Sequence record: MW314855.1
Source of the DNA: Mycobacterium phage phiGD23-1
Reading direction: 5' to 3' (one strand)
Length of the DNA: 60,535 bases
Part shown: in pieces, positions 1-60,535 of the stretch
Numbering within the stretch: the first letter of the stretch is position 1
Layout: each line of letters opens with the position of its first letter
Position numbers and translations under genes: made by a program
The notes under the pieces: generated by a model
The model's input: only the letters and a program-made list of their open reading frames with translations
What the model was told of the DNA's origin: nothing
Database searches by the model: none

Positions 1-40
1 CCGTCTTTTCGGCCTGTACGGGTTCCCCAGCTTTTCCGGC

Positions 41-72
41 CCCGAAACGGGGCGTCCAAGTCCCGAAACGGG
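41..72 (+). repeat. Two direct copies of CCCGAAACGGG (41-51 and 62-72), 21 bp apart, just upstream of the terminase small subunit start; candidate cos-proximal terminase recognition sites
   Basis: Exact 11-nt direct repeat read from the sequence; position at the genome end upstream of the small terminase subunit. Confidence 0.4.
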
Positions 73-75
73 AGG

Positions 76-537
76 TTGATGATGCCTGGACCCACCAAGA
101 AAGATCCGAGTCTGGTTGCTCGGCGCAATAAGACGACGACCAGGGCTGTTTTGTCTGCCGATCACGACATTGAAGCGCCCGAGCTCCCTGCGGAGATCGC
201 GTGGCATTCGATGACGAAGCGTTGGTGGGCTGATATTTGGTCGTCTCCGATGGCTCCCGAGTATGCGGAGTCGGACATCAACGGTTTGTTGCGTGTGGCG
301 ATGTTGTACAACGACTTTTGGTTGGCGGAGACAGCGAAAGAGCGGGCTGAGATTCAGGTTCGGCTCGAGAAGGCCGATGTCGACTACGGAACTAACCCGA
401 TGGCTCGGCGCCGGCTGGAATGGCAGATCGAGCAGTCGGAGGATTCGAAGGCAAAGGGACAGAAGCGCCGCGGCGTCCCCAACCCCGCCCCGATGCCAGA
501 ACCCGACTCCGATCCGCGGCTCAAGCTAGTCCAATAG
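76..537 (+). CDS. Terminase small subunit (TTG start per track)
   Basis: 153-aa ORF immediately upstream of the large terminase; first gene of the structural operon; RBS GGAGG at 71-75. Confidence 0.55.
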   Translation: MMMPGPTKKDPSLVARRNKTTTRAVLSADHDIEAPELPAEIAWHSMTKRWWADIWSSPMAPEYAESDINGLLRVAMLYNDFWLAETAKERAEIQVRLEKADVDYGTNPMARRRLEWQIEQSEDSKAKGQKRRGVPNPAPMPEPDSDPRLKLVQ

Positions 538-544
538 TCCCGCC

Positions 545-2197
545 ATGGCGGTTCTGATTGTTCCGCCGCTCGACCTGTCCTACCCGACATTGGGGCCGCA
601 GGTCTGCCAGTTCATCGAAGAGCGGATGGTGTTCGGCCCCGGATCCCTATCGGGGCAGCCGGCACGCCTCGATGACGAGAAGCGCGGCATCATCTACCGC
701 CTCTACGAGATCTACCCGCAAGGGCACCGGCTTGCGGGGCGGCGCAGGTTTCAGCGTGGAGCCATTGAGGTCCGTAAGGGGCTGGCGAAAACCGAGCTCG
801 CCGCTTGGATATCGGGTTGCGAGCTGCACCCCGAGGCTCCGGTTCGGTGCGACGGGTTCGACGCCAGCGGCAATCCGGTCGGCCGGCCCGTGGAGTCGCC
901 CGTCATTCCGATGATGGCGGTCACCGAGGAGCAGGTGGAAGAGCTCGCGTACGGCGTGCTCAAGTATGTGCTCGAAAATGGGCCTGACGCGGAACTGTTC
1001 GTGATCACTAAAGAGAAGATCATCCGAAAGGGCTGGAACGGAACCGAAGACGGCTTTGTCGTCGCGGTATCCAACGCCCCCGGATCCCGAGACGGTGCAC
1101 GAACCACCTTCCAGCACTTCGATGAACCACACCGATTGTTCATGCAGCGGATGCGGGACGCGCACGAAACGATGCTCCAGAACATGCCGAAGCGGCCCCT
1201 CGAGGATCCGTGGACGCTGTACACCTCCACCGCGGGCCAGCCGGGGCAGAACAGCATCGAAGAGGATGTTCTCGCCGAAGCGGAAGCTATCGACAAAGGT
1301 GAGGTTGACGACCCCAGCCTGTTCTTCTTCCGCCGATGGGCCGGCGACGAGCACCGCGACCTATCCACTGTGGAGAACCGGATCGCAGCCGTCGCAGACG
1401 CCACCGGCCCCGTAGGGGAGTGGGGCGTCGGCCAGTTTGAGCGGATCGCAAAGGACTACGACCGCAAGGGCATCGACAAAGCCTACTGGGAACGGGTGTG
1501 GCTGAATCGGTGGCGCAAATCTGGCTACCAAGCGTTCGACATGCTCAAAGTCGAATCCCTGCGCTTCGAGGACGAAGACAAACCGTGGGGTCCGATACCG
1601 GACGCCGCGTTCGTCACCGCAGGGTTTGACGGCGCGAGGTTCCGTGACGCCACTGCACTCACCATCACGGATATCGAGACCGGACGGCAGATGCTTTTGG
1701 GCTGCTGGGAGCGCCCTGAAAACGCTGAGGACTGGGAAATCCCAGAGGATGAGGTCACGGACCTAGTCACGGACATGATGTCCCGGTATGAGGTGTGGCG
1801 CATGTACTGCGACCCGCCCCACTGGACAGAAACCGTTGCTTCATGGGCGGCCCGATTCCCCGATCAAGTTGTCGAGTGGTTCACCCAACGCAAAACGCCT
1901 ATGGCCGCCGCGGTTAGGGCGTATGTCGAGGCTATCGATTCCGGGATTGTCACTTATGGCGAAAACGCCTGGCAAGAGACGCTGATCAAGCATATGGGAA
2001 ACGCTGGCAGACACGAGTTGAAGCTCCTTGACGACCAGGGAGCGCCGCTGTGGATCCTCCAGAAGCAAGACGGGCGCCTCGAGGACAAGTTCGACGCAGC
2101 AATGTCCGCGGTCCTGTCCTGGACAGCCTGTGTCGATGCTCGACGATCCGGGGCTAAGCCGCGGCCGAAATCTTATGTGCCGAGGCGCATCTACTAA
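545..2197 (+). CDS. Terminase large subunit
   Basis: 550-aa ORF in the canonical position between the small terminase and portal; size and order typical of siphovirus packaging ATPase/nuclease. Confidence 0.75.
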   Translation: MAVLIVPPLDLSYPTLGPQVCQFIEERMVFGPGSLSGQPARLDDEKRGIIYRLYEIYPQGHRLAGRRRFQRGAIEVRKGLAKTELAAWISGCELHPEAPVRCDGFDASGNPVGRPVESPVIPMMAVTEEQVEELAYGVLKYVLENGPDAELFVITKEKIIRKGWNGTEDGFVVAVSNAPGSRDGARTTFQHFDEPHRLFMQRMRDAHETMLQNMPKRPLEDPWTLYTSTAGQPGQNSIEEDVLAEAEAIDKGEVDDPSLFFFRRWAGDEHRDLSTVENRIAAVADATGPVGEWGVGQFERIAKDYDRKGIDKAYWERVWLNRWRKSGYQAFDMLKVESLRFEDEDKPWGPIPDAAFVTAGFDGARFRDATALTITDIETGRQMLLGCWERPENAEDWEIPEDEVTDLVTDMMSRYEVWRMYCDPPHWTETVASWAARFPDQVVEWFTQRKTPMAAAVRAYVEAIDSGIVTYGENAWQETLIKHMGNAGRHELKLLDDQGAPLWILQKQDGRLEDKFDAAMSAVLSWTACVDARRSGAKPRPKSYVPRRIY

Positions 2198-3580
2198 ATG
2201 ACAGAAGGGAGTCCCATGGCGTCTACACCAGAAGAATGGCTCCCCATCCTGACCAAGCGCATCGACGACAACATGCCGCGAGTCCGGCTCCTGGACCGGT
2301 ATGTGTCCGGCGACGCACCGCTACCGGAGCAGTCGAAGAACACGAAAGCATCCTGGAAAGCGTTCCAGAAGATGTCCCGCACCAACTGGGGCATGCTGAT
2401 ACGAGACTCAGTTTCTGATCGCATCGTGCCGAACGGAATCACAGTCGACGGGTCCGCGGACTCGGAGACTGCTAAGCAGGCGCAACGCATCTACCGCGAC
2501 AACCGCATGGATGCCGTTGTGCGGCAGTGGCTCGACTACGGGCTGACCTTCCGCGATTCATACCTGACTTGCTGGCAGGGAAATGACGGCCAGGCAATAA
2601 TCACCGCCGATTCCCCCGAAACCATGTACGCCGCAGTAGATCCCCTGCAGCCTTGGCGAGTGCGTGCCGCGATCCGCTACTGGCGCGACATAGACGAAGA
2701 GAAAGACTTTGCGTTCGTTTGGGTGAACGGTGCGCGCCAGAAGTTCTCACGCCCCTGCTACGTGCAGAACATCAACTCCAAGCGCCTCATGACCAGAATC
2801 TCGGGCGGTTGGGAGCCTGAAACCGACCTGATCGAGACTGACGGCGCCCCACCTGTGGTTGTGTACACCAACCCGGGCGGTGCTGGGGTTTTCGAGACCC
2901 ATATAGATCTCATCAACCGCATCAACTCCGGCGTTCTGCAGCGCTTGTCGACGATGGCGATGCAAGCGTTCCGTCAGCGCGCTCTAAAGAAGGAGGGAGA
3001 CAAGCCCCTACCGGCGGTCGATGACAAAGGCAACGCCATCGACTATGCGGCCATCTTTGAACCAGCCCCCGGAGCGCTGTGGGATCTCCCACCAGGTGTT
3101 GACATTTGGGAATCTGCCACAACCGATGCAAGCCCCATGCTCGCCGCGTCGAAAGAAGACATCCGGCATCTCTCGGCGGCCACGAAAACGCCCCTTCCCA
3201 TGCTGATGCCCGATGGCGCAAATCAGACGGCGGAAGGCGCGATGAACACCGAGAAGGGCTTCATTTTCAAGTGTGAAGCATGCCTAGCGGTAGTGAAACT
3301 CGGCCTCGAAGCCATCATCGTTAAGGCGCTAGAGACCGAAGGTGTCGCAGACGTAGGCAATGTTGAGGTGTCATTCGAGGCGCCAGCCCGTGTGACACTC
3401 TCTGAGAAGTACTCTGCCGCAGCACAAGCGGCGGCAGCAGGGGAGCCGTGGGGCTCAATTGCGCGGAACATCCTCAAGTACTCACCCGACCAGATTGCAC
3501 AAGTCGAAAAGGATCGGGCCAAGGAAGAGGCGATGGCGCCACAAGTAGCGCCACCTGCTCCACAAGACTTCCCCCAGTAG
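2198..3580 (+). CDS. Portal protein
   Basis: 460-aa ORF after the terminase; start overlaps the terminase stop (TAAATG). Confidence 0.7.
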   Translation: MTEGSPMASTPEEWLPILTKRIDDNMPRVRLLDRYVSGDAPLPEQSKNTKASWKAFQKMSRTNWGMLIRDSVSDRIVPNGITVDGSADSETAKQAQRIYRDNRMDAVVRQWLDYGLTFRDSYLTCWQGNDGQAIITADSPETMYAAVDPLQPWRVRAAIRYWRDIDEEKDFAFVWVNGARQKFSRPCYVQNINSKRLMTRISGGWEPETDLIETDGAPPVVVYTNPGGAGVFETHIDLINRINSGVLQRLSTMAMQAFRQRALKKEGDKPLPAVDDKGNAIDYAAIFEPAPGALWDLPPGVDIWESATTDASPMLAASKEDIRHLSAATKTPLPMLMPDGANQTAEGAMNTEKGFIFKCEACLAVVKLGLEAIIVKALETEGVADVGNVEVSFEAPARVTLSEKYSAAAQAAAAGEPWGSIARNILKYSPDQIAQVEKDRAKEEAMAPQVAPPAPQDFPQ

Positions 3581-3630
3581 GGGGTTCGCCCGTACGGGCG
3601 CCACCAATGCGAAACGCAAAGGAATTTCAC

Positions 3631-4245
3631 ATGTCTGATGTGACCCCGAATGACATGCCGGGAGCCGTAACGGAACCGGGCGAACCAGAAGGAACCGTAG
3701 ACGCCATCAAGGCGCCGAAATCCGAAGCCAAAACCGATGGTTTGACCGCTGAGGAACGGCAAGAGCTGGACAGACTTCGCGCCACCCGCGTTGAGGAACG
3801 ACGCTGGGAAAAGCGCGCGAAGGAAAACTACGACGACGCCACCAAGTGGCGTGAGCTCATCGAGAAGAGCGGCGGAGACAAGAAAGAGTTCGACCCAAGG
3901 GCCGAAATCGACAAGATCCGAGCCGAACTGACCACCGAACGCACCGAACGGTTGCGATCAGAGGTCGCCAGAACCACCGGAGTTGACCCTGAGGACATCA
4001 AGGGCGGCACCGAAGAAGAGATGCGCGAATCCGCCGAACGGTGGAAGGTGCGTTTCAACGCTCGACTCGAAGAAGCGATCAAGTCGAAGTCCGCACCGGC
4101 CGCAGCGCCGGCAGCCGAGGTTACTTCAGACAAGAAAGTCACCGGTCCCAAGCAGTTGACCCGTGATGACCTCAAAAACATGTCCCCCAAGGCGATTCGA
4201 GAAGCCCGCGAGAGCGGGCAGCTCGACGAGCTGATGGGGAAGTAA
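3631..4245 (+). CDS. Scaffolding protein
   Basis: 204-aa highly charged E/R/K-rich coiled-coil-like protein between portal and capsid; ATG at 3631 preceded by AAAGGAA RBS, internal to track ORF 3448..4245. Confidence 0.55.
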   Translation: MSDVTPNDMPGAVTEPGEPEGTVDAIKAPKSEAKTDGLTAEERQELDRLRATRVEERRWEKRAKENYDDATKWRELIEKSGGDKKEFDPRAEIDKIRAELTTERTERLRSEVARTTGVDPEDIKGGTEEEMRESAERWKVRFNARLEEAIKSKSAPAAAPAAEVTSDKKVTGPKQLTRDDLKNMSPKAIREARESGQLDELMGK

Positions 4246-4266
4246 GCATAGGAAGGAGCCAGTCAG

Positions 4267-5097
4267 ATGGCTGTTACCCATTTCATCCCCGAAATCTGGT
4301 CGTCCTACATTCTTGAGCGCTACATGGCCAAGAATGTGTTCGCCTCCCTCGTTGACCGCAAGTACGAAGGTGAAGCCCGCAAGGGCAACACCATCCACAT
4401 CCCCGGTGTGGTCGCCCCGGCGGTCAAGGACTACAAGGCGGCTAGCCGCACCACGTCGGCAGACGCCATCAGCGACACCGGAATCGACATCCTGATCGAT
4501 CAGGAGAAGAACTTCGACTTCTACGTCGACGACATCGACAACGCGCAGTCGAACGAAAACCTGCTGCCGCTGTACACCGACGCCGCCGGTGACTCGCTGG
4601 CCACCGACGCCGACCAGTTCATCGCCAACCTGCTTGTCGCCAACGCCACCGGCATGCCATGGTCGTCCAACCCCACCACGGGAGATGGCGCGTTCAACGT
4701 CGTCAAGGACGCCCGCAAGCTGATGAACAAGGCCAACGTTCCTGACGACGATCTGCGTGTCGCGGTTGTGAACGCCGAGTTCGAAGCCTTGCTGGTCGGT
4801 GCTGATTCGAAGCTCACCAGCTTCGATTCGTCCGGCGACACCGCTGGTCTGCGCAACGCCACTGTTGGAAAGCTGCTCGGATTCCGTGTGGTTACCTCGA
4901 ACAACCTGCCTGAGTCTGACTCGCCGCAGGCCGTGTTCTTCCACCAGCGTGCCGCAGCGTTCGTGTCTCAGATTGACGAGGTCGAAGGCATGCGCGCACA
5001 GGACAAGTTCGCCGACCGCATCCGCGGCCTGCATGTGTACGGCGGCAAGGTCGTTCAGGCCCCCGGCGTGCTCGTCTTCAACCGGGCCGGCAGCTAG
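4267..5097 (+). CDS. Major capsid protein
   Basis: 276-aa ORF after the scaffold gene, strong RBS GGAAGGAG upstream; position in head module. Confidence 0.6.
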   Translation: MAVTHFIPEIWSSYILERYMAKNVFASLVDRKYEGEARKGNTIHIPGVVAPAVKDYKAASRTTSADAISDTGIDILIDQEKNFDFYVDDIDNAQSNENLLPLYTDAAGDSLATDADQFIANLLVANATGMPWSSNPTTGDGAFNVVKDARKLMNKANVPDDDLRVAVVNAEFEALLVGADSKLTSFDSSGDTAGLRNATVGKLLGFRVVTSNNLPESDSPQAVFFHQRAAAFVSQIDEVEGMRAQDKFADRIRGLHVYGGKVVQAPGVLVFNRAGS

Positions 5098-5669
5098 TGC
5101 TGGCATCTCCCGCTGACGTCGCCCACGCCCTAGGGCTGGAAGACGAGAACGAGCTCACCGCCTCCCAGCAGGCCCGTGTCGAGGGCCTGCTGGAGAGGGT
5201 GTCTCGAAGGTTTCAGCGGGAGGCCGGACGAACCCTGACCGCAGGGGCGGTGACCGTGCGTGCACTCACGGTGGAGGGCCGGGTACATCTACCGGACCCC
5301 CCGTCTGGAGACACTGTTACGGTCACCGACCTCTGTGGTAACACGCTCGAAGGTGTCATCGAGGGCGACTACGTTGATGTCACCCGCAACGGGTGCCCTG
5401 TCGCCACGGGTGAAATCCTTGTCGTCGAATACACCCGAGATGAGCCGCCCCAGGCCGCAATAGATGCGGTAGCGGCGATGGTCGCGCGCCACCTCACGGT
5501 GGAACCCGGTTCACCCGAATCGAAGTCCACCGACCTCACCGCGGGCGCGGATTTTCGGCAGCGTCTTGCCGACTGGGTGTCTGACACATCCTTGTTCACC
5601 GACGAGGAACTAGCGGAGGCGAGAAGCTACCGCTACCCCGTCCCTAATGTGATCATCCACCGCCTGTGA
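5097..5669 (+). CDS. Head-to-tail adaptor/connector
   Basis: Position after the capsid gene; overlapping start/stop with neighbours. Confidence 0.45.
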   Translation: MLASPADVAHALGLEDENELTASQQARVEGLLERVSRRFQREAGRTLTAGAVTVRALTVEGRVHLPDPPSGDTVTVTDLCGNTLEGVIEGDYVDVTRNGCPVATGEILVVEYTRDEPPQAAIDAVAAMVARHLTVEPGSPESKSTDLTAGADFRQRLADWVSDTSLFTDEELAEARSYRYPVPNVIIHRL

Positions 5670-6001
5670 CCTTCGAATCACTGGCCAGGATCCCGGTCAC
5701 GTACACCCCATACACGGGTGTCACTCAGGATTCCCTAGGGAACGATGTTCCCTCATTCGGCCCCACAGTGGACCTGAAGGCGTACTCGTATGCCCCGCAC
5801 CGGACTGAAGACACGGACGGGCACACCTCACGCGATATCGCAGAAGTCGATCTAGCCATGCCCCCCATGACCGTTGATCTGATGTCCCGATTCGGGATCA
5901 ATGGGAAAACCTACGAGGTGGTGGGTGAACGCGACGAAACAGGCGGATTCCACGGCTGGAAGCCAGGAATCATCGTCGAGCTGAAAAGGGTGACCGGATA
6001 G
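5666..6001 (+). CDS. Head-to-tail connector (GTG start)
   Basis: GTGA overlap with upstream stop; synteny. Confidence 0.4.
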   Translation: MTFESLARIPVTYTPYTGVTQDSLGNDVPSFGPTVDLKAYSYAPHRTEDTDGHTSRDIAEVDLAMPPMTVDLMSRFGINGKTYEVVGERDETGGFHGWKPGIIVELKRVTG

Positions 6002-6267
6002 TGGCCAAGTTCAGGCTGAATCGTAAGGCGCAGAGCGAATTGACGAAGGAAATCGTCGAGAAGGTCTGCGTTCCCATGATGCAGCGGGTCGCTGACGCCT
6101 GCAACCAAGAAGCGGGACTGGAAGACGGTTTCCGCGTCTCGGTAGAAGGCGATGATCCTTTGGATAAGCGCGACTACCGGGCAACAGCTATCGCCGCAAC
6201 GGCAGAGGCCATCCGGTACGACCACAAGCACGACGCACTGCTACACAACTTTGGCGAGGCTGGCTGA
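6001..6267 (+). CDS. Head-to-tail connector / head closure
   Basis: Synteny, coupled starts. Confidence 0.4.
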   Translation: MAKFRLNRKAQSELTKEIVEKVCVPMMQRVADACNQEAGLEDGFRVSVEGDDPLDKRDYRATAIAATAEAIRYDHKHDALLHNFGEAG

Positions 6268-6644
6268 TGTTCGCCTACCACGCCCAAGTGGTCAGGGACT
6301 GGCTGGACGAAAACATGCCGGTTCGGGTGTCCACTGACGTGCCGAAAACGCGCCCAGCGCAGCTGATCACAATCGATTCAGCGCCAATCTCTAGCGGATA
6401 CTCGGGAACCAAAGCCCGCGTACTCGCACGGCGCCGACTGATCATCTACTCATGGGGCGCCAACGAACTGGACGCATACAACCTGATCGAGCAGACGCGT
6501 GAATGGCTCCTCAAACTCCCCGGCAAGGGCCGCGGAGTGCACGCTGTAGACATCGCAGGGGAACCTGCCCGCCGCGATGACATCGAAAGCGAAACGCGAC
6601 GGTTCGTGATGACCGTCGATGTATTAATGCGTTCAAATCCCTGA
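6267..6644 (+). CDS. Tail terminator / neck protein
   Basis: Synteny immediately before the major tail gene. Confidence 0.4.
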   Translation: MFAYHAQVVRDWLDENMPVRVSTDVPKTRPAQLITIDSAPISSGYSGTKARVLARRRLIIYSWGANELDAYNLIEQTREWLLKLPGKGRGVHAVDIAGEPARRDDIESETRRFVMTVDVLMRSNP

Positions 6645-6710
6645 ATTTACAACTAAATACACCCTTTCAAAGGCTCGGCTGCACCGATCTGCTTCTGAAA
6701 GGGGCACATC

Positions 6711-7298
6711 ATGGCTGAAGAAGTCGGCAACGTTTTCGCCGCAGAGCCGTCCGCCGCTGGGGCCGCGTTCGTCGCCCCGCTCGGAACTACCCTCCCAACC
6801 AGTGTCGACGGAGTGCTCGATGCCGCGTTCGTCGGTCTTGGGTATGTCGGCGAGGACGGTATCACTGAAACATCGGAGCGGTCCACCGATGAGAAGAAAG
6901 ACATGGGTGGCCGCATCGTCAAGGTGCTGCAGACCGAGTACAACCACTCGTTCAAATTCGTCCTCCTGGAATCGCTGAATGCCGATGTCCTCAAGGCGAT
7001 CTACGGTGCTTCAAACGTCACCGTCACCCCCGCTGACGGTACTCACGGCACCCAGGTGAAGGTCCGCAAGACCAGCAAGAAGCTGCCCCACCAGACGTGG
7101 GTGTTCGACACCATCGACTCGGAGCTGTCCGCGAAGTACCGCAACTGCGTCGCAGACGGGCAGGTCATCTCTGTTGGTGATGTGACCTTGGCTAGCAAGG
7201 ACACCATCGAATACGAGGTGGAACTGAAGGTCTTCGAGTCGTCCACCGGTGAATACGTGACCACGTACACCGACGACGGGCGGATCGCGGGCTCCTAA
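6711..7298 (+). CDS. Major tail protein
   Basis: 195-aa ORF after an intergenic gap with RBS; followed by a strong stem-loop; precedes the chaperone pair and tape measure. Confidence 0.6.
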   Translation: MAEEVGNVFAAEPSAAGAAFVAPLGTTLPTSVDGVLDAAFVGLGYVGEDGITETSERSTDEKKDMGGRIVKVLQTEYNHSFKFVLLESLNADVLKAIYGASNVTVTPADGTHGTQVKVRKTSKKLPHQTWVFDTIDSELSAKYRNCVADGQVISVGDVTLASKDTIEYEVELKVFESSTGEYVTTYTDDGRIAGS

Positions 7299-7303
7299 TA
7301 GAC

Positions 7304-7346
7304 GCGGCGGGGCCGAATTCCCCTGCAGCCGAGCGCGGCCCCGCCG
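7304..7346 (+). terminator. Stem-loop after the major tail gene: GCGGCGGGGCCG (7304-7315) pairs with CGGCCCCGCCGC (7335-7346), loop about 19 nt, no clear U-tract
   Basis: 12-bp perfect inverted repeat seen in the sequence; a terminator or attenuator after the major tail gene is a common phage arrangement. Confidence 0.5.
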
Positions 7347-7392
7347 CTCTCCAAGCGCTACGGCTGCACACAAACCCCTTGAAAGGGCGCTC

Positions 7393-7659
7393 ATGGCTGC
7401 AAAAAACGCAACACCCTACGTCCACATCGTGGAAATCGAAGGCGTCGAAAAGAAGATCAACCTCAAACCCTTCGGGTCCGTTCCATCCGGTGTCATTCGG
7501 CGAAACCGCAAGAACCCCGAAGAGGGTATGTGGGAAATCTTTGAGTGGGGCGCGGTCTCGGAAGCCGATCTTGCTGTGTTCGACGAGCTGCCCCTAACTG
7601 AGGTGGAAGACCTTTTCACCGCCTGGCAGGAGGCCGGACAGGTCACCGTGGGGGAATAG
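7393..7659 (+). CDS. Tail assembly chaperone (G-like)
   Basis: 88-aa ORF directly upstream of the tape measure; paired with an overlapping -1 frame ORF. Confidence 0.6.
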   Translation: MAAKNATPYVHIVEIEGVEKKINLKPFGSVPSGVIRRNRKNPEEGMWEIFEWGAVSEADLAVFDELPLTEVEDLFTAWQEAGQVTVGE

Positions 7660-8087
7660 TCGCGCTTCTCGACCTCATCGAGAAGCATGGCACCGCACTA
7701 GAATACGACCTGATCAAAGACGGGCTACGCCTACGTGACTGCCCGTCTGACGAATTCAACTGGCGCGATCTGTGGGTGTATGTCAATCACCCGGAAGAGA
7801 CAAGCGCGCTATGGAAGTCCAGGAACCCGAAGTATGCGGGCTGGACTCTGACTACCCGCCTTCTGGCGATTATCGCCAATGCGCTGCGCTGGCTGGTGTG
7901 GGCGAAAACCAAGGACGGACACCGTAACCGGAACCGTCCGGTGCCAATCGGCCCTGATATGGGCGATCAGCAGTCACGCCCCGGCCTGAAAGTCAAAGCC
8001 GCGCCCCTCTCGAAGGTCAAAGAGCTACTCGGCCTTTCAGGCGAAGAGCGGCGCGAGAAGAAACTGCGAAACCTGTTCGGAAATTAG
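7393..8087 (+). CDS. Tail assembly chaperone frameshift fusion (G-T-like), made by a -1 shift near the G-rich run GTGGGGGAATAG at about 7648-7659
   Basis: The -1 frame (ORF track 7776..8087) stays open upstream back past 7620 and overlaps the end of 7393..7659; conserved G/GT arrangement upstream of tape measure genes. Confidence 0.45.
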
Positions 8088-8097
8088 GAGGTGACAC

Positions 8098-11000
8098 ATG
8101 GCTGTTGAACTTTCATCGGGATATGTGTCGGCCACCGTCAGGTTCGATGGGGTCAACAGGGGCATCAGCAAGCTCTTTGACAACGTCCAGAAGCAGGCAG
8201 TCAGCGCGGGAAAGAGGACCGGCTCCGCATACGCTAAAGCCCTTGCCGACGAGGCGAAAACCGCTGCGGATCAAGTTAAAAAGATCTCCGAAACGGTCGC
8301 TAAGTCTCGCGACAAGGAAGCCGACGCCGCAGGCAAGCTCAAGGTGGCCCTTGAGAAGCTGAATGAGGCGCGCGAGGCGGGAACCAAGGGTTCAAAGCTC
8401 ACCGCCTTATCGGAAGCCCACGCGTCCGCCCTCCGCAAGCAGCAGTCTGCAGCGAGTGATCTCGCGAAAGAGCTAGACGGGCTCTCGCGCGCCCAGAAGC
8501 GCTCCGAGACGGCCCAACTCTCGATCAACAAGGCGCCGAGGCCCATACGTAGCCGTGTAACTCAACTACTTTCCGGCTCTTCGGATGCCGCGGGGCGTGA
8601 AGGCGGCTTAGCGGGGCGTAGGTTCGGCGACTCGTTCTCCAACTCCTTGCGTACCACGGGAATCGTCGCAGCTGGCACAGCGGTGGGCAATTTGGCTGCC
8701 AACGCGATGACGAAAGCTGCGAGCCTGGCCACAAGCGGTGTTTCGGCGATTGTCACCAAGGGCCTGGACTTCGAGAAGACCATGAACACCCTTTCGGGTG
8801 TTACCGGGGCCTCCACGGATGTCATGCAGCGATTCCGCGACACGGCCAAGGCCCTCGGCAACGACATGACCCTGTCGAACACCTCCGCAGCTGATGCCGC
8901 ACAGGCCATGACAGAGCTGGCAAAAGCTGGCTTCTCAGTGGATGAGTCGATCGCCGCCGCCAAGGGCACCCTGCAGTTGGCTGCCGCCGCCCAAGTTACC
9001 GCCGGACAGGCCGCGGAAATCCAAGCCAACGCGCTTCAAGCGTTCGGGCTCAAGGCCGATTACGCCTCCAAGGCGGCAGATGTGCTGTCAAACGCCGCAA
9101 ATGCATCCTCGGCAGAGATCACCGATGTTGCTTTCGCTCTTCAGGCCGGCGGTTCTGTCGCACGCCAGACGGGAGTGTCCTTGGAGGACACTGCGGCGAG
9201 CATCGCACTGCTTGCCAATAACGGAATTAAGGGTAGCGACGCCGGAACTCTGTTGAAATCAGCGCTTTTGAAGCTATCGGCGCCGAGTGACCAAGCCGCA
9301 GGAGCGCTGCAAGAGCTGGGCGTGAGCGCCTTCGACGCGCAGGGCAATTTCGTCGGCATGGAAGCCCTATTCGGGCAGCTACAGGCCGCATCCAAGCGTA
9401 TGACGCCCGAAATGTACGCGATGAACACCTCTATCGCGTTCGGATCGGACGCCGCACGCCTGGCAGGTGTGGCCGCAAAGGATGGCGCTGCCGGCTTCGA
9501 CAAAATGCGCGACGCCATGAACCAGGAGGGTTCAGCGGCCAAGCTTGCCGCCGCCCAAAACCAGGGTCTTCCGGGCGTCATCGAACGACTGAAGAACGCT
9601 GCGGAAACGCTGGCAATCACCCTGTTTGAGAAGATTCAAGGCCCTCTGTCGAGCATCGGTGATGGCCTGACGGGGTTCACAAACAAGATGCAAGACGCAT
9701 TTGAGAACCCCGCAGTGAGCCAAGCCGCGGGCAATATCGGGGCTGCCCTGTCGAGCATCGGCACAGCCTTCGGGAACGTCCTATCCGCAGTAGGGCCCTC
9801 ACTTGTGAGTGGGCTATCCGATGCGGTCAACCTGATTGTCCGGTTCAAGGATTTCCTCATCCCGCTGGTGGCGGGATTGGCTGCTTACAAGACGGTAATG
9901 CTGGCCATCACGATCGCAACCAAGGCGTGGGCAGCTGTCCAAGCCCTGCTGAACATTGCACTCACCGCCAACCCGATCGGCCTGATTATCGCTGCCATCG
10001 CCGGTTTGGTGGCAGGAATCGTCCTGCTATACAACCGGAATGAGACGTTCCGCAAGATAGTTCAGGTCACCTGGGCTGCCATCAAAAACGTCATCGGCGC
10101 CGTGTGGGGATGGTTGTCGACCACCGTATTCCCAGGCCTCAAGGCTGCGTTCACGGTCATAGGGGCTGCGGCAACGTGGTTGTGGAACAACGCAATCACC
10201 CCTGCCTGGAACGGCATCAAGGAAGTTATCGGCCTTGCCTGGGAGGTCGCTTCCGATCTGTTCGACAACTGGAAGCGCGCAATGAACCTGCTTGGCCAGG
10301 GCGCCCTATGGCTATGGAACAACGCGATTTCGCCCGCCTGGGAGGGCATCAAGACCGCAATCAGCGCGGCATGGAACTTCGTATCACCCATCTTGGACAA
10401 ATTCTCCTCGGGATGGGACGCCCTCAAGTCTGGCATCACGGGTGCCTCAAGTGCCATCAAAGATGCCGTCACATCAGCCTTCTCTGGACTGGCCGCGGTC
10501 ATAAAGGCACCCCTCAAGGTTCTGGGAACATTCCTGGCGGCCATCCCATCTGAGGTGTTCGGGTTCCAGATCCCCGGCGCCGACAAGCTGAATTCATGGG
10601 GCAAGACCCTGCAGGGCTTCGCGTCCGGCGGCCTCGTCCGCGGACCAGGTTCCGGCACCTCAGATTCCATCCTGGCGTGGCTGTCCAATGGCGAAGGCGT
10701 CGTTACCGCCAAGGGTATGCAGAACGGTGGCGCGGGCATAGTCGCGGCCCTTAACTCGGGCTGGGTGCCGTCCGCCGCTTATCTACACGACATGATGCGC
10801 GCCCCTGGATATGCGCAGGGACTCAACCCTGGGGCCGACTATCTGCGATCGATGGTCATGAAGATGTGGCCGCAGATCAAGAACATTTATGGCCGGCGTG
10901 CGGAAGACGGATATGGCGAGCACTCCTCCGGCAACGCCATCGACATCATGATCCCGGACTACAACTCGCCGCAAGGTATGGCACTTGGCAACACCATTGC

Positions 11001-12096
11001 GGCGATGTTGGCGAAGAACGCCAGCGCCCTGGATCTCAACGGATTCATCTGGCGACAGCAGAGTTACGGATACGGTGGCTCGTTCTCGTCAGGCAAGCAG
11101 ATGCCCGATCGCGGCAGCCCGACTCAAAACCACATGGACCACGTGCATGTGATGTTGGGCTCCGGGCGTGGTTCAAATGCCGCGGCAGTAGGACTACCCA
11201 CAAGCAGCATTTCGCTACCTTCCGGCGGATCAGTTGCGGCCCAGGCGCTAGGTAACACCTCCGGCTCATCTGGTGGTGGAGCATCGCCCAAGCAGATCCG
11301 TGAGGCTGATGACCGCATCACTGACCTGTCCAACCGTCTAGACGTCACCGAGAAAGAGCTCGCAGACCTCGAATCCAACCCCAAGACAAAAGAGACGACC
11401 AAGGAGCGCAAACGCGACCAGGTTGACAAGCTCAAACGGGATCTACAGCAGGCGAAGGACGATCGCGGCGCACTGGATTCGAAGGGTTCCGGCGGTTTCG
11501 GCGGCGGCAACAACCCGTACGCCAAGATCATGGAGGGAATCTCCGAGATCTTGCCGGACTTCGGCGGCCTCGCTGACATCGGAATCGGCGGGCTCAAGGA
11601 ATCTCTTTTGCCCCCCGGATTCTCTGACCCAACCCAGTGGGGATTAGTCCAGGCCGGCTCCACGCTCCTGAAGTTCTTTGGCGGCCTGCGCAACAACTCC
11701 GACGGCTCACCCCTCCTCGGCGAGGGTGGAGCGCTGTTCGCGAACATCGCCGGATCTGCCATGTCTGGATCTGGTGGCGGGATTGTCGACGCGATAAAGA
11801 CCGTCATCCCAGCGCCGTTCGGCAGCATGGAGGCTAAGCAGCTTCAGGGCGCCCCAGGCGATATCAACCCCGTCAATCCCGGCGCACAACTCCCCGGAAC
11901 CGGATACGGCGACATGGGAGCGGCCTTCTCTCAAGGCAGCCCAGGCCCGAACCCGAGCGGAAACGCGCCGACGGTTGATCAATCAGTCACGGTCAACGCA
12001 ACTAACACGGATGCCGCTATTGCCAAAAACAATGCAGCCCAACTGCAACAGTACCGCCGGAGCAATAGCACGGGCACAATGCCAGGACCACGCTGA
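8098..12096 (+). CDS. Tape measure protein (with an internal LAS/M15-type peptidase motif, about 10740-11160)
   Basis: 1332 aa, the longest ORF, Ala/Gly-rich with hydrophobic segments; HSSGNAID (HxxGxAxD) and HMDHVHV motifs inside. Confidence 0.85.
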   Translation: MAVELSSGYVSATVRFDGVNRGISKLFDNVQKQAVSAGKRTGSAYAKALADEAKTAADQVKKISETVAKSRDKEADAAGKLKVALEKLNEAREAGTKGSKLTALSEAHASALRKQQSAASDLAKELDGLSRAQKRSETAQLSINKAPRPIRSRVTQLLSGSSDAAGREGGLAGRRFGDSFSNSLRTTGIVAAGTAVGNLAANAMTKAASLATSGVSAIVTKGLDFEKTMNTLSGVTGASTDVMQRFRDTAKALGNDMTLSNTSAADAAQAMTELAKAGFSVDESIAAAKGTLQLAAAAQVTAGQAAEIQANALQAFGLKADYASKAADVLSNAANASSAEITDVAFALQAGGSVARQTGVSLEDTAASIALLANNGIKGSDAGTLLKSALLKLSAPSDQAAGALQELGVSAFDAQGNFVGMEALFGQLQAASKRMTPEMYAMNTSIAFGSDAARLAGVAAKDGAAGFDKMRDAMNQEGSAAKLAAAQNQGLPGVIERLKNAAETLAITLFEKIQGPLSSIGDGLTGFTNKMQDAFENPAVSQAAGNIGAALSSIGTAFGNVLSAVGPSLVSGLSDAVNLIVRFKDFLIPLVAGLAAYKTVMLAITIATKAWAAVQALLNIALTANPIGLIIAAIAGLVAGIVLLYNRNETFRKIVQVTWAAIKNVIGAVWGWLSTTVFPGLKAAFTVIGAAATWLWNNAITPAWNGIKEVIGLAWEVASDLFDNWKRAMNLLGQGALWLWNNAISPAWEGIKTAISAAWNFVSPILDKFSSGWDALKSGITGASSAIKDAVTSAFSGLAAVIKAPLKVLGTFLAAIPSEVFGFQIPGADKLNSWGKTLQGFASGGLVRGPGSGTSDSILAWLSNGEGVVTAKGMQNGGAGIVAALNSGWVPSAAYLHDMMRAPGYAQGLNPGADYLRSMVMKMWPQIKNIYGRRAEDGYGEHSSGNAIDIMIPDYNSPQGMALGNTIAAMLAKNASALDLNGFIWRQQSYGYGGSFSSGKQMPDRGSPTQNHMDHVHVMLGSGRGSNAAAVGLPTSSISLPSGGSVAAQALGNTSGSSGGGASPKQIREADDRITDLSNRLDVTEKELADLESNPKTKETTKERKRDQVDKLKRDLQQAKDDRGALDSKGSGGFGGGNNPYAKIMEGISEILPDFGGLADIGIGGLKESLLPPGFSDPTQWGLVQAGSTLLKFFGGLRNNSDGSPLLGEGGALFANIAGSAMSGSGGGIVDAIKTVIPAPFGSMEAKQLQGAPGDINPVNPGAQLPGTGYGDMGAAFSQGSPGPNPSGNAPTVDQSVTVNATNTDAAIAKNNAAQLQQYRRSNSTGTMPGPR

Positions 12097-13199
12097 TGGC
12101 ACTTTCTAACCCGTGGATCCACGGTCCCGAAACCGGCGAGGACTTTAACAATCTGCCACCACACCTGCAGGGTGTGGAGACGAAGATCGTCTACGTCGGC
12201 GTGGTCCACCCGATTCACAAGAAGCGATTCACCTGGAATCTGCTGGGATCTCATCACGGCAAAGAGGGCGTCGTAATGGCGCCGACAGCGGTGGGGCTCT
12301 TCCACACACCATTCGAAACCCTAATGTCCGAAGGGCCTTACCAGATCGGCGCCGAACCAGAACGCACCGACTGGAAAAAACGCATGATCTCCCTGGCTGT
12401 CCATGTGAATCCGGACATTGCCCCCTGGGATAACAACGGCAAGCTCATCGACACCCCATTCCGGTATCGGATGATCGAAGAGCGCTGGTGGGGTTCATGG
12501 TCGGCCACCGAAGACGGATACCTGGGAGTCTTCACCCGCACCCATGGATGGCGGTGGCTTCGAGTCCGCCTAGCCGAAGAGCCCAAAGACGCATGGGAAC
12601 TCGATCCCGTGGCATTTGGCAACAACTTCATGACATGGAACATGAGCATCGTTGCCACACAGCCCTACTTCGCCAAGCGAACCGAGTTCAAGACGTGGCA
12701 GAACGATATCGACACCTCCACCCTGTGGGACAAGATCGAGGACCTGCTCAACGAATTCATCCCCGGGCTGGATGTGGGCGAAGGGGCCATTCGGGTCCCT
12801 AACCGGGGGGATATCGCTGTCTATCCGAAATTCCTCGTGTCCTCACCTGGCAAGTGCTGGATCCAGGAAGGGGACCGGTGGGTTGAACTCCCACTCCTGA
12901 GCCCCAAAGACGGATACATCATGGTCGACACCGATCCGAACGCCCAAACACTCACCGCAACAACCGATCCAGTTGACCCGCTATTCATGCGGATTCTACG
13001 GAACTCGCAACTCCTCGACGTCCTCCTGCATGACCTGCTTTCCATCACCTTGCCGGTGTGGAGGCGTATGGAAGACCGATTCACCGAAGCATCAAAGATA
13101 CCGCCCCGCACGCTCGCGGCAGTGAAGGTGCGCCACTCCAACGCTGATGGGCGGGTCACCATGTTTGTTCCCCAACGCTATTCAAAGGGCTTCGCGTAG
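12096..13199 (+). CDS. Minor tail protein
   Basis: Synteny after the tape measure; overlapping start. Confidence 0.55.
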   Translation: MALSNPWIHGPETGEDFNNLPPHLQGVETKIVYVGVVHPIHKKRFTWNLLGSHHGKEGVVMAPTAVGLFHTPFETLMSEGPYQIGAEPERTDWKKRMISLAVHVNPDIAPWDNNGKLIDTPFRYRMIEERWWGSWSATEDGYLGVFTRTHGWRWLRVRLAEEPKDAWELDPVAFGNNFMTWNMSIVATQPYFAKRTEFKTWQNDIDTSTLWDKIEDLLNEFIPGLDVGEGAIRVPNRGDIAVYPKFLVSSPGKCWIQEGDRWVELPLLSPKDGYIMVDTDPNAQTLTATTDPVDPLFMRILRNSQLLDVLLHDLLSITLPVWRRMEDRFTEASKIPPRTLAAVKVRHSNADGRVTMFVPQRYSKGFA

Positions 13200-13201
13200 C
13201 A

Positions 13202-14998
13202 GTGTCAGGTGATTGGTCGATTGATCTGACCGACTTCACAAGCCTGCAAGGAATCCTGGACCGGCTGCTCCGCGAGACGCAGACCACCCCAGACCTCGGC
13301 GACCCGATGGTGGCATACCGCTACCTCAACGCGCGCCGGCAGGCAATGAAGGACGCCTACAAACAGCGCCCCCTGCTTCGGATCTGGGACAAGCACCATC
13401 GCTACATCGCCGACTTGGCTGGCGAAAAGTCAGTCGTTGTCGAGGAAGTCATGGCGGACTCCGGTACCGCCACCGTCGTCATCAAGCACTCCAACTGGCT
13501 GTCCAAATTCCTGCTCTACGACCGCCGCGCTGAAGAAGATATCCAATTCACGCTAGATCCAAACCCCACCAACCGTTCCTGGCAGAACCGTTGGGGCGGA
13601 AAGATCGTGAACGTCAACGCCGTCCGCGACAAAGACGGCCTACACACCGTCGAACTCGAAATGGTGCACAACCGGGAACACGCCAAACACATCCTCGGTG
13701 GCGCCAATCCTCTACTCCCGCCGGAAATCCAATTTCCGAAGATGTTCTTCCTTCCCTGGAACATGCGCACCGCCGGCTCCATCATCATGTTCCTGAACCT
13801 CGCTCGGCAGTTCTTCCCGCTACTGAGTATCCCCACGAACATCTTCAACCCTGGCGCCTGGCTGGGGGTTCGGGACGTCATCGGCGGCCTGAACCCGTTG
13901 GCGTGGCCTATCCAGGTCCAATTCGTCAACCCACTGTTCGATCAGTCCCGTACCACGATCCTGTCGTCCCGGTGGCAAGACCTGCACACCGTTTTGGCTG
14001 CGCCGATGCAGGACGCCGGCTGCATGCTGCGCGCCTACACCTGGCTGACCGAAGATGACACCTCGCCGCACCCAGAACTGGAGGCACTCGGGGATGCGCT
14101 GGCACGCCCAACACGAAACTGCGTTGTCTTCGCATTCGAAGACAAGTCCGGGGTTACTGGACCCACGGGGACCTTGATTGACGGCCCGCTGCGGCTCATC
14201 GCGGAGACCGCAGACGACCTGATCACCAACGCCATCGTCCCGCCCGACATGTACGACGAAGACGGCGACGGCAAAACCGATCCACTGATCAGGAAATGGC
14301 TGGGGTTCGCCCCCGCTAAGCCCAAGGTAGTTTTCCGCGAAGGGGAATACACCGGGATCATCGACGCGAAACGGTCCATGAAGGGATCGACAGCAAAGAC
14401 CGTGATGACCGGCTCCCGGTCACCGGCATGGCTGAATCAACTCCAAACATTCGGCATCAAGTACGGACTTTCCCAGCTGTCCGCGGTCGTCAGCTATGTG
14501 ATCGGCGCCTACCAGCAGCCCGGAACCCCCGGTTTGGAGGAGCTATACCAAGGGCAGCTGGATAACACGCTGTTCGCATGGCAACGATTCACCGATCCGC
14601 GCCGCGTCCTGCTCATGGGCGACCTGGGGTTTCTGGAGCATTTCGAGCAAGGCCAAGGGACCGCCTACACGTCAGCGGGAATCCTGGATCTGCGCAACGG
14701 GCATTGGAAGACAAGGGCGTTCGTCAGCTTCAAGACAAGTATCCGCAACGGCATGCCTTGGATAGCCGATGAGCATTTCACGCTCGGTGACAGGGTCGCG
14801 TTCCAGTTGGGAAGCGTCCTGCACGTCGACCAAGTGTCGGCGATCCGCCGCTCATACGACGCTGACTCGCCACTACTGGTTGAACTATCGCTCGGCCAGG
14901 ACTTGGACGAAGAAGACCCGGTAGCCAAGTCGATGCGAACACTCGCGGGCTTCTGGAACCTCGCCGGAACCTTCTTCGGTTCCGACTCAATGTTCTGA
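13202..14998 (+). CDS. Minor tail protein (GTG start)
   Basis: 598 aa, synteny. Confidence 0.55.
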   Translation: MSGDWSIDLTDFTSLQGILDRLLRETQTTPDLGDPMVAYRYLNARRQAMKDAYKQRPLLRIWDKHHRYIADLAGEKSVVVEEVMADSGTATVVIKHSNWLSKFLLYDRRAEEDIQFTLDPNPTNRSWQNRWGGKIVNVNAVRDKDGLHTVELEMVHNREHAKHILGGANPLLPPEIQFPKMFFLPWNMRTAGSIIMFLNLARQFFPLLSIPTNIFNPGAWLGVRDVIGGLNPLAWPIQVQFVNPLFDQSRTTILSSRWQDLHTVLAAPMQDAGCMLRAYTWLTEDDTSPHPELEALGDALARPTRNCVVFAFEDKSGVTGPTGTLIDGPLRLIAETADDLITNAIVPPDMYDEDGDGKTDPLIRKWLGFAPAKPKVVFREGEYTGIIDAKRSMKGSTAKTVMTGSRSPAWLNQLQTFGIKYGLSQLSAVVSYVIGAYQQPGTPGLEELYQGQLDNTLFAWQRFTDPRRVLLMGDLGFLEHFEQGQGTAYTSAGILDLRNGHWKTRAFVSFKTSIRNGMPWIADEHFTLGDRVAFQLGSVLHVDQVSAIRRSYDADSPLLVELSLGQDLDEEDPVAKSMRTLAGFWNLAGTFFGSDSMF

Positions 14999-15012
14999 GC
15001 AAAGGAACGAAA

Positions 15013-15531
15013 TTGGCTGCAGATAAGTACGTTCCGCGTGCCCTACAAGCCTATGCGGAGAAGCAGAAGGCCCAGGACGCGCAGAAAGCGGAGATGGAAA
15101 GCGCCTATCAGGACTTTCTGACGGACTGCCACTACCCGCAGGACAAAGACGGAAACCGCATGGACTCGGCGCATTTCGTGTGGCTTGTGGGTTACCACAT
15201 GATCAGGTGCGGGTGGCGGCGCTCGGCGCAACCCCTCATCAAACCACGGGCCGTCGAGGCACCCGGAGTAGTCGAAGGCGCCATCGAATGGGTCCCTATC
15301 GACGCACCCGACGACCCCCTAGAGGGCGTCGAGAACATGACGTTCGCACAGATCAACGCCCTACCAGAGTGGCTGAAACGCAAAGCGATACAGCGACTCA
15401 ACGGCAACCAAGACGCAGATGACGACCTACCCGAAATGGCCGAACCGGCATGGCGGGTGACTCCGAACATCGCCATCAAAGATGAGCGACCCATCGGGGA
15501 TGACTTCGTGAAGGGAATCGAGAATGGCTGA
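15013..15531 (+). CDS. Hypothetical / minor tail-associated protein
   Basis: Position inside the tail module. Confidence 0.35.
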   Translation: MAADKYVPRALQAYAEKQKAQDAQKAEMESAYQDFLTDCHYPQDKDGNRMDSAHFVWLVGYHMIRCGWRRSAQPLIKPRAVEAPGVVEGAIEWVPIDAPDDPLEGVENMTFAQINALPEWLKRKAIQRLNGNQDADDDLPEMAEPAWRVTPNIAIKDERPIGDDFVKGIENG

Positions 15532-16609
15532 ACCGGGCGATACCCCCTACCTTGGGTCGATCCTTGCGCGCCTGCACTTCTGGGGTGTCGTCTCCGACAT
15601 GGACGTGCCCGGTGGCGTCACGGGCACATTTGAGCTTGCCGACCAAGACGGCGCAGTCACCATGGACGCCCTCGTCGGCCCTCCTGGTCCTGCTGGTGAG
15701 AATGCCCCCATCGTCAAGATGCAGTATCAGTCCAGCATCGACGACCCCGCCGATCTTCCCCAAAACCTCACCGACGATCCGATTGATATCGGAAAAGCCT
15801 GGTGGGTAGGCAACATCGTCTACCTGTGGGACGGCGAACACTACGTCCAGAAGCAGATGGGCACACAAGGCCCCCCGGGACCGCTGCCGAACATCACGCC
15901 CACGGTCCAACTACTGGACCCAGACAACCCCAGTTTGACCTCGGAGATCATCGTTTCGGGCACCTCCGCCAACCCGACATGGCTCCTGAAGCTCAAAGCA
16001 CCGCGTGGTCCGCAAGGCGATAACGCCACCATCCGAGACGCAACCGACTATGACGACTCGGTCGCGCCCGCCGCAGGACAGGTCATTGCTTGGAACGGCG
16101 TCGACTACGCGCCAGCCGACTTCAACCCCTTGGCGACACGTTTCTACACCGTCCCCGAGTCTGCGTTCACCGACTTCACGGGTCTAGCCACACGGCAGAC
16201 GATCGGCTCATTCATCATCCCACCGATGCCGTTCGACTACGTCCCCGTAGTGCACGGGCATTTCAAGGCCAACGGCATCGAACTCGACGCCGACCCATTC
16301 ATTATCGGCTCCGAGGTCCGCATCGGTAACGCCACAAGCGGCCAGCTGATCGCCAAGGGCGCCGGCAACATGTCCTCCTGGTCCGCCCTGTTCCCGCATG
16401 CCTCATCCACGGGCTCCCCGAACACCGCTATCACCCCAGACAACGGGATCGGCATGATCCCGGCCTACAGCACCGGTACAACGTCAACTTTGTACGTGAA
16501 CCTCGTCAACGAGGGCATGGCGGGCTTCTACTCCTTCAACAAAGCGGGCGCACAGCTCTCAATCCTCATCGTCCCAGTCTCTCCGTTGAAGCCTGAGGAC
16601 GGCTCCTAG
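15524..16609 (+). CDS. Minor tail protein
   Basis: 361 aa, synteny; overlapping starts. Confidence 0.45.
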   Translation: MAEPGDTPYLGSILARLHFWGVVSDMDVPGGVTGTFELADQDGAVTMDALVGPPGPAGENAPIVKMQYQSSIDDPADLPQNLTDDPIDIGKAWWVGNIVYLWDGEHYVQKQMGTQGPPGPLPNITPTVQLLDPDNPSLTSEIIVSGTSANPTWLLKLKAPRGPQGDNATIRDATDYDDSVAPAAGQVIAWNGVDYAPADFNPLATRFYTVPESAFTDFTGLATRQTIGSFIIPPMPFDYVPVVHGHFKANGIELDADPFIIGSEVRIGNATSGQLIAKGAGNMSSWSALFPHASSTGSPNTAITPDNGIGMIPAYSTGTTSTLYVNLVNEGMAGFYSFNKAGAQLSILIVPVSPLKPEDGS

Positions 16610-19053
16610 TGCCACGGTCTTTCGACCGCACCCCAGCGCCGTTCAACGACCCCAACCAGGGCATTGAGTTCCATATCGGCACCGCTTTTCAGCAAGGGCT
16701 GGACATGTGGAAGGCGATCATCGACGCCCTTGGGGAGTTCGCCGAAAACCTTGTCAAGGAACTCATTCAGAAGCTCCTAGGCTTGGACGTTGACCCGGAA
16801 CAGGCGCTCGAGGATCTATGGAACCTGCTCACCGGCTGGACTGACGATATCCCGATCCTCGGCGACATCATCCAGATCGTCAAGGACTTCCTCAACGGGA
16901 ATTCATTCCCAGGTGTGCTGTCAATATCCCGCATTGCCAACATCATCCAGGATCTGATCTACGGTGCGGGTGAGTTCCTGACCGCTGAGAGCGTCACCGA
17001 TAATCCGTACTTCGACTGGGATTCGGTGACGCCCGGTTTCATCTCGGGCGGCTCGATCCGGGCGACCGCCAACGGCACGCAGCAGGTGTTGCGCACAGAG
17101 CCGTTCGAGGTGTTCCCGGGTCAAACGTTGGAGTTGCGCGCCGCTTCGCAGTGGACCGGTGCGAGCGCGACCGCCGGCTCAAACCCCGTCAAGGTCGGGT
17201 TCACACCATTCGACGCGGACGGCAACCCGCTGGCCGATGTCATTCGCGGTTCGCTGCAACCTTCTGGTGATCATGGTTGGCAATGGATTCCGGTCGCCGA
17301 TAAATGGCCCGTGCCCGCCGGTGTGAAATACGTATCGCAGCTGCTCATCCTCGATGCCGGAGCCACGGCCGGAACCTTCCGTTTCTCGAACGCTTCGGCG
17401 TGGGCGTCGAACCTGCTGGACCTCGGGCTGGTCAAGGATCTGCGTGAGATGGTCGATGCCATCGGCGGTGTTGTGAATTCCGAGGCAGCCAACATCGAGG
17501 ACCGCCTGCAGGCGATTACCGCTGACGGCAAGATCACCGCCTCGGAGATCGTCGGCTTGATCCAACAGGCGCAGGTCTCGGGCCTGGCCATCATGCAAAC
17601 GGTCATCAACCAGATTCTCGACATTCTCAACGGCAACATCGTGACCCCGATCAACTCCCTGGTGCAGGGGGTCAAGGACTGGTTTGGGCTGAACCAGAAC
17701 AAGACTCAGAAGTTGACCAGCGGCGGAAATCTGACGACGGCCGACGTTACCGGCACGTTCGACATGAGCCGGGTCGATGATCTTGTCGATAACCTCGGCA
17801 ACATTCTGTCTGGGGTCAAGGACGGCGCCGACGGCGTGGGCACCGGCACCACGGGCGCTATCGGGGACCGCATCAATCAGGCCAAGGACTCGCTACTGGC
17901 GCTACTGGGCTTGTCGCAGGATGCGCTCAAAAGCGCCATCGCCGCACAGACCACCCTGCAAGAGCAGGAGACCGAGCAGAACACCGGCGACGGCAATAGC
18001 TACAGTTTCGTGTTCTCCGGGGCCGACGGTGCCGCACTGAATTCGACCGATTGGACCACCGGCCCCACGCCCGGCGATATCACCATTCGGGGCGACTCGG
18101 GGTATGCGGGTGTCAAGAACGGCAACCCTGACGGGTACTACTTCGCCAGCCCCAACTACACCTATGCCACGGACGGGCAGTCCGCCTCATTCGTGCTCGG
18201 CAACACCCAAAACGGAAACTACTACTCCGGGGTGTTCATTCGCTGCAACGCCGATCGCACCACGGGCGCCTACTGCCTGGCCAAAGAGGGCGAGATCCGT
18301 ATCGGCAAGTTCACCCGCTCGGGTTCTAGCTGGTCGTTCAGCACGCCGCTGACCCTGCAAACGGGCCTGTCGGCGGTTAAGCAGGGCGCGCGTATCGAGA
18401 TCCGCTGCTCGGGAAGTAACTACTTCGTGCGCGTTAACGGACGCCAGATCCTGTCAGCCACCGACGCAGGAAACACCATCAGCATCGGTGCGGCGTACCG
18501 GTATTCGATGTTCAGCGTTCAGCGGGCCAGCCCGTTTTTCACCTACGACTCCTACCGGGTCGCGGCGTTCGCGATGTCCGACTACACCTCTGCGGGAGCG
18601 GGATTCTCGATGTCAAATTCGTGGAGCATCAGACGCGACAGCACCGCCGACGTCACCTATGGCCCCTACTCGTCCGGCGCATTCCCTTCCGGGTTCTTCA
18701 CATTCAACGACTACACCACCGACGTCACTCTCGACGACTTGGGCACGGCCCGCATCGAGATCGCCACCACCGGCCTGTACCGGATCAGCACCACCTACCG
18801 ATCGGTCACCGCCAAAGGCACGTCCGTGCCCTATTGGGTGGTGTACAAGAACGGCACCCGCATCACCGGCGCCATCCCATCGGGCTGCCCGTTTGAGATC
18901 CCTCTCGTGGCAGGAGATTTCGTGCAGCCGGGATTTATCGCCGTCGACTACGACGTACGTTCCAACGGCTCGACAGGATCGGAAACCGTTGTCGCACGCA
19001 GCATCACAGCACTATCCGGCATCGCCACATTCGATGGCCGCCGAATCGCATAA
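16609..19053 (+). CDS. Minor tail protein (large, probable receptor-binding or fibre component)
   Basis: 814 aa in the distal tail module; Gly/Thr/Ser-rich C-terminal region. Confidence 0.5.
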   Translation: MPRSFDRTPAPFNDPNQGIEFHIGTAFQQGLDMWKAIIDALGEFAENLVKELIQKLLGLDVDPEQALEDLWNLLTGWTDDIPILGDIIQIVKDFLNGNSFPGVLSISRIANIIQDLIYGAGEFLTAESVTDNPYFDWDSVTPGFISGGSIRATANGTQQVLRTEPFEVFPGQTLELRAASQWTGASATAGSNPVKVGFTPFDADGNPLADVIRGSLQPSGDHGWQWIPVADKWPVPAGVKYVSQLLILDAGATAGTFRFSNASAWASNLLDLGLVKDLREMVDAIGGVVNSEAANIEDRLQAITADGKITASEIVGLIQQAQVSGLAIMQTVINQILDILNGNIVTPINSLVQGVKDWFGLNQNKTQKLTSGGNLTTADVTGTFDMSRVDDLVDNLGNILSGVKDGADGVGTGTTGAIGDRINQAKDSLLALLGLSQDALKSAIAAQTTLQEQETEQNTGDGNSYSFVFSGADGAALNSTDWTTGPTPGDITIRGDSGYAGVKNGNPDGYYFASPNYTYATDGQSASFVLGNTQNGNYYSGVFIRCNADRTTGAYCLAKEGEIRIGKFTRSGSSWSFSTPLTLQTGLSAVKQGARIEIRCSGSNYFVRVNGRQILSATDAGNTISIGAAYRYSMFSVQRASPFFTYDSYRVAAFAMSDYTSAGAGFSMSNSWSIRRDSTADVTYGPYSSGAFPSGFFTFNDYTTDVTLDDLGTARIEIATTGLYRISTTYRSVTAKGTSVPYWVVYKNGTRITGAIPSGCPFEIPLVAGDFVQPGFIAVDYDVRSNGSTGSETVVARSITALSGIATFDGRRIA

Positions 19054-19250
19054 CCCAGAGAGAGGCCCAAGAGATGGCGACAACGTTCACCATGCCCGAA
19101 CTGCCCGGTATCACCTTCACGGTAGAGCGCGGAGGACTCGACCCGGACGGGAAGCCCAACCCGTCCTGGATGCAAATTACCGGCACCCGCGATGCCGAGA
19201 ATGACGAAGAGGCGCAGGTGGTCTCGCGCATAGGATTCGCTGGCCCGTAA

Positions 19251-20405
19251 ATGCCCTGGTCTCCAAACCCGACCGTTCCCGCTGCGCGGTCGGGCGGTAA
19301 GTGGTCGCCCAATCCAGTCGCGCCAGCAAGCGCACCGGGAGGCCGGTGGCACGCCGTAATAGGCATCGACGCATCTCTGGCGATCATGTGCGTCGGCGAG
19401 GTCGAACTCATCGCCATGCAGGCGCTCGGGGTTGTGCAGTCGATTCACCTATCCCGAGACCTGGCGCTACAGGCGGTCTACCAACTGGCCGCGCAGCGAT
19501 CGATCCTGGTCACCCGGAACCTGCAACTACAGGCCACATTCCAACAGGATCTCGCACTGGCCGTCACCATGGAACGCGCGCTATTCCTGGCCAAGGTCAT
19601 CGGATGCGACCTCGCGCAGGCCGTGAGTATGACCGGCACCATCTCATTGGCCCGGGTCGCGCCGATCGATTTGACGTGCAACATGACGGCGCCGCGATCG
19701 ATCAGCTTCGACAAGCTACTGCCCGTCAACCTGACGCGCACCGTCTCGATGTCCTCGGCCCTGGTGATCGAACGGGTCGCCAAGATCGACGCCGCACTCA
19801 CGGTGACCATGGCACGCGCCTGCACCCTCGGCTATCCGCCGGGCGGTTTGCCTGTCCTGGCCAGCTACACCACCGCCGGTGCGTTCACTCACAACATCGT
19901 GCGCAACTGCGACTTCATGGACTGCGTTGGGTGCGGTGCCGGAGGCGGCGGGGGTGGCGGTGACGGCGGCCTGGGCAGCACCGGACAGGGCGGCCGTAAA
20001 GGCGCATGGAACGCGCGCACCGTCGCCCGCAACATCGACATCCCCGGCTCCGCATTGACCCTGACCGGCATGGTGGGCGCGCCCGGAGCCGCGGGAGCCA
20101 AGGAGAAAGACGGCGGCGCCGGCGGTGACACCACATTCCTGATCAACGGAATCACCACCACGTGTGCCGGTGGCGCCGGCGGTAAAGGCGCCTACGCCGG
20201 CAACGGACTCAACCAGCCCGGCGAGGCTGCGGGCAACACCACCCTCAACGGCCAGACCTACACCGGCGGCGCGCAGGCAGGCACCAACACCAACGGCAAC
20301 TCACCCGGAGGTGGCGGCGGCCCCGGCTCAGGCGGCGTATTCGGCATCGCCAACCCCGGACGCCTCGGCGGAACGGGCATAGCACATATCCGGTCGTATC
20401 AATAG
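19251..20405 (+). CDS. Minor tail protein, glycine-rich (about 19-aa periodic repeats at the N-terminus, GGGGGGDGG collagen-like C-terminus)
   Basis: Composition and repeats visible in the translation; position in the tail module. Confidence 0.5.
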   Translation: MPWSPNPTVPAARSGGKWSPNPVAPASAPGGRWHAVIGIDASLAIMCVGEVELIAMQALGVVQSIHLSRDLALQAVYQLAAQRSILVTRNLQLQATFQQDLALAVTMERALFLAKVIGCDLAQAVSMTGTISLARVAPIDLTCNMTAPRSISFDKLLPVNLTRTVSMSSALVIERVAKIDAALTVTMARACTLGYPPGGLPVLASYTTAGAFTHNIVRNCDFMDCVGCGAGGGGGGGDGGLGSTGQGGRKGAWNARTVARNIDIPGSALTLTGMVGAPGAAGAKEKDGGAGGDTTFLINGITTTCAGGAGGKGAYAGNGLNQPGEAAGNTTLNGQTYTGGAQAGTNTNGNSPGGGGGPGSGGVFGIANPGRLGGTGIAHIRSYQ

Positions 20406-20420
20406 AAAGGGAAATCCACT

Positions 20421-20804
20421 ATGGCATGGGGAATTTCGGCCTACCTGGCGAACAAGATTCTCGATCACATCTGCCGCAACGTGGCCTACACACCACCGGC
20501 AACCGTGTACGCCAAGATGCACACCGGCGATCCCGGCGCGAACGGAACAGCCAACGCATCCTCGGTGGCCACCCGCTACCCGTGTGCGTTCAACGCTGCT
20601 GCGGCCGGTTCGATCAGCCAATCCAACACCCCTGAACACACCCTCGGTGCCACGGAAACGATTGCCGGGGTGTCGTTCTGGGATCACCCCACGGCCGGGA
20701 ACTTCTTGTGGTCATCGCAGGCCGCCGCCACCAAGTCCGGTGCCAGCGGCGACATCATCCGCATCAACACCGACACCCTGACTCTCTCGCCGTTAGCTGC
20801 ATGA
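20421..20804 (+). CDS. Minor tail protein (small)
   Basis: 127 aa, RBS upstream; last gene of the tail module. Confidence 0.45.
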   Translation: MAWGISAYLANKILDHICRNVAYTPPATVYAKMHTGDPGANGTANASSVATRYPCAFNAAAAGSISQSNTPEHTLGATETIAGVSFWDHPTAGNFLWSSQAAATKSGASGDIIRINTDTLTLSPLAA

Positions 20805-20938
20805 TGTTCTCTCAACTGCTGCGGTACCCCGCCTTCTACGCCGTTATCGGGTTGGCGGGGTTCGGGTTCGGAGTGTGGTTCCGGCGCTCCCACTGGGCGG
20901 GTAGGCCTGGGCTTGATCCGCGGATCGGAGGTATCTGA
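20801..20938 (+). CDS. 45-aa single-pass membrane protein (MMFSQLLRYPAFYAVIGLAGFGFGVWFRR...), coupled into the lysis cassette
   Basis: ATGA overlap with the upstream stop and TGATG overlap with the downstream ORF; hydrophobic core. Confidence 0.3.
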   Translation: MMFSQLLRYPAFYAVIGLAGFGFGVWFRRSHWAGRPGLDPRIGGI

Positions 20939-20988
20939 TGCTGCGCAAGATCAATGAGTGGCTGGCCGCGATCTGGTGGTCGTACTGA
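20938..20988 (+). CDS. 16-codon leader ORF (MLRKINEWLAAIWWSY) with a strong GGAGG RBS, overlapping the lysin A start
   Basis: GGAGGTATCTGATG then 16 codons then TGATG into lysA; seen in the sequence. Confidence 0.25.
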   Translation: MLRKINEWLAAIWWSY

Positions 20989-22361
20989 TGGCCGTGCTAC
21001 GTACGAACGTCGAGTTCGCAAAGCGGATCTTCCAAGACCGTGTCGGCAACGACTACGTCTACGGCGGGAACTGGAATCCGTTCAACCTTAAGGTCGGCAC
21101 CGACTGCTCCGGTCTCGTCATCGATATCTGTGATGCGGTGCGCAACGGGACCGCGATGGCCTGGACTCGGCATGGGATGTCCACCGAGAGCTGGCGTCCG
21201 ATTGAAGTAGGGCAGACCGGAACCATCTTCAACACCATATGCGTTGCGTCGCCGAACGACTTTCCGGCTGATGCTGCGGTGAAGATCGCCATCCACCACG
21301 GCCCTGGCGGTGGAGCGAATAGCCACATGTGGTGTGAGGTTGAGGGAATCCGCATGGAGTCCAACGGCTCCGATGGGTGTGTGACCGGGAACCAGGCGCG
21401 GTCCGTGTACGACACGAGCTATGCGAACGACTGGCACTACCTGCCCGGACCCATCACAGGCCAGGTAGGTGTCGATCCCGCAGGAGTGCTGGCACGTGCC
21501 ACCGGGCTAAGTGTCGCGAGGGCTTCGCAGATCCTACCCGCGGTGTCGGACGGGCTCAAGGCTAGTCAGTGCACGAACGTCAATCGGATCGCGATGTGGC
21601 TGGCGCAGGTCGGCCACGAGTCAGCCGGCTTCAATGCCACCGAAGAGTATGCCTCCGGTGCCGCCTATGAAGGGCGTGCAGATCTGGGTAACACCCAACC
21701 CGGGGATGGGGTGCGGTTCAAGGGCCGCAGCTGGATTCAGATCACCGGCCGCAACAACTACGCAGCGTTCTCGCGGTGGTGTTCGGGTAAAGGACTCGTT
21801 CTGTCGCCAACGGAATTCGTTGATAACCCGAACCGACTGGCCGAACTGCGGTGGGCCGGTATAGGTGCGGCTTGGTACTGGACGGTCGCCCGCCCGGACA
21901 TCAACGCCCTGTCGGATCGGCAGGACTTAGAGACCGTCACGCGCCGAATCAACGGCGGCACCAACGGCTTGGCTGATCGTCGCGACCGATACAACCGCGC
22001 CCTACTCCAGGGCGATGCGCTTCTGCAACTACTCACTGAACCGCTGGACCCGATTGAGGAGCTACTGATGTCAGACCTTCAGGTCGAATCCCTATCCATC
22101 TACGCCACCCCAGGTGAGCCGTTGATCCCGATTGTTCGCATGGTGCAGGCCATCGACGCCGCGGAGCACCGCAAGCTCGTCGAGGACTGGGCGCGCACCG
22201 GGGATGCAGACGCACTATCCCGTATCGCCCGCACCGCGGCGGGGCAAGGGAAGTTCCGTGACGCCGCCACCATCGCACACGCCAAAGCCGTGCTCGCTGA
22301 CATTGAAGCCACTAACCCTGCAGTCCTGCAGGAGTTCATCTCTCAGAAGGGACAATCATGA
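20988..22361 (+). CDS. lysA: Lysin A (endolysin), with N-terminal Cys-peptidase-like region and GH19-like lysozyme core
   Basis: Motifs VAQVGHESAGF and GRSWIQITGRNNYAAFS (GH19-like); the track ORF begins at 20958 but the ATG at 20988 coupled to the upstream stop is preferred. Confidence 0.75.
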   Translation: MAVLRTNVEFAKRIFQDRVGNDYVYGGNWNPFNLKVGTDCSGLVIDICDAVRNGTAMAWTRHGMSTESWRPIEVGQTGTIFNTICVASPNDFPADAAVKIAIHHGPGGGANSHMWCEVEGIRMESNGSDGCVTGNQARSVYDTSYANDWHYLPGPITGQVGVDPAGVLARATGLSVARASQILPAVSDGLKASQCTNVNRIAMWLAQVGHESAGFNATEEYASGAAYEGRADLGNTQPGDGVRFKGRSWIQITGRNNYAAFSRWCSGKGLVLSPTEFVDNPNRLAELRWAGIGAAWYWTVARPDINALSDRQDLETVTRRINGGTNGLADRRDRYNRALLQGDALLQLLTEPLDPIEELLMSDLQVESLSIYATPGEPLIPIVRMVQAIDAAEHRKLVEDWARTGDADALSRIARTAAGQGKFRDAATIAHAKAVLADIEATNPAVLQEFISQKGQS

Positions 22362-22774
22362 CCGCCCAGATTCGCAAGTGGTACTACCTCATCGGCGCAC
22401 TGGTGACAGCGCTCGTGCCGATTCTGGTGACCTCCGGTGTCGTCAGTGACACCCAGGGCAATGCGTGGATCAACGCCGTTGTAGCTATCGGTGGCGTTCT
22501 GGGTGCTGCGGGTCTCGGCACTGCCGGTGTGGTCTTGGGCAAGCAGATCAAGGGAGCCCCCGGTGCCGCAGCGGACAAGGCCGTCACAAGCCTGCAGGAC
22601 ATCCAGGCTCAGCTGAACTCCACCGCGCAGGCCGCGCAGGACCAGCTTGCCGCCGCCACCCAGGTTGCCGTGGACAGCATCACCAAGATTCAGGCCACCG
22701 TAGGCAATGTCGTCGGCCCGCAGGTTTCCCTCGGCCCGCTGGCTGCCGAGGTCATCAAGAGCGTGACTGAGTGA
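22358..22774 (+). CDS. Holin-like membrane protein
   Basis: 138 aa, two N-terminal hydrophobic helices then a charged tail; sits between lysin A and lysin B with ATGA overlaps. Confidence 0.5.
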   Translation: MTAQIRKWYYLIGALVTALVPILVTSGVVSDTQGNAWINAVVAIGGVLGAAGLGTAGVVLGKQIKGAPGAAADKAVTSLQDIQAQLNSTAQAAQDQLAAATQVAVDSITKIQATVGNVVGPQVSLGPLAAEVIKSVTE

Positions 22775-23739
22775 TCCTCACCCTCGGTTCTCACGGGGAG
22801 GTAGTAGCGAGGTGGCAGCGGGTCATGTTGGCCCGCTTCGCCTCCTACGCCAAAGCCGCCGATGGGGGACCACTGAAGGTCGACTCGTATTTCGGGTACG
22901 ACGACCAAGCCGTCCAGAAGGAATATCAGCGCCGCACGAACCAACCTCAGACGGGTGAGGTCTCGCAAGCGGATCTGGTGAAGCTGGGTTTGACGCCGCT
23001 GTTCTTCACGGTCGAGGGACACCTGTCCGACATGTACCAGGGGCCTTGTGCTTTCGTGGCCTCTACTTTGGAGCGTGAAGGGCGGGCGGTGTGGCGGCCC
23101 ACCGGCTATGACAACGTGCGGTTGCCGTTCAACAACCAGTCCGGTGTGGACGAACTCGTCAACCGTCTGGATACCAAGCTGTTCGACGACGGCACACCCT
23201 TCCCTGAAGGAACACCCTGGAATCTGGCGATCTTCAGCCAGGGCGCGATGGTCGGCTGCGAGGTCATGGAAAAGCACGTCCTACCGACTAATGGCAGGTT
23301 GCATTACCGGCTCAAGGACTTCCGCAAGGGTATTGCATTTGGGAACCCCTACCGCCTGATCAACCAGTGCGCCCCTTGGGTTCCCGACCCGCCCCAGCCC
23401 AACACGCAGGGAATCATGGACTGGCACTTTGACTTCCTGAAATACCCCGAGCTGGCGGGGAAGTGGCAAGAGCATGCCCGCACCCGCGACTGGTACGCCG
23501 AGAACCGGTTGGACGAGGCAGGTCAGAACATGACCGCGATCGCAAAGATCATCACCCAATCCTCCTGGACCGGTGGGGCTTCCTCGATAGTTGCCCGAAT
23601 CATGGACCTATTCATCAACCCATTCGACGGGTTGATCGACATCGTGTGGGCGATCGTCCGAACCTTCCAGGGCATCGCCCACTTGGAGGCCCACGGCACG
23701 TACGACCTGAATCCAGTCCTTGACTGGTTCCGTGCTTAA
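22771..23739 (+). CDS. lysB: Lysin B (mycolyl-arabinogalactan esterase, cutinase-like)
   Basis: FSQGA (GxSxG-type serine esterase) motif; position in the lysis cassette; family restricted to phages of mycolata. Confidence 0.75.
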   Translation: MILTLGSHGEVVARWQRVMLARFASYAKAADGGPLKVDSYFGYDDQAVQKEYQRRTNQPQTGEVSQADLVKLGLTPLFFTVEGHLSDMYQGPCAFVASTLEREGRAVWRPTGYDNVRLPFNNQSGVDELVNRLDTKLFDDGTPFPEGTPWNLAIFSQGAMVGCEVMEKHVLPTNGRLHYRLKDFRKGIAFGNPYRLINQCAPWVPDPPQPNTQGIMDWHFDFLKYPELAGKWQEHARTRDWYAENRLDEAGQNMTAIAKIITQSSWTGGASSIVARIMDLFINPFDGLIDIVWAIVRTFQGIAHLEAHGTYDLNPVLDWFRA

Positions 23740-23755
23740 CAACTGAATAGAGCCC
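23737..23755 (+). repeat. Copy 1 of ACAACTGAATA(G)AGCCC, immediately after the lysB stop
   Basis: Exact 11-mer ACAACTGAATA shared with 35988-35998. Confidence 0.4.
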
Positions 23756-23787
23756 TCGAAGCGCCCCATGAAAGGCGGTTCAAACAA

Positions 23788-24009
23788 ATGTCCATCCGGG
23801 AACAACTGGCCGAGGCCGCCAAGCCGAAGCAGCGCTGCACATGCTGTGCATGGGTCGCTACGCAGAGTGCAGATGACCGTAAGGCTATTGAGGAATGGGT
23901 AGCCGAAGGGAAGTCGATTGAGGCGCTTGTCCGCGTGCTGCGGAATGAGGGTCTTCCGGTGGGGCCGGTGCAGTTCCGGCGTCACGTGCGAGAGTGTGTG
24001 CGCTCTTGA
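23788..24009 (+). CDS. Hypothetical protein (73 aa)
   Basis: ORF with RBS. Confidence 0.35.
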   Translation: MSIREQLAEAAKPKQRCTCCAWVATQSADDRKAIEEWVAEGKSIEALVRVLRNEGLPVGPVQFRRHVRECVRS

Positions 24010-25241
24010 GTATCCGTGACAGCCTCAATAGTCGCCGCCCCGTGCCGGAAGAGTCGGCACCAGAGCAGGCGAAAATGCGCGCGGAGTGGGACGGCACCGC
24101 AGGTTTTATTCAGACGGGCAAGGTCTCAGATGACTTCGATGAGCAGGACTTCGAGGGCATCCTTCGCGAGTTCGCCGACGAACTGCACTACGACCCAGCC
24201 AAGGTTGAGATTGCCGGTAACCCACAGGTCGTGGTGTGGGAGACGGGCTTCCGCAACAAGGAGGGGGAGTGGGAGAAGCATAAGCACCACTCCTGGCGGT
24301 ATCACCTCGCCGTCCGGCGTTGGGCTATAGACCTACCCGCCTTGTATGCGGAGGTCCGCAAGACGAGGCCGGTGCAGCCGAAGAAACCCACAGGGGAGTC
24401 GACGGTTGTGGTGTGCTGGGCAGACATTCAAACCGGGAAGGTCGACCACCTCGGCGGCGTCAAAGAGTTATTACTGCGCCTTCAGGAAAAGCGGGAAAAC
24501 CTGAACGCCTACCTGAAACGTTCAAGGTTTGATCGCATCATCATCGCGGACGTGGGCGACATTGTGGAGGGCTTCGACAACGTCACAGCCCAAACCCGCA
24601 CCAACGGCCTATCTCTCATGGATCAGGTCGAGGTTGCCGCCACGGAGTTCTGGAAGACCATCACCCTGTGCGCCAAGCACGCCCCGGTGGATGTGCTGTC
24701 CATCCCGTCCAATCACGGCCAGTGGCGCCGCGGGAAGGATCTAATCGGGAAGCCCACCGACGACTGGGGATTGGCTATCTCGAAACGTCTTGAATGGCAC
24801 AACAACCCCGACAACCAAGGCCCGAACCTGCCGGTAGATTTCCACCGGCCGCCCGAGTGGTGCGAGACACTGCAGTTCGATGTACGCGGCACCAGGTTGG
24901 GGTTGGCGCATGGCCACCAAGCCTCCGGCGCTGACCGGGTTAAGACGTGGTGGGAGAAGATGACCCACGGCGGCGTCATGGACTGCCACGTCCTCTTGAC
25001 TGGACATTTCCACTACGCCAGCCTGCGCCCCCATGGGCGGGATCAAGTAACGGGTAAGGCGCGCTGGCACATCCAAGCCTCAACCCTGGACAACGGCTCC
25101 GCATGGGTGATGAACAAGATGGGCGAAGACGGAGATCCGGCACTGACGGTGTGTTCCAGATCAACAACGACGGCTTCGACGTACAGAGCTTCGCCCTCCT
25201 ATGAAACGTCACGATACGATTCAAGTAGGCGCCAACGCTGA
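23994..25241 (+). CDS. Calcineurin-like metallophosphoesterase
   Basis: Motifs DVGDIVEG, PSNHGQW (GNH[DE]-like) and GHFHY (GHxH). Confidence 0.55.
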   Translation: MCALLSIRDSLNSRRPVPEESAPEQAKMRAEWDGTAGFIQTGKVSDDFDEQDFEGILREFADELHYDPAKVEIAGNPQVVVWETGFRNKEGEWEKHKHHSWRYHLAVRRWAIDLPALYAEVRKTRPVQPKKPTGESTVVVCWADIQTGKVDHLGGVKELLLRLQEKRENLNAYLKRSRFDRIIIADVGDIVEGFDNVTAQTRTNGLSLMDQVEVAATEFWKTITLCAKHAPVDVLSIPSNHGQWRRGKDLIGKPTDDWGLAISKRLEWHNNPDNQGPNLPVDFHRPPEWCETLQFDVRGTRLGLAHGHQASGADRVKTWWEKMTHGGVMDCHVLLTGHFHYASLRPHGRDQVTGKARWHIQASTLDNGSAWVMNKMGEDGDPALTVCSRSTTTASTYRASPSYETSRYDSSRRQR

Positions 25242-25848
25242 AAAGCGCTGCCCGAGATGCGAAACCGTCAAGCCCGTCACGGCATTCTCGGTTGACCGTA
25301 ACCGAAAAAGCGGCCGAAACTGTTACTGCCTCGAATGTACGCGTAGGACCAACCGGGCGTCGTATAGCCGGAACTTCGAGGGTGGGAAAGCCCGGAAGGC
25401 GGCAGCCTACAAGCGTGACCGTGAGAAGTTTTTGGCGCGAAACAGGCGCTGGCGGGCTGATAATTACGAACGCGAGCTGGAAACGAACCGTAAGTACTAC
25501 CACGATAACAAGGCTCAAGTTCGGGCCTGGCACAAGCGCTACTACGAAGCTAATAAGGATGCAGCTTTCGCGGCAAGTCAGCGGCGGCGAGCTCGCATGC
25601 GGTCCGCTGCTACCGCCCCGTTCTCCATGGACGATCTGCGGATGAAGTGGCGCTACTGGGGTAATAGGTGCTGGATCTGCGGCGGGAATCCCACTGCGAC
25701 TGATCACGTCAAGCCACTGAGCAAAGGCGGTGCCCATATGCTGTGCAACCTCAGGCCGATCTGCAAACCTTGCAACTCGGCAAAGCATGACAAGTGGCCG
25801 TATCAGCGTCCGATACCCGCTGATACTTCCGAAGATGTCGCGAGCTAG
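25201..25848 (+). CDS. HNH endonuclease
   Basis: Cys-rich N-terminus and a C-terminal HNH motif (DHVKPLSKGG...CNLRPICKPCNSAKHDK). Confidence 0.7.
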   Translation: MKRHDTIQVGANAEKRCPRCETVKPVTAFSVDRNRKSGRNCYCLECTRRTNRASYSRNFEGGKARKAAAYKRDREKFLARNRRWRADNYERELETNRKYYHDNKAQVRAWHKRYYEANKDAAFAASQRRRARMRSAATAPFSMDDLRMKWRYWGNRCWICGGNPTATDHVKPLSKGGAHMLCNLRPICKPCNSAKHDKWPYQRPIPADTSEDVAS

Positions 25849-25850
25849 CT

Positions 25851-26075
25851 ATGAGTGAACACCCTGACGAACTCATACAGAAGTACGTCGAAGCAATGGA
25901 TCAAGAACCGGGCTGGCGGGTATCAGATTTCGTGCTCATGGTCGGGTTCGAGAGAGTCCAAGCGGACGGCACCATAGAGCACACTTACGGCGTGCATGAA
26001 GGTGAGAACCAATCGCCCTGGGCTACACACGGTTTAGTCGCCAACGGTATAGAACACCTAGAACGAACTGAGTGA
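25851..26075 (+). CDS. Hypothetical protein (74 aa)
   Basis: ORF abutting the HNH gene. Confidence 0.35.
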   Translation: MSEHPDELIQKYVEAMDQEPGWRVSDFVLMVGFERVQADGTIEHTYGVHEGENQSPWATHGLVANGIEHLERTE

Positions 26076-26396
26076 CTACGGCTGGCTGTTCCAATGGGCT
26101 AGGTCTTCATCGTCGATCAGTGTGACGACTATCTGGGCGATCCGCTCATCACTCTCGTCAGTGCCGTAGTCCACGATCCACGCCCAGATGTCGTAGCCGC
26201 CGTCGCCGAATCCTGCCGAAAACTGCACCCCGGACCCGTACTTACTGAATAGGTTGTGACCACTACCGATTCCTGGATACTTGGCTGGGGCAAAAGCGGG
26301 GTCGGTGATCGCGGCCATGGCCGAGTCGACCGAGACGCCGCCGATGCGTTCCCATCGACCGTTGCGGCCTGGGGCTGGTGTTGGTGGTTCACCCAT
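26076..26396 (-). CDS. Hypothetical protein (106 aa), reverse-oriented moron preceded by a SAS-like element
   Basis: Only minus-strand gene in a forward block; start codon is the ATG of the conserved 44-nt element E. Confidence 0.5.
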   Translation of the reverse strand: MGEPPTPAPGRNGRWERIGGVSVDSAMAAITDPAFAPAKYPGIGSGHNLFSKYGSGVQFSAGFGDGGYDIWAWIVDYGTDESDERIAQIVVTLIDDEDLAHWNSQP

Positions 26397-26437
26397 CCCT
26401 CAATTTTACGCCGTTGCAGTCGAAGTCGCGGTGTCTA
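26394..26437 (-). promoter_or_regulatory. SAS-like 44-nt element E (minus strand): TAGACACCGCGACTTCGACTGCAACGGCGTAAAATTGAGGGATG
   Basis: Matches consensus TAGACACCGC-N21-wAAwTTGAGGTATG; ends at the start codon of 26076..26396. Confidence 0.7.
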
Positions 26438-26452
26438 GGCCCCGCGCGAGGA

Positions 26453-26493
26453 GAGCGCGCAGGGAACTAGCTCACCGTACCGCGCTCTTTTTT
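26453..26493 (+). terminator. Hairpin GAGCGCG (26453-59) / CGCGCTC (26481-87) followed by T6
   Basis: Inverted repeat plus U-tract on the plus strand. Confidence 0.45.
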
Positions 26494-26576
26494 AGATGTA
26501 TCTGGTGTTGCGTCGAAAAATAGCCCGCTGCCTGCATGTTTCTTTTTTATCCACAACCTAATCGGGGAGGGTTCCC

Positions 26577-26819
26577 ATGGCCTTACATCCATCTGATTGG
26601 GCGTGGATCACTATGGCTGCTGGGATCGTCGCCTACGAGATAGCTTGCCCACCCGGGGAACTGCTATCGGACGCCACTGCACGGTACGGGCAGTCCCACA
26701 TGTTCCTCAGCTCCGCCGTGATCGGGGTAGTGGCCGTTCATCTGCTGCGCACCACCGGACTGCTGCGGTTCATCCCCGAACAGCTCGACCTAATCCATTT
26801 GTTGGCTTCACTGAAATGA
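26577..26819 (+). CDS. Small membrane protein
   Basis: 80 aa, two hydrophobic helices, RBS GGGGAGG. Confidence 0.4.
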   Translation: MALHPSDWAWITMAAGIVAYEIACPPGELLSDATARYGQSHMFLSSAVIGVVAVHLLRTTGLLRFIPEQLDLIHLLASLK

Positions 26820-26881
26820 GAGGACACCGCTATGTGCAGAGTTGAGACCTGGAAGTGTGAGCCGACAGTGGAGACTTCGCG

Positions 26882-27229
26882 GTGAACATGGCCGACTGGC
26901 AGCTGCCGCCACTTGCTCAAGACGGCTGGGGCCTAGCGACCTGGGTAGTAATAGCATTCGTCGTCATGTGTTTCCTCGGCATCCTGTGGACGCTGCAACA
27001 CTTCGACCTCAAAGCCATCCGGCACCAAACAGAGAACTCCCACGACACCAACCTGCGTGACGACATCGACGAGATACGCGAGATGGTCCGCGACGGAATG
27101 GCCGACATCCGCAGCGATATCTCCGGTATCCGAAAAGACATCGGAGGACTGCGCGGAGAGCTGCGCACCGAACGCGAAGAACGCATCGAATCCGACGCCC
27201 GCATATGGCGGGGACCCTGGAAGGCTTAG
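26882..27229 (+). CDS. Membrane protein with coiled-coil C-terminal domain
   Basis: 115 aa, N-terminal TM helix, charged repeat-rich C-terminus. Confidence 0.4.
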   Translation: MNMADWQLPPLAQDGWGLATWVVIAFVVMCFLGILWTLQHFDLKAIRHQTENSHDTNLRDDIDEIREMVRDGMADIRSDISGIRKDIGGLRGELRTEREERIESDARIWRGPWKA

Positions 27230-27267
27230 ACCCCGCCGTTAGCGCTTACCGCCAATAGAATTGGGGT

Positions 27268-27522
27268 ATGACAGCGGGGCAATGGTTTGGAACCGTTCTT
27301 ATGATCGTGTTCGGAGTGTGGTTCGTTGGATTCAATATCCTCCTTTGGGTAGGCGACCGCATAGATAAACGGAACCGCGCCGAACTGGCAGACATCAGTC
27401 GGGACTTCGACGCGCTAGGCCCAAATCCGAGCCTTGAGGAGATGCAGCCAGCGCTAGATCGTCTCGCCGCCTACCGAATCAGGTTTGAGAACTGGCGCTC
27501 GCCCACCAGTAATCCGACCTGA
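27268..27522 (+). CDS. Small membrane protein
   Basis: 84 aa, N-terminal TM helices. Confidence 0.4.
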   Translation: MTAGQWFGTVLMIVFGVWFVGFNILLWVGDRIDKRNRAELADISRDFDALGPNPSLEEMQPALDRLAAYRIRFENWRSPTSNPT

Positions 27523-27541
27523 GCCCCCTCGCTTCACAGCC

Positions 27542-27592
27542 GCCCCCGGCTCCCGTGCTTCCCCCCAGCATGGTTGAGCCGGGGGCTTTTTT
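27542..27592 (+). terminator. Rho-independent terminator: GCCCCCGGCTC (27542-52) pairs with GAGCCGGGGGC (27576-86), followed by TTTTTT
   Basis: 11-bp GC stem plus a U6 tract; ends the rightward late operon before attP. Confidence 0.65.
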
Positions 27593-27684
27593 GCGTTGTG
27601 GACCTGCGGCGATGCTTCCCAGCAACGGGGTGCGGTGGCCCGTAAGGGCTCTCGGTATGCTCTCTAGGCTCGGAGCGAAAACCG

Positions 27685-27906
27685 TTAGGCTACAGTCTAG
27701 GCTACAGTTGGCTTAGGATTTAGTCAGGAAATACGCCCTGAGCAGCGATGGGGCGGTAGCTCAGTTGGTTAGAGCCGTGGACTCATAATCCGTTTGGATG
27801 GTAGAATCATCAGCATGAATGGTCGCATTTGCGCAGCTAGGGCGACTTTCATGTGTTGCACTGTCTAGTCGCATGTAGCCCAATAGGCTACAGTGTTGGC
27901 TACAGT
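27685..27906 (+). other. attP: attP region: four direct arm-type repeats (T)AGGCTACAGT (27685-27696, 27697-27708, 27884-27894, 27898-27906) flanking a tRNA-like core
   Basis: Tandem 9-12-nt direct repeats on both sides of a tRNA-like sequence, immediately upstream of the tyrosine integrase gene. Confidence 0.55.
27750..27792 (+). other. Partial tRNA-like sequence (acceptor 5' strand, D-arm, anticodon arm with CAT anticodon; no T-arm); candidate attP common core matching a host tRNA
   Basis: GGGGCGGTAGCTCAGTTGGTTAGAGC with D-arm GCTC/GAGC, anticodon loop CTCATAA; downstream sequence lacks GGTTCGAATCC. Confidence 0.45.
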
Positions 27907-27928
27907 AGAGCGGATTGGAGTTTGCTGA

Positions 27929-29065
27929 ATGGGGCAAAGGCGCACCCGCGGTGACGGGGGACTCTACAAACGCAGCGATGGCATGTGGGTCGGAGCCGTC
28001 GATATCCCCACCGAAGATGGAAAGCGCCGACGCCGAACTGTCTCCTCGAAAGACAAGGCAACCGCCCTGGCGAAGCTGCGCACCCTGCGATCTGAGATCA
28101 CATCGGGGAAGGCGCCCACAACCTCCAACACCACACTCGAACAGTGGCTCACCCACTGGCTTGAGACCATCCAGAAGCCGCGCGTACGTCCAACCACATT
28201 CAAGTACTACGAGACCACCGTCCGTCTCTATATCCTGCCGTTCCTTAACGGCAGTGTGAGGCTGGGCAAGCTCACCCCGGCGGAAGTACGCAAGATGATC
28301 GCCCGCAATGGAACACGCAACGCACAGAAGGCCCACCAGACTCTCGTGAAAGCGCTCGGCGATGCCATGGACGAGGGGATGTTGGATCGCAATGTCGCAG
28401 CGGTCGTCGACAAGCCCAGGCATGTCGCCGAGGAGCGCCAACCGTTCACATTCGCAGAATCTCGCCAAATCATCACCACCGCATTCGAGATCAACGATCC
28501 ATGGGCGACGATGTGGACTTCCATGTTCTTCACCGCCGCCCGGCAGGGCGAGATCATCGGCATGGAGTCCGACCGCTGCGACCTTATCGAGGGGCTGTTC
28601 GACTTCGGTTGGCAGCTACAACAGCTGCCGTCCGATCTTCCAAAAGGCTTCAACTACCGGCCCTGCTACAAGTCCCTGGTGTGGACCAAGCCAAAGAACA
28701 AAGCCGGTGACCGCATCGCCCCAATGACTGCGCCAGTCTGGGCAATGATGAAGACCTACGTCGCCAACGACACCAGACCCAACCCCCACGGCCTGGTATG
28801 GCGGCATGAAGACGGTCACCCGATCTCACCCACTGACGCCTCCGAGGCGTGGCGAGCATTACTGAAAGCTGCCGGCGTGCGGTACCGGTCAATGCACTCG
28901 GCCCGCCACACCACTTCAACGCTGCTCAACAAAGCCCGCGTCTCCCAGGAGACGCGCATGAAAGTGGTTGGCCACTCAACCGCGGCTGCGCACCAGGGCT
29001 ATGTACACGTGGACCACGAGACGGCCCGCGCGGCGCTGTCGAACCTCAATGAGTTGTTGGATTGA
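27929..29065 (+). CDS. int: Tyrosine integrase
   Basis: N-terminal RGDGGLYKR motif, C-terminal catalytic region (…HSARHTTSTLL…HQGYVH) typical of phage tyrosine recombinases; adjacent to attP. Confidence 0.85.
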   Translation: MGQRRTRGDGGLYKRSDGMWVGAVDIPTEDGKRRRRTVSSKDKATALAKLRTLRSEITSGKAPTTSNTTLEQWLTHWLETIQKPRVRPTTFKYYETTVRLYILPFLNGSVRLGKLTPAEVRKMIARNGTRNAQKAHQTLVKALGDAMDEGMLDRNVAAVVDKPRHVAEERQPFTFAESRQIITTAFEINDPWATMWTSMFFTAARQGEIIGMESDRCDLIEGLFDFGWQLQQLPSDLPKGFNYRPCYKSLVWTKPKNKAGDRIAPMTAPVWAMMKTYVANDTRPNPHGLVWRHEDGHPISPTDASEAWRALLKAAGVRYRSMHSARHTTSTLLNKARVSQETRMKVVGHSTAAAHQGYVHVDHETARAALSNLNELLD

Positions 29066-29067
29066 GT

Positions 29068-29703
29068 TCAGCCTGCTAATTCTGGGTGGACCGTGCCGCT
29101 ATCGCGGATATCCCATATTTTTCCGGTGTCAACGCCGTTGAAGTTTATTCGATCGAGAGTGACTTTTTCGTATCCCACATTCAAGACGATGGTGTCCTGA
29201 TTGCTGTTTCCGTATGCATCCTTGGTCGGAAAGGTTCCTTGTATGAAGACCTTTGTGGCGTTGGGGTATTCGGAGTGTGCGTACTTGAGCGCTTCGATGG
29301 TCTTGTTTTGGGCTCCACGGCGCGTAAGCCCCATAAAGACTGCGTCAGAGATTCTGAAGCTTCCGAAGACGACCTCTCCACTCGATCCCGACTCTGTCCG
29401 AAAGGAGACACCTTCGGGCGGTTTTGGCTTCTGAGGTTCTACCGGTCGCGCAGGTTCGACCAGCGCGGGCGCTGATGCTTTCGTTGCCGTGCCAGTGTGG
29501 GTGGATGGCTGAGTATCCTTACGGTCTTGTCCCCCGATCAATCCGATCAGGAAGAGGACGGCAACTGCCCCCACGATCCACGGCCACTTGGGCGTTTCCT
29601 TCTTATTGGGCGACCGCATCAGCTGGTCCGTCCATCTAGCCCCATCGAAGTATCGCAGCCCCGGAGCGCCTGACGGATCTGGATACCAACCCGGCATTGA
29701 CAT
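29068..29703 (-). CDS. DUF2510-type membrane protein (N-terminal GWYPDPSG…RYFDGARWTDQ, one TM helix, extracytoplasmic domain); candidate prophage-expressed exclusion or defence protein
   Basis: Motif seen in the translation; start taken at the internal ATG (29703) with a GGGGG RBS rather than the track start 29817; convergent with int. Confidence 0.5.
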   Translation of the reverse strand: MSMPGWYPDPSGAPGLRYFDGARWTDQLMRSPNKKETPKWPWIVGAVAVLFLIGLIGGQDRKDTQPSTHTGTATKASAPALVEPARPVEPQKPKPPEGVSFRTESGSSGEVVFGSFRISDAVFMGLTRRGAQNKTIEALKYAHSEYPNATKVFIQGTFPTKDAYGNSNQDTIVLNVGYEKVTLDRINFNGVDTGKIWDIRDSGTVHPELAG

Positions 29704-30014
29704 TGCGGCCCCCTTATTCATTGTTGACCTGCAAATCCTACGACTTTGATAGGAGTCTGCGTGCCCATCTGAGAAGTCGAATTTGGTCCCGGCGTTCACG
29801 CTCGGGGTCATGCTCACGGCTTAGGTATTCATCGAGGGCGCGCTGCATGTCGGGGTCTCTCAGCGCTCCCATGGTGCGCCGTTCTGCTGGTACCACTGCT
29901 CGCGTCTTTCCTGTGACCACCATGGCGCAGGTGGGCCGAAAGGGTGTGTGAAGCCCCAGCGGAATGCCGGGTTATTGAACGCGAACCACGGATGCAGAAG
30001 CCGCAGGAGCCTCA

Positions 30015-30197
30015 TCACGACCTCCAGTCCTGAGGAACCGGCCGCCCCTCGGATACGTCCCGAGCGCATGCCCGCATGCCGTATTCGATCGCTCCCGAGT
30101 AGAACCTCGAGTATCGGCCGGCGAAGGTCCGCAAGATCCAATTGGCCAACCGTATCGCCCCGCGCTCAACAACGGTAGCGCCGCCAAGTTCGCTCAT
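30015..30197 (-). CDS. Hypothetical 60-aa protein preceded by SAS-like element F
   Basis: Its start codon is the ATG of the conserved 44-nt element. Confidence 0.45.
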   Translation of the reverse strand: MSELGGATVVERGAIRLANWILRTFAGRYSRFYSGAIEYGMRACARDVSEGRPVPQDWRS

Positions 30198-30238
30198 ACC
30201 CCAATTGTCCCGCGTTTCAGGCGAAGTCGCGGTGTCTA
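30195..30238 (-). promoter_or_regulatory. SAS-like 44-nt element F (minus strand): TAGACACCGCGACTTCGCCTGAAACGCGGGACAATTGGGGTATG; its TAG is the stop codon of 30236..30457
   Basis: Matches the consensus; exact stop-to-start spacing of 44 nt. Confidence 0.7.
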
Positions 30239-30457
30239 CCGCGTCCGGATTCTCAGTAGCCGGTTTACGGTCACCGGATCAGACTTTAGGGCGTCTTCAC
30301 TTTCCAGGATCTGGTTGAGCTTCTGGTAGTACCTCACGGGGGAGAGCCCAAACCGGTCCTGGATGGCCTTCTCTTTGTCTCCGATCTGGCTCCACCAAAT
30401 GTTCTCGAATGCAAGCACTTCCGCAGTATTCGGGCCGATCACGGTATCCACATCCAT
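30236..30457 (-). CDS. DUF3263-like small protein (HTH-like FGLSPVRYYQKLNQ segment)
   Basis: 73 aa; sequence pattern recalled for the actinobacterial DUF3263 family; overlaps by 19 nt with the upstream ImmA-like gene. Confidence 0.45.
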   Translation of the reverse strand: MDVDTVIGPNTAEVLAFENIWWSQIGDKEKAIQDRFGLSPVRYYQKLNQILESEDALKSDPVTVNRLLRIRTR

Positions 30458-30882
30458 TCGTCACCGAGGACGTGTTCAAGTTCAGCGGTTTCCATCGGGT
30501 CGAGCGTGGACATTCGCGTTCGCAGCGTTGGGCCATCCACCCACAGTCCTTCGGCCAGCTCGTCGCAATCTTGCGTCCATCGCAAGCCGTCCACCAAATC
30601 GCCGAAGGTGATGAGTCGTCGCGCAGCGAGCTCGTCAACGATGCGTTCTTCGCGTGCGGCTGCCCTTGGGTCGGTGGGCAGCGGTCCGCGTTCCCAGTGG
30701 ATCAGTTCGTGGGTCAGGGTGCATCGCCGATGGACCTGCTGCAATCGTTTGCACAGCCAAATCTTTTGGCGCGTGAAGCTGGTCAGCCCCCACACTTGTT
30801 CGGGTAGTTCCCGGCGACAATTGATGACCACATGGGGGTAGTGATCAGCGGCGTAGCGCCAGGGATGCCAACGTTGGCTCAT
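30439..30882 (-). CDS. ImmA/IrrE-family (COG2856) zinc metallopeptidase
   Basis: HEXXH motif (THELIHWERG) in a protein of about 147 aa; track ORF runs to 30975 but the start is probably at the internal Met (MSQRWHPW…). Confidence 0.5.
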   Translation of the reverse strand: MSQRWHPWRYAADHYPHVVINCRRELPEQVWGLTSFTRQKIWLCKRLQQVHRRCTLTHELIHWERGPLPTDPRAAAREERIVDELAARRLITFGDLVDGLRWTQDCDELAEGLWVDGPTLRTRMSTLDPMETAELEHVLGDEWMWIP

Positions 30883-31011
30883 GGTGGTGAAGCTAGCGTC
30901 ACCCACTGACAAAAATGGCTCTGACCAGGAACTACATGGATGTAACTTCTCCACGGCAAGGGCCTGCCAAATCACATCAGAGAAACCTCAGATGTGCGTT
31001 ATCGTTGAGTC

Positions 31012-31281
31012 ATGACCGCCGCGATCAGCTACGAAAGCGTCTCGTCCATCGTGGAGACGGACGCTCATGCCGAGTTGCGCGTGTCTGGCAAGCCGAACGC
31101 GAAGTATGTGCAGGTCACCGAGTCGGATGGGACTATCCGGCTTATCCCGCTATCCCTGCTGCATGAGTCGGAGCGGGCGATCCTGGAAAACCCCGGTCTG
31201 TACAACCAGCTCCGAAGGGGTTTGACGGAGTTCGCCGAGGGGCAGAGCGTGTCTAGTGACTGGTTGTTCGCTGACGAGTGA
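31012..31281 (+). CDS. Small protein with Phd/YefM antitoxin-like features (orphan, no adjacent toxin)
   Basis: 89 aa; weak resemblance (…SGKPNAKYVQV…; C-terminal ENPGLYNQLRRG) to the YefM fold. Confidence 0.3.
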   Translation: MTAAISYESVSSIVETDAHAELRVSGKPNAKYVQVTESDGTIRLIPLSLLHESERAILENPGLYNQLRRGLTEFAEGQSVSSDWLFADE

Positions 31282-31338
31282 GCGCCGAGGAAGTTCGGTT
31301 TAGTCCATCCGTTGACCGATGGTTACGGGTCTTTTTAC

Positions 31339-31368
31339 CAAGGTTAGGGTCTATAGACCCTAACCTTG
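31339..31368. terminator. Perfect 30-bp palindrome CAAGGTTAGGGTCTA|TAGACCCTAACCTTG flanked by T-tracts, between convergent transcription units
   Basis: Perfect inverted repeat seen in the sequence; GGGTCTTTTTACC before it and CTCCCTTTTGG after it. Confidence 0.6.
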
Positions 31369-31920
31369 CTCCCTTTTGGATCGGCCCTGACTACCGTTGA
31401 ACACTGCCGCCAAACCGATCACGTCAAACACCGCAATACCGCCCCCGATCCACTCGTGGCCGAGGTAAGCGAACCATGCGGACACGGCAAACCCAGCGAG
31501 AACGGCTGCTAGCCCAAATCGTTGGCCTTGACTGCGCCCCTTATCGGGTATGCGGTAAGGGGCTTCGCGCATATAGATATCCGAGTCGACCGTCTTGCGT
31601 AATGACGAAACATATGTGTCGTACAGCTCTGGGGTGTTGTGCTTCATCCGCTCCATTTCCGCTGGATCCGGTGTCAGCAGAGGCAGATGCAGGTGATTCT
31701 CGGTGAGATACGCGGTGAGCTGTGTTAGCGAGAGACTTGGCGAAGGTTCCGATTCGCCCGCAGCAGGCTCGCGTTGAGGTTGTACGGCTCCGGGGCTGGC
31801 ATCATCTCCCTCAGTGCTTCGTACGTCGCCTCGCCCTTGATGTCGAACAGGCTTCCCAGGCCGATCAGGAACGCACGCGTCCGCGTCCCCGTGTTCGTCT
31901 CCCGAGTGCTCATGGCTCAA
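31360..31920 (-). CDS. Hypothetical protein with C-terminal TM helices, downstream of the repressor gene
   Basis: 186-aa ORF; start uncertain (an internal Met is possible). Confidence 0.35.
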   Translation of the reverse strand: MSHEHSGDEHGDADACVPDRPGKPVRHQGRGDVRSTEGDDASPGAVQPQREPAAGESEPSPSLSLTQLTAYLTENHLHLPLLTPDPAEMERMKHNTPELYDTYVSSLRKTVDSDIYMREAPYRIPDKGRSQGQRFGLAAVLAGFAVSAWFAYLGHEWIGGGIAVFDVIGLAAVFNGSQGRSKREQG

Positions 31921-31997
31921 CGATAGCTCCTTGTCATGCGGTATGTGAATGTGTTGTGCATGACGCTATCGGTCGGCATGCGGTTCAAGTGGGTAGA

Positions 31998-32792
31998 TCA
32001 CGAGTCCATGGGTCGCTGCGGCTTATCCTCGTCCGTCACCCTGCGTGCGGCTAGGCCGTAGTCGCCTGGGTTGAAGTCGACCTCCAAGTCGGATCTGTTG
32101 GGGTACATCACCTCCTCGTTTTCGTTGCCTTCCGGCGATGCTGACGGTTGCGGGGACGGGGTGGGGTCGGATGATGCGGCATGGAGGCCCTCCTTTTGTC
32201 GTTGGTCCCAGTAGCTCGTGTTATTGAATCCGTTGAGTTCTAGTTCTTGCTTGTCAAGAAACAGCCGTTGTAAAGCCGGTCGGGCAGCTGGCCCTACGCC
32301 TGCGGTCAGGAGTTGATCTGCCCAAAGGTTGGCCAGGGCGACGGCGACGCGGGCATTCTGCGCCATCGCGGCTCCAGGATCTGGGGACTCGTCGGCAACC
32401 TGACGCATTGCTGCAAGGGCTGCTTCCCATGCGGTTAAGTACCGCGGTGCGGTTTCCATCGCATGGAGATCGTCGACGGTTACGCCAGCGTGTTCTGGTC
32501 TTGGTGGGGCCGGTTCCGAAGGGGCCGGGTCGACATCAAGGGGCTCAGGCTCGGCTCCCTCGAAAATCTTCCTGACCGAGTGCTTGGCCCAGCCGAGACT
32601 CTTCTCTAGGCGTCTATACGAAAGCTCGCTGACCTCCTGGCCATTCTCAATGGCACTCATTGTGGTGCTCGAAGGGCCGTTCGGCATGTTGTCTTGCCGG
32701 TACCCCAGCCACTTGCGCCGACTCTCAACGATCTGTCCAAGTCGAAGTCGGGCTTGTTGCGGGGATTCGAGCCGCTCCTGACGTTCGGTCAT
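31998..32792 (-). CDS. Putative immunity repressor (XRE-like HTH N-terminal domain, long Pro-rich C-terminal region)
   Basis: HTH segment …LGQIVESRRKWLGYRQ…TMSAIENGQ…; divergent from a Cro-like gene with operators in between; start taken at MTERQ (32792) rather than the track 32969. Confidence 0.5.
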   Translation of the reverse strand: MTERQERLESPQQARLRLGQIVESRRKWLGYRQDNMPNGPSSTTMSAIENGQEVSELSYRRLEKSLGWAKHSVRKIFEGAEPEPLDVDPAPSEPAPPRPEHAGVTVDDLHAMETAPRYLTAWEAALAAMRQVADESPDPGAAMAQNARVAVALANLWADQLLTAGVGPAARPALQRLFLDKQELELNGFNNTSYWDQRQKEGLHAASSDPTPSPQPSASPEGNENEEVMYPNRSDLEVDFNPGDYGLAARRVTDEDKPQRPMDS

Positions 32793-32802
32793 ACGGCAAG
32801 AC

Positions 32803-32820
32803 TGCCAAAAATTTTTGGCA
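32803..32820. promoter_or_regulatory. Perfect 18-bp palindrome TGCCAAAAATTTTTGGCA, candidate operator 11 nt upstream of the repressor start
   Basis: Perfect inverted repeat in the divergent repressor/cro intergenic region. Confidence 0.55.
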
Positions 32821-32900
32821 AACCATAGTCCCATTCGGCTAACGACATGGGTGTGAGCAGCCGGAGCGCCGAATCTCACCAGTAGCATTCTGCACGCCAG

Positions 32901-32976
32901 GGCAAAATTGCCACAGAATTGCTTGCGCTTGCGACGGTTAGCCGTTACAGTCGTCCGCATGGGAAGCAAAATTGCC
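32901..32976. promoter_or_regulatory. Two direct copies of GCAAAATTGCC (32902-32912 and 32966-32976), each near-palindromic, flanking the Cro-like start
   Basis: 11-nt exact direct repeat 64 bp apart; both contain the TTGCC/GGCAA half-site found in the 18-bp palindrome. Confidence 0.4.
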
Positions 32977-33285
32977 GCAAAACGGCGATATGACCGTCAG
33001 CGGGAGCGTAGAACCCCGCCTCATGTCAGCCTCCAGACCTTCCGCTTGGCGTTGAAGCGAATCGACCCTGATGGGCACTGGGACCTAGACGACGTATGCG
33101 AACGCATCGAAGCGATCCACGGCGACCGTCCAGCGCGCGGCACGTTGAGTGCTATCGAGAACGGGGCGCGGGGAGCGTCGGCGCAACTGCTGGCCGCCCT
33201 CGAAGAGGCGTACAACCTTCCGGCTGGCTCGATCACCACGGATTACGCTCCGCGCGCAACCCCTGCGACATCCGAGGTGGCCTGA
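32959..33285 (+). CDS. Cro-like HTH regulator (XRE family)
   Basis: 108 aa, HTH …GTLSAIENGARGASAQLL… sharing the SAIENG segment with the divergent repressor. Confidence 0.45.
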   Translation: MGSKIAAKRRYDRQRERRTPPHVSLQTFRLALKRIDPDGHWDLDDVCERIEAIHGDRPARGTLSAIENGARGASAQLLAALEEAYNLPAGSITTDYAPRATPATSEVA

Positions 33286-34244
33286 TGGCCGTCGATATGT
33301 CGAACGTCGTATCAATCACGCGATCGGACACTCCGCACTACTGCGAGCTTCCGATATCAGAGATCGTCGTGCAAGGGCGCCATCGCGCAGACCTCGGTGA
33401 CATCAAAGCACTTGCCGAGAGTATTGAATCGATTGGGCTGATCCATGCCCCAGCAGTTACGCCCGATCATCACCTGCTAGCAGGGGAACGGCGACTAGCC
33501 GCCCTTCGGATGCTCGGCAGGACTGTCGTCCCCGTTGTGGTCATTCACAAGTTAACTGATGCGACCGATCGACTTCGGGCTGAGCGCGACGAGAACACCT
33601 GCCGCAAGGATTTCACGGCATCCGAGTTGGTCTCGATCGGTTGCCAGATCGAAGAGTTGGAGCGGCCTCGTCAGGACCAAGCTCGAATTGAGGGTAATCG
33701 GAGAGGCTCCCAGGTTACGAACCTCGGTCAAAGTTCTATAGAACCTCGACCGGATAAGTCGAGCACCAACAAGGTAGTCGGAGAAGCGCTTGGGGTATCC
33801 GAGTCCACGTACAAGCGTGCCAAGACGGTCGTAAAGGCGACCGAGGATGCCGACCCCGTCGTGGCAGAGATCGCTCGCGATCAGCTCGCCAAGCTTGATG
33901 CGGGGGAGGTCTCGTACACCGCTGCAGATCAAGCGGTACGTGATGTCCGTAACCGTAAGAAGGAACCGATCGACTTCACCGACCCTGGGGTTGACGCGGA
34001 AGCGTCCGAACCTGAGGTGATTCCAGGACTACCAACCAAGGTTAAGGGGCCACGGCCGAACCACCTAAAGATGCTCACTCGAATCGTCGTCGGCCTGTCG
34101 GGAACGGTGATGGCCCTCGACGGAATCGAGGAGGTGAACGACACCGTAAACGCAGAAGAGGCCAGACGACTCATGTCTGACCTCTCCCCATCAATTCGGT
34201 CCCTAAACCGAATCAACAAGCTACTCAAGGAGCGTATCAGATGA
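33285..34244 (+). CDS. ParB-like nuclease domain protein
   Basis: ParB N-terminal domain-like segment (…GLIHAPAVT…LLAGERRLAALRMLG…); start at ATG 33285 overlapping the upstream stop. Confidence 0.55.
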   Translation: MAVDMSNVVSITRSDTPHYCELPISEIVVQGRHRADLGDIKALAESIESIGLIHAPAVTPDHHLLAGERRLAALRMLGRTVVPVVVIHKLTDATDRLRAERDENTCRKDFTASELVSIGCQIEELERPRQDQARIEGNRRGSQVTNLGQSSIEPRPDKSSTNKVVGEALGVSESTYKRAKTVVKATEDADPVVAEIARDQLAKLDAGEVSYTAADQAVRDVRNRKKEPIDFTDPGVDAEASEPEVIPGLPTKVKGPRPNHLKMLTRIVVGLSGTVMALDGIEEVNDTVNAEEARRLMSDLSPSIRSLNRINKLLKERIR

Positions 34245-35032
34245 GCGAACCGATCTTTGTCCGAATCCATATCAGCCTGCTCCATGTCGACCCGATCGTG
34301 CAGCGCGCGCTGGACCCACATAGGGCAGCTGTGATGGCCGAGAAGTTCAATCCCAGTGCGGTTGGCGCGCTTATCGTCAACCAGCGCGATGATGGCAAGT
34401 ACTTCATCATCGACGGTCAGCACCGGCATGCAGCGGCGGTGATCGCGAAGTATGACGGCAAGTTGAACTGTATTGTGCACCCAGGACTTCCGATTGCCGA
34501 AGAAGCGGCCCTTTTCCTGGCGCTGAACGATTCCAAACTCGTTCAAGCTATAGATAAGTTCCGCATGCGCGTACTAGCTAACGAGCCGGACGCGGTGGCT
34601 ATCAATGAAATAATCGAGAAGTACGGCTGGCGGACTGCAACTTCCATCGCAAACGGAAGTTTCGCCGCTGTAGCCGCGATCGAGAAGGTCTACAACGGAG
34701 CGGGAGTTCTCAGCGCTGGCAAGTACCCCGTGCTCGTTAAGTATGTGATGTGGACCATCAACAACGCCTGGGGTCGCGACGCAGCTGGCGCGCACGCTGC
34801 CATCGTTGGTGGGATCGGTCAGTTGTTCGCTCGATACGGACAGAGGGTGGATGGCAAGAAGTTAGCCGCTGAAATGGCGAAGCTCCGTCCAGTTGATCTG
34901 GTGGCTAAAGCTAAGCAGCTCAAAGACGCTCAGGGAGGGACGATCCCGCCAGCGATGGCAGCGGTACTTGTTGGCATCCATAACAAGGGTCGTCGCACGA
35001 ATCGCCTCCCCGATTGGCGGTGGACCCGATGA
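34241..35032 (+). CDS. ParB/Srx-fold (DGQHR motif) protein
   Basis: IIDGQHRHAAA motif. Confidence 0.45.
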   Translation: MSEPIFVRIHISLLHVDPIVQRALDPHRAAVMAEKFNPSAVGALIVNQRDDGKYFIIDGQHRHAAAVIAKYDGKLNCIVHPGLPIAEEAALFLALNDSKLVQAIDKFRMRVLANEPDAVAINEIIEKYGWRTATSIANGSFAAVAAIEKVYNGAGVLSAGKYPVLVKYVMWTINNAWGRDAAGAHAAIVGGIGQLFARYGQRVDGKKLAAEMAKLRPVDLVAKAKQLKDAQGGTIPPAMAAVLVGIHNKGRRTNRLPDWRWTR

Positions 35033-35424
35033 CCTATGAACTGATCACCCTCGCGCGACGGAAGTACCTGGCGGCGAATCCACCTCGAATATCGGACGTT
35101 CAGGGGTATACACGTTCGGGTGAGCCAGCTGGAACGATGAAGATCCCCAACATTGGGGACATTCAGATCATCGGATGCAAGCTAGGCATGGAATACCTGG
35201 CCATCTGCGATGACGAAGAGGCTGTGGAGGAATGGATCCACACAGCGCTTGGAATCGTGAAAGACCCCGAGCTGGCGAGCATTTTGTTCGCCAATGTATT
35301 CCGGGGCGTCAACCTGGTCATCGCGGGAATTATTGAGCAGACTCCGGGCCTTCGGGAGCAGATGCACCGCCTCGCACTGCAGGCGTGGGATAAGGACTTT
35401 GCAGAGTTCGGCGGTGGGGCATGA
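35014..35424 (+). CDS. Hypothetical protein
   Basis: ORF in operon. Confidence 0.35.
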   Translation: MAVDPMTYELITLARRKYLAANPPRISDVQGYTRSGEPAGTMKIPNIGDIQIIGCKLGMEYLAICDDEEAVEEWIHTALGIVKDPELASILFANVFRGVNLVIAGIIEQTPGLREQMHRLALQAWDKDFAEFGGGA

Positions 35425-35798
35425 GCATCTCTGAATCCCGAGTACGGGAGATAGTGCAGGAAGAACTGCATCGTCCTGCCCGCCACCTGGTTATCAAGGT
35501 CAAGAAGGGGCCAATATCACCGGTCGACGATGTCTGGGACAGGGAAGGACGGACCGGACAGGAGGGCGGGGATACCGGGCCCGATCAGGAACCGGTGCAT
35601 CTCATTGCCGCGACCATCCGCGATCAGGTAGTTGATGTCACACAAGACGGTGTCCCCACCGGAGGCGAGCTCGATCGCCTTGGCTACCCGTTGGGCGTGC
35701 TCAAGGGTAAGTGGAATCTTCTCTCCCGCGTAGCGAAGCGTGTACGCGAACTCTTCATCACTCATCCCAAGACGGTAGATGGAAAGGAGTGGTCATGA
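35421..35798 (+). CDS. Hypothetical protein
   Basis: ORF coupled in operon; an antisense ORF 35517..35765 is an alternative. Confidence 0.3.
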   Translation: MSISESRVREIVQEELHRPARHLVIKVKKGPISPVDDVWDREGRTGQEGGDTGPDQEPVHLIAATIRDQVVDVTQDGVPTGGELDRLGYPLGVLKGKWNLLSRVAKRVRELFITHPKTVDGKEWS

Positions 35799-35980
35799 GC
35801 AAGCTTTCCTATAACCGCAAAGAAGCCTCCGAGTACCTCGGTATCAGCCTCTACAAGCTGGACGAACACAAGCGCCTGGGCCATATCTGCCCGCGGTACG
35901 ACGGCTCGGTTCCGCTGTACCCCAAGGAAGAACTCGACTCATTCTTCGCGTCCCTGCCGTCAGAACCTAAGTCGGCGTAG
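35795..35980 (+). CDS. Excisionase-like / MerR-type HTH DNA-binding protein
   Basis: 61 aa; KEASEYLGISLYKLDEHKRLGHI HTH segment. Confidence 0.4.
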   Translation: MSKLSYNRKEASEYLGISLYKLDEHKRLGHICPRYDGSVPLYPKEELDSFFASLPSEPKSA

Positions 35981-35987
35981 ATCGTTC

Positions 35988-36050
35988 ACAACTGAATAAG
36001 CCCCCGGAACGCAGGGGTGGGCAATCTTGGCGGACGACCACCCCTGCGCC
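35988..36050 (+). terminator. Copy 2 of ACAACTGAATA(A)GCCCC followed by hairpin GCGCAGGGGTGG (36010-21) / CCACCCCTGCGC (36039-50)
   Basis: Exact 11-mer shared with 23741-23751; 12-bp inverted repeat downstream. Confidence 0.4.
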
Positions 36051-36078
36051 ACTGCAACCAACACCTTGGAGGTGTGGC

Positions 36079-36387
36079 GTGTTCAAGCATAGATCCATCG
36101 CGGCTGTAGCCGTAGTACTCCTGTCTGTTTCATGTGCTCCACCAGCTGCCGCAGACCCAGCAGGGGACTACGCAACCCGGAACGCCGGCAGGGTATGTAA
36201 AACCCTGGACGCTCACCCAACCTTTGATGGGGTTACCGGAACTATCGCGGCGATCATCGAAGACGGGAACTTCACCGTCATGCAAGCCGCGAAGATCATC
36301 GTCTACTCCGTTGAAACACAGTGTGATCGACACCTTCCTTTACTGCGTAGGTATGCAAACCAAGGTGATGGAGGGCGAGAAGCATGA
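36079..36387 (+). CDS. Secreted small protein with signal peptide, DUF732-like
   Basis: Signal peptide MFKHRSIAAVAVVLLSVSCAPPAAADP; two Cys; pattern resembles mycobacterial DUF732. Confidence 0.35.
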   Translation: MFKHRSIAAVAVVLLSVSCAPPAAADPAGDYATRNAGRVCKTLDAHPTFDGVTGTIAAIIEDGNFTVMQAAKIIVYSVETQCDRHLPLLRRYANQGDGGREA

Positions 36388-36845
36388 GTGAGAACTGGAG
36401 CGCGGTAGACCAATACACGCTAATTCGTGCATGGGTGCCCGGCGACGGACTACGTTGTACTCAATCTAAATCAAACACCTCACGACCATGTGGCGAGCCA
36501 GTAGCTGTCACTAAGACGGTAACCCAGTGCTATGGACGGGTAGGAAAGCCTGATCCAGTCATGGTCGCCTATCGAGGTGGCGAACAATCTCGCGGTGACA
36601 TAACGATCACCCGCGTTCTATGCCTTCGACATGTGGCCAAACTCTTCGATAGCGAGCTAGGGGCGGCGGGGGATAGTAGCGTTGAGAAGAAGGCGCTAGA
36701 AGAACTCGCGCAGCGCTACTGGGACCAGTATCAAGAGATACAACAGCGTCTCGCTGACGAACTAGTCGAGGCAAGATTCTCCGTACTGCCAAGTGGACTG
36801 CGCGGCAAGGTTATAGCCCTTGTGCAGGCGGGTGAGTCAGCATGA
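36384..36845 (+). CDS. Hypothetical protein
   Basis: ORF. Confidence 0.35.
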   Translation: MSENWSAVDQYTLIRAWVPGDGLRCTQSKSNTSRPCGEPVAVTKTVTQCYGRVGKPDPVMVAYRGGEQSRGDITITRVLCLRHVAKLFDSELGAAGDSSVEKKALEELAQRYWDQYQEIQQRLADELVEARFSVLPSGLRGKVIALVQAGESA

Positions 36846-37099
36846 CCGACCAGAAGTTTCGGGATTGGTTCCGCCGTGAGTTTGAGGCGGAACGGGATCT
36901 ATTGAAGATCACACTCATGTTGGCGCCCTTCCGGGCCCAACTCCCTCACCCAGAGTCAGAGCTGTGGCGGCTGGAGCCGTGTGATTTCGAGATCTACCGC
37001 GAGATCCAAGCGAAGACGAAGATCAACCCCCGCGCAATCACTTGGCCTGGTTTGGCTTTCGTATGGGACACACCAGAAGACGAAGAGGCCGCAGCATGA
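36842..37099 (+). CDS. Hypothetical protein
   Basis: ORF. Confidence 0.35.
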   Translation: MTDQKFRDWFRREFEAERDLLKITLMLAPFRAQLPHPESELWRLEPCDFEIYREIQAKTKINPRAITWPGLAFVWDTPEDEEAAA

Positions 37100-37420
37100 A
37101 CTCTCCAATCGCAGTGATTGTTGTGGCACTACTTGCCGGTGTCGCGTTACCTAGTCTGGTCTTGGCGGGGTACGCGTTCCGGGAGTGCTGGAAAACTGAT
37201 CACGTACCCGACTATCAGTCCCCGCTAGTACATGGTTGGGAGGACTGATGCGGCACCTATTGACCCTACCGATATGCCACGCGCATCAGGCGCTTCATCC
37301 GTGCCGTCCGTGTGCGAAAGAGGAAGCACGCAACCAGGTTAGAAACTGGACCGCTATCGGGTGGCTACTCATATTCTCGGTGTTCTTCATGGTTGTTCTG
37401 TGGTACTCGGCAGGTGGGCG

Positions 37421-37741
37421 ATGAGCAGGTGGGACGACGACTTCATCCAAATGGCCAAAGCGGCACGAGAGGCGAAGGGCTGGGATCAGTCCCGGCTCTC
37501 AGATGAGCTATCGGAGAGTGGAGTGGACCTCAGTCAGTCGGCCCTGTCGCGACTAGAGGGCGGGCATAGGCGCCTGGGATTTGGTGAAGCGGTTGCCATT
37601 TCAATGGTTCTAGGACTGGACCTCGACGAGTTCCTTGGTAACCCCTCGCATTGGCACGTCAATGTGAGAGATATCTGGGCGGTTGCCAAAGTTGAAGAAG
37701 CGCAGAAGATTCTCCATGAACTCCTGGGGGCTATCCGATGA
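37421..37741 (+). CDS. XRE-family HTH protein
   Basis: …WDQSRLSDELSESGVDLSQSALSRLEGG… HTH; start at internal ATG 37421 of track ORF 37361..37741. Confidence 0.45.
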   Translation: MSRWDDDFIQMAKAAREAKGWDQSRLSDELSESGVDLSQSALSRLEGGHRRLGFGEAVAISMVLGLDLDEFLGNPSHWHVNVRDIWAVAKVEEAQKILHELLGAIR

Positions 37742-38385
37742 GCATACAAATCGCTTCCATTGTGCTACTCAACCTACTGGTGCTGTGGCTGCTGATCGAG
37801 AAGCGGGACCTGCGATCAGAAAACACCGAACTGCGCCGTGAAATCGCCAGGCTCTCAAAGCATCCCTCTACCTATGAGCCTGAACGACTCCCGTATATGC
37901 GGAGGTACGCAGACGATGAAGACTGAGCGTAGTAACGGCGCGATTCTTCTAGATCTAGCAGTGCATATCGCCGCGGAGCCAGATCTTTCTGAACGTCTGA
38001 GATTGGTTAATGCTCGCGATCTTTTGTTGCGTGCCATGGGTATAGAGCCCGAGATTTCAATATTAGGGGAGGCGTCATGACAAAGCTGGAGCCCAATGAT
38101 CAGGGGACATGCAAATGAGTGGGTTAAGTGATGTGCAGCGCGGGGCGCTCAAGAGTTGCTTGGAAGAGATCTATTTCGGGTACGGCGAGAAAGATTGGGA
38201 ACGCCTCGCTGGCGTGGCTACTGAACGGATCGCGTCTGCGGTGAGGAAGGCGTCATGAGCGACTACATCAAGGATGTTCTTAAAGACGCTATCGAGGAAG
38301 AGCTTTCGTTGGGTGGTGATGCGGGGACTGTGATGGCCCGTATCGGTGAGGTGTTGTCAGAAGAGGGCTACAGGGTGGTGGCGTT

Positions 38386-39381
38386 GTGAAGCTGGAACCG
38401 ACTGAAGCGCAGCGGAAAGCGATGGGTGAGGCCGCTGATGAGTGGCATGGCCGGGTGGACACCACCGATGAGTACATAGACCGGATCATCGCTGCCGCTA
38501 ACAGCATCCCCGAGGGTGCACCTGTTGGCACCATCGCACGACGACCAGACGGGGCGTTCGTAGCTGTCCGGGTCTTAGCGGAAGATCTTGAGCAGTACTG
38601 GACCTACACCTGTGTTGATCACAGCGGACCTGACGATGATTGGCCCGACCGGCACGACGCCGACTCTTGGCCTGTCATCTACGACCCGAGGGAGTACGAG
38701 GGAACCGAGTATGACCCGGAAACGGGTCTGCACTGGTTCAAGCGTGGCGAAGAACCGCTTGTGCCTCGGCCCGACCCGCACGGCACGGTGAACCTAGACG
38801 GGACACTGCCTACGTTCACGCCAGACCCAACAGCACAACAGGAACCGCCGAAGGGGCTCTACGGGAAATACCGGGTCGAGCGGGTGGATGGTAAACCAAT
38901 ACGGGCCTGCTTCGTCCTGGAATACCTGGACGACCTCCACGCCAATAAGGCGCTCTTAGAGTATGCATTCTCTGTCGAACGGGTAAATCCCGAGTTAGCC
39001 AAGGATCTTCGCACTGAGTGGGGTAAATGGCCCGGAAGGTCACAACGGGAACCGGCGCTACGCGAACGGTTTCCCGAGCAGGCATCGGCTTACGTGGCCG
39101 ACCCCGAGTTGGCTGAGGTTGACGATGAACCACTCCCATCCGGGTCACTGATCACCCCAAAGCCCCGTGAACTTCCGAGCCTGGATTGTGAAGAGGCTCG
39201 AGACGGCACGGAGTGGAAGTTCCGGCTGAATGGGGAGCCCCGAAGTCTCGTGTATCGAAACAACGGCTGGCGATACGGGGAAGTCGGCGATCGCATCGGA
39301 GGTCGATGCGGAGTGTCCGATGGGCACGCATTCATTCGGGAGTTCGCGCCCTATATCGAAGTTGTCGGTGATCCCTCATGA
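38386..39381 (+). CDS. Hypothetical protein (331 aa); C-terminal segment paralogous to 49075..49275
   Basis: Shared …KYRVERVDGKP…CFVLEY…NPELAKDLR… segment. Confidence 0.4.
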   Translation: MKLEPTEAQRKAMGEAADEWHGRVDTTDEYIDRIIAAANSIPEGAPVGTIARRPDGAFVAVRVLAEDLEQYWTYTCVDHSGPDDDWPDRHDADSWPVIYDPREYEGTEYDPETGLHWFKRGEEPLVPRPDPHGTVNLDGTLPTFTPDPTAQQEPPKGLYGKYRVERVDGKPIRACFVLEYLDDLHANKALLEYAFSVERVNPELAKDLRTEWGKWPGRSQREPALRERFPEQASAYVADPELAEVDDEPLPSGSLITPKPRELPSLDCEEARDGTEWKFRLNGEPRSLVYRNNGWRYGEVGDRIGGRCGVSDGHAFIREFAPYIEVVGDPS

Positions 39382-39502
39382 GTCGTGGTGTCCGTATGTC
39401 CGATTGGCTCGCAACCGATTACCGGCGTCTGTCTGATCCTGGTCCTGCTGTTCCTGACTGGTTTTGGGTTGATGACGAGTACGACGAGAAGGGGAACCCG
39501 CG

Positions 39503-39982
39503 GTGAGTGATAGCCGTGACGCTGTGGCGCATGTAGCGATGTATGCACTCTTGGGTAAGGCGCTTAAAGATCAAGAGAACCGGGGCCGCTCCTACCTTGT
39601 GGATTCCATGGAGGTTGGGGACGCGGTAGTTGGGCGGGCTAACGGATTGCCTGTGGGTAGGGCAGTGAAGTCGGTGCGCACTGACGCGAAAGTTGTTGAC
39701 GACAAAGCCCTACTGAAGTGGGTGAAAGCCAATCACCCGGACGAGGTGGAGACCGTCGAGCAGGTTAGGCCAGCGTTCCTAGCTCAACTCAAGAAGGCCG
39801 GCGAGCTCTCCGACGGCGATACCCCGCTCATCGTCCTGGTCGAGGGCAACCCGTACGTGACAGTCAAACCCACCGAGCACACAGAGCAGGTGATCCGGGA
39901 GTTATTGGCCCGCGGGAAGTTCTCACTCGAAGGCCCCGCCGCGTTGGATGCTGCCGTGATTGACGTGGAGGTTGAACAGTGA
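39503..39982 (+). CDS. Gp157-like protein (often found with Sak4)
   Basis: 159 aa immediately upstream of a Sak4-like ATPase; weak similarity by recall. Confidence 0.3.
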   Translation: MSDSRDAVAHVAMYALLGKALKDQENRGRSYLVDSMEVGDAVVGRANGLPVGRAVKSVRTDAKVVDDKALLKWVKANHPDEVETVEQVRPAFLAQLKKAGELSDGDTPLIVLVEGNPYVTVKPTEHTEQVIRELLARGKFSLEGPAALDAAVIDVEVEQ

Positions 39983-40869
39983 CGCTCACGTTCAAGCCAG
40001 CGACCCGGGAAGCCTCCCATGCCCGGATCGCTCTGTCGGGGCCTAGTGGCAGCGGCAAGACCTACACGGCGCTGGCCCTTGGAACCGCCTTGTCGGATCG
40101 GGTTGCGTTCGTAGACACCGAGCGGGGGAGCGCATCGAAGTACGTCGGGCTGAACGGCTGGCAGTTCGACACGGTGCAGCCCGACAGCTTCGCGCCCCTC
40201 TCGCTTGTCGAGCTGTTAGGGACCGCGGCCGGCGCCGAGTACGGCTGCGTGGTGGTGGATTCCCTCTCGCACTACTGGATGGGCGTGGACGGGATGCTCG
40301 AGCAGGCAGACCGAAGGTCTAGGAACGGCAACAGTTTTTCGGGCTGGAAGGAAGTGCGCCCCGAAGAGCGCCGCATGATTGACGCCCTGGTCGCATTCCC
40401 TGGGCATGTGGTTGTGACCATGCGCTCCAAAACGGAGTATGTGATTGAGGAGAACGAGCGCGGTAAGAAGGTTCCCCGCAAGGTCGGTATGAAACCTGAG
40501 CAGCGCGACGGAATCGAGTACGAGTTCGACCTAGTGGGGGACCTGGACCACGACAACACCTTGACAGTGGTCAAGTCCAGAATCCACACCCTCTCCAAAG
40601 CGGTGATCCCTTTCCCGGGTGAGGAGTTGGCGCAGCAGATCAGCGAATGGCTTTCTGACGGGGAGAAGGTTCCCACGGTCGCTGAGTACCGCAAGAAGGC
40701 GCTAGCCCTCAACTCCATGGATGGCCTCAAGGCGCTGTTTGAAGAGGTTGCCGGCCACCGGATGGCGACCGCGCCGACTGTGGATGCTGATGGATACCCG
40801 ACCGTATTGGGTGATCTGATCAAGTCTCATGCCATTGAGGTGAAGCGGCAGGAGGCCGCTAGTGCCTAG
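39979..40869 (+). CDS. Sak4-like RecA-family ATPase (AAA_24)
   Basis: Walker A LSGPSGSGKT; size of about 296 aa. Confidence 0.6.
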   Translation: MTLTFKPATREASHARIALSGPSGSGKTYTALALGTALSDRVAFVDTERGSASKYVGLNGWQFDTVQPDSFAPLSLVELLGTAAGAEYGCVVVDSLSHYWMGVDGMLEQADRRSRNGNSFSGWKEVRPEERRMIDALVAFPGHVVVTMRSKTEYVIEENERGKKVPRKVGMKPEQRDGIEYEFDLVGDLDHDNTLTVVKSRIHTLSKAVIPFPGEELAQQISEWLSDGEKVPTVAEYRKKALALNSMDGLKALFEEVAGHRMATAPTVDADGYPTVLGDLIKSHAIEVKRQEAASA

Positions 40870-41221
40870 GGCCGGCGAGTTCACCGCGGAAGCCAAAGAG
40901 CTGATGCTCGAGAGGTCTTTGGGTGAGTGTGAGGTGCAGTGGCCGAACGTGTGCGTGCAGACGGTGGAGTCGTATCACCATCGTCGCCCGCGGGGCAGGG
41001 GTGGTAGCCGACAGGAGTCGACGAGCCGGGTTTCCAATGGGCTGGCGATATGCCGTGGCTGCCACTCCTTCATTGAGACACGCGAGCGCGGGAAGGCTAT
41101 CGAGTTGGGGTTCATCGTGTCCCAGTGGCAGGAGCCTGCTTTTGAGCGTGTGTTTTACCGGCATGAGCGTTGGGTGTGGCTTGCCGACGATGGGTCGATT
41201 CGTGAGGAGCGTGCGGCGTGA
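40862..41221 (+). CDS. HNH endonuclease
   Basis: Cys-x2-Cys and HH motif (…VESYHHRRPRG…CRGCHSF…). Confidence 0.6.
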   Translation: MPRAGEFTAEAKELMLERSLGECEVQWPNVCVQTVESYHHRRPRGRGGSRQESTSRVSNGLAICRGCHSFIETRERGKAIELGFIVSQWQEPAFERVFYRHERWVWLADDGSIREERAA

Positions 41222-41634
41222 GGGCAACGTTTGATCCGCTGAATGTGGATGCTGCGCTTCAGGGTTATCCGGTGTCGTTGTCGAAACCGGATCGTGTGGT
41301 GGCGGCGAAAGCCCTGACCGCTCAGGGGTTGTCCGGGACAGAGGTAGCGCGTCGGCTGAATGTGACTGACCGCCAGATCGAGCGGTATAAGGCTGAGCCG
41401 ATGCCTGAACCTGAAGGGCCTCCAGAGGTGGATTACGAGTTCTGCGGCAACGAAAACGTTTTGGTTCGTAAAGCCACCGAGTTGATCCGGTCTCTGCGAA
41501 CCAAGGATCACTTGGAGGTGTTGGGGGATTGTGTGGACTTCTGTGCCTGGCATCCGGGTGTAGCGGCACAGGTTATGTGTGCGTTGGCGTTGTGGGCTGA
41601 TTCGGGGGAGTGGGCGTTGGGGAGGTCGGCGTGA
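41218..41634 (+). CDS. HTH DNA-binding protein
   Basis: …GLSGTEVARRLNVTDRQIERYK… HTH. Confidence 0.4.
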   Translation: MRATFDPLNVDAALQGYPVSLSKPDRVVAAKALTAQGLSGTEVARRLNVTDRQIERYKAEPMPEPEGPPEVDYEFCGNENVLVRKATELIRSLRTKDHLEVLGDCVDFCAWHPGVAAQVMCALALWADSGEWALGRSA

Positions 41635-41773
41635 CTGTTTGGCCTACCTACCACTTCTGCCGTTGTGGTCATCAGAGATACCAGCATAACGGTCAATCAG
41701 CTGAGTGTTACGGGGCTTTGGATGACGGTGTGACCCTTTGTGATTGCGGAGGGTTTGTTGAAGACAAGAAGGA

Positions 41774-42040
41774 ATGCGCATGAGCGAGCCTAAGAACGCC
41801 AATGAGATCATCACGCAAGCCGCGATCAGATGGTACGGCCCCGCCTTCACCCTTGGCAGCGCCGGATTTGGTGGCTTCATCCTTGAAGAACTGAAGGCCA
41901 ACGGATACGCAGTAGTAGAACTACCGAGATCCCTGCCGGTAACACCGGAGGTGCAATCCGGGTGTGAGCACACATGCCTTATTGGGTCTGATCTTCTCGC
42001 CGCTGCTGCTGCGGCTGCACGTGATTCGGAGGAGCGATGA
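41774..42040 (+). CDS. Hypothetical protein
   Basis: ORF. Confidence 0.35.
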   Translation: MRMSEPKNANEIITQAAIRWYGPAFTLGSAGFGGFILEELKANGYAVVELPRSLPVTPEVQSGCEHTCLIGSDLLAAAAAAARDSEER

Positions 42041-43140
42041 GCGACCTGCGGGAAGGGCTACTTTTTCCCAACCTCCTAACCCGTTCTGAACGTCGTGAAT
42101 TGGATCGCGAACCAGAGCCCAGATTCCTGTATCAGAGCATGGGCGCGGGGTGGCAGTCGACGGCTATAGCGCTCTTAGCGGCGCAGGGGGTCATTGAGAA
42201 GCCCCGGTTTGCGGTATTCGCCGATACCGGCTGGGAGCCACCGGAGGTATACGCGCATCTCGCTCGTCTAGATGAGGAGGTGTTGGCGCCGGCTGGGATA
42301 GCCCTGGTGCGCGTTCGGGCAGGGAGTATCTACGACGAGGCTTTGGACCCCCACTTTCCAAGATCCCTGCCGTTGTACACGAGGGACCCAAAGACTGGCG
42401 AGCCAGGCGGTATTACCAGCCGGGCCTGCACAACCAACTTCAAGATGATCGCCATCTATCGGTGGTTGCGTGAGCAGTTGGGAGCCAAGGTAAGCGAGGG
42501 GTCCTGCACTTTCTGTAGCGGCGAGGGGCAGCGCAATGCCCCCTGGTTGGTGAAGTATGGACACGAAAAACCCTGGGGTATCTGCTCGGTCTGCCGGGGG
42601 ACTGGCACTGTCCGGAAGGTTGGCGCGCCACCACAAGGGGTGTGGGCGCGCAGCTACGTGGGCTTCTCTGCTGATGAGATGGGCCGGATATCGCCGTCGC
42701 GCGTGTCCTACGCCTTCGACACTTTCCCTTTGGTTGGCAGGGATCAAAACGGCGAGGTTGTGCCGCCTGATCTTTCAATGTCTCGGCACGACTGCGGTGA
42801 GTACAACACGCGTCACGGATTCCCTGAGGTGATGAAGTCGGCGTGTATCGGCTGTCCGTGGCATTCGGACGCTGAGTGGATCCGCATCAAACAAGATGAG
42901 CGGCAGTGGCAGCAGGTTGTTGATCTGGACCGCAGTATCCGAAACACCCCCGGTTTAGACAACGAAGCCTTTCTCCATAAGAGCCGCATTCCTATTGAGG
43001 ATGTGACTTTCGAGTCGGCGGATGACGTTGAGCGTCCCAGCTGCTCTCCGTACGGATGCCGTAGCGGGCTGGATACCGATTCCGTGGCACCGCCCTCGCT
43101 TTTCGATGACGACTGGATCGATCTAGAGGAGACCGCATGA
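42037..43140 (+). CDS. Phosphoadenosine phosphosulfate (PAPS) reductase-like PP-loop ATP pyrophosphatase
   Basis: N-terminal PP-loop-like segment …YQSMGAGWQSTAIALL…; size 367 aa. Confidence 0.5.
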   Translation: MSDLREGLLFPNLLTRSERRELDREPEPRFLYQSMGAGWQSTAIALLAAQGVIEKPRFAVFADTGWEPPEVYAHLARLDEEVLAPAGIALVRVRAGSIYDEALDPHFPRSLPLYTRDPKTGEPGGITSRACTTNFKMIAIYRWLREQLGAKVSEGSCTFCSGEGQRNAPWLVKYGHEKPWGICSVCRGTGTVRKVGAPPQGVWARSYVGFSADEMGRISPSRVSYAFDTFPLVGRDQNGEVVPPDLSMSRHDCGEYNTRHGFPEVMKSACIGCPWHSDAEWIRIKQDERQWQQVVDLDRSIRNTPGLDNEAFLHKSRIPIEDVTFESADDVERPSCSPYGCRSGLDTDSVAPPSLFDDDWIDLEETA

Positions 43141-43425
43141 CCGACCTTTGTTCCTGCGGCCACGATCTCGATGAGCATCAACGTCACTACGGCACTTGTA
43201 AAGCCACTATCCCTGGTTCTTTTGAGCCTCTTTACCGGTACTGCCCTTGTGGGGGATTTGATAGGAGTGACGATGAGTGACGAGCGTCTGGATTCCTTGG
43301 CGAAAGAACTCTGCGAGAAGCGTTCTGTGTCCGCGCCGCTGCGATGGGATTCGCTCACATCTGACCAGAAAGACACATGGCGGCGGATGGCTGCGCAGCG
43401 CCTCAACGACCAGGAGGCGGTGTAG

Positions 43426-44361
43426 ATGGGCTGGATACGCGTCTCTGATGACTTCTACGACAACGACAAGTTCAGTGAAGTCGGACCACTGGGGGTGGCG
43501 CTGCACTTCGCGGCGATGGGTTTCTGTAACCGGAACCTAACGGACGGATTCTTCAAAAAGAACAAGGCTCGACTTTTCCTTGACTTCGACGGCATCGGTA
43601 TCACCACTAGTCAATCGGATTGCTTCGGTGTTGGCGTCGACGGTGATGACGCGGTGAAGTTGGTCATCGAATGGATGATGGCATCAGAGCTTTGGCACGA
43701 GTGTGGCCATGGGTGCGAGGAATGTCATTCCCGCGAAGACGGCGGCGAACCTGGCGGCGATGAGTACCTGATCCACGACTACCTGAAGTTCCAGTTTTCG
43801 CGTCAGGAAATCGAGGAGAAGGCCGAGAAAGCTAGGGCGCGCAAGGAGGCCTGGAAGGCTAGGCAGGCGGTAGAACGTAGTTCGGAACAGCGTTCGGAAC
43901 GGGGGAAGAACGGCGTTCGGAACGCTGCAGGAACGCTGGCGGAACACGACAACCCAACCCCAACCCCAACCCCAACCCCAACCCCAACGAAAGATTCATT
44001 CTTCGTTCCTCAGAATGAATCTTTAGGGGGGTCACCAAAACCGGGAACCTCACCAGAGCCCGAGTCGGCGTCAGCCCCGCGCTGCGCGCGCCACCCCTAC
44101 GGAAATCCCGAAGACGAAAACTGCCGGGGCTGCAAGCGAGTCAAAGACGCCGAGAAGGCACAGGAACTCCAGGCCGAAATCGCAGAGAAGGCGGCACGCA
44201 CAGCAGCAGCCGAGCGGCGACGCAACTGCAAGCTCTGCGGCGGCAGCGGATGGATCGACCTCCCTGACGATTCCGGCGTCATCGACTGCGAATGCAAGAC
44301 GCCCATCCCAAATCTCCAGCTTGTCCATGACGCCACAAACCAAAGGAGGTCGGCATCGTGA
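43426..44361 (+). CDS. Putative replication initiator / DNA-binding protein with (PT)n linker and C-terminal Cys4 zinc ribbon; contains internal iteron-like repeats
   Basis: Direct repeats GTTCGGAAC x3 and GGAACGCTG x2 plus an (AACCCC)5 repeat within the coding sequence; CKLCGGSG…CECK zinc ribbon. Confidence 0.3.
   Translation: MGWIRVSDDFYDNDKFSEVGPLGVALHFAAMGFCNRNLTDGFFKKNKARLFLDFDGIGITTSQSDCFGVGVDGDDAVKLVIEWMMASELWHECGHGCEECHSREDGGEPGGDEYLIHDYLKFQFSRQEIEEKAEKARARKEAWKARQAVERSSEQRSERGKNGVRNAAGTLAEHDNPTPTPTPTPTPTKDSFFVPQNESLGGSPKPGTSPEPESASAPRCARHPYGNPEDENCRGCKRVKDAEKAQELQAEIAEKAARTAAAERRRNCKLCGGSGWIDLPDDSGVIDCECKTPIPNLQLVHDATNQRRSAS
43880..43985 (+). repeat. Iteron-like direct repeats (GTTCGGAAC at 43880, 43892, 43915; GGAAC at roughly 11-12-bp spacing) followed by an (AACCCC)5-6 hexanucleotide repeat at 43951-43985
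   Basis: Read directly from the sequence. Confidence 0.6.
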
Positions 44362-44645
44362 CTACCCAAGCCATAACAGACATCAAAGAACTCGTAGGAG
44401 AAATGCCAGCGAGGGGATGTGAGTGGCCCAGCCACGCGTGTGATTCGCAGGCGCACTGGATCGCTCGCTGTCATTGCATGCGCGGATGGGTCTGCGTGTC
44501 GCTCGTGCTGGAGTTATGCGACCGCCACAAAGATGAAGCCCTGTCTATTGCGACGGAGGCCGTCACCGAACGTCGTTTCTGCTACAGCTGCGGCGTCGCG
44601 GCATTGAGCTCGTCTGACGTGGTCGGTCCGGTGATGCCGCTATGA
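44358..44645 (+). CDS. Hypothetical Cys-rich protein
   Basis: ORF. Confidence 0.3.
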   Translation: MTTQAITDIKELVGEMPARGCEWPSHACDSQAHWIARCHCMRGWVCVSLVLELCDRHKDEALSIATEAVTERRFCYSCGVAALSSSDVVGPVMPL

Positions 44646-44986
44646 CCGCCTGGTTTAAACGCACACAGCCCAAACCCCAACCAGTGGTGTCACTACAACC
44701 CCGAACCGGTGAAGAGACCCCTACGGCGTTCCTAGCCCGATTAAAGATCGAATGCACACCCCCATGCGAAGACTGCTACAGGCCCGCGGACTTCATGGTC
44801 ACCATCCACCTCGTAGACCACTGCGACAGACCAGCCGTTGAAGTGTTCATCTGTGCTGCGCATGTATCCACGATCGGGAACTGGGTACAAGCCTCGATAG
44901 AGACAAGACGCAGAGGACGCTGCACCTGCTGCGGGCATGAAGTAACAGCACCACACGACCTCATAGAAGACGTGGTGAAGCTATGA
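44642..44986 (+). CDS. Hypothetical Cys-rich protein
   Basis: ORF. Confidence 0.3.
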   Translation: MTAWFKRTQPKPQPVVSLQPRTGEETPTAFLARLKIECTPPCEDCYRPADFMVTIHLVDHCDRPAVEVFICAAHVSTIGNWVQASIETRRRGRCTCCGHEVTAPHDLIEDVVKL

Positions 44987-45297
44987 GCGATCACGTCGGG
45001 CGCGGTGGTGGCGGCCGGAACAAGTGGTGGAAGATTCGGAAGCTGGGAACCGGGTGGGAAATATGGCAATTCGAGACTGGAACATCCCGAATTCTCATGA
45101 TATGCCAAGGGATCTACCCCTCTGGTGCTGAGGCTATAGCAGCATTCGCGGCAGGTGGAAGATGAGCGACCCATCCGAATCCGCAGTGATAAAGCTCATG
45201 GGGTACGCCCACGGCTTCATGAACCCCGAGTACATCCACCTGACGAGGGAAGAGGCGCAGGTGATTTTGCAGGCGCTGGAAAGGTTGGCTGATCTAA

Positions 45298-45603
45298 GTG
45301 TCTGATCCTGCAATCGAAGCCGCACGCAAGGTATTCACCGAGTACTGGCCGGATCAAGGCGACTTTGAGTTCAACTACAGCAACGAGGGCCGCTTCGGTA
45401 TCGAGGTCGCCCGTGAGATGGCTAAGTCGGTACAGGAACAACTGGCCGTCATCCGTGAACGCTACGAATTGGTACGTACGTGGATGCTCGCAGCTGAGAC
45501 ATCAGCGGAACTATCCCGGCACTCAAGCGAAATGGCTGGTCTCAAGTACGCATACGACCTGATAGCACCCACGGTTTACCCAAGTGAGGAACTAGAGCGA
45601 TGA
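45298..45603 (+). CDS. Hypothetical protein
   Basis: ORF. Confidence 0.3.
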   Translation: MSDPAIEAARKVFTEYWPDQGDFEFNYSNEGRFGIEVAREMAKSVQEQLAVIRERYELVRTWMLAAETSAELSRHSSEMAGLKYAYDLIAPTVYPSEELER

Positions 45604-45896
45604 GTGAGCTTGTAGACCGCGCTAAAGCATCCCTAGAAGGCGTAACCGGAGGACCGTGGGAGACCCGTCCTGGTGCTACCGGTGATCCGACGACGACAAG
45701 TGCATCGGTACATTCCGGCCACCGTTCAATTCTCGTGTCTAGTGACGGCTACCACTACGGATATGCCGACAAGGCGGATGCCCGATTCATCGCCGCTGCA
45801 AGGCAGTTGGTTCCTGAACTCATCGCGGAAGTAGAGCGGCTGGAGGAACGTATCGCTGAGCAGGACCAAGAGCTTAGGTACTGGAGTAACCGATGA
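45600..45896 (+). CDS. Hypothetical protein
   Basis: ORF. Confidence 0.3.
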   Translation: MSELVDRAKASLEGVTGGPWETRPGATGDPTTTSASVHSGHRSILVSSDGYHYGYADKADARFIAAARQLVPELIAEVERLEERIAEQDQELRYWSNR

Positions 45897-46210
45897 GTGA
45901 CGAACCTTCGGACGCACAGAAGCTCATAGCGGAAGTGATAGCCACGCACCGCGCTTTATTCGATGGAGAGGCTTGCGACGCCTGCGACTGGAAGTTCACC
46001 AATGAGTATTACGGGCACGACGAACACGTTGCCGTAGAGGTGGATAAAGCCCTTGGAGGACTCACGCGGAAGCGGCGGATTGACTATCAATGGCGCGAGA
46101 CGGGCGAGGTGCATCACGACCGATTCTTTGAAGGGAAGCCCGTCCCCAAGACGCGGCTGCACTATGTGCAGCAGTCCCGTTGGGCGTCTGGCTGGACGGT
46201 GACCGAATGA
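45893..46210 (+). CDS. Hypothetical protein
   Basis: ORF. Confidence 0.3.
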   Translation: MSDEPSDAQKLIAEVIATHRALFDGEACDACDWKFTNEYYGHDEHVAVEVDKALGGLTRKRRIDYQWRETGEVHHDRFFEGKPVPKTRLHYVQQSRWASGWTVTE

Positions 46211-46490
46211 GCTACATCGACATGTTCGGAATCGAGTATGGCGGCTGCGGTGACTGTGATTGTGATCATGGTTGTCAGGGCGTTGGCTCCGACGATGAGG
46301 CCAAGTTCTACCCCGAGGCTTCCGATGACTGACTACCAAGACACCGGTAGCCGACGGAAACCTACGGCATACACCGAAACGGGGGCCGCTGAGCGGGTGT
46401 GCCCGGACTGTAGTGCCCCAGAAGGACATCCCTGTAGATGGATAGCCATGGATGGGCAGGGGGATTTAGGGAAACCAAGGCATTGGCCGC

Positions 46491-46832
46491 ATGAGACACG
46501 TTGGAGGAAATGAAATGCGTGACGATATTCACCCTGGACCGCGCATCATCTCCGGTAAAGCGGAACTACCCTGCCTGAAACCGGAGCCCTGGATGATCCA
46601 GGCGTCCTGCGCCACCGCAGACCCGGACGCGTTTTTCCCCCATAAGCGTGGCGACGGTGATAGCGAGTCGATCACCGTGCAGTACCAATACGCCAAGAAG
46701 ATATGCCGCTCATGCCCAGTCAGGGTTGAGTGTTTGACCTACGCGATCGTCAACGACGAACGCGACGGGATCTACGGCGGCTTAGGCCCTCGTGAGCGCG
46801 CGAAGATCATGCGTAACAGGGAGGCAAGCTGA
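46491..46832 (+). CDS. whiB: WhiB-family transcription factor
   Basis: Four conserved Cys (C…C…CxxC) and GIYGG-like turn (DGIYGG). Confidence 0.7.
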   Translation: MRHVGGNEMRDDIHPGPRIISGKAELPCLKPEPWMIQASCATADPDAFFPHKRGDGDSESITVQYQYAKKICRSCPVRVECLTYAIVNDERDGIYGGLGPRERAKIMRNREAS

Positions 46833-47146
46833 TGCCGCACTCAAGCCCTACCGACTGGATAGCCGGTGGAAGTGTCGCCGCAGACATCGTTGGATGCCTC
46901 ACCGGTCTGGTCGCGGACCTGTCCTGGCAGGATAAAGCGGCGTGCCGTGGACTCCCTACGGAGTGGTGGTTCCCGGACCAAGGCGGCAGCCGGGAATGTA
47001 AGCGGGCCAAGGAAATCTGCCACGGCTGCCCAGTCAAACTCCAATGCCTCCAATTCGCGATAGAGGTACACGACCAGCACGGAATTTACGGGGAGCTGTC
47101 ATTGAAGGACAGGCGCAGGTGGAACCAGGAAAGGAAAGCGGGCTAG
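46832..47146 (+). CDS. whiB: WhiB-family transcription factor (second paralog)
   Basis: C…CxxCP…C pattern and HGIYGE. Confidence 0.7.
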   Translation: MPHSSPTDWIAGGSVAADIVGCLTGLVADLSWQDKAACRGLPTEWWFPDQGGSRECKRAKEICHGCPVKLQCLQFAIEVHDQHGIYGELSLKDRRRWNQERKAG

Positions 47147-47187
47147 ACACCGCGAATGTCAGTGTATCGGAGGATAATTGAGGTATG
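47144..47187 (+). promoter_or_regulatory. SAS-like 44-nt element G: TAGACACCGCGAATGTCAGTGTATCGGAGGATAATTGAGGTATG
   Basis: TAG is the stop of the second whiB; ATG is the start of 47185..47616. Confidence 0.7.
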
Positions 47188-47616
47188 GGAATGACTGATT
47201 TACAGAACGTCCACGAGCGCATTGCGGGCAAGCGTATAGCCTCCGTCGAGGCCGACGGTACGAGGCTGGTGCTAAACGATGGCACTGTGCTGCATCTCTA
47301 CATGTCAGACAGTGACTGTTGTGCTTCCGCCGATGGGAAGTGGGTAATCCAGCCGGACGCGCTGGAGGCGATTATTACCGGCGTTCAGGTTACACCAGAC
47401 GCGGATCGGAGCGGTTATGACGGTGACGGAAATACCAACTACGCCACCATCTCAATTCTGCACAACCAGAACCCCATTGCCCTTGCAGACTGCTATGCCA
47501 ATGACGGTAATGGGGGCTACTACTTCTCCGTGCTATCCCTCCGTGTTGTCATGCCCGGTGACGAAGATGACGTCAAGGTGGAAGTCCTGAACTCTGACTC
47601 CTCGTCCAGCGATTGA
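47185..47616 (+). CDS. Hypothetical protein
   Basis: ORF following the SAS-like element. Confidence 0.4.
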   Translation: MGMTDLQNVHERIAGKRIASVEADGTRLVLNDGTVLHLYMSDSDCCASADGKWVIQPDALEAIITGVQVTPDADRSGYDGDGNTNYATISILHNQNPIALADCYANDGNGGYYFSVLSLRVVMPGDEDDVKVEVLNSDSSSSD

Positions 47617-47630
47617 GGAGGTAGTGAGAG

Positions 47631-47924
47631 TTGAGTGCTGAACCGCTGCAATGGGACCACAACCCAGATATTCGCGTCCCAAAGAATGGGTGCCGCGCCG
47701 AAGTTGACGGCGGTGCTTACATTCTGTTCAAGTACGGCGCTAGTTCGTGGCAGGTGCTTTTCAGCACTGGGTGGCATATACCCGATGAGGTCTATCTCGG
47801 CGACAGCGAATCAGACGCACTAGCCGCAGCAGAAGCTCACCATATCGCCATTAGGCAGAGAACGATCTACCGTCGAACGGGCAGGAGTGACGATGCCGCA
47901 GCGGATTCAGCGGAAGCGCACTAG
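47631..47924 (+). CDS. Hypothetical protein (TTG start)
   Basis: ORF. Confidence 0.3.
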   Translation: MSAEPLQWDHNPDIRVPKNGCRAEVDGGAYILFKYGASSWQVLFSTGWHIPDEVYLGDSESDALAAAEAHHIAIRQRTIYRRTGRSDDAAADSAEAH

Positions 47925-48261
47925 GGGTTGGCGAATGCCCGAGGGTGCTATCTACGTCGGGCGACCGAGCCAATGGGGCAACCCGTTTCGACCTGTTCTC
48001 GTCGGTGGCGAGTGGCTCATAGAGGATGACAACGGCGTCCAGTACGACGGGTTCGGGAGCAAGGTAAGCGCTATCGGTCGGTGCGTTGCGCTCTACCGGT
48101 CGCTCGATATGACGTTCATGACAGACGCAGACCTAGACGAGTTCGTCGCGCCGCTACGGGGCCACGATCTCGCCTGCTGGTGCTCTCTCGATTCCCCTTG
48201 TCATGCAGACGTGCTGCTTGAACTCGCTAACGATCCACCGTCGAACGGAGAAGCTTTGTGA
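47887..48261 (+). CDS. DUF4326 domain protein
   Basis: WGNPF…LACWCSLDSPCHADVLLELAN signature. Confidence 0.55.
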   Translation: MTMPQRIQRKRTRGWRMPEGAIYVGRPSQWGNPFRPVLVGGEWLIEDDNGVQYDGFGSKVSAIGRCVALYRSLDMTFMTDADLDEFVAPLRGHDLACWCSLDSPCHADVLLELANDPPSNGEAL

Positions 48262-48400
48262 GCGAACTACGTAGAGCACTGTTGGTAGCCAAAGCGGAAG
48301 CGGCACTTATCCCCACCGGCCGACGGGCTGAGCTCGACCGCAGATTCACTGCGGCCCAGAAGGCGGCACAGGCTCACGCCACGTACAGGAGGTCCGCTTA

Positions 48401-49078
48401 GTGTCCGTCTCCGACAGCTTCTTTCTCGATAAAGGCTCCCAACACAAGCTCCGTGAAGAGTTGGCCAGCATCCCCCGCATGATCGGGGAGCTGTCCGTCA
48501 CCCTCACCCGCCAGGCTCGCATCCAGAGGCCAGGGTTGAGTATGTCCCGAAGGCCCAAGCCTGAGTCTCAGGTCCCCATCCATATCGGGGCACACAACGC
48601 CGCTGACGTACTGCACAACTGCCTAGGTACGTGGGTGAGGCTGGTATGCGAACAACGAGCGATCGTGTGGGATAAGGGCAACGACATCATCACGCTGGCC
48701 AAGTGGCTGCGAGTCAACATGATCGCCCTAGCCCTCACTGAAGGTTCAGAAGAAGCGTACGAGGACATCAAAGCCGCTATCGATGACTGCTGGCGACAGA
48801 TAGACATCCCCGCCGACGATGACATTGTGATCGACCGAGGACGAGTACATGAAGCGAACAAACACATCGTCACCGCCGACACCATCGAACCTATCGCCCG
48901 CCGGATAGGGGAGATGGGAAAGAAGCTGAATGCGCAGCGGGTGCACTCGCTTACCCGTGGTGGGCATCTGCGTCCAGTCTCTAGCGACCCGGACACGGGT
49001 AAGAAGTTCTACCGACTGGGGGATGTGCTGCACGCGCACAACAACTGCGAGAAACGAGACCGAAAGAAGGGCGCATGA
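48401..49078 (+). CDS. Hypothetical protein (225 aa)
   Basis: ORF. Confidence 0.35.
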   Translation: MSVSDSFFLDKGSQHKLREELASIPRMIGELSVTLTRQARIQRPGLSMSRRPKPESQVPIHIGAHNAADVLHNCLGTWVRLVCEQRAIVWDKGNDIITLAKWLRVNMIALALTEGSEEAYEDIKAAIDDCWRQIDIPADDDIVIDRGRVHEANKHIVTADTIEPIARRIGEMGKKLNAQRVHSLTRGGHLRPVSSDPDTGKKFYRLGDVLHAHNNCEKRDRKKGA

Positions 49079-49275
49079 GCGACGGACGCGGCATGTACAT
49101 GAAGTACCGAGTTGAGCGGATGGACGGCAAGGATATGGGGCCATGTTTCATCCTTGAATACAAGAAGGATCGCCACGCGCGGGTGGCACTTGCGGCGTAT
49201 GCCGACGCGTGCGCCGAGGACAATCCTGGACTAGCCCAAGACCTGCGGTGGACGCTAGAGGAGCTGGAGCGGTGA
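49075..49275 (+). CDS. Hypothetical protein, paralog of the C-terminal segment of 38386..39381
   Basis: Shared motif KYRVERxDGK…CFxLEY…. Confidence 0.35.
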   Translation: MSDGRGMYMKYRVERMDGKDMGPCFILEYKKDRHARVALAAYADACAEDNPGLAQDLRWTLEELER

Positions 49276-49851
49276 GGGTCGGGACCTGTCCGAAGTGTAA
49301 GCACTTGGAAGGTCGACACATCCAGTCCACGTACTTCGATGAAGAGACGTGGACTGGCCGATTCGTGTACGCCAGGTGCGATTGTGGCTGCACCCACTAC
49401 GTCGTAGTGGAGCCGGTCTAGTGTCGGCCCTCGACTGTGAGGGGAGTGACCTAGATCCTGGTTGGTGCTGCACCCATAGATGCGATTTCAGGGACCCTAG
49501 GCATCCGCACTGCTGGCAGAACTGTGACGAAGAAGATTGCGCCGCCCCTGAGTGTGATTGGGTTGAGTAGTTCACGCTGGTCGCACATACTGCGCAGGCC
49601 AAGGTATCTCACGCATCTTCCACGCCTGCGTAGGGTTGGCCGCAGTGACCCAAACGATAGGCATATCGCGTCCGGGAACTACCCGAGTGGTAGTTAGACA
49701 CTCAACTTCACCACCGGTTGCGGTGGTTACGTAGACACGCATTCTAGCTTCAATACCCATACGTCTAGCGTCGGTCTTGCCAAAAGATCTGTAAAGAAAA
49801 ATCTATGCGACACCGCGTTATGGCAGTGCCTTATGGCAAGCCGCAAAGGGA

Positions 49852-50112
49852 GTGAAACTGATGAACGTATGGATAGTCTCTGCGCATCGGTCCTGGGGCG
49901 ACAGGATTGAATACCACGGACACAGGGGGGATACCCACCGCTGGATGGGCTGGACGCGACCCATACCCAAGGTGGGGGAAGTTATTGAAACTGAATTGAA
50001 GTCCGGACGGGCGGCCCGCTTTCGGATAGTTGAGGTTGAGCGCGGGTACGGCACGGATGATATGTGGTGGGCCACAACCTCGGACGCGCCCATTTATGGA
50101 GCGACGACGTAA
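49852..50112 (+). CDS. Hypothetical protein (GTG start)
   Basis: ORF after an ORF-poor region. Confidence 0.35.
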   Translation: MKLMNVWIVSAHRSWGDRIEYHGHRGDTHRWMGWTRPIPKVGEVIETELKSGRAARFRIVEVERGYGTDDMWWATTSDAPIYGATT

Positions 50113-50158
50113 CTGCCTCCACCTTGCATAAGTATATCGGTTCTGATATATTAATGAG

Positions 50159-50491
50159 GTGACCGACGAAAAGCCTCTCCGCTGGATAGGTACCTCACTT
50201 GAGGACCTACGGGACTTCCCCGAAGCGGCACGGCAGGACGCCGGTTACCAACTGGATAGGGTTCAGCACGGCCTAGAGCCCCACGACTGGAAGCCAATGC
50301 CAACAGTCGGCAAGGGCTGCCGCGAGATACGCGTACGCACCGAAGACGGCGCGTACCGTGTGTTCTACGTAGCCACCCTTGGGGATGTGGTGTTCGTACT
50401 GCACAGCTTCGTCAAGAAGTCACAGAAGACTTCCCAGCAAGACATCAACACCGGTAAGGCTCGATACAAGAAAGCGCAGGAGGAACTATGA
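50159..50491 (+). CDS. higB: HigB/RelE-family toxin (Gp49-like, PF05973-type)
   Basis: …RVFYVATLGDVVFVLHSFVKKSQKTSQQDINTGKAR… matches the Gp49/HigB-like pattern; followed by an overlapping HTH antitoxin gene. Confidence 0.75.
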   Translation: MTDEKPLRWIGTSLEDLRDFPEAARQDAGYQLDRVQHGLEPHDWKPMPTVGKGCREIRVRTEDGAYRVFYVATLGDVVFVLHSFVKKSQKTSQQDINTGKARYKKAQEEL

Positions 50492-50739
50492 GCGTATGGG
50501 ACGACATCGCCGACACCCCGCGCGAAGCGGAGAACCTTCGCGTGCGGTCTGAGCTGATGATGGCAATCGAAAAGAAGATCAACGAGCGCGAATGGACCCA
50601 GGTCCAGGCCGCCGAAGCACTCGGACTGACCCAGCCTCGGGTGTCGGATCTGCTGCGCGGCAAGATCTCCAAGTTCTCCTTGGATGCTCTCGTGGACATC
50701 GCTTCCGGGTTGGATGTGCACGTGAAGGTGTGCGTCTGA
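50488..50739 (+). CDS. higA: HigA-like XRE-family antitoxin
   Basis: …LRVRSELMMAIEKKINEREWTQVQAAEALGLTQPRVSDLLRGKISKFSLDALVDIASGLDV… canonical HigA-type partner; ATGA overlap with the toxin. Confidence 0.75.
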   Translation: MSVWDDIADTPREAENLRVRSELMMAIEKKINEREWTQVQAAEALGLTQPRVSDLLRGKISKFSLDALVDIASGLDVHVKVCV

Positions 50740-51010
50740 TTGCGACACGCCGACCAGGGGATATACCCCTTAACCGCTGTCAAGTAGTAAACTGCGCATA
50801 GGCGCGACTTACACCCATTCTTTTAAACCCCCATCGACATTTGTTCGGTGGGGGTTTTTCTATGCCCAAACGGAGGTTCCCTTATGCCTCTGTCTCGTGT
50901 CCGCTGCTGCATCCCCTGTGGCCGTATCCGCTACGCCCCCTGCTCTGCAGGGTGTCGAGTAGATCCCGAGAACGACCCAACAAGCTGGACAGAACAGGTG
51001 CCGCCGAGCG

Positions 51011-51235
51011 ATGAAGCTGAGTAAGGAAGCGCGCAATACCGTCGCCGACTGCATCAGTAAGGGCATCCACCTGACGCTGGACGTTCAGTGCGATGGCGAG
51101 CCGATGGGCGGCTGGTGCGATAAGTGCGAGAAACCGTCGATGGTCGAAGTGCAACTGCGTGGCATCTCCACTGACGCCGTGTACGACCTCGGACCCGCCG
51201 TCGTATGTGCAAACCATGAGGCTGGCGATGATTGA
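51011..51235 (+). CDS. Hypothetical Cys-rich protein
   Basis: ORF. Confidence 0.3.
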   Translation: MKLSKEARNTVADCISKGIHLTLDVQCDGEPMGGWCDKCEKPSMVEVQLRGISTDAVYDLGPAVVCANHEAGDD

Positions 51236-51479
51236 ATGTCTTGGTTGCGGCTCGACGGTGGGGCAAGACGGCGATTGCCCGCGCCCCGAACACTGCGGAA
51301 ACTGCCCACCTTGGGACTGTGACGAATGCGGCCAGCAGTGCTCGATCAACACCCCTTGCGGGTGCTGGATTTTCCTTGAAGGCATGAACCTCGCCGACAT
51401 CAAGGCGGTACTCGCCGCAGCCGATCTGAGTGTCAATGTGGAGGTGCCGCCATGCTCGACAGATTCTTCGCGGCACTAG
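51228..51479 (+). CDS. Hypothetical Cys-rich protein
   Basis: ATGATTGA start/stop overlap with upstream. Confidence 0.3.
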   Translation: MIECLGCGSTVGQDGDCPRPEHCGNCPPWDCDECGQQCSINTPCGCWIFLEGMNLADIKAVLAAADLSVNVEVPPCSTDSSRH

Positions 51480-51748
51480 CCGGCGCCATGGCCCCTCCAC
51501 TCGTGGCCATGTGTGAGCGCATCGCGGATAAGAAGATCCCTGACGACACCGTGCCGAAGTTCATGGACGGCCTGCTGGATATCGCCCGCGACGGCGTTGA
51601 CCGCGCCGTGAGTGTGGTGCAGACGTCCGCTGACGGTATTGCCGGTAGCGCGGAAGCTGAACTAGGTCAGCTCGGCTCGGAGATTAGGGGAGTGGTCAAA
51701 GCGGCCAACCCCATAGATATTCTCGGCAGCCTGTTCGGGCGACGCTAG
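51452..51748 (+). CDS. Hypothetical protein
   Basis: ORF ending in the TAG of element A. Confidence 0.35.
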   Translation: MLDRFFAALAGAMAPPLVAMCERIADKKIPDDTVPKFMDGLLDIARDGVDRAVSVVQTSADGIAGSAEAELGQLGSEIRGVVKAANPIDILGSLFGRR

Positions 51749-51789
51749 ACACCGCTGATGTCGCTGCACCGCAGTAAAATTGAGGTATG
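51746..51789 (+). promoter_or_regulatory. SAS-like 44-nt element A: TAGACACCGCTGATGTCGCTGCACCGCAGTAAAATTGAGGTATG
   Basis: Stop-to-start spacer of 44 nt. Confidence 0.7.
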
Positions 51790-51963
51790 AGCATTGAGAC
51801 CGAGCGGCAGTTGAATCGCCGCTGCATTGAGCTGCAAGACGAGATAATCCGCTGGGGCGAGAAGGCGCAGTGGGCGCTTGAGCAAGATGACACCGGATGG
51901 TGGGGCGATGTCCTCGGTGGCATCGTCAAGCGCGGCAAGCTGATGGCAGAGAAGGGCACCTAA
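51787..51963 (+). CDS. Hypothetical 58-aa protein
   Basis: Starts at the ATG of element A. Confidence 0.4.
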   Translation: MSIETERQLNRRCIELQDEIIRWGEKAQWALEQDDTGWWGDVLGGIVKRGKLMAEKGT

Positions 51964-52110
51964 CGATGTGCCCTCCACGCTGTCAGAACTGCATCCATCC
52001 GCAGCATGACCACGAAGGCTGGTTTGGTCGCTGCACCCGCGACGACTGCGAATGTAAGGCAATGCAGGACTGACTTGCCCCTACAGCCTCTCCGTTCTAC
52101 TATCGAACAC

Positions 52111-52356
52111 ATGTTCGACAAGGTGTCATACCGTATCGAAGGTGATGGACCCGTCACAGCGGTACTCACTTACCAAAACCGGGAGTACCGGCACACCTCC
52201 CGAACCATGTGGCTCGGACACGAAGACGGCATGCCCCAAGGCTCCATCCAACTCGACGAGCATGTGTGGGCGCGGCTACAGCGCATCAACGGAACCATAG
52301 AAGCCACCATCACCGACTCTAAGACTGGTGAAAGCTACACCCTCACACCTGAATAG
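52111..52356 (+). CDS. Hypothetical protein
   Basis: ORF ending at the TAG of element B. Confidence 0.3.
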   Translation: MFDKVSYRIEGDGPVTAVLTYQNREYRHTSRTMWLGHEDGMPQGSIQLDEHVWARLQRINGTIEATITDSKTGESYTLTPE

Positions 52357-52397
52357 ACACCGCGACTTACGCTGTAGCTCGGTAAAATTGAGGTATG
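52354..52397 (+). promoter_or_regulatory. SAS-like 44-nt element B: TAGACACCGCGACTTACGCTGTAGCTCGGTAAAATTGAGGTATG
   Basis: Stop-to-start spacer. Confidence 0.7.
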
Positions 52398-52631
52398 GAT
52401 GATCCCGAGATTGAAGTCGCTGAGGCGGTGTGTAAACGGCACAACTGGGACGGCATGATGTTTTGCGCTTGCACTGCCGCTGCTCGTGAAGCTTTGAAGC
52501 GAGTGGGCGCCGATCTGCAATCCGTCGATGGCGTCTTAGGTCTGCTTCATCATCGAGGGCTTGTTGACTCCGAGCGCAATAGAGCTGATGTGAAAGCTGC
52601 CCTCGAAATCGTACAGAGGTACACCCGATGA
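52395..52631 (+). CDS. Hypothetical protein
   Basis: Starts at the ATG of element B. Confidence 0.4.
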   Translation: MDDPEIEVAEAVCKRHNWDGMMFCACTAAAREALKRVGADLQSVDGVLGLLHHRGLVDSERNRADVKAALEIVQRYTR

Positions 52632-52903
52632 CTGAACCATCTCAAGCCCATATAGACCGGGCACGTGAACTCGGCCTCTCTTTCGATCCTTCTGATACAT
52701 CGGATGAAGAGTTAAGCCGTGCTATCGCAACGTATGAGCGGGTTTACATCGAGGCGATGACCGAGAATGCTGGTAGGGACACTGATACTCCTACTGAGCG
52801 CCGCAAGATGCTGGGCGTATGGACTCAGCGCGATGAAGAAGAGGCCAAGGAAGCCGCTGAACGGCGGCGGATGTTCGGCTCCCGACGAATCCCACCCGCC
52901 TAG
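52628..52903 (+). CDS. Hypothetical protein
   Basis: ORF ending at the TAG of element C. Confidence 0.35.
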   Translation: MTEPSQAHIDRARELGLSFDPSDTSDEELSRAIATYERVYIEAMTENAGRDTDTPTERRKMLGVWTQRDEEEAKEAAERRRMFGSRRIPPA

Positions 52904-52945
52904 ACACCGCTGATTCCTCTGAAACGTCGGATAATTGAAGGTATG
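52901..52945 (+). promoter_or_regulatory. SAS-like 45-nt element C: TAGACACCGCTGATTCCTCTGAAACGTCGGATAATTGAAGGTATG
   Basis: Stop-to-start spacer. Confidence 0.7.
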
Positions 52946-53215
52946 GACATCACCGAGAAGCCATTGACCAACCTGGCTGACACAATACATACAGCCCTGA
53001 TCGGACACAGGCCGGACGACTACGCCTGCTACTACAAGCAGCTTTTCAATGTGTTTGGAGCGCCCGGCATCCCGAACACCTACGAGGCGGTACTCAAGCG
53101 TTACGGCAGGGTAATCCATCGAGAGACATTCTGGCGGCGCAAGAGCGCAGAGAAGCAATGCATCGCATGGAAGCGCTTGTATGACGCCGTCGTACTACCA
53201 CCTCCACAGTCCTAG
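52943..53215 (+). CDS. Hypothetical protein
   Basis: Between elements C and D. Confidence 0.4.
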   Translation: MDITEKPLTNLADTIHTALIGHRPDDYACYYKQLFNVFGAPGIPNTYEAVLKRYGRVIHRETFWRRKSAEKQCIAWKRLYDAVVLPPPQS

Positions 53216-53256
53216 ACACCGCTGATCCCGTTGAAACGCGGGATAATTGAGGTATG
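53213..53256 (+). promoter_or_regulatory. SAS-like 44-nt element D: TAGACACCGCTGATCCCGTTGAAACGCGGGATAATTGAGGTATG
   Basis: Stop-to-start spacer. Confidence 0.7.
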
Positions 53257-53421
53257 AACGACGAATTGAGCTTCCTGCTTGAGGCGTCGCCGGAAGAGTG
53301 GGATACCTTCATTGGATGCCCACATACAGGCAAGTCCTACACGGAAGTGGGACGGCTAACCGGCGAGGTGTTCACGCGCTGCTGCGACTGTCACACGGCT
53401 TTGCCTAATCTCCCGTCCTAG
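53254..53421 (+). CDS. Hypothetical 55-aa Cys-rich protein
   Basis: Starts at the ATG of element D. Confidence 0.35.
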   Translation: MNDELSFLLEASPEEWDTFIGCPHTGKSYTEVGRLTGEVFTRCCDCHTALPNLPS

Positions 53422-53695
53422 CTGAATCCCTTTGGGAGGTAATCATGCTTGATGGTCAACCGTTGGGCGAGTACCCGGAACTGGGGCCGACGCACACCGC
53501 CGAGTATTTCGAGCTCCTAACACTGGCCTACTTAGCCAGGCTCATGGGTTACCACATCTAGTGCCATGCCCCTCACTGCTAACCAGCTCCGCATCCTAGA
53601 GGCGTTGCAGCGGTTACGTATAGCCCGTACTGAGGGCGATGTTGACGCCGAGCTCGTGGCCTACAGCCGCATGGATGAGCTACTGGATCGTGAAC

Positions 53696-53977
53696 CTAGG
53701 GGCATAGGTTCCGTTTCGCCGATCGCGCCATAGCCAACAGATTGGCTGGTGTCGCGTTCGGATAGTTGGAGTGCGAGGCGACCTGCTCGGGGGTTTCCCC
53801 GTTGCGCAAGTCATTGCACATGCCGTTCCCGGCGGCCAGTAGGAACGGCCGGGACTGCCACATCACTTGAAAACCCTGCCCGGACAGTTCGTCCAGGTAG
53901 GCGTCATCGTCCGCGTACGCCGCGGGCGCGAAAACAATGCTGGCCGCTACGGCGGCTGCAGCTGCGATCTTGATCAT
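53696..53977 (-). CDS. DUF732-like secreted protein (signal peptide, two Cys), reverse-oriented
   Basis: MIKIAAAAAVAASIVFAPAAYA signal peptide; …DDDAYLDELSGQGF…AAGNGMCNDLRNGETPEQVA…NLCP pattern. Confidence 0.5.
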   Translation of the reverse strand: MIKIAAAAAVAASIVFAPAAYADDDAYLDELSGQGFQVMWQSRPFLLAAGNGMCNDLRNGETPEQVASHSNYPNATPANLLAMARSAKRNLCP

Positions 53978-54182
53978 TGGCGGATCGTAGACCTCCACCC
54001 CGACGGGTACAGGCGAAACGGGAGATCAGATGGCCGTGCAGCACTGCGAGGGTTGCCCCTCGTGAGGCGATCCAAGGATTGGGAGACCCCCCGAATTCGT
54101 AAGCGAGACTTGGGACGGGCGGTCGACCCAACTACCTGTTCTTGCGGGGACGCCGAATGCCCAGAATGCATGGACTGGCTAG

Positions 54183-54779
54183 ATGACTAGCCTAATCGAC
54201 ACATGCGCGGTATTTGGGTGTGGCATAAAGCGTCGGACGCGCGGTCTATGTCCATCGCATTACCAGCGATGGCGCCGACACGGGGATCCACTAGCTGGAG
54301 GCCTGCCAGCCGGCGCACCATTTGAGGATAGGTATTGGTCCAAGGTGGATAAGTCGGGCCGCTGCTGGCTATGGACCGGGGCGAAGAATGATGCCGGATA
54401 CGGTCAGATCAGCGTGGGCGGGAAGATGGTTTACGCCCACCGCCTCTCCCTGGAGATGTCCACGGGGAGCACAATCCCACCCGGGATGGACGTTGACCAC
54501 ATGTGCCATACCCGGCACTGCGTAAACCCTAATCACCTCAGGCTGGCGACGCGTAAGCAGAACTTGGAAAATAGGCGGACCGCCAACTCATCATCTAAGT
54601 CGGGCATCCGTGGCGTCTCATACTCAATCAGCTCACGTCGTTACCTAAAGCCCTGGCTAGCGCAGGTCAGGTCAAAGGGGCAGCCGACCTACTCGGGCTA
54701 TTTCAGCACTAAAGAGGAAGCTGCCGCAGCGGTCGTTTCAGCTCGACTTCGCATGATGACACACAGTCAAGAGGATTAG
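54183..54779 (+). CDS. HNH endonuclease with AP2-like DNA-binding domain
   Basis: …CWLWTGAKNDAGYGQISVGGKMVYAHR…DVDHMCHTRHCVNPNHL… HNH_3; C-terminal SGIRGVSYS…WLAQV AP2-like segment. Confidence 0.65.
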   Translation: MTSLIDTCAVFGCGIKRRTRGLCPSHYQRWRRHGDPLAGGLPAGAPFEDRYWSKVDKSGRCWLWTGAKNDAGYGQISVGGKMVYAHRLSLEMSTGSTIPPGMDVDHMCHTRHCVNPNHLRLATRKQNLENRRTANSSSKSGIRGVSYSISSRRYLKPWLAQVRSKGQPTYSGYFSTKEEAAAAVVSARLRMMTHSQED

Positions 54780-54781
54780 CG

Positions 54782-56056
54782 ATGACCGGGCGTCGTCTCG
54801 GGGTAGCGATCACCACCCACAACCGCAGGGATGTTCTCCTCAACGCGTTAACGCATTGGATCGAGCACACCTCGGCTGATGTTCCGATTGTTGTTGTGGA
54901 CGACGGCAGCGACGAGCCGCTGTGCCTTGAGGGCTGGCGGGGTATCCCGGTGCATCGAGTGCCGAGTGTGAGTGTTGTTCGCCATCCATTACCTATGGGG
55001 ATAGCGGTGGCGAAGAACCGATGCATCGCCGAGCTCATGGACTTGGGGTGCGACCACCTGTTTCTGGCTGACGACGATGTGTGGCCCACCGTAGACGAGT
55101 GGTGGCAGCCTTACGTTGAGTCGCCGGAACCGCATCTGTCGTTCCAGTGGCCCAGCGGGGGCCGGCACAGCGTCACTCACCAGGACGAGCAGCATTTCGC
55201 TATCGGATTCCCCCGCGGGGTTCTCCTATACGCCGAACGCCGAGTGATCGACACGGTGGGCGGCATGGACACCGGATATGGGGCGCACGGCGGCGAACAC
55301 GTCGACTGGTCACAGAGAATCCACGACGCAGGGTTGACGCGATGGCCGTTCGCCGATGTCCGAGGATCACACAACTTGATCTACTCCCGCGACAAAGCCG
55401 AAGGAAACCGAACAGGTTCTTCCCGGTTTGAGCTTCCCGAGCGTGCCCGGATGTGTGAGGCCAATGGAAACCGTTGGGGCCACAAGCACCCAACATGGCC
55501 GTACTTTCCATTCCGGGGAGGCGAGGGCGTCCAGGACTACCAGTTAGGCCCGTACTTCCCGCCCGCGGAGCATTATTCGCTGCTGCGGCATGTGGTCGGT
55601 TTGAGACCTTCCGGTGTGGCTTTGGAGTTTGGGGTGGGTAAAGGCGAATCGACCCGCATCATTGCCGAGCACATGCCGGTGATCGGATTCGACAGCTTCA
55701 CCGGACTGCCTGAGGATTGGCGCGACGGATTCCCTAAGGGGTCGTTCGCGCATAAACCACCAGCCATCAACAACACTCGCCTAGTGATAGGTCGGTATGC
55801 CGACACCCTGCCAGGGTTCACGTTCCCTGAGTGTGGTTTGGTGCATATCGACTGCGACCTGTACTCGTCCACGGCAACAGCTCTGGAATATCTACAGCTC
55901 AAGCCTGGAACTTATGTCGTTTTTGATGAGTGGCACAGCTACGACGGCTGCGAAGACCACGAGATGAAAGCCTGGCGCGAATATGCCGACCGCACCGGCA
56001 TCAACTGGTGTGTGGTTGGGCATTCGCATGAGGCTTGGGCGATTCGGATCACCTAG
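54782..56056 (+). CDS. Bifunctional glycosyltransferase family 2 / TylF-type class I O-methyltransferase
   Basis: N-terminal GVAITTHNRRDVLLNAL…VVVDDGSDEP; C-terminal LEFGVGKGESTRII…VHIDCDLYSSTATAL. Confidence 0.6.
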   Translation: MTGRRLGVAITTHNRRDVLLNALTHWIEHTSADVPIVVVDDGSDEPLCLEGWRGIPVHRVPSVSVVRHPLPMGIAVAKNRCIAELMDLGCDHLFLADDDVWPTVDEWWQPYVESPEPHLSFQWPSGGRHSVTHQDEQHFAIGFPRGVLLYAERRVIDTVGGMDTGYGAHGGEHVDWSQRIHDAGLTRWPFADVRGSHNLIYSRDKAEGNRTGSSRFELPERARMCEANGNRWGHKHPTWPYFPFRGGEGVQDYQLGPYFPPAEHYSLLRHVVGLRPSGVALEFGVGKGESTRIIAEHMPVIGFDSFTGLPEDWRDGFPKGSFAHKPPAINNTRLVIGRYADTLPGFTFPECGLVHIDCDLYSSTATALEYLQLKPGTYVVFDEWHSYDGCEDHEMKAWREYADRTGINWCVVGHSHEAWAIRIT

Positions 56057-56062
56057 GGAGTT

Positions 56063-56884
56063 GTGTTGCGAGTCATCCTCTTTGTGTTCGCGGGCCGTAA
56101 AGCCAATATGCAACTCCAGGTACCGTACATCAAACGCATCCTGGCTGAGCATCCGAATGTTGAATACGACATCTGGAACCTCGCCCGCGACCCCAAGGAC
56201 GCGGAGTATCTGCAAACCATCACGGGCGAGCGGATCACCGTCCGTAACGACTTCCATGGCGGATGCCATTGGACCGGTTTCAACAAGGTGTGGTGGTACT
56301 ACGCCCAACCCGAGTATCGGGACTGTTTGTTCGTCAAGGTCGATGACGATGACGTGTTCTTCGAGACCGCACGCTTCGGTGAATACCTTGAGGCGATAGA
56401 CAACAACCGCGGCAGCGTTGTCTCCGCGCTGACCGTGAACAACGGCGCCTCAACATGGTTGGAGCCGCTGATTTGGCGCGGCTTCGAGAACCTGAACATC
56501 CCTTTGTTGGATGTGCACATGTCCGGCGACTACGCCCACATGTCACACGAGCATTTCCTGACCAATTGGCGGGATGTGACTGGTCAACCCAACCAGGTCA
56601 TCCCGACGACGGACTGGTTGTCGATCAACTGCATCGGACTCGACCACCCCACCCTGAAACGCATCGCAGACCTACTGGACACCCCTTCGCCTGCCCATAT
56701 CGCAGGCAGGGATTGGCCGCACGGCTTCAAGATCGGTGACGAAGGTGCAGCCAATATGCAGCCCCGAGTCATCCATAGAGGGTTTGTGGTGTCGCACCTA
56801 TCGTTTGGACCTCAAGAACTCCCCGATGAGACGTGGGACCAGCTGCGCGCTGGTTATGCGAAGGTCGCAGGGGAGTACCTGTGA
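56063..56884 (+). CDS. Putative glycosyltransferase (GT-A-like, DDD motif)
   Basis: VKVDDDDVFF motif; context. Confidence 0.35.
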   Translation: MLRVILFVFAGRKANMQLQVPYIKRILAEHPNVEYDIWNLARDPKDAEYLQTITGERITVRNDFHGGCHWTGFNKVWWYYAQPEYRDCLFVKVDDDDVFFETARFGEYLEAIDNNRGSVVSALTVNNGASTWLEPLIWRGFENLNIPLLDVHMSGDYAHMSHEHFLTNWRDVTGQPNQVIPTTDWLSINCIGLDHPTLKRIADLLDTPSPAHIAGRDWPHGFKIGDEGAANMQPRVIHRGFVVSHLSFGPQELPDETWDQLRAGYAKVAGEYL

Positions 56885-57576
56885 ACGTCGCCGTGATCAT
56901 CCCGTTCCGGGACCGCGGTAAGGACCCTCTAAGGCCCGCGAATCTGCGACGCGTCCTGATGGGCATGGAGGGGCTGTACCGCATCCATGTTGTTGATGAC
57001 GGCCGCTCAGGCTATGAGTCGTTCAATCGATCCGCCGCATATAACCGCGGTGCCGACATGGTTGACGCCGATGTACTTATCTACTGCGAATCAGATCTGC
57101 TGGTCGACCCTATCCAGATTCGGGAAGCGGTCGCGCTGGCTTCGTTGACACCAGGTTTAGTCGTTCCGTTCTCACGCTTCATGGCCATTGCCCCCGAGGA
57201 CTCGGTTCGCGTCCGAGACCTTGAGTTAGAGCCCGAAGAAGCTGTATCGCATCAGGTCCGAGGCGACCGTCAGTCGATCGGTGCCGTCAATGTCGTCTCC
57301 CGGGAATCACTCTCACTGATCGGTCAATACGACGAGTCGTTTGAGGGTGCTTGGTATGACGATGACGCGATGTGCCGAGCGTTTGAGGTGTGCTGCGGCC
57401 CAACCCGCTTCATAGACGGCCCCGGATATCACCTGTACCACCTACCCGGCGCCAGCGGCGATCATTTGACCGACGCTGATCGTGCCGCCACTGAACGCAA
57501 CAAGGCCCGCTACCAGCTGTACCGGCAGGCAACAACACCGGAACGTATCCGCGAACTCACCGCAGGGGGTGTGTGA
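56881..57576 (+). CDS. Glycosyltransferase family 2
   Basis: VAVIIPFRDRG…HVVDDGRSG… motif; GTG start overlapping the upstream stop (track ORF 56833..57576). Confidence 0.5.
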   Translation: MNVAVIIPFRDRGKDPLRPANLRRVLMGMEGLYRIHVVDDGRSGYESFNRSAAYNRGADMVDADVLIYCESDLLVDPIQIREAVALASLTPGLVVPFSRFMAIAPEDSVRVRDLELEPEEAVSHQVRGDRQSIGAVNVVSRESLSLIGQYDESFEGAWYDDDAMCRAFEVCCGPTRFIDGPGYHLYHLPGASGDHLTDADRAATERNKARYQLYRQATTPERIRELTAGGV

Positions 57577-57821
57577 TGGCCGACCATCTCATCACCGGCC
57601 CTGACGGCATCCAGTACACCTTGGCGGAGTGGGTGAACTCCCACATCGTTGGAACTTTCGAGCAGATGCTCCCCGGCGGGAAGACCCGCAAGGGCGGTGC
57701 CTGCTCGTGTGGGTGGCGCACCCCGCCTTTCGATCCTGTCGGTGATCGCGCTAAAGCGATGGCCGATGAACATAAGCGTCTAGAAGACCTCGCTGATGAG
57801 ATGCGAAGGGAGAATGGTTAA
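57573..57821 (+). CDS. Hypothetical protein
   Basis: ORF. Confidence 0.3.
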   Translation: MMADHLITGPDGIQYTLAEWVNSHIVGTFEQMLPGGKTRKGGACSCGWRTPPFDPVGDRAKAMADEHKRLEDLADEMRRENG

Positions 57822-58237
57822 TGGCAGCCTTCGTGTACTTCACTGTGGCCGACACCTATCAGGCCATCGTCTCTGATGGGTCTGATGAGGGTAGCGAGCC
57901 GGATCTGAAGATGATTTCCGGCACGGTCACTTTCACTCCGTCGGTGAAGGAAGTGCTGGCCACCATCTCCGATATCCCCACCACGGTGCGTTTGGAGCCG
58001 ATCATTGGCCGCATCGAGGAAGACGGTGTGCTGAAGACTCTCGATTCCACACCAGGTGTGAAGCTGCTCGCCAACACCGAAGCAATCGGGCCACTGCCTG
58101 AGCTGACGTATCGGGTGGACTTCACGAACGTGGTCTACAACCGCAAGACCAACCAGCGCATCGAACCGTTCCGGTTCGCCGCTGCCACAAGCGCCACCAC
58201 GCTGCGCTTGTCTTCGGTTGAGCGCCTGCCGCTTTAG
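57821..58237 (+). CDS. Hypothetical protein
   Basis: ORF. Confidence 0.35.
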   Translation: MAAFVYFTVADTYQAIVSDGSDEGSEPDLKMISGTVTFTPSVKEVLATISDIPTTVRLEPIIGRIEEDGVLKTLDSTPGVKLLANTEAIGPLPELTYRVDFTNVVYNRKTNQRIEPFRFAAATSATTLRLSSVERLPL

Positions 58238-58311
58238 GCACACGTACTAGGCGCCCCTACCCGTCCAAAGGTAGGACCAGTTAAGTCAAGTCGAGAATTG
58301 AGGGAACAACT

Positions 58312-58680
58312 ATGTCTGTCGACGTGATCCATGTGCCAGGCGGTATCGGTGGCCGCTACGAGGATTACTACTTTCCTGTCCAAGCGGCGCAGGTCCGAAA
58401 CCTGCTAGGCAAGATCCTGACCCATATCGAGGCCATGAACCTTCCACCGCGCGTTGAGAAGGCCAACAAAGACCTGGTCCGCCAATCCATCTGGGACTGG
58501 TGGTCCGACGCCATGGAGAACTCCACCACCTCAGCGGGCGGATGCATTGGGCCGATCGAGAACATTCGGGAAGCCCGCACATCTGACGACAAGCCAAACC
58601 GATATGTGTGGCACACGACGGTTGGAGAGCTGGCGCCCAAGGCGCCGAAGATGTTCGTCACATACAGAGACAAGCGCTGA
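58312..58680 (+). CDS. Hypothetical protein
   Basis: ORF preceded by a degenerate SAS-like sequence. Confidence 0.35.
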   Translation: MSVDVIHVPGGIGGRYEDYYFPVQAAQVRNLLGKILTHIEAMNLPPRVEKANKDLVRQSIWDWWSDAMENSTTSAGGCIGPIENIREARTSDDKPNRYVWHTTVGELAPKAPKMFVTYRDKR

Positions 58681-58898
58681 TGAGCGACGAGCAGTACTTC
58701 GGCCCCTTCTGGGTCGGCATCAAGACTCGAGATTTCTGCGGTAAGCGCCTACCGAAGCGAGATCATAAGCCGTGGATCGACGACGGCGTCTATGGGGAGA
58801 TCTACTGGGGCGATAGCGCGGGGGCCCGCGAGCTCGCGCAACATCTACTCGACGCAGCGGACGCCTATGACGCACTCGCTTCGGAGTTCAACTCATGA
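58680..58898 (+). CDS. Hypothetical protein
   Basis: ATGA overlap; internal start of track ORF 58608..58898. Confidence 0.3.
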   Translation: MSDEQYFGPFWVGIKTRDFCGKRLPKRDHKPWIDDGVYGEIYWGDSAGARELAQHLLDAADAYDALASEFNS

Positions 58899-59098
58899 GA
58901 CCCGACGAACGCATGAACCAGCTCCAGCGAAGAGTGGTTAACCATGCCCTGGCGGATCGGATGCTGAAAGTATCGCGGGGCGAGCCGATATCCGTTATGC
59001 GGGGATGGGCCAAGGATGGAAAGACCTTTCACTTCCTTGAGCCAGACCTATCTGGCGTGGATTGGCACCATGAGATGCAGAGGCTTTGGTGGGCTTGA
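58895..59098 (+). CDS. Hypothetical protein
   Basis: ORF. Confidence 0.3.
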   Translation: MRPDERMNQLQRRVVNHALADRMLKVSRGEPISVMRGWAKDGKTFHFLEPDLSGVDWHHEMQRLWWA

Positions 59099-59727
59099 CC
59101 TACCGCATCGGCATAGTTGGCCATAACAAGCGGGCCGCCGCGGCCCATAACCTGATGGAAGCTACTGGTGCAGCGTTCCTGTCGTTAGACAACGGATCTA
59201 AGGGCTGCAACGGCAACCACCGCCATGTACTCGAGTGGCTATCCACCAGCCCTACTGAGTGGGTAGTTGTCCTTGAGGATGACGCCCAACCCATAGACGA
59301 CTTCCGCACACAGCTCGATAAAGCGCTCACCGCGGCCCCTTGTGACATTGTGTCCCTGTATTTGGGGACCAACTATCCGCGTCTATGGCAGCGCGGCATA
59401 CAACGCGCCACAACCCAAGCCGACCAAACTGATTCGCCCTGGCTGGTATCCGAGCATCTACTACACGCAGTGGGGTATTGCATCCGCACCACCCTGGTAC
59501 CTGATCTTCTCGACGCCCTACCTGAGATGCCCATTGACGACGCCATCACCACATGGGCCAGAGACCAAGAGCACCGCATCGCCTACACATGGCCAAGCCT
59601 CGTAGACCACGAGGATGCGGACACCTTGATCTCCAAGCGCCCCACACGTAACGCCCCACGCAAGGCCCACCGCACAGGCACACGCACCCAATGGGCTGGC
59701 CCCACCGTAGAACTGGAGTACTGCTGA
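59086..59727 (+). CDS. Glycosyltransferase family 25-like
   Basis: …VVVLEDDAQPIDDF… pattern, weak. Confidence 0.35.
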   Translation: MVGLTYRIGIVGHNKRAAAAHNLMEATGAAFLSLDNGSKGCNGNHRHVLEWLSTSPTEWVVVLEDDAQPIDDFRTQLDKALTAAPCDIVSLYLGTNYPRLWQRGIQRATTQADQTDSPWLVSEHLLHAVGYCIRTTLVPDLLDALPEMPIDDAITTWARDQEHRIAYTWPSLVDHEDADTLISKRPTRNAPRKAHRTGTRTQWAGPTVELEYC

Positions 59728-59868
59728 TGCCCGAAGAGATGACTACGGCCGCCTTTCATGTCGATGCGGGCACGTCCCGTACGGAGCGCACCACAGTAAG
59801 TGCAACGTTCGAAGTCGTGGGTTGCGAAGCCGTGATTGATCTAGGTACCTCCTAAGGGGGATTCACTA

Positions 59869-60153
59869 ATGCCCGTCCTAGTCTGCTCACGAGGCAAGGA
59901 ATACGTACACCCATCAGGCACGCACTACCTGTCCAGTCCCACCAATGTGCTGCACATCTTCAATGGTGAAACCAACGTCGCGTCCTACCGCGAATGGGAC
60001 TATGCCTGGATACCCAACGGAGAACCCGGCACAGGCCAACACGTCGACAACTCGATCAACTTCAACAGGCCAGTCGGTGTCACCACCGTGGAGGAGCAGC
60101 AGAAGCGCGCGCGTCTGCAGTTGTCCCGAGATGGCCATGCCCCGCGCACCTAG
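59869..60153 (+). CDS. Hypothetical protein
   Basis: ORF with RBS. Confidence 0.3.
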   Translation: MPVLVCSRGKEYVHPSGTHYLSSPTNVLHIFNGETNVASYREWDYAWIPNGEPGTGQHVDNSINFNRPVGVTTVEEQQKRARLQLSRDGHAPRT

Positions 60154-60484
60154 AGTCTGCGCACACCCTGACTGCACAGAGCTGGTGCATGGCGCTAGGC
60201 GCTGCCCCCAGCATCAGGTAAGCGGCTGGTCCTCTAGTCCACGCACCGCATCCGCAGGACGCACAGGAACCAGCGCATGGAGACGCACCAGAGCCTACGT
60301 CCTACACCGCGACAACCACACATGCCAGATACGCGGACCACGATGCACCACCCACGCCACCGAAGTCGACCACATCAAACCAGTCAGCCTCGGCGGCACA
60401 GACTTCGCAATCAACTGCCAAGCAACCTGCCACACCTGCCACGCCTGGAAAACCGCACAGGAAGCCAACACGGCCCGGCAATGA
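60131..60484 (+). CDS. HNH endonuclease at the genome right end
   Basis: …CAHPDC…RRC…HRDNHTCQIRGPRC…EVDHIKPVSLGG…CQATCHTCHAWKT HNH motif; ATG at 60131 inside track ORF 59945..60484. Confidence 0.65.
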   Translation: MAMPRAPRVCAHPDCTELVHGARRCPQHQVSGWSSSPRTASAGRTGTSAWRRTRAYVLHRDNHTCQIRGPRCTTHATEVDHIKPVSLGGTDFAINCQATCHTCHAWKTAQEANTARQ

Positions 60485-60535
60485 CCCCCTGGGGACCACC
60501 CCCACCCCACCCCACGCCCCGACATCGGCCAGACG

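What the first reader, a model, noticed from the sequence alone, without database searches (positions are those of the whole stretch)
29068..30975. Leftward gene block between integrase and repressor: DUF2510 membrane protein, small ORF, DUF3263-like protein, ImmA/IrrE HEXXH peptidase
Four leftward genes sit between int and the repressor: a DUF2510-type membrane protein (29068..29703), a 60-aa ORF (30015..30197), a DUF3263-like HTH-like protein (30236..30457) and an ImmA/IrrE-type HEXXH metallopeptidase (30439..30882) that overlaps it by 19 nt. In temperate mycobacteriophages this interval often holds prophage-mediated defence or superinfection-exclusion genes. Two of these genes are separated by the conserved SAS-like element F. 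The block could be a two-part membrane or protease-based exclusion or abortive-infection system, or an anti-repressor protease module of the ImmR/ImmA type.
Basis: partly seen in the sequence, partly recalled or inferred. Interest (0 to 1): 0.75.

Follow-up and report, generated by a model that had tools for sequence, protein, structure and literature searches.

The report
DNA-damage-wired prophage induction protease operon
This gene block of a Mycobacterium abscessus prophage starts with a small IrrE/ImmA-type protease gene sitting directly behind a host DNA-damage (PafBC-type) promoter, which suggests a testable route by which mycobacterial prophages sense DNA damage and destroy their own repressor.

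Summary
The window is a circular permutation of a MabA1 M. abscessus prophage close to prophiGD21-2. The four ORFs are real, but the block holds six tightly packed leftward genes (GenBank gp7 to gp2). It is separated from the repressor gp11 by three more genes.

gp7 is a 147-aa HEXXH protein with an IrrE/PprI/PrpR (COG2856, M78) fold. gp6, whose start overlaps the gp7 stop, is a paralogue of the DNA-binding protein NapA (DUF3263).

The new point is the DNA just upstream of gp7. It holds the only match in the window to the PafBC consensus tGTCgg-N10-tA-N3-T, ending 7 nt before ATG 30882, so the mRNA would be leaderless.

- In 124 non-redundant loci chosen by protein similarity across Actinomycetota, 68 carry the strict motif at that position (0.15 expected).
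- Nine carry a LexA SOS box (none expected).
- Repressors encoded upstream of these peptidases are XRE-type and often share a C-terminal tail motif (hydrophobic residue, Ala-Ala, then Arg). gp11 has ...DYGLAARRV....

Best reading: a COG2856/XRE induction module switched on by DNA damage. Cleavage, PafBC dependence and the roles of gp6 and gp2 to gp5 are inferred, not shown. A defence role has no support but is not excluded.

The parts
30922..30948 (-). Conserved upstream box, consensus gAATnACA-N4-TGTAATTCCTGGTCA. It is an imperfect palindrome followed by CTGGTCA. The binding factor is unknown.
   Evidence: Single match in the window. Conserved in 7 of 7 annotated phage relatives and in 51 of 77 PafBC-class promoters. 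The half-sites co-vary (TAACA..TGTTA variant). Absent from the repressor-cro intergenic region.
30890..30911 (-). PafBC-type hybrid promoter: -26 element TGTCAG, 10 nt, -10 TAGCTT. It ends 7 nt before the ATG, so the transcript would be leaderless.
   Evidence: Only match in 60.5 kb to TGTCRG-N10-TANNNT. The consensus tGTCgg(N10)tA(N3)T comes from PMC8635444. Found at the same position in 68 of 124 non-redundant relatives against 0.15 expected. The spacer from the -10 to the start codon is 7-8 nt in 70 of 77.
30439..30882 (-). gp7, a 147-aa minimal IrrE/ImmA-type (COG2856, M78) HEXXH metallopeptidase
   Evidence: HELIH, with invariant H58, E59, H62, E78 and E79 across 34 homologues. phrog_87 E = 3.9e-18. 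AF2 model pLDDT 94. Foldseek top hits are Mtb PrpR 6CZ6, IrrE 3DTE and PprI 8SLN, prob 1.0, TM 0.56-0.67.
30236..30457 (-). gp6, a NapA-like (DUF3263) small DNA-binding protein whose start overlaps the gp7 stop
   Evidence: Pfam DUF3263 E = 2.6e-25. NCBIfam NapA 71.5 bits against a cutoff of 160. PDB 9N2G/9N2N (M. tuberculosis NapA bound to AT-rich DNA) E = 8e-24. The start overlaps the peptidase stop in almost all relatives.
30190..30238 (-). SAS-like repeated element running from the gp6 stop codon to the gp5 ATG
   Evidence: One of 7 copies in the window, families D1/D4 and I1-I8.
30015..30197 (-). gp5, 60-aa ORF of unknown function
   Evidence: GenBank CDS. 90% identical at protein level in prophiGD43A-1, again after its DUF3263 gene. 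No family match.
29860..30015 (-). gp4, 51-aa Trp/Pro-rich ORF; its start overlaps the gp5 stop by 1 nt
   Evidence: GenBank CDS. phrog_4152 E = 4.6e-10. 92% identical in prophiGD43A-1.
29738..29872 (-). gp3, 44-aa ORF overlapping gp4 by 13 nt
   Evidence: GenBank CDS. No family match.
29068..29721 (-). gp2, a single-pass membrane protein: N-terminal DUF2510 motif, one transmembrane helix, and a C-terminal domain of about 130 aa of unknown fold
   Evidence: Pfam DUF2510 E = 2.2e-13. The full-length protein occurs in only 3 near-identical prophages. DUF2510 proteins recur downstream of the peptidase pair in L132, L165, L131 and Sbash.
28937..28956 (-). Terminator-like hairpin about 110 nt after the gp2 stop; likely end of the leftward operon
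   Evidence: Consensus scan: 8-bp G+C-rich stem followed by a T-rich tail. The hairpin also appears in the minimum-free-energy fold.
31998..32792 (-). gp11, XRE-type immunity repressor and proposed substrate. The tail motif DYGLAARR lies at 32040-32063.
   Evidence: Annotated as immunity repressor. A profile of its N-terminal domain with relatives hits P22 C2, 434 repressor, SinR and HipB (E down to 1e-11). Tail sequence. The tail motif is enriched in repressors paired with these peptidases.

Best explanation
The block is one leftward operon whose first two genes form the DNA-damage-responsive induction module of the prophage.

Proposed sequence of events:
1. DNA damage produces single-stranded DNA.
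2. This activates the host activator PafBC.
3. PafBC directs RNA polymerase to the -26/-10 hybrid promoter at 30890-30911.
4. A leaderless mRNA starting at ATG 30882 is made.
5. It encodes gp7, a minimal IrrE/ImmA-type zinc peptidase, and the translationally coupled NapA-like DNA-binding protein gp6.
6. gp7 inactivates the XRE-type immunity repressor gp11, most likely by cutting at the conserved tail ...DYGLAA/RRV....
7. This derepresses the cro-like gene and the lytic genes.

A cut after Ala-Ala would leave an ssrA-like -AA C-terminus. That could hand the rest of the repressor to ClpXP.

Shown here: gene anatomy, peptidase fold and motif, NapA homology, presence and strong comparative enrichment of the promoter motif, synteny with XRE repressors, and enrichment of the tail motif.

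Inferred: PafBC dependence, leaderless start, proteolysis of gp11, the degron idea, and co-transcription of gp5 to gp2. The roles of gp6 and gp2 to gp5 are unknown.
For: Peptidase:
- HEXXH with invariant H58/E59/H62/E78/E79.
- pLDDT-94 model whose best PDB matches are the COG2856 proteins PrpR, IrrE and PprI.

Promoter:
- The PafBC ChIP-seq consensus is tGTCgg(N10)tA(N3)T, with no -35 element (PMC8635444).
- The window has one match, directly before gp7.
- The motif is conserved in Mycobacterium and Gordonia phages whose peptidases are only 44-74% identical.
- In protein-selected loci it sits at the peptidase start in 24 of 59 genomes (0.10 expected) and in 68 of 124 non-redundant loci overall (0.15 expected).
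- The distance from the -10 to the start codon is 7-8 nt in 70 of 77.

Independent wiring to DNA damage:
- 9 of 124 loci carry a LexA box TCGAAC-N4-GTTCTA (none expected). The consensus tCGAAC-N4-GNNCGa is from PMC9380542. One of the nine, L137, also carries the PafBC motif, and its box may lie inside the coding sequence.

Synteny:
- The order repressor, peptidase, DUF3263, int is found in Sbash and Cashline, and the repressor lies upstream of the peptidase-DUF3263 pair in prophiGD12-2. Brocalys has repressor-peptidase without DUF3263, and in Howe a toxin-antitoxin pair lies between repressor and peptidase. This mirrors immR-immA-int.
- Sbash genes 40-43 are transcribed in lysogens (PMC6426596).

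Substrate:
- The upstream proteins are XRE-type.
- AAR[RK] occurs in the last 40 residues of 26 of 126 of them, against 1.6% of other ORFs (p = 4e-21).
- The IrrE cut site in DdrO is IEL/RGKRP, also a hydrophobic residue followed by Arg-Gly (PMC6868357).
- C-terminal -AA tags mark mycobacteriophage repressors for degradation (PMC8092301).
Against: - No experiment bears on this phage.
- One motif match per window is not rare by chance on its own (33 of 100 shuffles). The case rests on position and conservation.
- In the window the repressor is 1.1 kb away, with three genes between, one on the other strand.
- Sbash genes 40-43 are already transcribed in uninduced lysogens, so transcription alone may not be the switch.
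- A cut only about 15 residues from the C-terminus of a long, probably disordered tail would not by itself break a dimer as it does in DdrO or ImmR.
- The tail motif was found in only about 20% of the upstream ORFs.
- The homologous pair Rir/Crh works without cleavage.
- Pfam M78 is below threshold.
- About 29% of loci show neither promoter type under my patterns.
Confidence: 0.55

Rival explanations
1. Prophage-mediated defence or abortive infection. The peptidase, with gp6 and/or the membrane protein gp2, senses an incoming heterotypic phage or the DNA damage it causes. It then blocks that infection, as an exclusion or toxin-type COG2856 system.
For: The position next to int at the prophage end is typical of lysogenically expressed defence genes (PMC6426596; PMC8092301). 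Sbash 41 and 42 were left as candidates for defence against Giles. DUF2510 membrane proteins recur downstream of the pair. There is a weak Sie-like PHROG hit in gp2.
Against: No PADLOC match for any protein. Sbash gene 39 deletion had no phenotype. The peptidase travels with the immunity repressor rather than with a fixed effector: the genes downstream of the pair differ between phages. gp2 is confined to three near-identical prophages.
Confidence: 0.12
2. Non-proteolytic anti-repressor. gp7 is induced by DNA damage but inactivates gp11 by binding it and blocking oligomerisation, as Rir does to Crh in Streptococcus phage TP-J34, without cutting it.
For: Same fold, synteny and promoter evidence as the main explanation. 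There is precedent for a COG2856 protein acting without detectable cleavage (PMC6868357).
Against: HEXXH and two downstream glutamates are invariant across 34 homologues down to 47% identity. That argues for retained catalysis. The conserved Ala-Ala-Arg tail looks like a site rather than an interface.
Confidence: 0.12
3. The peptidase acts on something other than the immunity repressor. Candidates are its coupled partner gp6 (a two-gene module of the COG2856 plus DNA-binding-protein, toxin-antitoxin type) or a host regulator or nucleoid protein. In that case it would reprogram the damaged cell rather than switch the prophage.
For: gp6 is translationally coupled to gp7 in almost all relatives and is a paralogue of host NapA. 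In the window gp7 is not adjacent to gp11.
Against: About a quarter of PafBC-class loci and all SOS-class loci lack DUF3263, so gp6 cannot be the universal substrate. The recurrent neighbour is an XRE repressor with a shared tail motif.
Confidence: 0.1
4. The promoter-like motif has no function and the genes are ordinary prophage cargo transcribed by read-through from the repressor promoter.
For: A single motif match per 60 kb arises by chance in a third of shuffles. Sbash 40-43 appear as one lysogenic transcript group.
Against: Enrichment of several hundred-fold at the same position across orders of Actinomycetota, a fixed 7-8 nt distance to the start codon, and replacement by an SOS box in other lineages.
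Confidence: 0.04

Closest known systems
ImmR/ImmA of Bacillus subtilis ICEBs1 (operon immR-immA-int)
   Same: A short stand-alone COG2856 HEXXH peptidase encoded downstream of an XRE repressor and next to the integrase. Relatives such as Sbash (genes 43-42-41-40) keep that order. The element is activated by DNA damage.
   Different: Here the peptidase has its own DNA-damage promoter and a leaderless mRNA. An extra NapA-like gene is coupled to it. In this window three genes separate it from the repressor. The proposed site is in an extreme C-terminal tail, not between the last two helices. Sequence similarity is too low for Pfam M78 to reach threshold.
IrrE (PprI)/DdrO of Deinococcus
   Same: Best structural match together with PrpR. 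It is an SOS-independent DNA-damage response in which a COG2856 protease cuts an XRE repressor after a hydrophobic residue and before Arg-Gly.
   Different: IrrE is about 100 residues longer, with a GAF-like domain, and is activated post-translationally by zinc signalling (abstract of PMC7907104, listed). Here activation is proposed to be transcriptional. IrrE is a chromosomal regulon controller, not a prophage switch.
PafBC regulon promoters (RecA-NDp) of mycobacteria
   Same: Exact match to tGTCgg-N10-tA-N3-T with a SigA-type -10 and no recognisable -35.
   Different: Known targets are host DNA-repair genes. In the library I could search, no paper links the motif to prophage genes. The phage promoters add a conserved upstream box and a fixed leaderless start.
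Rir/Crh of Streptococcus thermophilus phage TP-J34
   Same: A COG2856/XRE pair of a temperate phage that is needed for stress-induced induction.
   Different: Rir has an incomplete extended metallopeptidase motif and acts without detectable cleavage. gp7 keeps all the invariant metal-site residues.
NapA (Rv0430) of M. tuberculosis
   Same: gp6 belongs to DUF3263 and aligns over its whole length with the NapA chain crystallised on AT-rich DNA (E = 8e-24, 46% identity in the structural alignment).
   Different: It scores far below the NCBIfam equivalog cutoff (71.5 against 160 bits). It is phage-encoded and always coupled to a peptidase gene. No function is known.

Membership tests
COG2856 / peptidase M78 (ImmA/IrrE) | HEXXH zinc-binding motif plus a conserved downstream acidic ligand | tested here: met
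   HELIH at residues 58-62. H58, E59, H62, E78 and E79 are invariant in 34 homologues. Which glutamate is the third ligand was not determined.
COG2856 / peptidase M78 (ImmA/IrrE) | IrrE-like fold | tested here: met
   AF2 model pLDDT 94. Foldseek against PDB: PrpR 6CZ6, IrrE 3DTE/3DTI, PprI 8SLN/8SLM, probability 0.98-1.0, query TM 0.56-0.67, E about 0.02-0.3.
COG2856 / peptidase M78 (ImmA/IrrE) | Sequence match above the Pfam PF06114 gathering score | tested here: not met
   13.5 bits against a cutoff of 22. A profile of the family finds no PDB sequence. phrog_87 'metallo-protease' does match (E = 3.9e-18). It is therefore a divergent subfamily.
COG2856 / peptidase M78 (ImmA/IrrE) | Site-specific cleavage of a partner repressor | not testable with these tools
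   Needs co-expression and biochemistry.
COG2856/XRE regulatory pair | An XRE-family HTH repressor encoded next to the peptidase | tested here: inconclusive
   The repressor is XRE-type: a profile of gp11 with relatives hits P22 C2, 434 repressor and SinR (E = 1e-11 to 1e-3). It is adjacent in Sbash, Cashline, GD12-2 and Brocalys. In this window it is 1.1 kb upstream with gp8-gp10 between.
PafBC-dependent (RecA-NDp) promoter | tGTCgg-N10-tA-N3-T, with the GTC triplet at -26 and a SigA -10 | tested here: met
   TGTCAGTGGGTGACGCTAGCTT at 30890-30911. Consensus from PMC8635444.
PafBC-dependent (RecA-NDp) promoter | Conservation at the same position in relatives beyond chance | tested here: met
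   68 of 124 loci against 0.15 expected.
PafBC-dependent (RecA-NDp) promoter | PafBC occupancy and PafBC-dependent induction by DNA damage | not testable with these tools
   Needs ChIP and RNA work in a lysogen and in a pafBC mutant.
LexA SOS box | tCGAAC-N4-GNNCGa at the promoter | tested here: not met
   None at the gp7 promoter. The only perfect box in the window is at 52103-52118, before another gene. Eight to nine relatives do carry one at the peptidase promoter.
NapA / DUF3263 | Pfam PF11662 above the gathering score | tested here: met
   88.5 bits against a cutoff of 22.3.
NapA / DUF3263 | Orthology to mycobacterial NapA (NCBIfam equivalog cutoff) | tested here: not met
   71.5 bits against a cutoff of 160. 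It is a paralogue, not the host protein.
Known anti-phage defence systems (PADLOC-DB 2.0) | Any component model matching gp2 to gp7 | tested here: not met
   Zero hits at E <= 0.1 for gp2 to gp11.
DUF2510 membrane proteins | Pfam PF10708 above the gathering score | tested here: met
   50.1 bits against a cutoff of 24. The family has no known function.

The most novel reading that the evidence does not exclude
Actinobacterial prophages use the host's LexA-independent DNA-damage activator PafBC. They do so through a dedicated leaderless -26/-10 promoter that drives a minimal IrrE-like protease. That protease cuts the immunity repressor after a conserved Ala-Ala in its C-terminal tail. The cut unmasks an ssrA-like -AA degron, so that ClpXP then removes the whole repressor. 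Some lineages have rewired the same protease gene to LexA. The coupled NapA paralogue and the conserved upstream box would add a further, still unknown, layer of control.
Probability: 0.25. Interest if true: 0.85.

Novelty: new variant of a known kind. Interest (0 to 1): 0.7.

Why it matters
How mycobacterial and related prophages sense DNA damage is poorly understood, since their repressors are not LexA-like self-cleaving proteins. This would give a concrete circuit: PafBC or LexA, then a COG2856 protease, then the XRE repressor. It is found in hundreds of sequenced Mycobacterium and Gordonia phages and in prophages across Actinomycetota.

It is directly testable in existing M. smegmatis lysogens (Sbash, Che9c) with existing pafBC mutants.

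It bears on M. abscessus, where DNA-damaging antibiotics could induce prophages that carry toxins and defence genes. It also bears on engineering therapeutic phages: removing this module might stabilise lysogens, and its promoter could serve as a compact damage-inducible part. It would extend the PafBC regulon to mobile elements. It also corrects the annotated start of the peptidase gene.

Tried and rejected
- N-terminal extension of the peptidase (GenBank start GTG 30975). The translated upstream stretch looked conserved (HxCxSWSxxFLSV). However, relatives have in-frame stops there, and the conservation is at DNA level and extends to phages with a different reading frame. Rejected as coding.
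- The conserved box as the immunity operator. It is absent from the repressor-cro intergenic region, which has its own palindromes, and it is shared by heteroimmune phages. Rejected.
- The box as a LexA site. The spacing is wrong: AAC-N6-GTT against AAC-N4-GTT in the published consensus.
- gp6 as binder of the box. Brocalys-type phages keep the box but lack DUF3263. Not supported.
- gp6 as excisionase. Sbash and prophiGD12-2 have separate annotated excisionases. Rejected.
- Sequence search of the peptidase profile against PDB found nothing. Only the fold search worked.
- PADLOC, NCBIfam and Pfam gave nothing for gp3, gp5, gp8 and gp10. PDB sequence searches for gp2 and gp8 were empty.
- A strict tail regex (AAR[RK]V..DKP) fitted only close relatives. 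It was widened and then tested against background.
- The relaxed PafBC pattern is not enriched in the window as a whole (6 found against 7 expected).
- A literature search for the motif string and for PDB codes 9N2G/9N2N returned only noise. The Cell Reports 2018 PafBC paper, the Broussard 2013 paper and the NapA structure paper are not held.
- The NormanBulbieJr preprint has nothing on the peptidase.
Full report
**What the window is.** Megablast places window 27750 onward on the left end of M. abscessus prophage prophiGD21-2 (MW584204, cluster MabA1, attB-5) at 100% identity. The same block is in prophiGD11-1 and prophiGD27-1. The window is a circular permutation of such a prophage.

**The observation.** GenBank annotates six leftward genes between int (27929..29065, +) and the rightward gene gp8:
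- gp7, peptidase
- gp6, 'HTH DNA binding'
- gp5, gp4 and gp3, tiny ORFs
- gp2

gp9, gp10 and the immunity repressor gp11 (31998..32792) lie further left-to-right, and the cro-like gp12 is divergent from gp11.

- DUF2510, E = 2.2e-13, and DUF3263, E = 2.6e-25.
- HELIH motif and phrog_87 metallo-protease, E = 3.9e-18.

Two genes were missed, and the block is not contiguous with the repressor. The gene spacing is very tight:
- gp7/gp6 overlap.
- A 38-nt gap filled by the SAS-like repeat.
- gp5/gp4 overlap by 1 nt, and gp4/gp3 by 13 nt.
- A 16-nt gap before gp2.
- A terminator-like hairpin follows at 28937-28956.

This fits one operon, although that is inferred.

**The peptidase.**
- tblastn finds it in 260 phage records: 220 Gordonia, 32 Mycobacterium and 4 Rhodococcus.
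- A profile finds 856 cluster representatives at E <= 1e-10 among 1.84 billion proteins. Nearly all are about 135-155 aa.
- H58, E59, H62, E78 and E79 are invariant.
- The AlphaFold model (pLDDT 94) matches the COG2856 proteins Mtb PrpR, Deinococcus IrrE and PprI best (prob 1.0, TM 0.56-0.67).
- Pfam M78 stays below threshold.

It is therefore a divergent, minimal member of the IrrE/ImmA kind.

**Its partner.**
- gp6 is DUF3263.
- It aligns end to end with PDB 9N2G/9N2N (E = 8e-24). The fold search identifies that entry as M. tuberculosis NapA bound to AT-rich DNA, released in October 2025.
- It scores far below the NapA equivalog cutoff, so it is a phage paralogue.
- In relatives its start overlaps the peptidase stop almost without exception.

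**Synteny.**
- Sbash and Cashline have the order immunity repressor, peptidase, DUF3263, integrase, and prophiGD12-2 has the repressor upstream of the peptidase-DUF3263 pair. Howe has the same order with a toxin-antitoxin pair inserted between repressor and peptidase. Brocalys has repressor and peptidase but no DUF3263.
- This is the immR-immA-int layout of ICEBs1.
- Sbash genes 40-43 are transcribed in lysogens (PMC6426596).
- A profile of the N-terminal domains of these repressors, gp11 included, hits P22 C2, 434 repressor, SinR and HipB. They are XRE-type.

**The promoter (the main new point).**
- Aligning the DNA upstream of the peptidase ATG in seven phages showed a non-coding block conserved far beyond the surrounding sequence: TTACAYnnnTGTAATTCCTGGTCAGGGCGATTTTTGTCGGTG-N8-TAGCTT-N7/8-ATG.
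- Its 3' half is an exact instance of the PafBC binding consensus tGTCgg(N10)tA(N3)T. That consensus comprises a -26 element read by PafB plus a SigA -10, with no -35 (PMC8635444).
- The window has one such match in 60.5 kb, at 30890-30911. It ends 7 nt before ATG 30882.

That single match could be chance. The comparative data could not:
- A 15-mer from the upstream box picked 119 IMG/VR contigs. Nineteen carried the whole composite, and all 19 are followed after 7-8 nt by the start codon of a peptidase homologue.
- Among loci chosen by protein similarity only, the strict motif lies at the peptidase start in 24 of 59 genome loci from Mycobacterium, Gordonia, Williamsia, Nocardioides, Cellulomonas, Arthrobacter and others. 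The background rate in the same loci predicts 0.10.
- Over 124 non-redundant genome and viral loci it is 68 against 0.15 expected, and 80 with a relaxed leaderless pattern against 0.28 expected.
- The distance from the -10 to the start codon is 7-8 nt in 70 of 77. This is the geometry of a leaderless transcript.

Nine loci carry the actinobacterial LexA box (TCGAAC-N4-GTTCTA; consensus from PMC9380542) in front of the start codon. No such box occurs in 1.9 Mb of background. Eight of the nine lack the PafBC motif. The ninth, L137, also has it, and its box may lie inside the coding sequence. Two different DNA-damage regulators converging on the same gene family is the strongest argument that damage-induced expression is the selected property.

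In the library I could search, no paper connects PafBC with prophage or mycobacteriophage induction.

**The substrate.** The repressors are very diverse, but those paired with these peptidases often end in a shared tail:
- gp11: ...DYGLAARRVTDEDKPQRPMDS
- Sbash gp43: ...LDLAARRVENDDKPE
- Brocalys gp41: ...GEAARKVEDEQKPS
- Geodermatophilus: ...ALAARRGDSEG...
- Schaalia: ...KLAARKVTN...
- Jatrophihabitans: ...KAARRGSVEPPQR
- SOS-class loci: ...LAARKGKT...

AAR[RK] occurs in the last 40 residues of 26 of 126 non-redundant upstream ORFs, against 1.6% of other ORFs in the same loci (p = 4e-21). LAA followed by a polar residue occurs in 21 of 126, against 1.3%.

IrrE cuts DdrO at IEL/RGKRP (PMC6868357). 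Mycobacteriophage repressors and integrases use C-terminal -AA tags for degradation (PMC8092301). I therefore propose, as inference only, a cut after Ala-Ala that leaves such a tag.

**What remains unexplained.**
- The upstream box gAATnACA-N4-TGTAATTCCTGGTCA (30922-30948) is present in 51 of 77 PafBC-class promoters and in no SOS-class one. Its halves co-vary. It is not the immunity operator and does not track DUF3263. Its binder is unknown.
- DUF3263 accompanies 58 of 77 PafBC-class genes and 0 of 8 SOS-class genes (Fisher p = 5e-5). Its role is unknown.
- gp5 and gp4 recur in prophiGD43A-1. gp2 as a whole is confined to three prophages, although DUF2510 membrane proteins recur downstream of the pair.

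**Rivals.**
- Defence has no positive support: PADLOC is empty and the Sbash gene 39 deletion had no phenotype. However, Sbash 41 and 42 were never tested and were named as candidates for Giles defence.
- Non-proteolytic antirepression as in Rir/Crh, or a different substrate, remain possible.

**Verdict.** This is a member of the COG2856/XRE kind with a new wiring: a leaderless PafBC-type promoter, a NapA-like partner and a tail motif. It is well supported comparatively and untested experimentally.

Noticed in passing
window 52098-52118 and 52111-52356 (+): A perfect LexA SOS box TCGAACACATGTTCGA overlaps the ATG (52111) of an 81-aa gene. That gene matches phrog_37605 over its full length. A -10-like TACTAT lies 7 nt upstream of the ATG. 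GenBank calls this gene (gp65) 35 codons longer. The same prophage therefore seems to carry a second leaderless promoter that responds to DNA damage, this one of LexA type.
   Followed up: partly
window 26387-26437 and 30188-30238 (-); 47142-47192, 51744-51794, 52352-52402, 52899-52949, 53211-53261 (+): Seven copies of a 45-51 nt element, TAGACACCGC...GAAACGCGGGATAATTGAGGTATG. Each runs from the stop codon of one gene to the ATG of the next. It recalls the start-associated sequences of Cluster K phages (comparison from memory). The copy in the block sits between gp6 and gp5.
   Followed up: partly
L143, L144, L148 (genome loci from Gordonia shandongensis, Williamsia soli, Williamsia deligens): In these prophage loci a second PafBC-like leaderless promoter lies on the opposite strand, directly before a serine integrase gene (MRAIIYTRVS...). 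This suggests damage-induced recombinase expression. L163 and L171 have one before a conserved gene of unknown function (MASFPEEVLVRTT...RWFERTAWW).
   Followed up: no
window 30883-30975: The GenBank start of the peptidase gene (GTG 30975, 178 aa) lies upstream of the conserved promoter. ATG 30882 (147 aa) fits the homologue lengths and the leaderless geometry. Several relatives (prophiGD12-2 gp5, Howe gp42) also have starts that do not fit.
   Followed up: yes
window 32803-32820 and 32901-32912: The repressor-cro intergenic region holds an 18-bp perfect palindrome TGCCAAAAATTTTTGGCA and a related GGCAAAATTGCC. These are likely gp11 operators, and they are unrelated to the box at the peptidase promoter.
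   Followed up: no
window 31278-31400 and 31339-31368: A 40-aa ORF overlaps the stop of gp8 by 4 nt and runs into a 13-bp-stem perfect inverted repeat (CAAGGTTAGGGTCTATAGACCCTAACCTTG). The repeat lies between the convergent genes gp8 and gp9 and probably acts as a two-way terminator. gp8 is found only in three near-identical prophages. The small ORF might be a remnant of a partner gene.
   Followed up: partly
window 27168-27188 and 30639-30659: A 21-nt, 95% complementary inverted repeat links the peptidase gene (codons for AREERIV) with the ORF at 26882..27229 (EREERIE). This is probably a coincidence of similar codons on opposite strands.
   Followed up: no
L002 (prophiGD27-1) 4381-5271 and 5919-6311: This close relative carries two annotated immunity repressors. 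Only the longer one (gp11) ends in the ...EYGLAARRVEGFDKPE tail. The short one (gp13, 130 aa) has the related HTH domain but no tail.
   Followed up: no

What the first reader, a model, noticed from the sequence alone, without database searches (positions are those of the whole stretch)
30236..30882. Overlapping ImmA/IrrE-like protease and DUF3263-like HTH-like gene pair
The HEXXH peptidase gene ends 19 nt inside the start of a 73-aa protein carrying an HTH-like segment (FGLSPVRYYQKLNQ). COG2856 peptidases usually pair with an XRE-type DNA-binding partner, either as repressor plus anti-repressor or as a type II toxin-antitoxin-like module. Here the order is reversed, peptidase first, and the partner is a DUF3263-family protein rather than a canonical XRE protein. 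The immunity repressor with an XRE-like N-terminus lies only 1 kb away, so the peptidase may instead target that repressor.
Basis: inference. Interest (0 to 1): 0.6.

Follow-up and report, generated by a model that had tools for sequence, protein, structure and literature searches.

The report
Prophage repressor-cutting protease with NapA-like partner
The overlapping gene pair is real and conserved in hundreds of actinobacterial phages, but it is best read as the last two genes of a three-gene lysogeny switch in which the protease most likely targets the phage's own immunity repressor, not the small DNA-binding protein it overlaps.

Summary
On the minus strand, a 147-aa HEXXH peptidase (30439..30882) overlaps by 19 nt a 73-aa DUF3263 protein (30236..30457). 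The window is a Mycobacterium abscessus MabA1 temperate phage, closest to prophiGD21-2.

The peptidase has an IrrE/PprI-like fold. The DUF3263 protein is a homologue of M. tuberculosis NapA, a nucleoid protein solved bound to AT-rich DNA.

The pair is not reversed. In more than 100 related loci the order is XRE-type immunity repressor, then peptidase, then DUF3263, usually followed by an integrase. This matches the ImmR-ImmA-Int order. Here 1.1 kb of inserted genes separates the repressor from the peptidase. DUF3263 is optional (88 of 164 loci), but when present it always abuts the peptidase.

The repressors carry a C-terminal motif, (D/E)(Y/F)xLAA-R(R/K)(G/V). It is over 100-fold enriched and co-varies with the peptidase rather than with the repressor body. 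Its left half matches the mycobacterial ssrA tag (DYALAA).

Inferred mechanism: the protease cuts the repressor tail, possibly unmasking a Clp degron. The role of DUF3263 is unresolved. The toxin-antitoxin reading is not supported.

Verdict: a new variant of a known kind, with no experimental characterisation found.

The parts
30439..30882 (-). M78 (ImmA/IrrE-like) zinc metallopeptidase, 147 aa. It has a peptidase core plus a C-terminal helix-turn-helix-like region and no GAF domain.
   Evidence: phrog_87 metallo-protease, E = 1.5e-17. AlphaFold2 model with pLDDT 94. Top Foldseek PDB hits are IrrE 3DTE, PprI 8SLN and Mtb PrpR 6CZ6, prob 1.0, TMq 0.54-0.67. Found in 260 phage records and 1820 cluster representatives.
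30697..30711 (-). HELIH zinc-binding and catalytic motif (residues 58-62). The candidate third ligand is E79 (30646..30648).
   Evidence: H58, E59, H62, E78 and E79 are invariant in 43 homologues. Coordinates were read from the sequence.
30236..30457 (-). DUF3263 / NapA-like small DNA-binding protein, 73 aa.
   Evidence: PF11662, E = 2.6e-25. Matches M. tuberculosis NapA chains 9N2G and 9N2N (bound to AT-rich DNA), E = 4e-14 over residues 12-72. NCBIfam NapA equivalog scores 71.5 bits, below the 160-bit cut-off.
30439..30457 (-). 19-nt overlap of the peptidase 3' end with the DUF3263 5' end, consistent with translational coupling.
   Evidence: Sequence. An overlapping or abutting arrangement is conserved in 87 of 88 loci.
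30311..30352 (-). HTH-like segment FGLSPVRYYQKLNQ of the DUF3263 protein (end of helix 28-36, the turn, and most of helix 40-51).
   Evidence: Model helices 28-36 and 40-51. R42 and Q45 are invariant.
31998..32792 (-). Immunity repressor, 264 aa, with an XRE-like N-terminus. It is the presumed substrate of the peptidase.
   Evidence: 100% identical to the annotated immunity repressor of prophiGD21-2. N-terminus is similar to the Sbash repressor gp43 and to Gordonia phage immunity repressors.
32037..32063 (-). Repressor tail motif DYGLAARRV (residues 244-252). It is the candidate recognition or cleavage site. The left half resembles the ssrA tag end DYALAA.
   Evidence: The motif is enriched in genes upstream of the peptidase: 64 of 164 loci against 18 of 5002 control ORFs. 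It co-varies with the peptidase. The Mtb ssrA tag is AADSHQRDYALAA (PMC4416901).
31012..31988 (.). Inserted block that splits the repressor from the peptidase. It holds gene 8 (31012..31281, +), a hairpin (31339..31368), a membrane-protein gene (31360..31920, -) and a tiny ORF (31917..31988, -).
   Evidence: Annotation of prophiGD11-1. In relatives the gap between repressor and peptidase is about 60-180 nt. Hairpin.
30953..30971 (+). Copy 1 of the element ACGGCAAG-N3-CTGCCAAA, 71-90 nt upstream of the peptidase start.
   Evidence: Only two copies occur in the 60.5-kb window, and 0 of 100 shuffles reach two.
32793..32820 (+). Copy 2 of the element (32793..32809), abutting the repressor start. 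It overlaps the 18-bp perfect palindrome TGCCAAAAATTTTTGGCA (32803..32820), a candidate operator.
27929..29065 (+). Tyrosine integrase of the same lysogeny region, convergent with the peptidase gene string.
   Evidence: Pfam PF00589 and phrog_1. Annotation.

Best explanation
The pair forms the distal two genes of a three-gene lysogeny switch found in actinobacterial temperate phages: an XRE-type immunity repressor, an ImmA/IrrE-type zinc peptidase, and a NapA-like (DUF3263) DNA-binding protein, usually next to the integrase.

Shown
- The peptidase has an IrrE-like fold and intact HEXXH+E residues.
- The DUF3263 protein is a homologue of the DNA-binding nucleoid protein NapA.
- The gene order and the peptidase-DUF3263 overlap are conserved.
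- In phage Sbash the homologous repressor-to-integrase genes are transcribed in lysogens.
- The repressors carry a C-terminal motif, (D/E)(Y/F)xLAA-R(R/K)(G/V), that tracks the peptidase.

Inferred
- In response to an unknown signal, the peptidase recognises and cuts the repressor tail, inactivating the repressor and inducing the prophage, as ImmA does to ImmR and IrrE does to DdrO.
- The cut probably falls before the Arg (IrrE cuts DdrO at L|R).
- The tail is short and looks disordered, so cleavage may act by exposing a ...DYGLAA C-terminus that mimics the ssrA tag and sends the repressor to Clp proteases.

The DUF3263 protein is made by translational coupling with the peptidase. It most likely acts as a DNA-bound accessory of the switch, either as a sensor or adaptor for the peptidase or as an architectural co-factor at the phage's regulatory or att DNA. 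It is probably neither the substrate nor an antitoxin.

In this phage a 1.1-kb insertion has separated the repressor from the peptidase operon. A 17-19-nt element shared by both upstream regions may keep them co-regulated.
For: Identity
- The window region is 100% identical to prophiGD11-1 and prophiGD21-2. The repressor is identical to that of prophiGD21-2.

Peptidase
- phrog_87, E = 1.5e-17.
- The fold matches IrrE, PprI and PrpR.
- Catalytic residues are invariant.

DUF3263
- Pfam E = 2.6e-25.
- Matches solved NapA-DNA structures at E = 4e-14.
- NapA binds AT-rich DNA (PMC10665949).

Synteny
- Repressor, peptidase, DUF3263 and integrase lie on one strand in Che9c, Sbash, Cashline, BritBrat and prophiGD12-2. 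REQ2 has repressor, peptidase and integrase.
- 26 of 76 upstream ORFs hit the XRE-type HTH_31 model and 22 hit HTH_3.
- Sbash genes 40-43 (integrase to repressor) are expressed in lysogens (PMC6426596).

Coupling of DUF3263 to the peptidase
- DUF3263 lies directly downstream in 57 of 80 IMG/VR loci and 25-27 of 76 genome loci, and never elsewhere in a locus.
- Two fusion proteins exist, P0379 and P0355.

Tail motif
- A[AS]R[RKH][GVE] in the last 45 aa occurs in 64 of 164 loci against 18 of 5002 control ORFs.
- The ssrA-like version occurs in 17 of 459 upstream tails against 1 of 4228 controls, p = 9e-17.

Modularity
- Peptidases 97-100% identical to this one pair with repressor bodies only 24-31% identical, but with tails 60-100% identical.
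- prophiGD43A-1 has the same repressor body (94% over 242 aa), a different peptidase (46%) and an unrelated tail.
- The repressor of peptidase-less prophiGD17-2 lacks the motif.

Precedents
- IrrE cuts DdrO at L106|R107 and ImmA cuts ImmR at F95|M96 (PMC6868357).
- The Mtb ssrA tag is AADSHQRDYALAA and is degraded by ClpXP1P2 and ClpC1P1P2 (PMC4416901).
- Mycobacteriophage repressors use --LAA tags in integration-dependent immunity (PMC9262239).
Against: - No proteolysis, interaction or induction phenotype has been measured for any member. No paper in the searched library characterises the module.
- The Pfam M78 score is below its cut-off.
- In this phage the repressor and peptidase are not adjacent, and a hairpin (31339..31368) may end the repressor transcript, so co-expression here is unproven.
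- The strict motif was found in only 39% of loci. Variants such as AAR-TAPPGY in Che9c were seen only by eye, and my ORF calling was crude.
- Many loci are related to each other. Repressor N-terminal HTH domains are homologous (12 clusters), so the enrichment P-values overstate independence.
- Some COG2856 proteins (Rir) act without cleavage.
- The predicted cut would remove only about 15 residues. That fits the degron idea but has no precedent in ImmR or DdrO.
- DUF3263 also occurs beside integrases without any peptidase in 17 Arthrobacter and Microbacterium phage records, so its function need not involve the peptidase.
- The fusion proteins come from short metagenomic contigs and could be frameshift artefacts.
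Confidence: 0.6

Rival explanations
1. The peptidase and the DUF3263 protein are each other's cognate partners, as the reader first proposed. They would form either a self-contained COG2856/HTH toxin-antitoxin or abortive-infection module, or a pair in which the peptidase cleaves DUF3263.
For: - The overlap and co-occurrence are strict: DUF3263 is always directly downstream when present.
- Two apparent fusion proteins exist.
- COG2856/XRE pairs are sometimes linked to toxin genes (PMC6868357).
- The pair sits in a prophage region rich in lysogenic-conversion genes.
Against: - No PADLOC defence-family hit for either protein.
- DUF3263 is missing from 76 of 164 peptidase loci, while the upstream repressor and its motif persist.
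- DUF3263 lacks the AAR tail motif.
- DUF3263 is a homologue of a nucleoid protein, not of a known antitoxin.
- Separate, recognisable TA pairs are inserted beside the module.
- DUF3263 occurs without the peptidase in 17 phage records.
Confidence: 0.1
2. The peptidase is an anti-repressor for the immunity repressor, but DUF3263 is functionally independent of it. DUF3263 would be a phage copy of a nucleoid-associated protein that serves integration or excision as an architectural co-factor of the tyrosine integrase, or that silences AT-rich phage DNA during lysogeny. It would be linked to the peptidase only by operon position.
For: - In Che9c and Sbash the DUF3263 gene also overlaps the integrase start.
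- In Arthrobacter phage Auxilium and Microbacterium phage Footloose it lies beside the integrase with no peptidase.
- NapA binds and protects AT-rich DNA.
- The candidate operator here has an AT-rich core.
- The slot between protease and integrase holds unrelated lysogeny genes in other phages, such as the Ltp lipoprotein hit.
Against: - Insertions repeatedly split the repressor from the peptidase, and DUF3263 from the integrase, but never the peptidase from DUF3263.
- The reading frames physically overlap in 66 of 88 loci.
- Fusion proteins exist.
- Separate excisionase genes are annotated in Sbash and prophiGD12-2, and DUF3263 is in the lysogenically expressed operon. This argues against a directionality factor but not against an integration co-factor.
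Confidence: 0.25
3. The peptidase blocks the repressor without cutting it, as Rir does to Crh in phage TP-J34. The tail motif would be a docking site only.
For: A non-proteolytic mode is documented for one COG2856/XRE pair (PMC6868357). The motif lies in a short terminal tail whose loss would not obviously disrupt a fold.
Against: The full HEXXH+E catalytic set is invariant across the family, whereas the extended motif is not fully conserved in Rir. The conserved basic residue after AA matches the Arg that follows IrrE's cleavage site in DdrO (the P1' position).
Confidence: 0.12

Closest known systems
ImmR/ImmA of Bacillus subtilis ICEBs1 (immR-immA-int operon)
   Same: An XRE-type repressor is followed by a small stand-alone HEXXH M78 peptidase and then an integrase on one strand, as seen here in Sbash, Che9c and REQ2. 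ImmA cleaves the repressor near its C-terminus.
   Different: - Sequence identity is negligible, and Pfam M78 scores below its cut-off.
- A third gene (DUF3263/NapA-like) is translationally coupled to the peptidase.
[quoted passage not shown]
- In this window the repressor is displaced by 1.1 kb.
IrrE (PprI)/DdrO of Deinococcus
   Same: It is the best structural match of the peptidase model (3DTE, 8SLN), with HEXXH plus a downstream Glu. IrrE cleaves before an Arg (L106|R107), which parallels the conserved AA-R of the tail motif. PprI activity is linked to DNA (ssDNA sensing, listed).
   Different: - IrrE carries a C-terminal GAF-like domain that is absent here.
- IrrE and DdrO are chromosomal, control DNA repair genes, and are not adjacent to an integrase.
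- They have no NapA-like partner.
NapA (Rv0430) of Mycobacterium tuberculosis, family DUF3263
   Same: About 47% identity over the 61-residue core, E = 4e-14 to the chains solved with AT-rich DNA. Same Pfam family.
   Different: - The phage protein is core-only, 73 aa. It matches positions 36-98 of the 113-position NCBIfam model and scores 71.5 against the 160-bit equivalog cut-off.
- It is encoded in a prophage lysogeny operon overlapping a peptidase gene, not as a host nucleoid protein.
Rir/Crh lysogeny module of Streptococcus thermophilus phage TP-J34
   Same: A temperate-phage COG2856/XRE pair required for prophage induction.
   Different: Rir acts without cleavage and its extended metalloprotease motif is imperfect. 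Here the catalytic residues are invariant.
Integration-dependent immunity of mycobacteriophages (BPs, Brujita, Charlie)
   Same: Repressor activity is set by a C-terminal ssrA-like --LAA tag and host proteases (PMC9262239).
   Different: There the tag is terminal and is removed by integration. Here an ssrA-like sequence is internal to the tail and would have to be exposed by a phage protease. That step is inference.

Membership tests
Peptidase family M78 / COG2856 (ImmA/IrrE) | Pfam PF06114 match at or above the gathering score. | tested here: not met
   13.5 bits against a cut-off of 22, E = 0.066. A few homologues do carry a precomputed PF06114 hit.
Peptidase family M78 / COG2856 (ImmA/IrrE) | HEXXH zinc motif plus a downstream Glu ligand, conserved across relatives. 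| tested here: met
   H58, E59, H62, E78 and E79 are invariant in 43 sequences.
Peptidase family M78 / COG2856 (ImmA/IrrE) | Fold similar to solved members (IrrE/PprI). | tested here: met
   Model pLDDT 94. Top Foldseek hits are 3DTE, 8SLN and 6CZ6, prob 1.0, TMq 0.54-0.67, although E is only about 1e-2.
Peptidase family M78 / COG2856 (ImmA/IrrE) | Genetic pairing with an XRE-type repressor. | tested here: met
   The repressor is directly upstream in Sbash, Brocalys, Cashline, BritBrat, prophiGD12-2 and REQ2. HTH_31 hits 26 and HTH_3 hits 22 of 76 upstream ORFs. In this window the repressor is 1.1 kb upstream.
Peptidase family M78 / COG2856 (ImmA/IrrE) | Site-specific proteolysis of the cognate repressor. 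| not testable with these tools
   Only indirect evidence: the conserved tail motif co-varies with the peptidase.
DUF3263 (PF11662) | Pfam match above the gathering score. | tested here: met
   88.5 bits against 22.3, E = 2.6e-25.
NapA nucleoid-associated protein (NCBIfam NF053843, equivalog) | Score above the equivalog cut-off, full-length match. | tested here: not met
   71.5 bits against 160, and only model positions 36-98 are matched. It is a homologue, not an orthologue.
NapA nucleoid-associated protein (NCBIfam NF053843, equivalog) | Binding to AT-rich DNA. | not testable with these tools
   Homology to the DNA-bound structure 9N2N. Basic and polar residues R42, Q45, N65, R66 and R69 are invariant.
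Type II toxin-antitoxin / anti-phage defence module (COG2856-HTH type) | Match to a known defence or TA protein family. | tested here: not met
   No PADLOC hit at E <= 1 for either protein.
Type II toxin-antitoxin / anti-phage defence module (COG2856-HTH type) | The two genes are obligately co-inherited as a self-sufficient pair. | tested here: not met
   The peptidase occurs without DUF3263 in 76 of 164 loci. DUF3263 occurs without the peptidase in 17 phage records.
Recombination directionality factor (Xis) as the role of DUF3263 | The only small DNA-binding candidate for excision, and not expressed in lysogeny. | tested here: not met
   Separate excisionase genes are annotated in Sbash and prophiGD12-2. 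The homologous Sbash gene lies in the lysogenically expressed 40-43 block.

The most novel reading that the evidence does not exclude
Actinobacterial temperate phages would use a previously undescribed induction circuit. A phage ImmA-like protease clips the last 12-30 residues of the immunity repressor at LAA|R(R/K). This converts an internal ssrA look-alike (DYGLAA here, exactly DYALAA in one relative) into a true C-terminal degron, so host ClpXP or ClpC1P destroys the repressor. A translationally coupled phage copy of the nucleoid protein NapA ties the protease to the state of the DNA. Immunity specificity (repressor body) and inducibility (tail plus protease) would then be separately exchangeable modules, as the M. 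abscessus prophages suggest.
Probability: 0.25. Interest if true: 0.8.

Novelty: new variant of a known kind. Interest (0 to 1): 0.6.

Why it matters
How mycobacterial and related prophages are induced is poorly understood. M. abscessus prophages matter for phage therapy and for strain diversity.

If this module is the induction switch, it gives a directly testable handle. The testable pieces are one protease, one short repressor motif and one small DNA-binding protein, present in more than 260 sequenced actinobacteriophage records and in prophages across Actinomycetota.

Three consequences would follow:
- It would explain how repressors of different immunity specificity can share one induction pathway.
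- It would add a third component and possibly a degron-unmasking step to the ImmR/ImmA paradigm.
- It would offer a way to make prophages non-inducible or hyper-inducible for engineering.

It would also assign a mobile-element role to the DUF3263/NapA family.

Tried and rejected
- I first took the left part of the window (below about 27750) for host chromosome. This was rejected. GC content is the same on both sides, no tRNA lies at the junction, and window 24000-27791 matches the right end of the prophage records. The window is therefore the attP-form, permuted phage genome.
- PADLOC and NCBIfam searches gave nothing for the peptidase.
- Pfam and PHROG searches found nothing for gene 8, and a PDB sequence search and a phage tblastn gave only a marginal hit and three identical prophages.
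- A profile search of PDB sequences with the peptidase alignment gave only marginal hits to minigluzincin MJ1213 (selecase), E = 0.09. The fold search was needed.
- The sigma-70 promoter scan found no convincing promoter for the peptidase. A TAGCTT -10-like hexamer 7 nt before the ATG (leaderless start) is only my reading of the sequence.
- A global alignment of the two upstream regions was uninformative. Only the 17-19-nt element is shared.
- Single-linkage clustering of repressor bodies merged most of them through the shared HTH domain. I dropped the claim that the repressors are otherwise unrelated.
- Literature searches for DUF3263, 'IrrE-like' with mycobacteriophage, and ImmA with immunity repressor found no functional study.
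- I considered DUF3263 as an excisionase and set it aside (see membership test).
- A multimer structure prediction of peptidase plus tail or plus DUF3263 could not be run with the tools.
Full report
**1. What the window is**

The region 29900-31300 is 100% identical to M. abscessus prophages prophiGD11-1 and prophiGD21-2, cluster MabA1. The repressor gene is identical only to that of prophiGD21-2.

The window is not chromosome plus prophage. Window 24000-27791 matches the right end of the prophage records and 27750 onward matches the left end. GC content is uniform and no tRNA lies at the junction. The window is therefore the whole phage genome in its attP (permuted) form.

**2. The observation**

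Two minus-strand ORFs are present as described.

- The peptidase (30439..30882, 147 aa) carries HELIH at 30697..30711.
- The DUF3263 protein (30236..30457, 73 aa) matches PF11662 at E = 2.6e-25.
- They overlap by 19 nt.

The deposited phage annotation chose other starts: a 178-aa peptidase, and a 68-aa DUF3263 with a GTGA overlap. Either way the genes overlap.

**3. What the two proteins are**

*Peptidase.* The Pfam M78 match is below threshold (E = 0.066). Three other lines support the assignment:
- phrog_87 'metallo-protease' matches at E = 1.5e-17.
- H58, E59, H62, E78 and E79 are invariant in 43 homologues.
- A confident AlphaFold2 model (pLDDT 94) finds IrrE (3DTE), PprI (8SLN) and M. tuberculosis PrpR (6CZ6) as best PDB matches (prob 1.0, TMq 0.54-0.67).

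The protein is a minimal IrrE-like peptidase with the helical HTH-like region but without the GAF domain.

*DUF3263 protein.* It matches the solved M. tuberculosis NapA chains 9N2G and 9N2N (NapA bound to AT-rich DNA) at E = 4e-14, about 47% identity over residues 12-72. It scores below the NCBIfam NapA equivalog cut-off. It is therefore a core-only phage paralogue of a nucleoid-associated protein that prefers AT-rich DNA (PMC10665949).

**4. The pair elsewhere**

- tblastn finds the peptidase in 260 phage records and DUF3263 in 233. These are mostly Gordonia phages, plus Mycobacterium clusters that include Che9c, Sbash, Tortellini and Dori.
- In fetched loci, DUF3263 lies immediately downstream on the same strand in 57 of 80 IMG/VR loci and 25-27 of 76 genome loci. 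It is never elsewhere in a locus.
- Its homology starts inside the peptidase ORF in 66 of 88 cases and within 30 nt of the stop in 87 of 88.
- The peptidase family has 1820 cluster representatives, nearly all stand-alone proteins of 135-165 aa. Two are apparent peptidase-DUF3263 fusions, from short metagenomic contigs.
- DUF3263 is optional. Brocalys, REQ2 and many Actinomycetota prophages lack it.
- 17 Arthrobacter and Microbacterium phage records carry DUF3263 beside an integrase with no peptidase.

**5. The missing XRE partner is upstream**

In Sbash, Brocalys, Cashline, BritBrat, prophiGD12-2 and REQ2, the annotated immunity repressor sits directly upstream of the peptidase on the same strand. 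In Sbash, Che9c and REQ2 the string continues into the integrase. This is the ICEBs1 immR-immA-int order.

- Of 76 crude upstream ORFs, 26 hit the XRE-type HTH_31 model and 22 hit HTH_3.
- Sbash genes 40-43 (integrase, DUF3263, IrrE-like, repressor) are transcribed in lysogens (PMC6426596).
- In this window a block is inserted between repressor and peptidase: gene 8 on the opposite strand, a hairpin, a membrane-protein gene and a tiny ORF.
- Similar insertions occur in prophiGD43A-1, Oregano (a TA pair) and Che9c.
- Insertions never separate the peptidase from DUF3263.

**6. A repressor tail motif that tracks the peptidase**

The upstream repressors diverge strongly after the HTH domain, yet many end in (D/E)(Y/F)x(L/V)AA-R(R/K)(G/V) about 12-32 residues before the C-terminus. 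Here the tail reads DFNPGDYGLAARRVTDEDKPQRPMDS.

| Test | Upstream, same strand | Controls |
|---|---|---|
| Strict pattern in last 45 aa | 64 of 164 loci | 18 of 5002 ORFs |
| Earlier subset, Fisher p = 5e-31 | 28 of 76 | 12 of 1583 |

Relatedness of loci inflates these P-values, since the repressor bodies fall into 12 clusters. The stronger evidence is modular:

- M. abscessus prophages whose peptidases are 97-100% identical to this one carry repressors whose bodies are only 24-31% identical, but whose last 30 residues are 60-100% identical.
- prophiGD43A-1 has this repressor's body (94% over 242 aa), a 46%-identical peptidase and an unrelated tail.
- The repressor of prophiGD17-2, which lacks the peptidase, has no such motif.
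- The motif is present in loci without DUF3263 (Brocalys, REQ2), so it goes with the peptidase rather than with DUF3263.

**7. Mechanism (inference)**

IrrE cuts DdrO at L106|R107 and ImmA cuts ImmR at F95|M96, both near the C-terminus (PMC6868357). By analogy the peptidase would cut the tail, probably AA|R.

The sequence left of that bond resembles the mycobacterial ssrA tag. The repressor has DYGLAA and the tag is AADSHQRDYALAA (PMC4416901). C. glutamicum's tag also ends in DYALAA, and one relative has exactly DYALAA-RRG. An ssrA-like pattern occurs in 17 of 459 upstream tails against 1 of 4228 controls.

The removed piece is short and looks disordered. Unmasking a Clp degron is therefore a more attractive inactivation route than loss of dimerisation. 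Latent ClpX signals exposed by cleavage are known for LexA and RseA (my own knowledge). Terminal --LAA tags already govern repressors in integration-dependent immunity (PMC9262239). None of this is demonstrated.

**8. The role of DUF3263**

Tight translational coupling and the possible fusions point to action together with the peptidase, perhaps linking it to DNA in the way PprI senses ssDNA. Its occurrence beside integrases without a peptidase points instead to an independent architectural or silencing role. It is unlikely to be an excisionase, because separate excisionase genes are annotated and it is expressed in lysogeny. It is unlikely to be an antitoxin or the substrate. I rate the accessory role at roughly 0.4 and the independent role at 0.25-0.3.

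**9. Other points**

An element ACGGCAAG-N1-3-CTGCCAAA occurs only twice in the genome. One copy abuts the repressor start, overlapping an 18-bp perfect palindrome. The other lies 71-90 nt upstream of the peptidase. The split operons may share a control site.

**10. Verdict**

- The genes are already annotated in public records as 'IrrE-like', 'metallo-protease' and 'DUF3263', but I found no functional study.
- This is a new variant of the ImmR/ImmA kind, with two features of real interest: a NapA-like third component, and a protease-linked, ssrA-like repressor tail.

Noticed in passing
window 30953..30971 and 32793..32820: The element ACGGCAAG-N1-3-CTGCCAAA occurs exactly twice in the 60.5-kb genome. 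One copy abuts the repressor start and overlaps the 18-bp perfect palindrome TGCCAAAAATTTTTGGCA, a candidate operator. The other lies 71-90 nt upstream of the peptidase start. It may be a shared control site for the two split operons.
   Followed up: partly
window 31339..31368: A perfect 13-bp-stem hairpin lies between convergent gene 8 and the membrane-protein gene. A T-run follows it on the plus strand only. It may end the gene 8 transcript and perhaps the repressor transcript.
   Followed up: partly
window 31012..31400: Gene 8 (89 aa, plus strand, divergent from the peptidase) has no family match and is found only in three MabA1 prophages. It is followed, with a 4-nt overlap, by a 40-aa ORF (31278..31400) that runs into the convergent gene. 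By eye this could be a remnant of a small two-gene cassette.
   Followed up: partly
window ~27750..27791: The window is the attP-form (circularly permuted) phage genome. Sequence to the left matches the attR-proximal end of the prophage records and sequence to the right matches the attL-proximal end. No host DNA is present.
   Followed up: yes
window 30883..30975 and 30442..30457: The GenBank phage annotations start the peptidase 31 codons earlier (GTG 30975) and DUF3263 5 codons later (GTG 30442) than homologues support. The extra peptidase codons cover the shared upstream element.
   Followed up: yes
L090 (prophiGD27-1) 4381..5271 and 5919..6311: This prophage carries two annotated immunity repressors. 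One has the peptidase-type tail (GEYGLAARRVEGFDKPE). The other matches, over its whole length, the motif-less repressor of the peptidase-less prophiGD17-2, whose annotation starts 16 codons further upstream.
   Followed up: partly
L087 (Arthrobacter phage Auxilium) 2965..3177; L088 (Microbacterium phage Footloose) 2995..3255: DUF3263 genes lie next to tyrosine integrase genes with no HEXXH peptidase nearby (15 Arthrobacter and 2 Microbacterium phage records).
   Followed up: partly
P0379 (L171 44..745) and P0355: Single polypeptides combine the peptidase with a full (P0379) or partial (P0355) DUF3263 domain. P0379 is on a 1-kb metagenomic contig; P0355's contig was not checked. They are either real fusions or frameshift artefacts.
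   Followed up: partly
L002 (Che9c) 3..695: Che9c gp46 ('transcriptional regulator') ends with a tail-motif variant, DDLGIAARTAPPGYPKGQ. It lies 2.8 kb upstream of the peptidase with gp45 and gp44 in between, so it is probably the cognate repressor. The AAR-xPPGY variant recurs in L032, L106 and L109.
   Followed up: partly
window 29068..30197: Three small ORFs and a DUF2510 membrane protein continue the leftward gene string after DUF3263 and run convergent with the integrase. Their function is unknown, and they may be lysogenic-conversion genes.
   Followed up: no

Follow-up and report, generated by a model that had tools for sequence, protein, structure and literature searches.

A 44-nt sequence recurs between small genes of a temperate mycobacteriophage, running in most cases from the stop codon of one gene into the ATG of the next, and the question is what such a fixed stop-to-start element does. 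The window analysed, a 60,535-nt stretch of Mycobacterium phage phiGD23-1 (MW314855.1), corresponds to prophiGD21-2 of cluster MabA1 and is circularly permuted. All seven copies listed in an earlier note were present with the coordinates and architecture described, including the TGAAACG common to three of them, but the count was incomplete: an eighth copy at 27227-27270(+), with the sequence TAGACCCCGC...AGAATTGGGGTATG, had been missed. A position-weight-matrix scan of both strands recovered exactly eight full copies (scores of 30-67 bits) and no other match of at least 8 bits in the window; seven copies are 44 nt long and one (52901-52945) is 45 nt. The exact 5' box, TAGACACCGC, occurred seven times in the window. 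With at most one mismatch it occurred 12 times in comparison to 3.7 ± 1.9 in shuffled sequences (12 was reached in none of 100), and the 3' box was found nine times versus 0.72 expected. Two degenerate versions proposed earlier to precede 58312 and 47631 fell below the matrix threshold and are not family members; an ordinary Shine-Dalgarno site, GAGGAGG, precedes 47631, and no start site is mapped for MAB_1779 and MAB_1758, the ATCC 19977 homologues of the genes at 58312 and 47631, respectively. We found this repeat family described nowhere in the searchable literature.

The decisive test, whether transcripts start at the element, had been suggested in the earlier note and was provided by a published dRNA-seq table (PMC4974804, Dataset S1; columns for position, read depth, 5'UTR length, and -50 to +2 sequence) that covers the prophage of Mycobacterium abscessus ATCC 19977, a strain other than the host of the window. 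This prophage, prophiATCC19977-1 (CU458896 1754373-1816169), is listed as identical to prophiGD17-2, the window shares 100% identity with prophiGD17-2 over 46000-54000 and 99.1% near attR, and seven of the eight ATCC 19977 element copies match window copies exactly. A TSS was located at the A of the ATG for all eight ATCC 19977 elements, the 5'UTR length was 0 for the seven listed as primary, and the printed upstream string was the element in seven of the eight rows, that of 1814774(-) being a table artefact. The copy at 47144..47187(+), which separates the second WhiB gene from a DUF7448 gene (Pfam; MAB_1757 homologue), has G at -12 in a GATAAT -10 at 47173-47178 and its +1 at the start-codon A 47185; it corresponds to TSS 1773427 (depth 165.5, 5'UTR 0, upstream string identical to the window). 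The copies at 51746..51789(+) (TAAAAT at 51775-51780, +1 at A 51787, MAB_1766 homologue) and 52354..52397(+) (TAAAAT, +1 at A 52395, MAB_1768 homologue, an annotated HTH protein) both have T at -12 and correspond to TSSs 1778029 and 1778637, with depths of 1887.5 and 1808, respectively, and 5'UTRs of 0. Those at 52901..52945(+) (45 nt, 7-nt discriminator, +1 at A 52943, MAB_1770 homologue) and 53213..53256(+) (+1 at A 53254, MAB_1771 homologue) both have GATAAT with G at -12 and correspond to TSSs 1779185 (depth 508) and 1779496 (depth 266), again with 5'UTRs of 0. Near attR, the eighth copy at 27227..27270(+), with TAGACCCCGC as its 5' box, a TAGAAT -10, and +1 at A 27268 (MAB_1815 homologue), corresponds to TSS 1815646 (depth 736, 5'UTR 0, upstream string identical). 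The copy at 26394..26437(-), identical in prophiGD17-2 (record positions 60400-60443), heads a lone leftward gene, the MAB_1812c homologue, in a divergent intergenic region; it has T at -12 in TAAAAT and +1 at A 26396, and corresponds to TSS 1814774(-) (depth 733.5, 5'UTR 0). For the copy at 30195..30238(-), which adjoins the integrase and is flanked by prophiGD21-2 gene 6 (DUF3263 HTH) and gene 5, the -10 is GACAAT and +1 is predicted at 30197; its positional equivalent in ATCC 19977 is a different variant with TSS 1756936(-) at a depth of 497. Of the 30 prophage TSSs classed as primary or secondary, 8 are at elements, two of them among the three deepest, and the genes driven by the elements are listed in the sheet 'Leaderless mRNA transcripts' of the same study. 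As in mycobacterial leaderless mRNAs, the TSS is the first base of the start codon. We interpret each element as a compact, portable promoter producing leaderless mRNA, with a probability of about 0.88.

Within the element, the -10 hexamer (T/G)AnAAT occupies positions 30-35 and is followed by the discriminator TGAGG(T/G) at positions 36-41, which is 6 nt long, or 7 nt in 45-nt copies. All family copies have A31, A33, A34, and T35, an invariance that is partly by construction since the family filter demanded A.AAT; an unfiltered matrix harvest gave the same picture. The ATG begins 6 nt after the hexamer (position 42) in 125 instances and 7 nt after it (position 43) in 25, and the geometry is that of leaderless promoters, with A(-11) and T(-7) in a -10 that ends 6-8 nt before +1. 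TSSs of the copies with T(-12) (depths of 1887.5, 1808, 733.5, and 736) were 3.6-fold deeper than those of the copies with G(-12) (165.5, 508, 266, and 497), with complete separation of the two groups (Mann-Whitney p = 0.029, 4 versus 4 copies). A consensus scan of 46500-54000 revealed no canonical TTGACA-like -35 located 16-18 bp from the -10; the bases at -35 to -30 are CCGC(G/T)(A/G), TAGACA lies 23 bp from the -10, and the element does not have the -35 hexamer of a canonical sigma-70/SigA promoter. The sigma factor is probably of the SigA type. The missing canonical -35 counts against the promoter reading, as does the strongly conserved 5' box, which a simple -10-only promoter does not explain.

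Transcript levels in the ATCC 19977 lysogen changed sharply at the elements. RPKM values rose from 0.92 for MAB_1765 to 46.3 for MAB_1766 across the 51746..51789 element and from 2.1 for MAB_1756 to 13.9 for MAB_1757 across the 47144..47187 element, MAB_1812c reached 36 in comparison to ~1 for the genes beside it, and values of 74.9 and 81.5 were obtained for MAB_1768 and MAB_1770, respectively. The RPKM dropped after MAB_1771 and after MAB_1761 (RNA-seq). The ORF at the 5' end is translated, as in leaderless transcripts: Ribo-seq RPKM values were 25, 28.5, 21, 47.2, and 14 for MAB_1757, MAB_1766, MAB_1768, MAB_1770, and MAB_1812c, respectively, and peptides were detected for MAB_1767-1770, including four for MAB_1768. 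The earlier description of a start-associated, orientation- and cluster-specific repeat marking small genes expressed in lysogeny is borne out. A TA pair was reported to be strongly transcribed in MabA1 lysogens, in contrast to flanking phage genes (Dedrick 2021), a wording that could suggest a silent region; the quantitative ATCC 19977 table contradicts such silence.

Translational coupling and RNA processing, both suggested in the earlier note, find no support: in the dRNA-seq data, primary transcripts begin with the A of the ATG, and the silence of the upstream genes leaves no upstream RNA for either. More broadly, the element could be a SAS-like RNA signal for intercistronic initiation or termination-reinitiation on a polycistronic mRNA, in which case GAGG would be the ribosome-binding site. 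The presence of GAGG, the almost invariant ATG, and a stop-to-start distance that is fixed as coupling would want are consistent with such a signal, and lytic read-through transcripts would contain the element, so it may have a secondary role of this kind. We nevertheless consider this reading highly improbable, given that transcription starts at the ATG with silent genes upstream and transcribed and translated genes downstream, that GAGG is only 1 nt before the ATG and outside the usual Shine-Dalgarno spacing, and that no sequence is held in common with SAS, GGGATAGGAGCCC. Furthermore, the strict inclusion of the upstream stop codon claimed previously holds for only part of the family: TAG closes the upstream ORF in ~75% of 149 instances in related prophages, and in the window it does so in most copies but not in 26394-26437(-), where the region is divergent and no ORF of at least 25 aa ends at the TAG. 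TAG, TAA, and TGA within the element probably just end whichever ORF enters it. On the leaderless-promoter reading, by contrast, the A of the ATG is transcription start and first start-codon base together; as mycobacteria translate AUG-initial mRNA without a Shine-Dalgarno site, GAGG is not required as a ribosome-binding site.

A hairpin in the variable segment, another feature noted earlier, is formed in a subset of copies. The copy at 53213..53256(+) has a clean 7-bp spacer hairpin (ATCCCGT/GCGGGAT), and a 6-bp helix of the GGATAAT class (columns 14-19 with 26-31) was paired in 78.7% of cells versus 41-57% in slid registers, a result matched in 0 of 500 shuffles, with compensatory changes at four pairs. 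The GGATAAT-class helix would suit a site of RNA processing, or a terminator/insulator hairpin at which upstream transcripts end, with the mapped 5' ends being cleavage products, but such a role is very unlikely. The 5' ends were obtained with dRNA-seq, a protocol for primary transcripts, there is almost no upstream RNA and thus nothing to cleave, the GTAAAAT class does not form this helix, RNAalifold found no consensus structure, and in-context fold z-scores ranged from -1.8 to +1.4. The scan of 46500-54000 yielded four terminator-like sites, fewer than in shuffles, and none at an element.

Conservation in related phages, put forward in the earlier note as a check, extends across the cluster. 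In keeping with a portable element, the 73 variants found there link 36 clusters of upstream flanks with 69 of downstream flanks in 82 combinations, a single upstream gene joins nine different downstream genes via the element, and the gp60 family has the element in MabA1 and is without it in MabA2. Identical variants lie between many different gene pairs, breakpoints are strongly asymmetric (514 pairs have the upstream flank alone in common and 47 the downstream flank alone), and the phage encodes an ERF-family recombinase, all of which would agree with an element that is chiefly a recombination linker, providing short homology at gene boundaries for cassette shuffling. We regard this as unlikely: the breakpoint fraction of 0.82 at elements is barely above the 0.76 and 0.61 at adjacent ordinary junctions, so the entire region is mosaic, and recombination accounts for neither the exact -10/+1 geometry nor the measured promoter activity. 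More likely, the shuffling is a side effect of a functional sequence being conserved.

The promoter reading leaves a role to be assigned to the 5' box TAGACACCGC, which at -41 to -32 is probably a factor-binding site or promoter-proximal signal and not a -35. It could be the site for a dedicated trans-acting regulator of host or phage origin, making the eight promoters a switchable regulon, for example through a WhiB-sigma region 4 complex in lytic growth; this proposal would complement the promoter explanation rather than replace it, and we hold it tentatively, as possible at somewhat less than even odds. The ten-base box is nearly invariant across the 73 variants, is kept in the ~25% of instances whose TAG is no stop codon, and sits at a fixed position in activator/sigma region 4 territory, yet without a -35 consensus. 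In both MabA1 and MabA2, a pair of WhiB genes immediately precedes the first + strand copy, and the strong host promoter of MAB_2162 carries TAGACCCCGC at the same position, whereas the remaining host promoters lack the box there. Against a dedicated regulator, a boxless degenerate copy retains a weak TSS (depth 143.5), the differential-expression lists of the dRNA-seq study include only two element-driven genes, gp61 and gp62, both HTH proteins, each occur in just 7 of 11 element-bearing records, and the immunity repressors of two element carriers (264 and 146 aa) are 32% identical over 75 aa. Two WhiBs and one HTH, the phage DNA-binding proteins that MabA1 and MabA2 have in common, reach ~1-2 RPKM in the lysogen while the element promoters fire; no phage factor is therefore needed for firing, and the WhiB paralogs named earlier as candidate binders are not required.

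Among known systems, the promoter motif ESAS of Cluster K comes closest, and the earlier comparison to SAS/ESAS was apt in concept. ESAS was first described in PMC3203893 and re-read in Adephagia as a repeated promoter-containing 46-47-bp motif (PMC11373665). Like ESAS, the MabA element is a cluster-specific, promoter-bearing, intergenic repeat of ~45 bp, present in one orientation and 7 to ~10 copies in the non-structural half of a temperate mycobacteriophage, and preceding genes of many families, some expressed in lysogeny. The two have zero sequence similarity. ESAS combines SigA-like -35 and -10 hexamers, separated by 17-18 bp, with an imperfect inverted repeat of 15-17 bp. It is located in gaps >50 bp and precedes a distinct 13-bp SAS/Shine-Dalgarno site, and its transcripts therefore have leaders. 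The MabA element, in contrast, has no -35 consensus, a different 5' box, a 6-7-bp helix only in a subset, and a start fused to the ATG; it occupies the entire 38-nt gap and in most instances provides the stop codon of the upstream gene. Promoter activity rests on mapped starts for the MabA element and is so far a prediction for ESAS. The SAS motif itself, 13-bp GGGATAGGAGCCC with at most two mismatches, 3-9 bp before the start codon and with a true AGGAG (PMC3203893), is absent from the element sequences. Mycobacterial -10-only leaderless promoters (Shell et al. 2015, PMC4633059) and the SigA-like leaderless ones predicted in Cluster O (PMC4351075) share with the element a TSS at the A of the ATG and an A/T-anchored -10 located 6-7 nt upstream, and translation is independent of Shine-Dalgarno sites for both the mycobacterial promoters and the element. 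Ordinary leaderless promoters are individually diverse with only the -10 in common, whereas the MabA element is a full 44-bp architecture with a 10-bp upstream box and conserved discriminator, in eight copies in one genome and 73 variants across the cluster. Stoperators, the immunity-repressor binding sites that block lysogen transcription (Cluster A/MabJ; PMC9283540, PMC9934374), are likewise short asymmetric repeats in tight intergenic gaps, with one orientation relative to transcription, and often overlap stop and start codons as MabA elements do. Genes downstream of the MabA element, however, are on in the lysogen, and its carriers have very different repressors, as described above.

Morons have unrelated individual promoters plus a terminator. 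In lambdoid prophages they are said, reportedly by Juhala and Hendrix in 2000, to be independently transcribed extra genes that the prophage expresses. Genes behind the MabA element are similarly small cargo with their own promoter, on in the lysogen amid silent operons, and their presence varies among related phages, with presence/absence polymorphism between collinear relatives. They differ from morons in relying on a single standard promoter module for many genes, and the terminator scan of 46500-54000 gave no site at an element.

On the promoter reading, host RNA polymerase drives the elements in the lysogen, and the result is islands of transcribed and translated small genes, a moron-like cargo, in the silent early-lytic region and also near both attachment junctions. 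Because each promoter starts at the ATG of the next gene, these small genes of unknown function stay on while the prophage is otherwise silent.

All seven copies of the element described in the earlier note were found at 26394-26437(-), 30195-30238(-), 47144-47187, 51746-51789, 52354-52397, 52901-52945, and 53213-53256 when the sequence was checked directly. Exact TAGACACCGC occurs seven times in the window, and allowing up to one mismatch gave 12 matches versus 3.7 ± 1.9 in shuffled sequences; the 3' box gave nine matches versus 0.72 expected. A 44-column weight matrix applied to both strands returned eight sites scoring 30 to 67 bits and no further site of 8 bits or more in the window. The eighth copy, at 27227-27270 on the plus strand, carries TAGACCCCGC and AGAATTGGGGTATG and was absent from the original list. 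The two degenerate versions proposed ahead of 58312 and 47631 fell below the matrix threshold, and the transcriptome data show no transcription start for the homologues of either one. The observation itself is confirmed and extended.

By its sequence, the window corresponds to a Mycobacterium abscessus prophage of cluster MabA1 in circularly permuted form, with the structural genes first, attP and the integrase at ∼27.8 to 29 kb, and the early genes from ∼33 kb. The region 46000-54000 is 100% identical to prophiGD17-2, GD43A-1, GD15-1, GD21-2, and GD11-1; 27750-35000 is 100% identical to prophiGD21-2 (MW584204), starting at the first base of that prophage record; and the attR-proximal part is 99.1% identical to both prophiGD17-2 and prophiGD21-2. 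On the basis of the identities across these three regions, the window is essentially prophiGD21-2. The offset between the window and prophiGD17-2 is 28130 at 46000 and 28817 at gene 74, and because of this shift of 687 bp the stretch 54000-58312 must hold extra DNA relative to prophiGD17-2. The latter prophage is identical to prophiATCC19977-1, located at 1754373-1816169 of the type-strain genome (Dedrick et al. 2021, Table 1).

Positions 30-35 of the element, (T/G)AnAAT, fit a -10 hexamer under mycobacterial promoter rules, and the ATG follows six bases on, a spacing that has the geometry of a leaderless transcript. For strain ATCC 19977, the differential RNA-seq of Miranda-CasoLuengo et al. 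(2016; PMC4974804) provides 7,218 mapped primary starts, and the study additionally measured RNA-seq, ribosome profiling, and proteomics. The element ATGs convert to 1773427, 1778029, 1778637, 1779185, 1779496, and 1815646 on the plus strand and to 1814774(-) and 1756936(-) on the minus strand of that genome, and Dataset S1 lists a start site at all eight, so that the question of whether transcripts start at the element is answered by the mapped starts in this strain. The seven that are primary starts have a "5'UTR length" of 0. The tabulated -50 to +2 string is the element itself in every case except the 1814774(-) row, where the string is a table artefact, and the strings of the six plus-strand copies match the window letter for letter; the copy at 26394-26437(-) is identical in prophiGD17-2, where TSS 1814774 falls. 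Element starts account for 8 of the 30 primary or secondary starts of the whole prophage and include the second and third strongest. The sheet "Leaderless mRNA transcripts" includes MAB_1757, 1766, 1768, 1770, 1771, 1812c, and 1815 (MAB_ numbers being those of the ATCC 19977 homologues), and the text of PMC4974804 mentions neither the prophage nor the motif. In the "primary promoter" column of Dataset S1, one constant string (TCGGGGCACCAACC...) is entered for all minus-strand genes with more than one TSS, evidently a spreadsheet artefact, and for this reason the promoter sequence printed for MAB_1812c is wrong and its position right.

Start-read depth was 1887.5, 1808, 733.5, and 736 for the four copies with T at -12 (counting the A of the ATG as +1) and 165.5, 508, 266, and 497 for the four with G, a complete separation (3.6-fold, p = 0.029) that is the expected result if positions 30-35 act as the -10 element. 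A SigF-type GGGTAT was also considered, in which case the start site would presumably fall inside the gene. Given the work of Shell et al. on leaderless translation, the GAGG located 1 nt from the ATG need not serve as a Shine-Dalgarno sequence.

The structural and most early prophage genes are at 0 to 3 RPKM in the ATCC 19977 lysogen, and the RPKM table shows expression stepping up exactly at the elements: from 2.1 for MAB_1756 (WhiB) to 13.9 for MAB_1757, a level kept through MAB_1761; from 0.92 for MAB_1765 to 46.3 for MAB_1766, with 75 to 94 through MAB_1770; and from 3.1 for MAB_1814 to 9.1 for MAB_1815, with MAB_1812c at 36 RPKM versus neighbors near 1. Approximately a dozen small genes of unknown function are expressed from elements amid silent DNA in this table, and their products are made, as judged by ribosome footprints of 14 to 47 RPKM for element-driven genes and by peptides for MAB_1767-1770. 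A short transcription unit begins at each of the eight copies. With the upstream genes silent, these 5' ends cannot be processing products of a longer RNA, nor is any upstream translation available for coupling, which speaks against the earlier proposals of an RNA processing site and a translational coupling signal; the mechanisms offered at that stage were not the right ones. We conclude that the element, active in lysogeny, is a standardized cassette carrying a leaderless promoter, a reading to which we assign a probability of roughly 0.9. Co-regulation across stress conditions was not apparent, as no element-driven genes other than MAB_1766 and MAB_1770 are in the differential-expression lists. 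Two other expressed loci were observed in this part of the prophage. A toxin-antitoxin pair at 50110-50739 (toxin 50159-50491, antitoxin 50488-50739) is served by a separate, canonical promoter (TTGCAT, 17 nt, TATATT) leading to a leaderless GTG start (TSS 1776401, depth 978), and its ribosome occupancies of 1177 and 1658 RPKM are by far the prophage maximum. The MAB_1773c homologue at 53696-53998(-), a leftward gene right after the element array, lacks the element; it is transcribed from a leaderless start of its own (TSS 1780219) and shows a high ribosome occupancy of 90 RPKM in the lysogen.

Conservation of the element in related phages was borne out by the INPHARED phage collection, in which it is present in 11 records only, all of them M. 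abscessus MabA1, MabA2, or MabA3 prophages, and a scan of IMG/VR added ∼70 element-bearing fragments from isolate-derived prophages. The instances harvested from these carriers number 155, with 73 distinct 44-nt variants. Positions 1-10, T14, T20-G21, and C25 are near-invariant across the family; A31, A33, A34, T35, and G37 are found in every copy, columns that the harvest filter partly imposed, and an unfiltered matrix harvest gave the same column conservation. Two classes differ at position 30, which is G in GGATAAT copies and T in GTAAAAT and TAGAAT copies. In GGATAAT-class copies such as 47144-47187, the TAG at 1-3, TAA at 32-34, and TGA at 36-38 close all three frames. Among MabA2 prophages, prophiGD02-2 has at least five copies within its first 30 kb and one element-bearing fragment was assigned to prophiGD90-1; the family therefore spans the present clusters HA and IA. 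A search of 596 Gb of genome collections with TAGACACCGC-N22-27-TTGAGG, too loose a pattern, yielded 120 matches, nearly all due to chance, and the sole matrix-positive one, in a Paenochrobactrum MAG, was also attributed to chance as it has no flanking similarity.

The element ATG opens a real ORF in essentially all instances (median 78 aa; shorter than 30 aa in 1 of 146), whereas the element TAG ends an upstream ORF of at least 40 aa in 111 of 149, so the strict inclusion of the upstream stop codon claimed earlier does not hold. In the others (33 after removal of duplicates), the upstream ORF stops short of the element or at its internal TAA (32-34) or TGA (36-38), or there is no upstream gene. 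The window copy at 26394-26437(-) lies in a divergent intergenic region, in front of a solitary leftward gene. The element is start-associated, not stop-associated, and since the sequence of the 5' box is kept without an upstream TAG stop, the box is an independent motif rather than a consequence of the stop codon. Approximately a dozen upstream ORFs in related prophages stop at the internal TAA or TGA and thus overlap the -10 region. At the prophiGD02-2 element 25090-25134, gene 72 is annotated from a TTG at 25108, inside the element; if the mapped start sites are taken as a guide, its true start is probably the ATG at 25132.

The spacer hairpin suggested from the sequence was retained in part. 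Within the GGATAAT class, a helix joining columns 14-19 with 26-31 had 78.7% of cells paired versus 41 to 57% in slid registers, a level reached in none of 500 shuffles, and compensatory changes were present at four pairs; the inner pairs fail in ∼40% of variants. The other sequence class does not form this helix, RNAalifold called no consensus structure, the mean hairpin z-score was only -0.58 over 73 variants, and in-context folds of the eight window copies gave unremarkable z-scores of -1.8 to +1.4. These values speak against a universal RNA hairpin. No terminator-like site was found at any element, and a terminator function was rejected accordingly.

The flanks of 150 instances fell into 36 upstream clusters, 69 downstream clusters, and 82 combinations. 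One identical variant lies between 7 upstream and 13 downstream families, and the second WhiB gene is joined via the element to nine different downstream genes. The breakpoint fraction was 0.82 at elements versus 0.76 and 0.61 at neighboring junctions; because these control junctions are almost as mosaic, we rejected the idea that elements are uniquely recombinogenic or a special recombination site. An analogy to integron attC sites presumably fails as well, there being neither an IntI-type integrase nor structural support for it. The upstream flank alone is common to 514 pairs and the downstream flank alone to 47, an asymmetry consistent with a promoter that stays in place while the genes downstream of it are exchanged. 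The element drives the gp60 family in MabA1, but in prophiGD02-2 this family starts from an ordinary coupled Shine-Dalgarno site. Matches of driven genes to Pfam and PHROGs were limited to DUF7448 and PHROG families of unknown function.

Several candidate readers of the 5' box were weighed. The box, at -41 to -32, is not a -35 element: the distance from its TAGACA to the -10 would be 23 bp, and scanning 46500-54000 for the consensus found no -35/-10 pair. The immunity repressor is an unlikely reader, as the element is common to prophiGD21-2 and prophiGD17-2, whose repressors are dissimilar (264 and 146 aa; 32% identity over 75 residues). The element-driven gp61 and gp62, annotated as HTH proteins, were rejected as readers because each occurs in only 7 of 11 carriers. 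Two WhiBs and one HTH protein are the DNA-binding phage proteins that MabA1 and MabA2 have in common, and they are at ∼1 to 2 RPKM where the promoters fire; host machinery therefore suffices in lysogeny. The WhiB paralogs, named earlier as possible binders, are excluded as required activators in lysogeny by their near-absent expression (RPKM ∼2, Ribo-seq 0 to 0.2). The two WhiB-family genes (Pfam PF02467) are in tandem at 46491-47146, directly upstream of the first plus-strand element; the second has 98% protein identity between MabA1 and MabA2 despite genome divergence, and both are essentially unexpressed in the lysogen. The GACAC within the box resembles the Streptomyces WhiA motif. A host regulon sharing the box was not supported by the part of the TSS table scanned, where only MAB_2162 has TAGACCCCGC at the same position. 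That strong host promoter (TSS 2175950, depth 6200) has the box at exactly -41 to -32 and a TAGCGT -10, which could be due to chance or to a host factor reading the box; elsewhere in the table, GACACCGC turns up in host sequences at scattered positions. A degenerate 39-nt relative (TAGAGGCTCAGGCGAAGTCGGCGGGATAGTTGAAGTATG), outside the window at ∼2246-2284(-) of the prophiGD17-2 record, lacks the 5' box and has a weak start (TSS 1756656, depth 143.5) at an ATG opening no annotated gene.

The box might serve as a regulator site, perhaps in lytic growth, a role that these results do not support. We tentatively offer, as a rather unlikely extension, that the element is a two-part switch, more than a strong -10 alone, in which a dedicated factor would read the invariant TAGACACCGC at -41 to -32 in place of -35 recognition. 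The candidate would be a host protein or, in lytic growth, a phage WhiB bound to sigma-A region 4, and all copies would form one regulon of leaderless cargo genes retuned by the phage between lysogeny and lytic growth. With the same reserve, since it combines stop codons in all three frames with a promoter and a start codon, the element might also be a plug-in socket through which MabA (HA/IA) prophages gain and express new genes.

Among known systems, the cassette matches mycobacterial leaderless promoters in their defining features and morons (independently transcribed prophage cargo genes) in most features, but it lacks the defining features of a stoperator, the Cluster A/MabJ repressor site. 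Its nearest analogue, the Cluster K ESAS, was initially reported as 17-bp inverted repeats beside a 13-bp start-associated sequence (SAS) and was re-read in 2024 as seven copies of a 46-47-bp intergenic motif with a SigA-like promoter, some of whose downstream genes are expressed in lysogeny. The likeness in concept to SAS/ESAS drawn earlier was a good analogy. The MabA element works alike, yet it is not a member: the two have no common sequence, and the MabA element has no -35 and no SAS, makes a leaderless transcript, fills a 38-nt gap, and usually includes the upstream stop codon. No prior description of it was found in the MabA prophage papers, the TSS paper, or full-text literature searches on the genes and related terms. 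The individual start sites were already public, and what appears to be new is their recognition as a single conserved family of 44-bp promoters.

Most clinical isolates of M. abscessus, a pathogen that is difficult to treat, carry prophages. Among the largest groups in a 2023 survey was cluster MabA (HA in current naming, MabA2-3 being in IA), with 150 and 44 members. The element explains which genes of MabA prophages are on in lysogeny, and why, and the genes that it drives form a short candidate list for prophage effects on host physiology, phage defense, and virulence. It corrects start-codon annotation, as in the one relative with a TTG start within the element, and provides a compact 44-bp leaderless promoter part for mycobacterial genetics with a natural range of about tenfold in start-site read depth. 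Beside the Cluster K ESAS, it is a second independent case of a standardized repeated promoter module in temperate mycobacteriophages, here with mapped starts.
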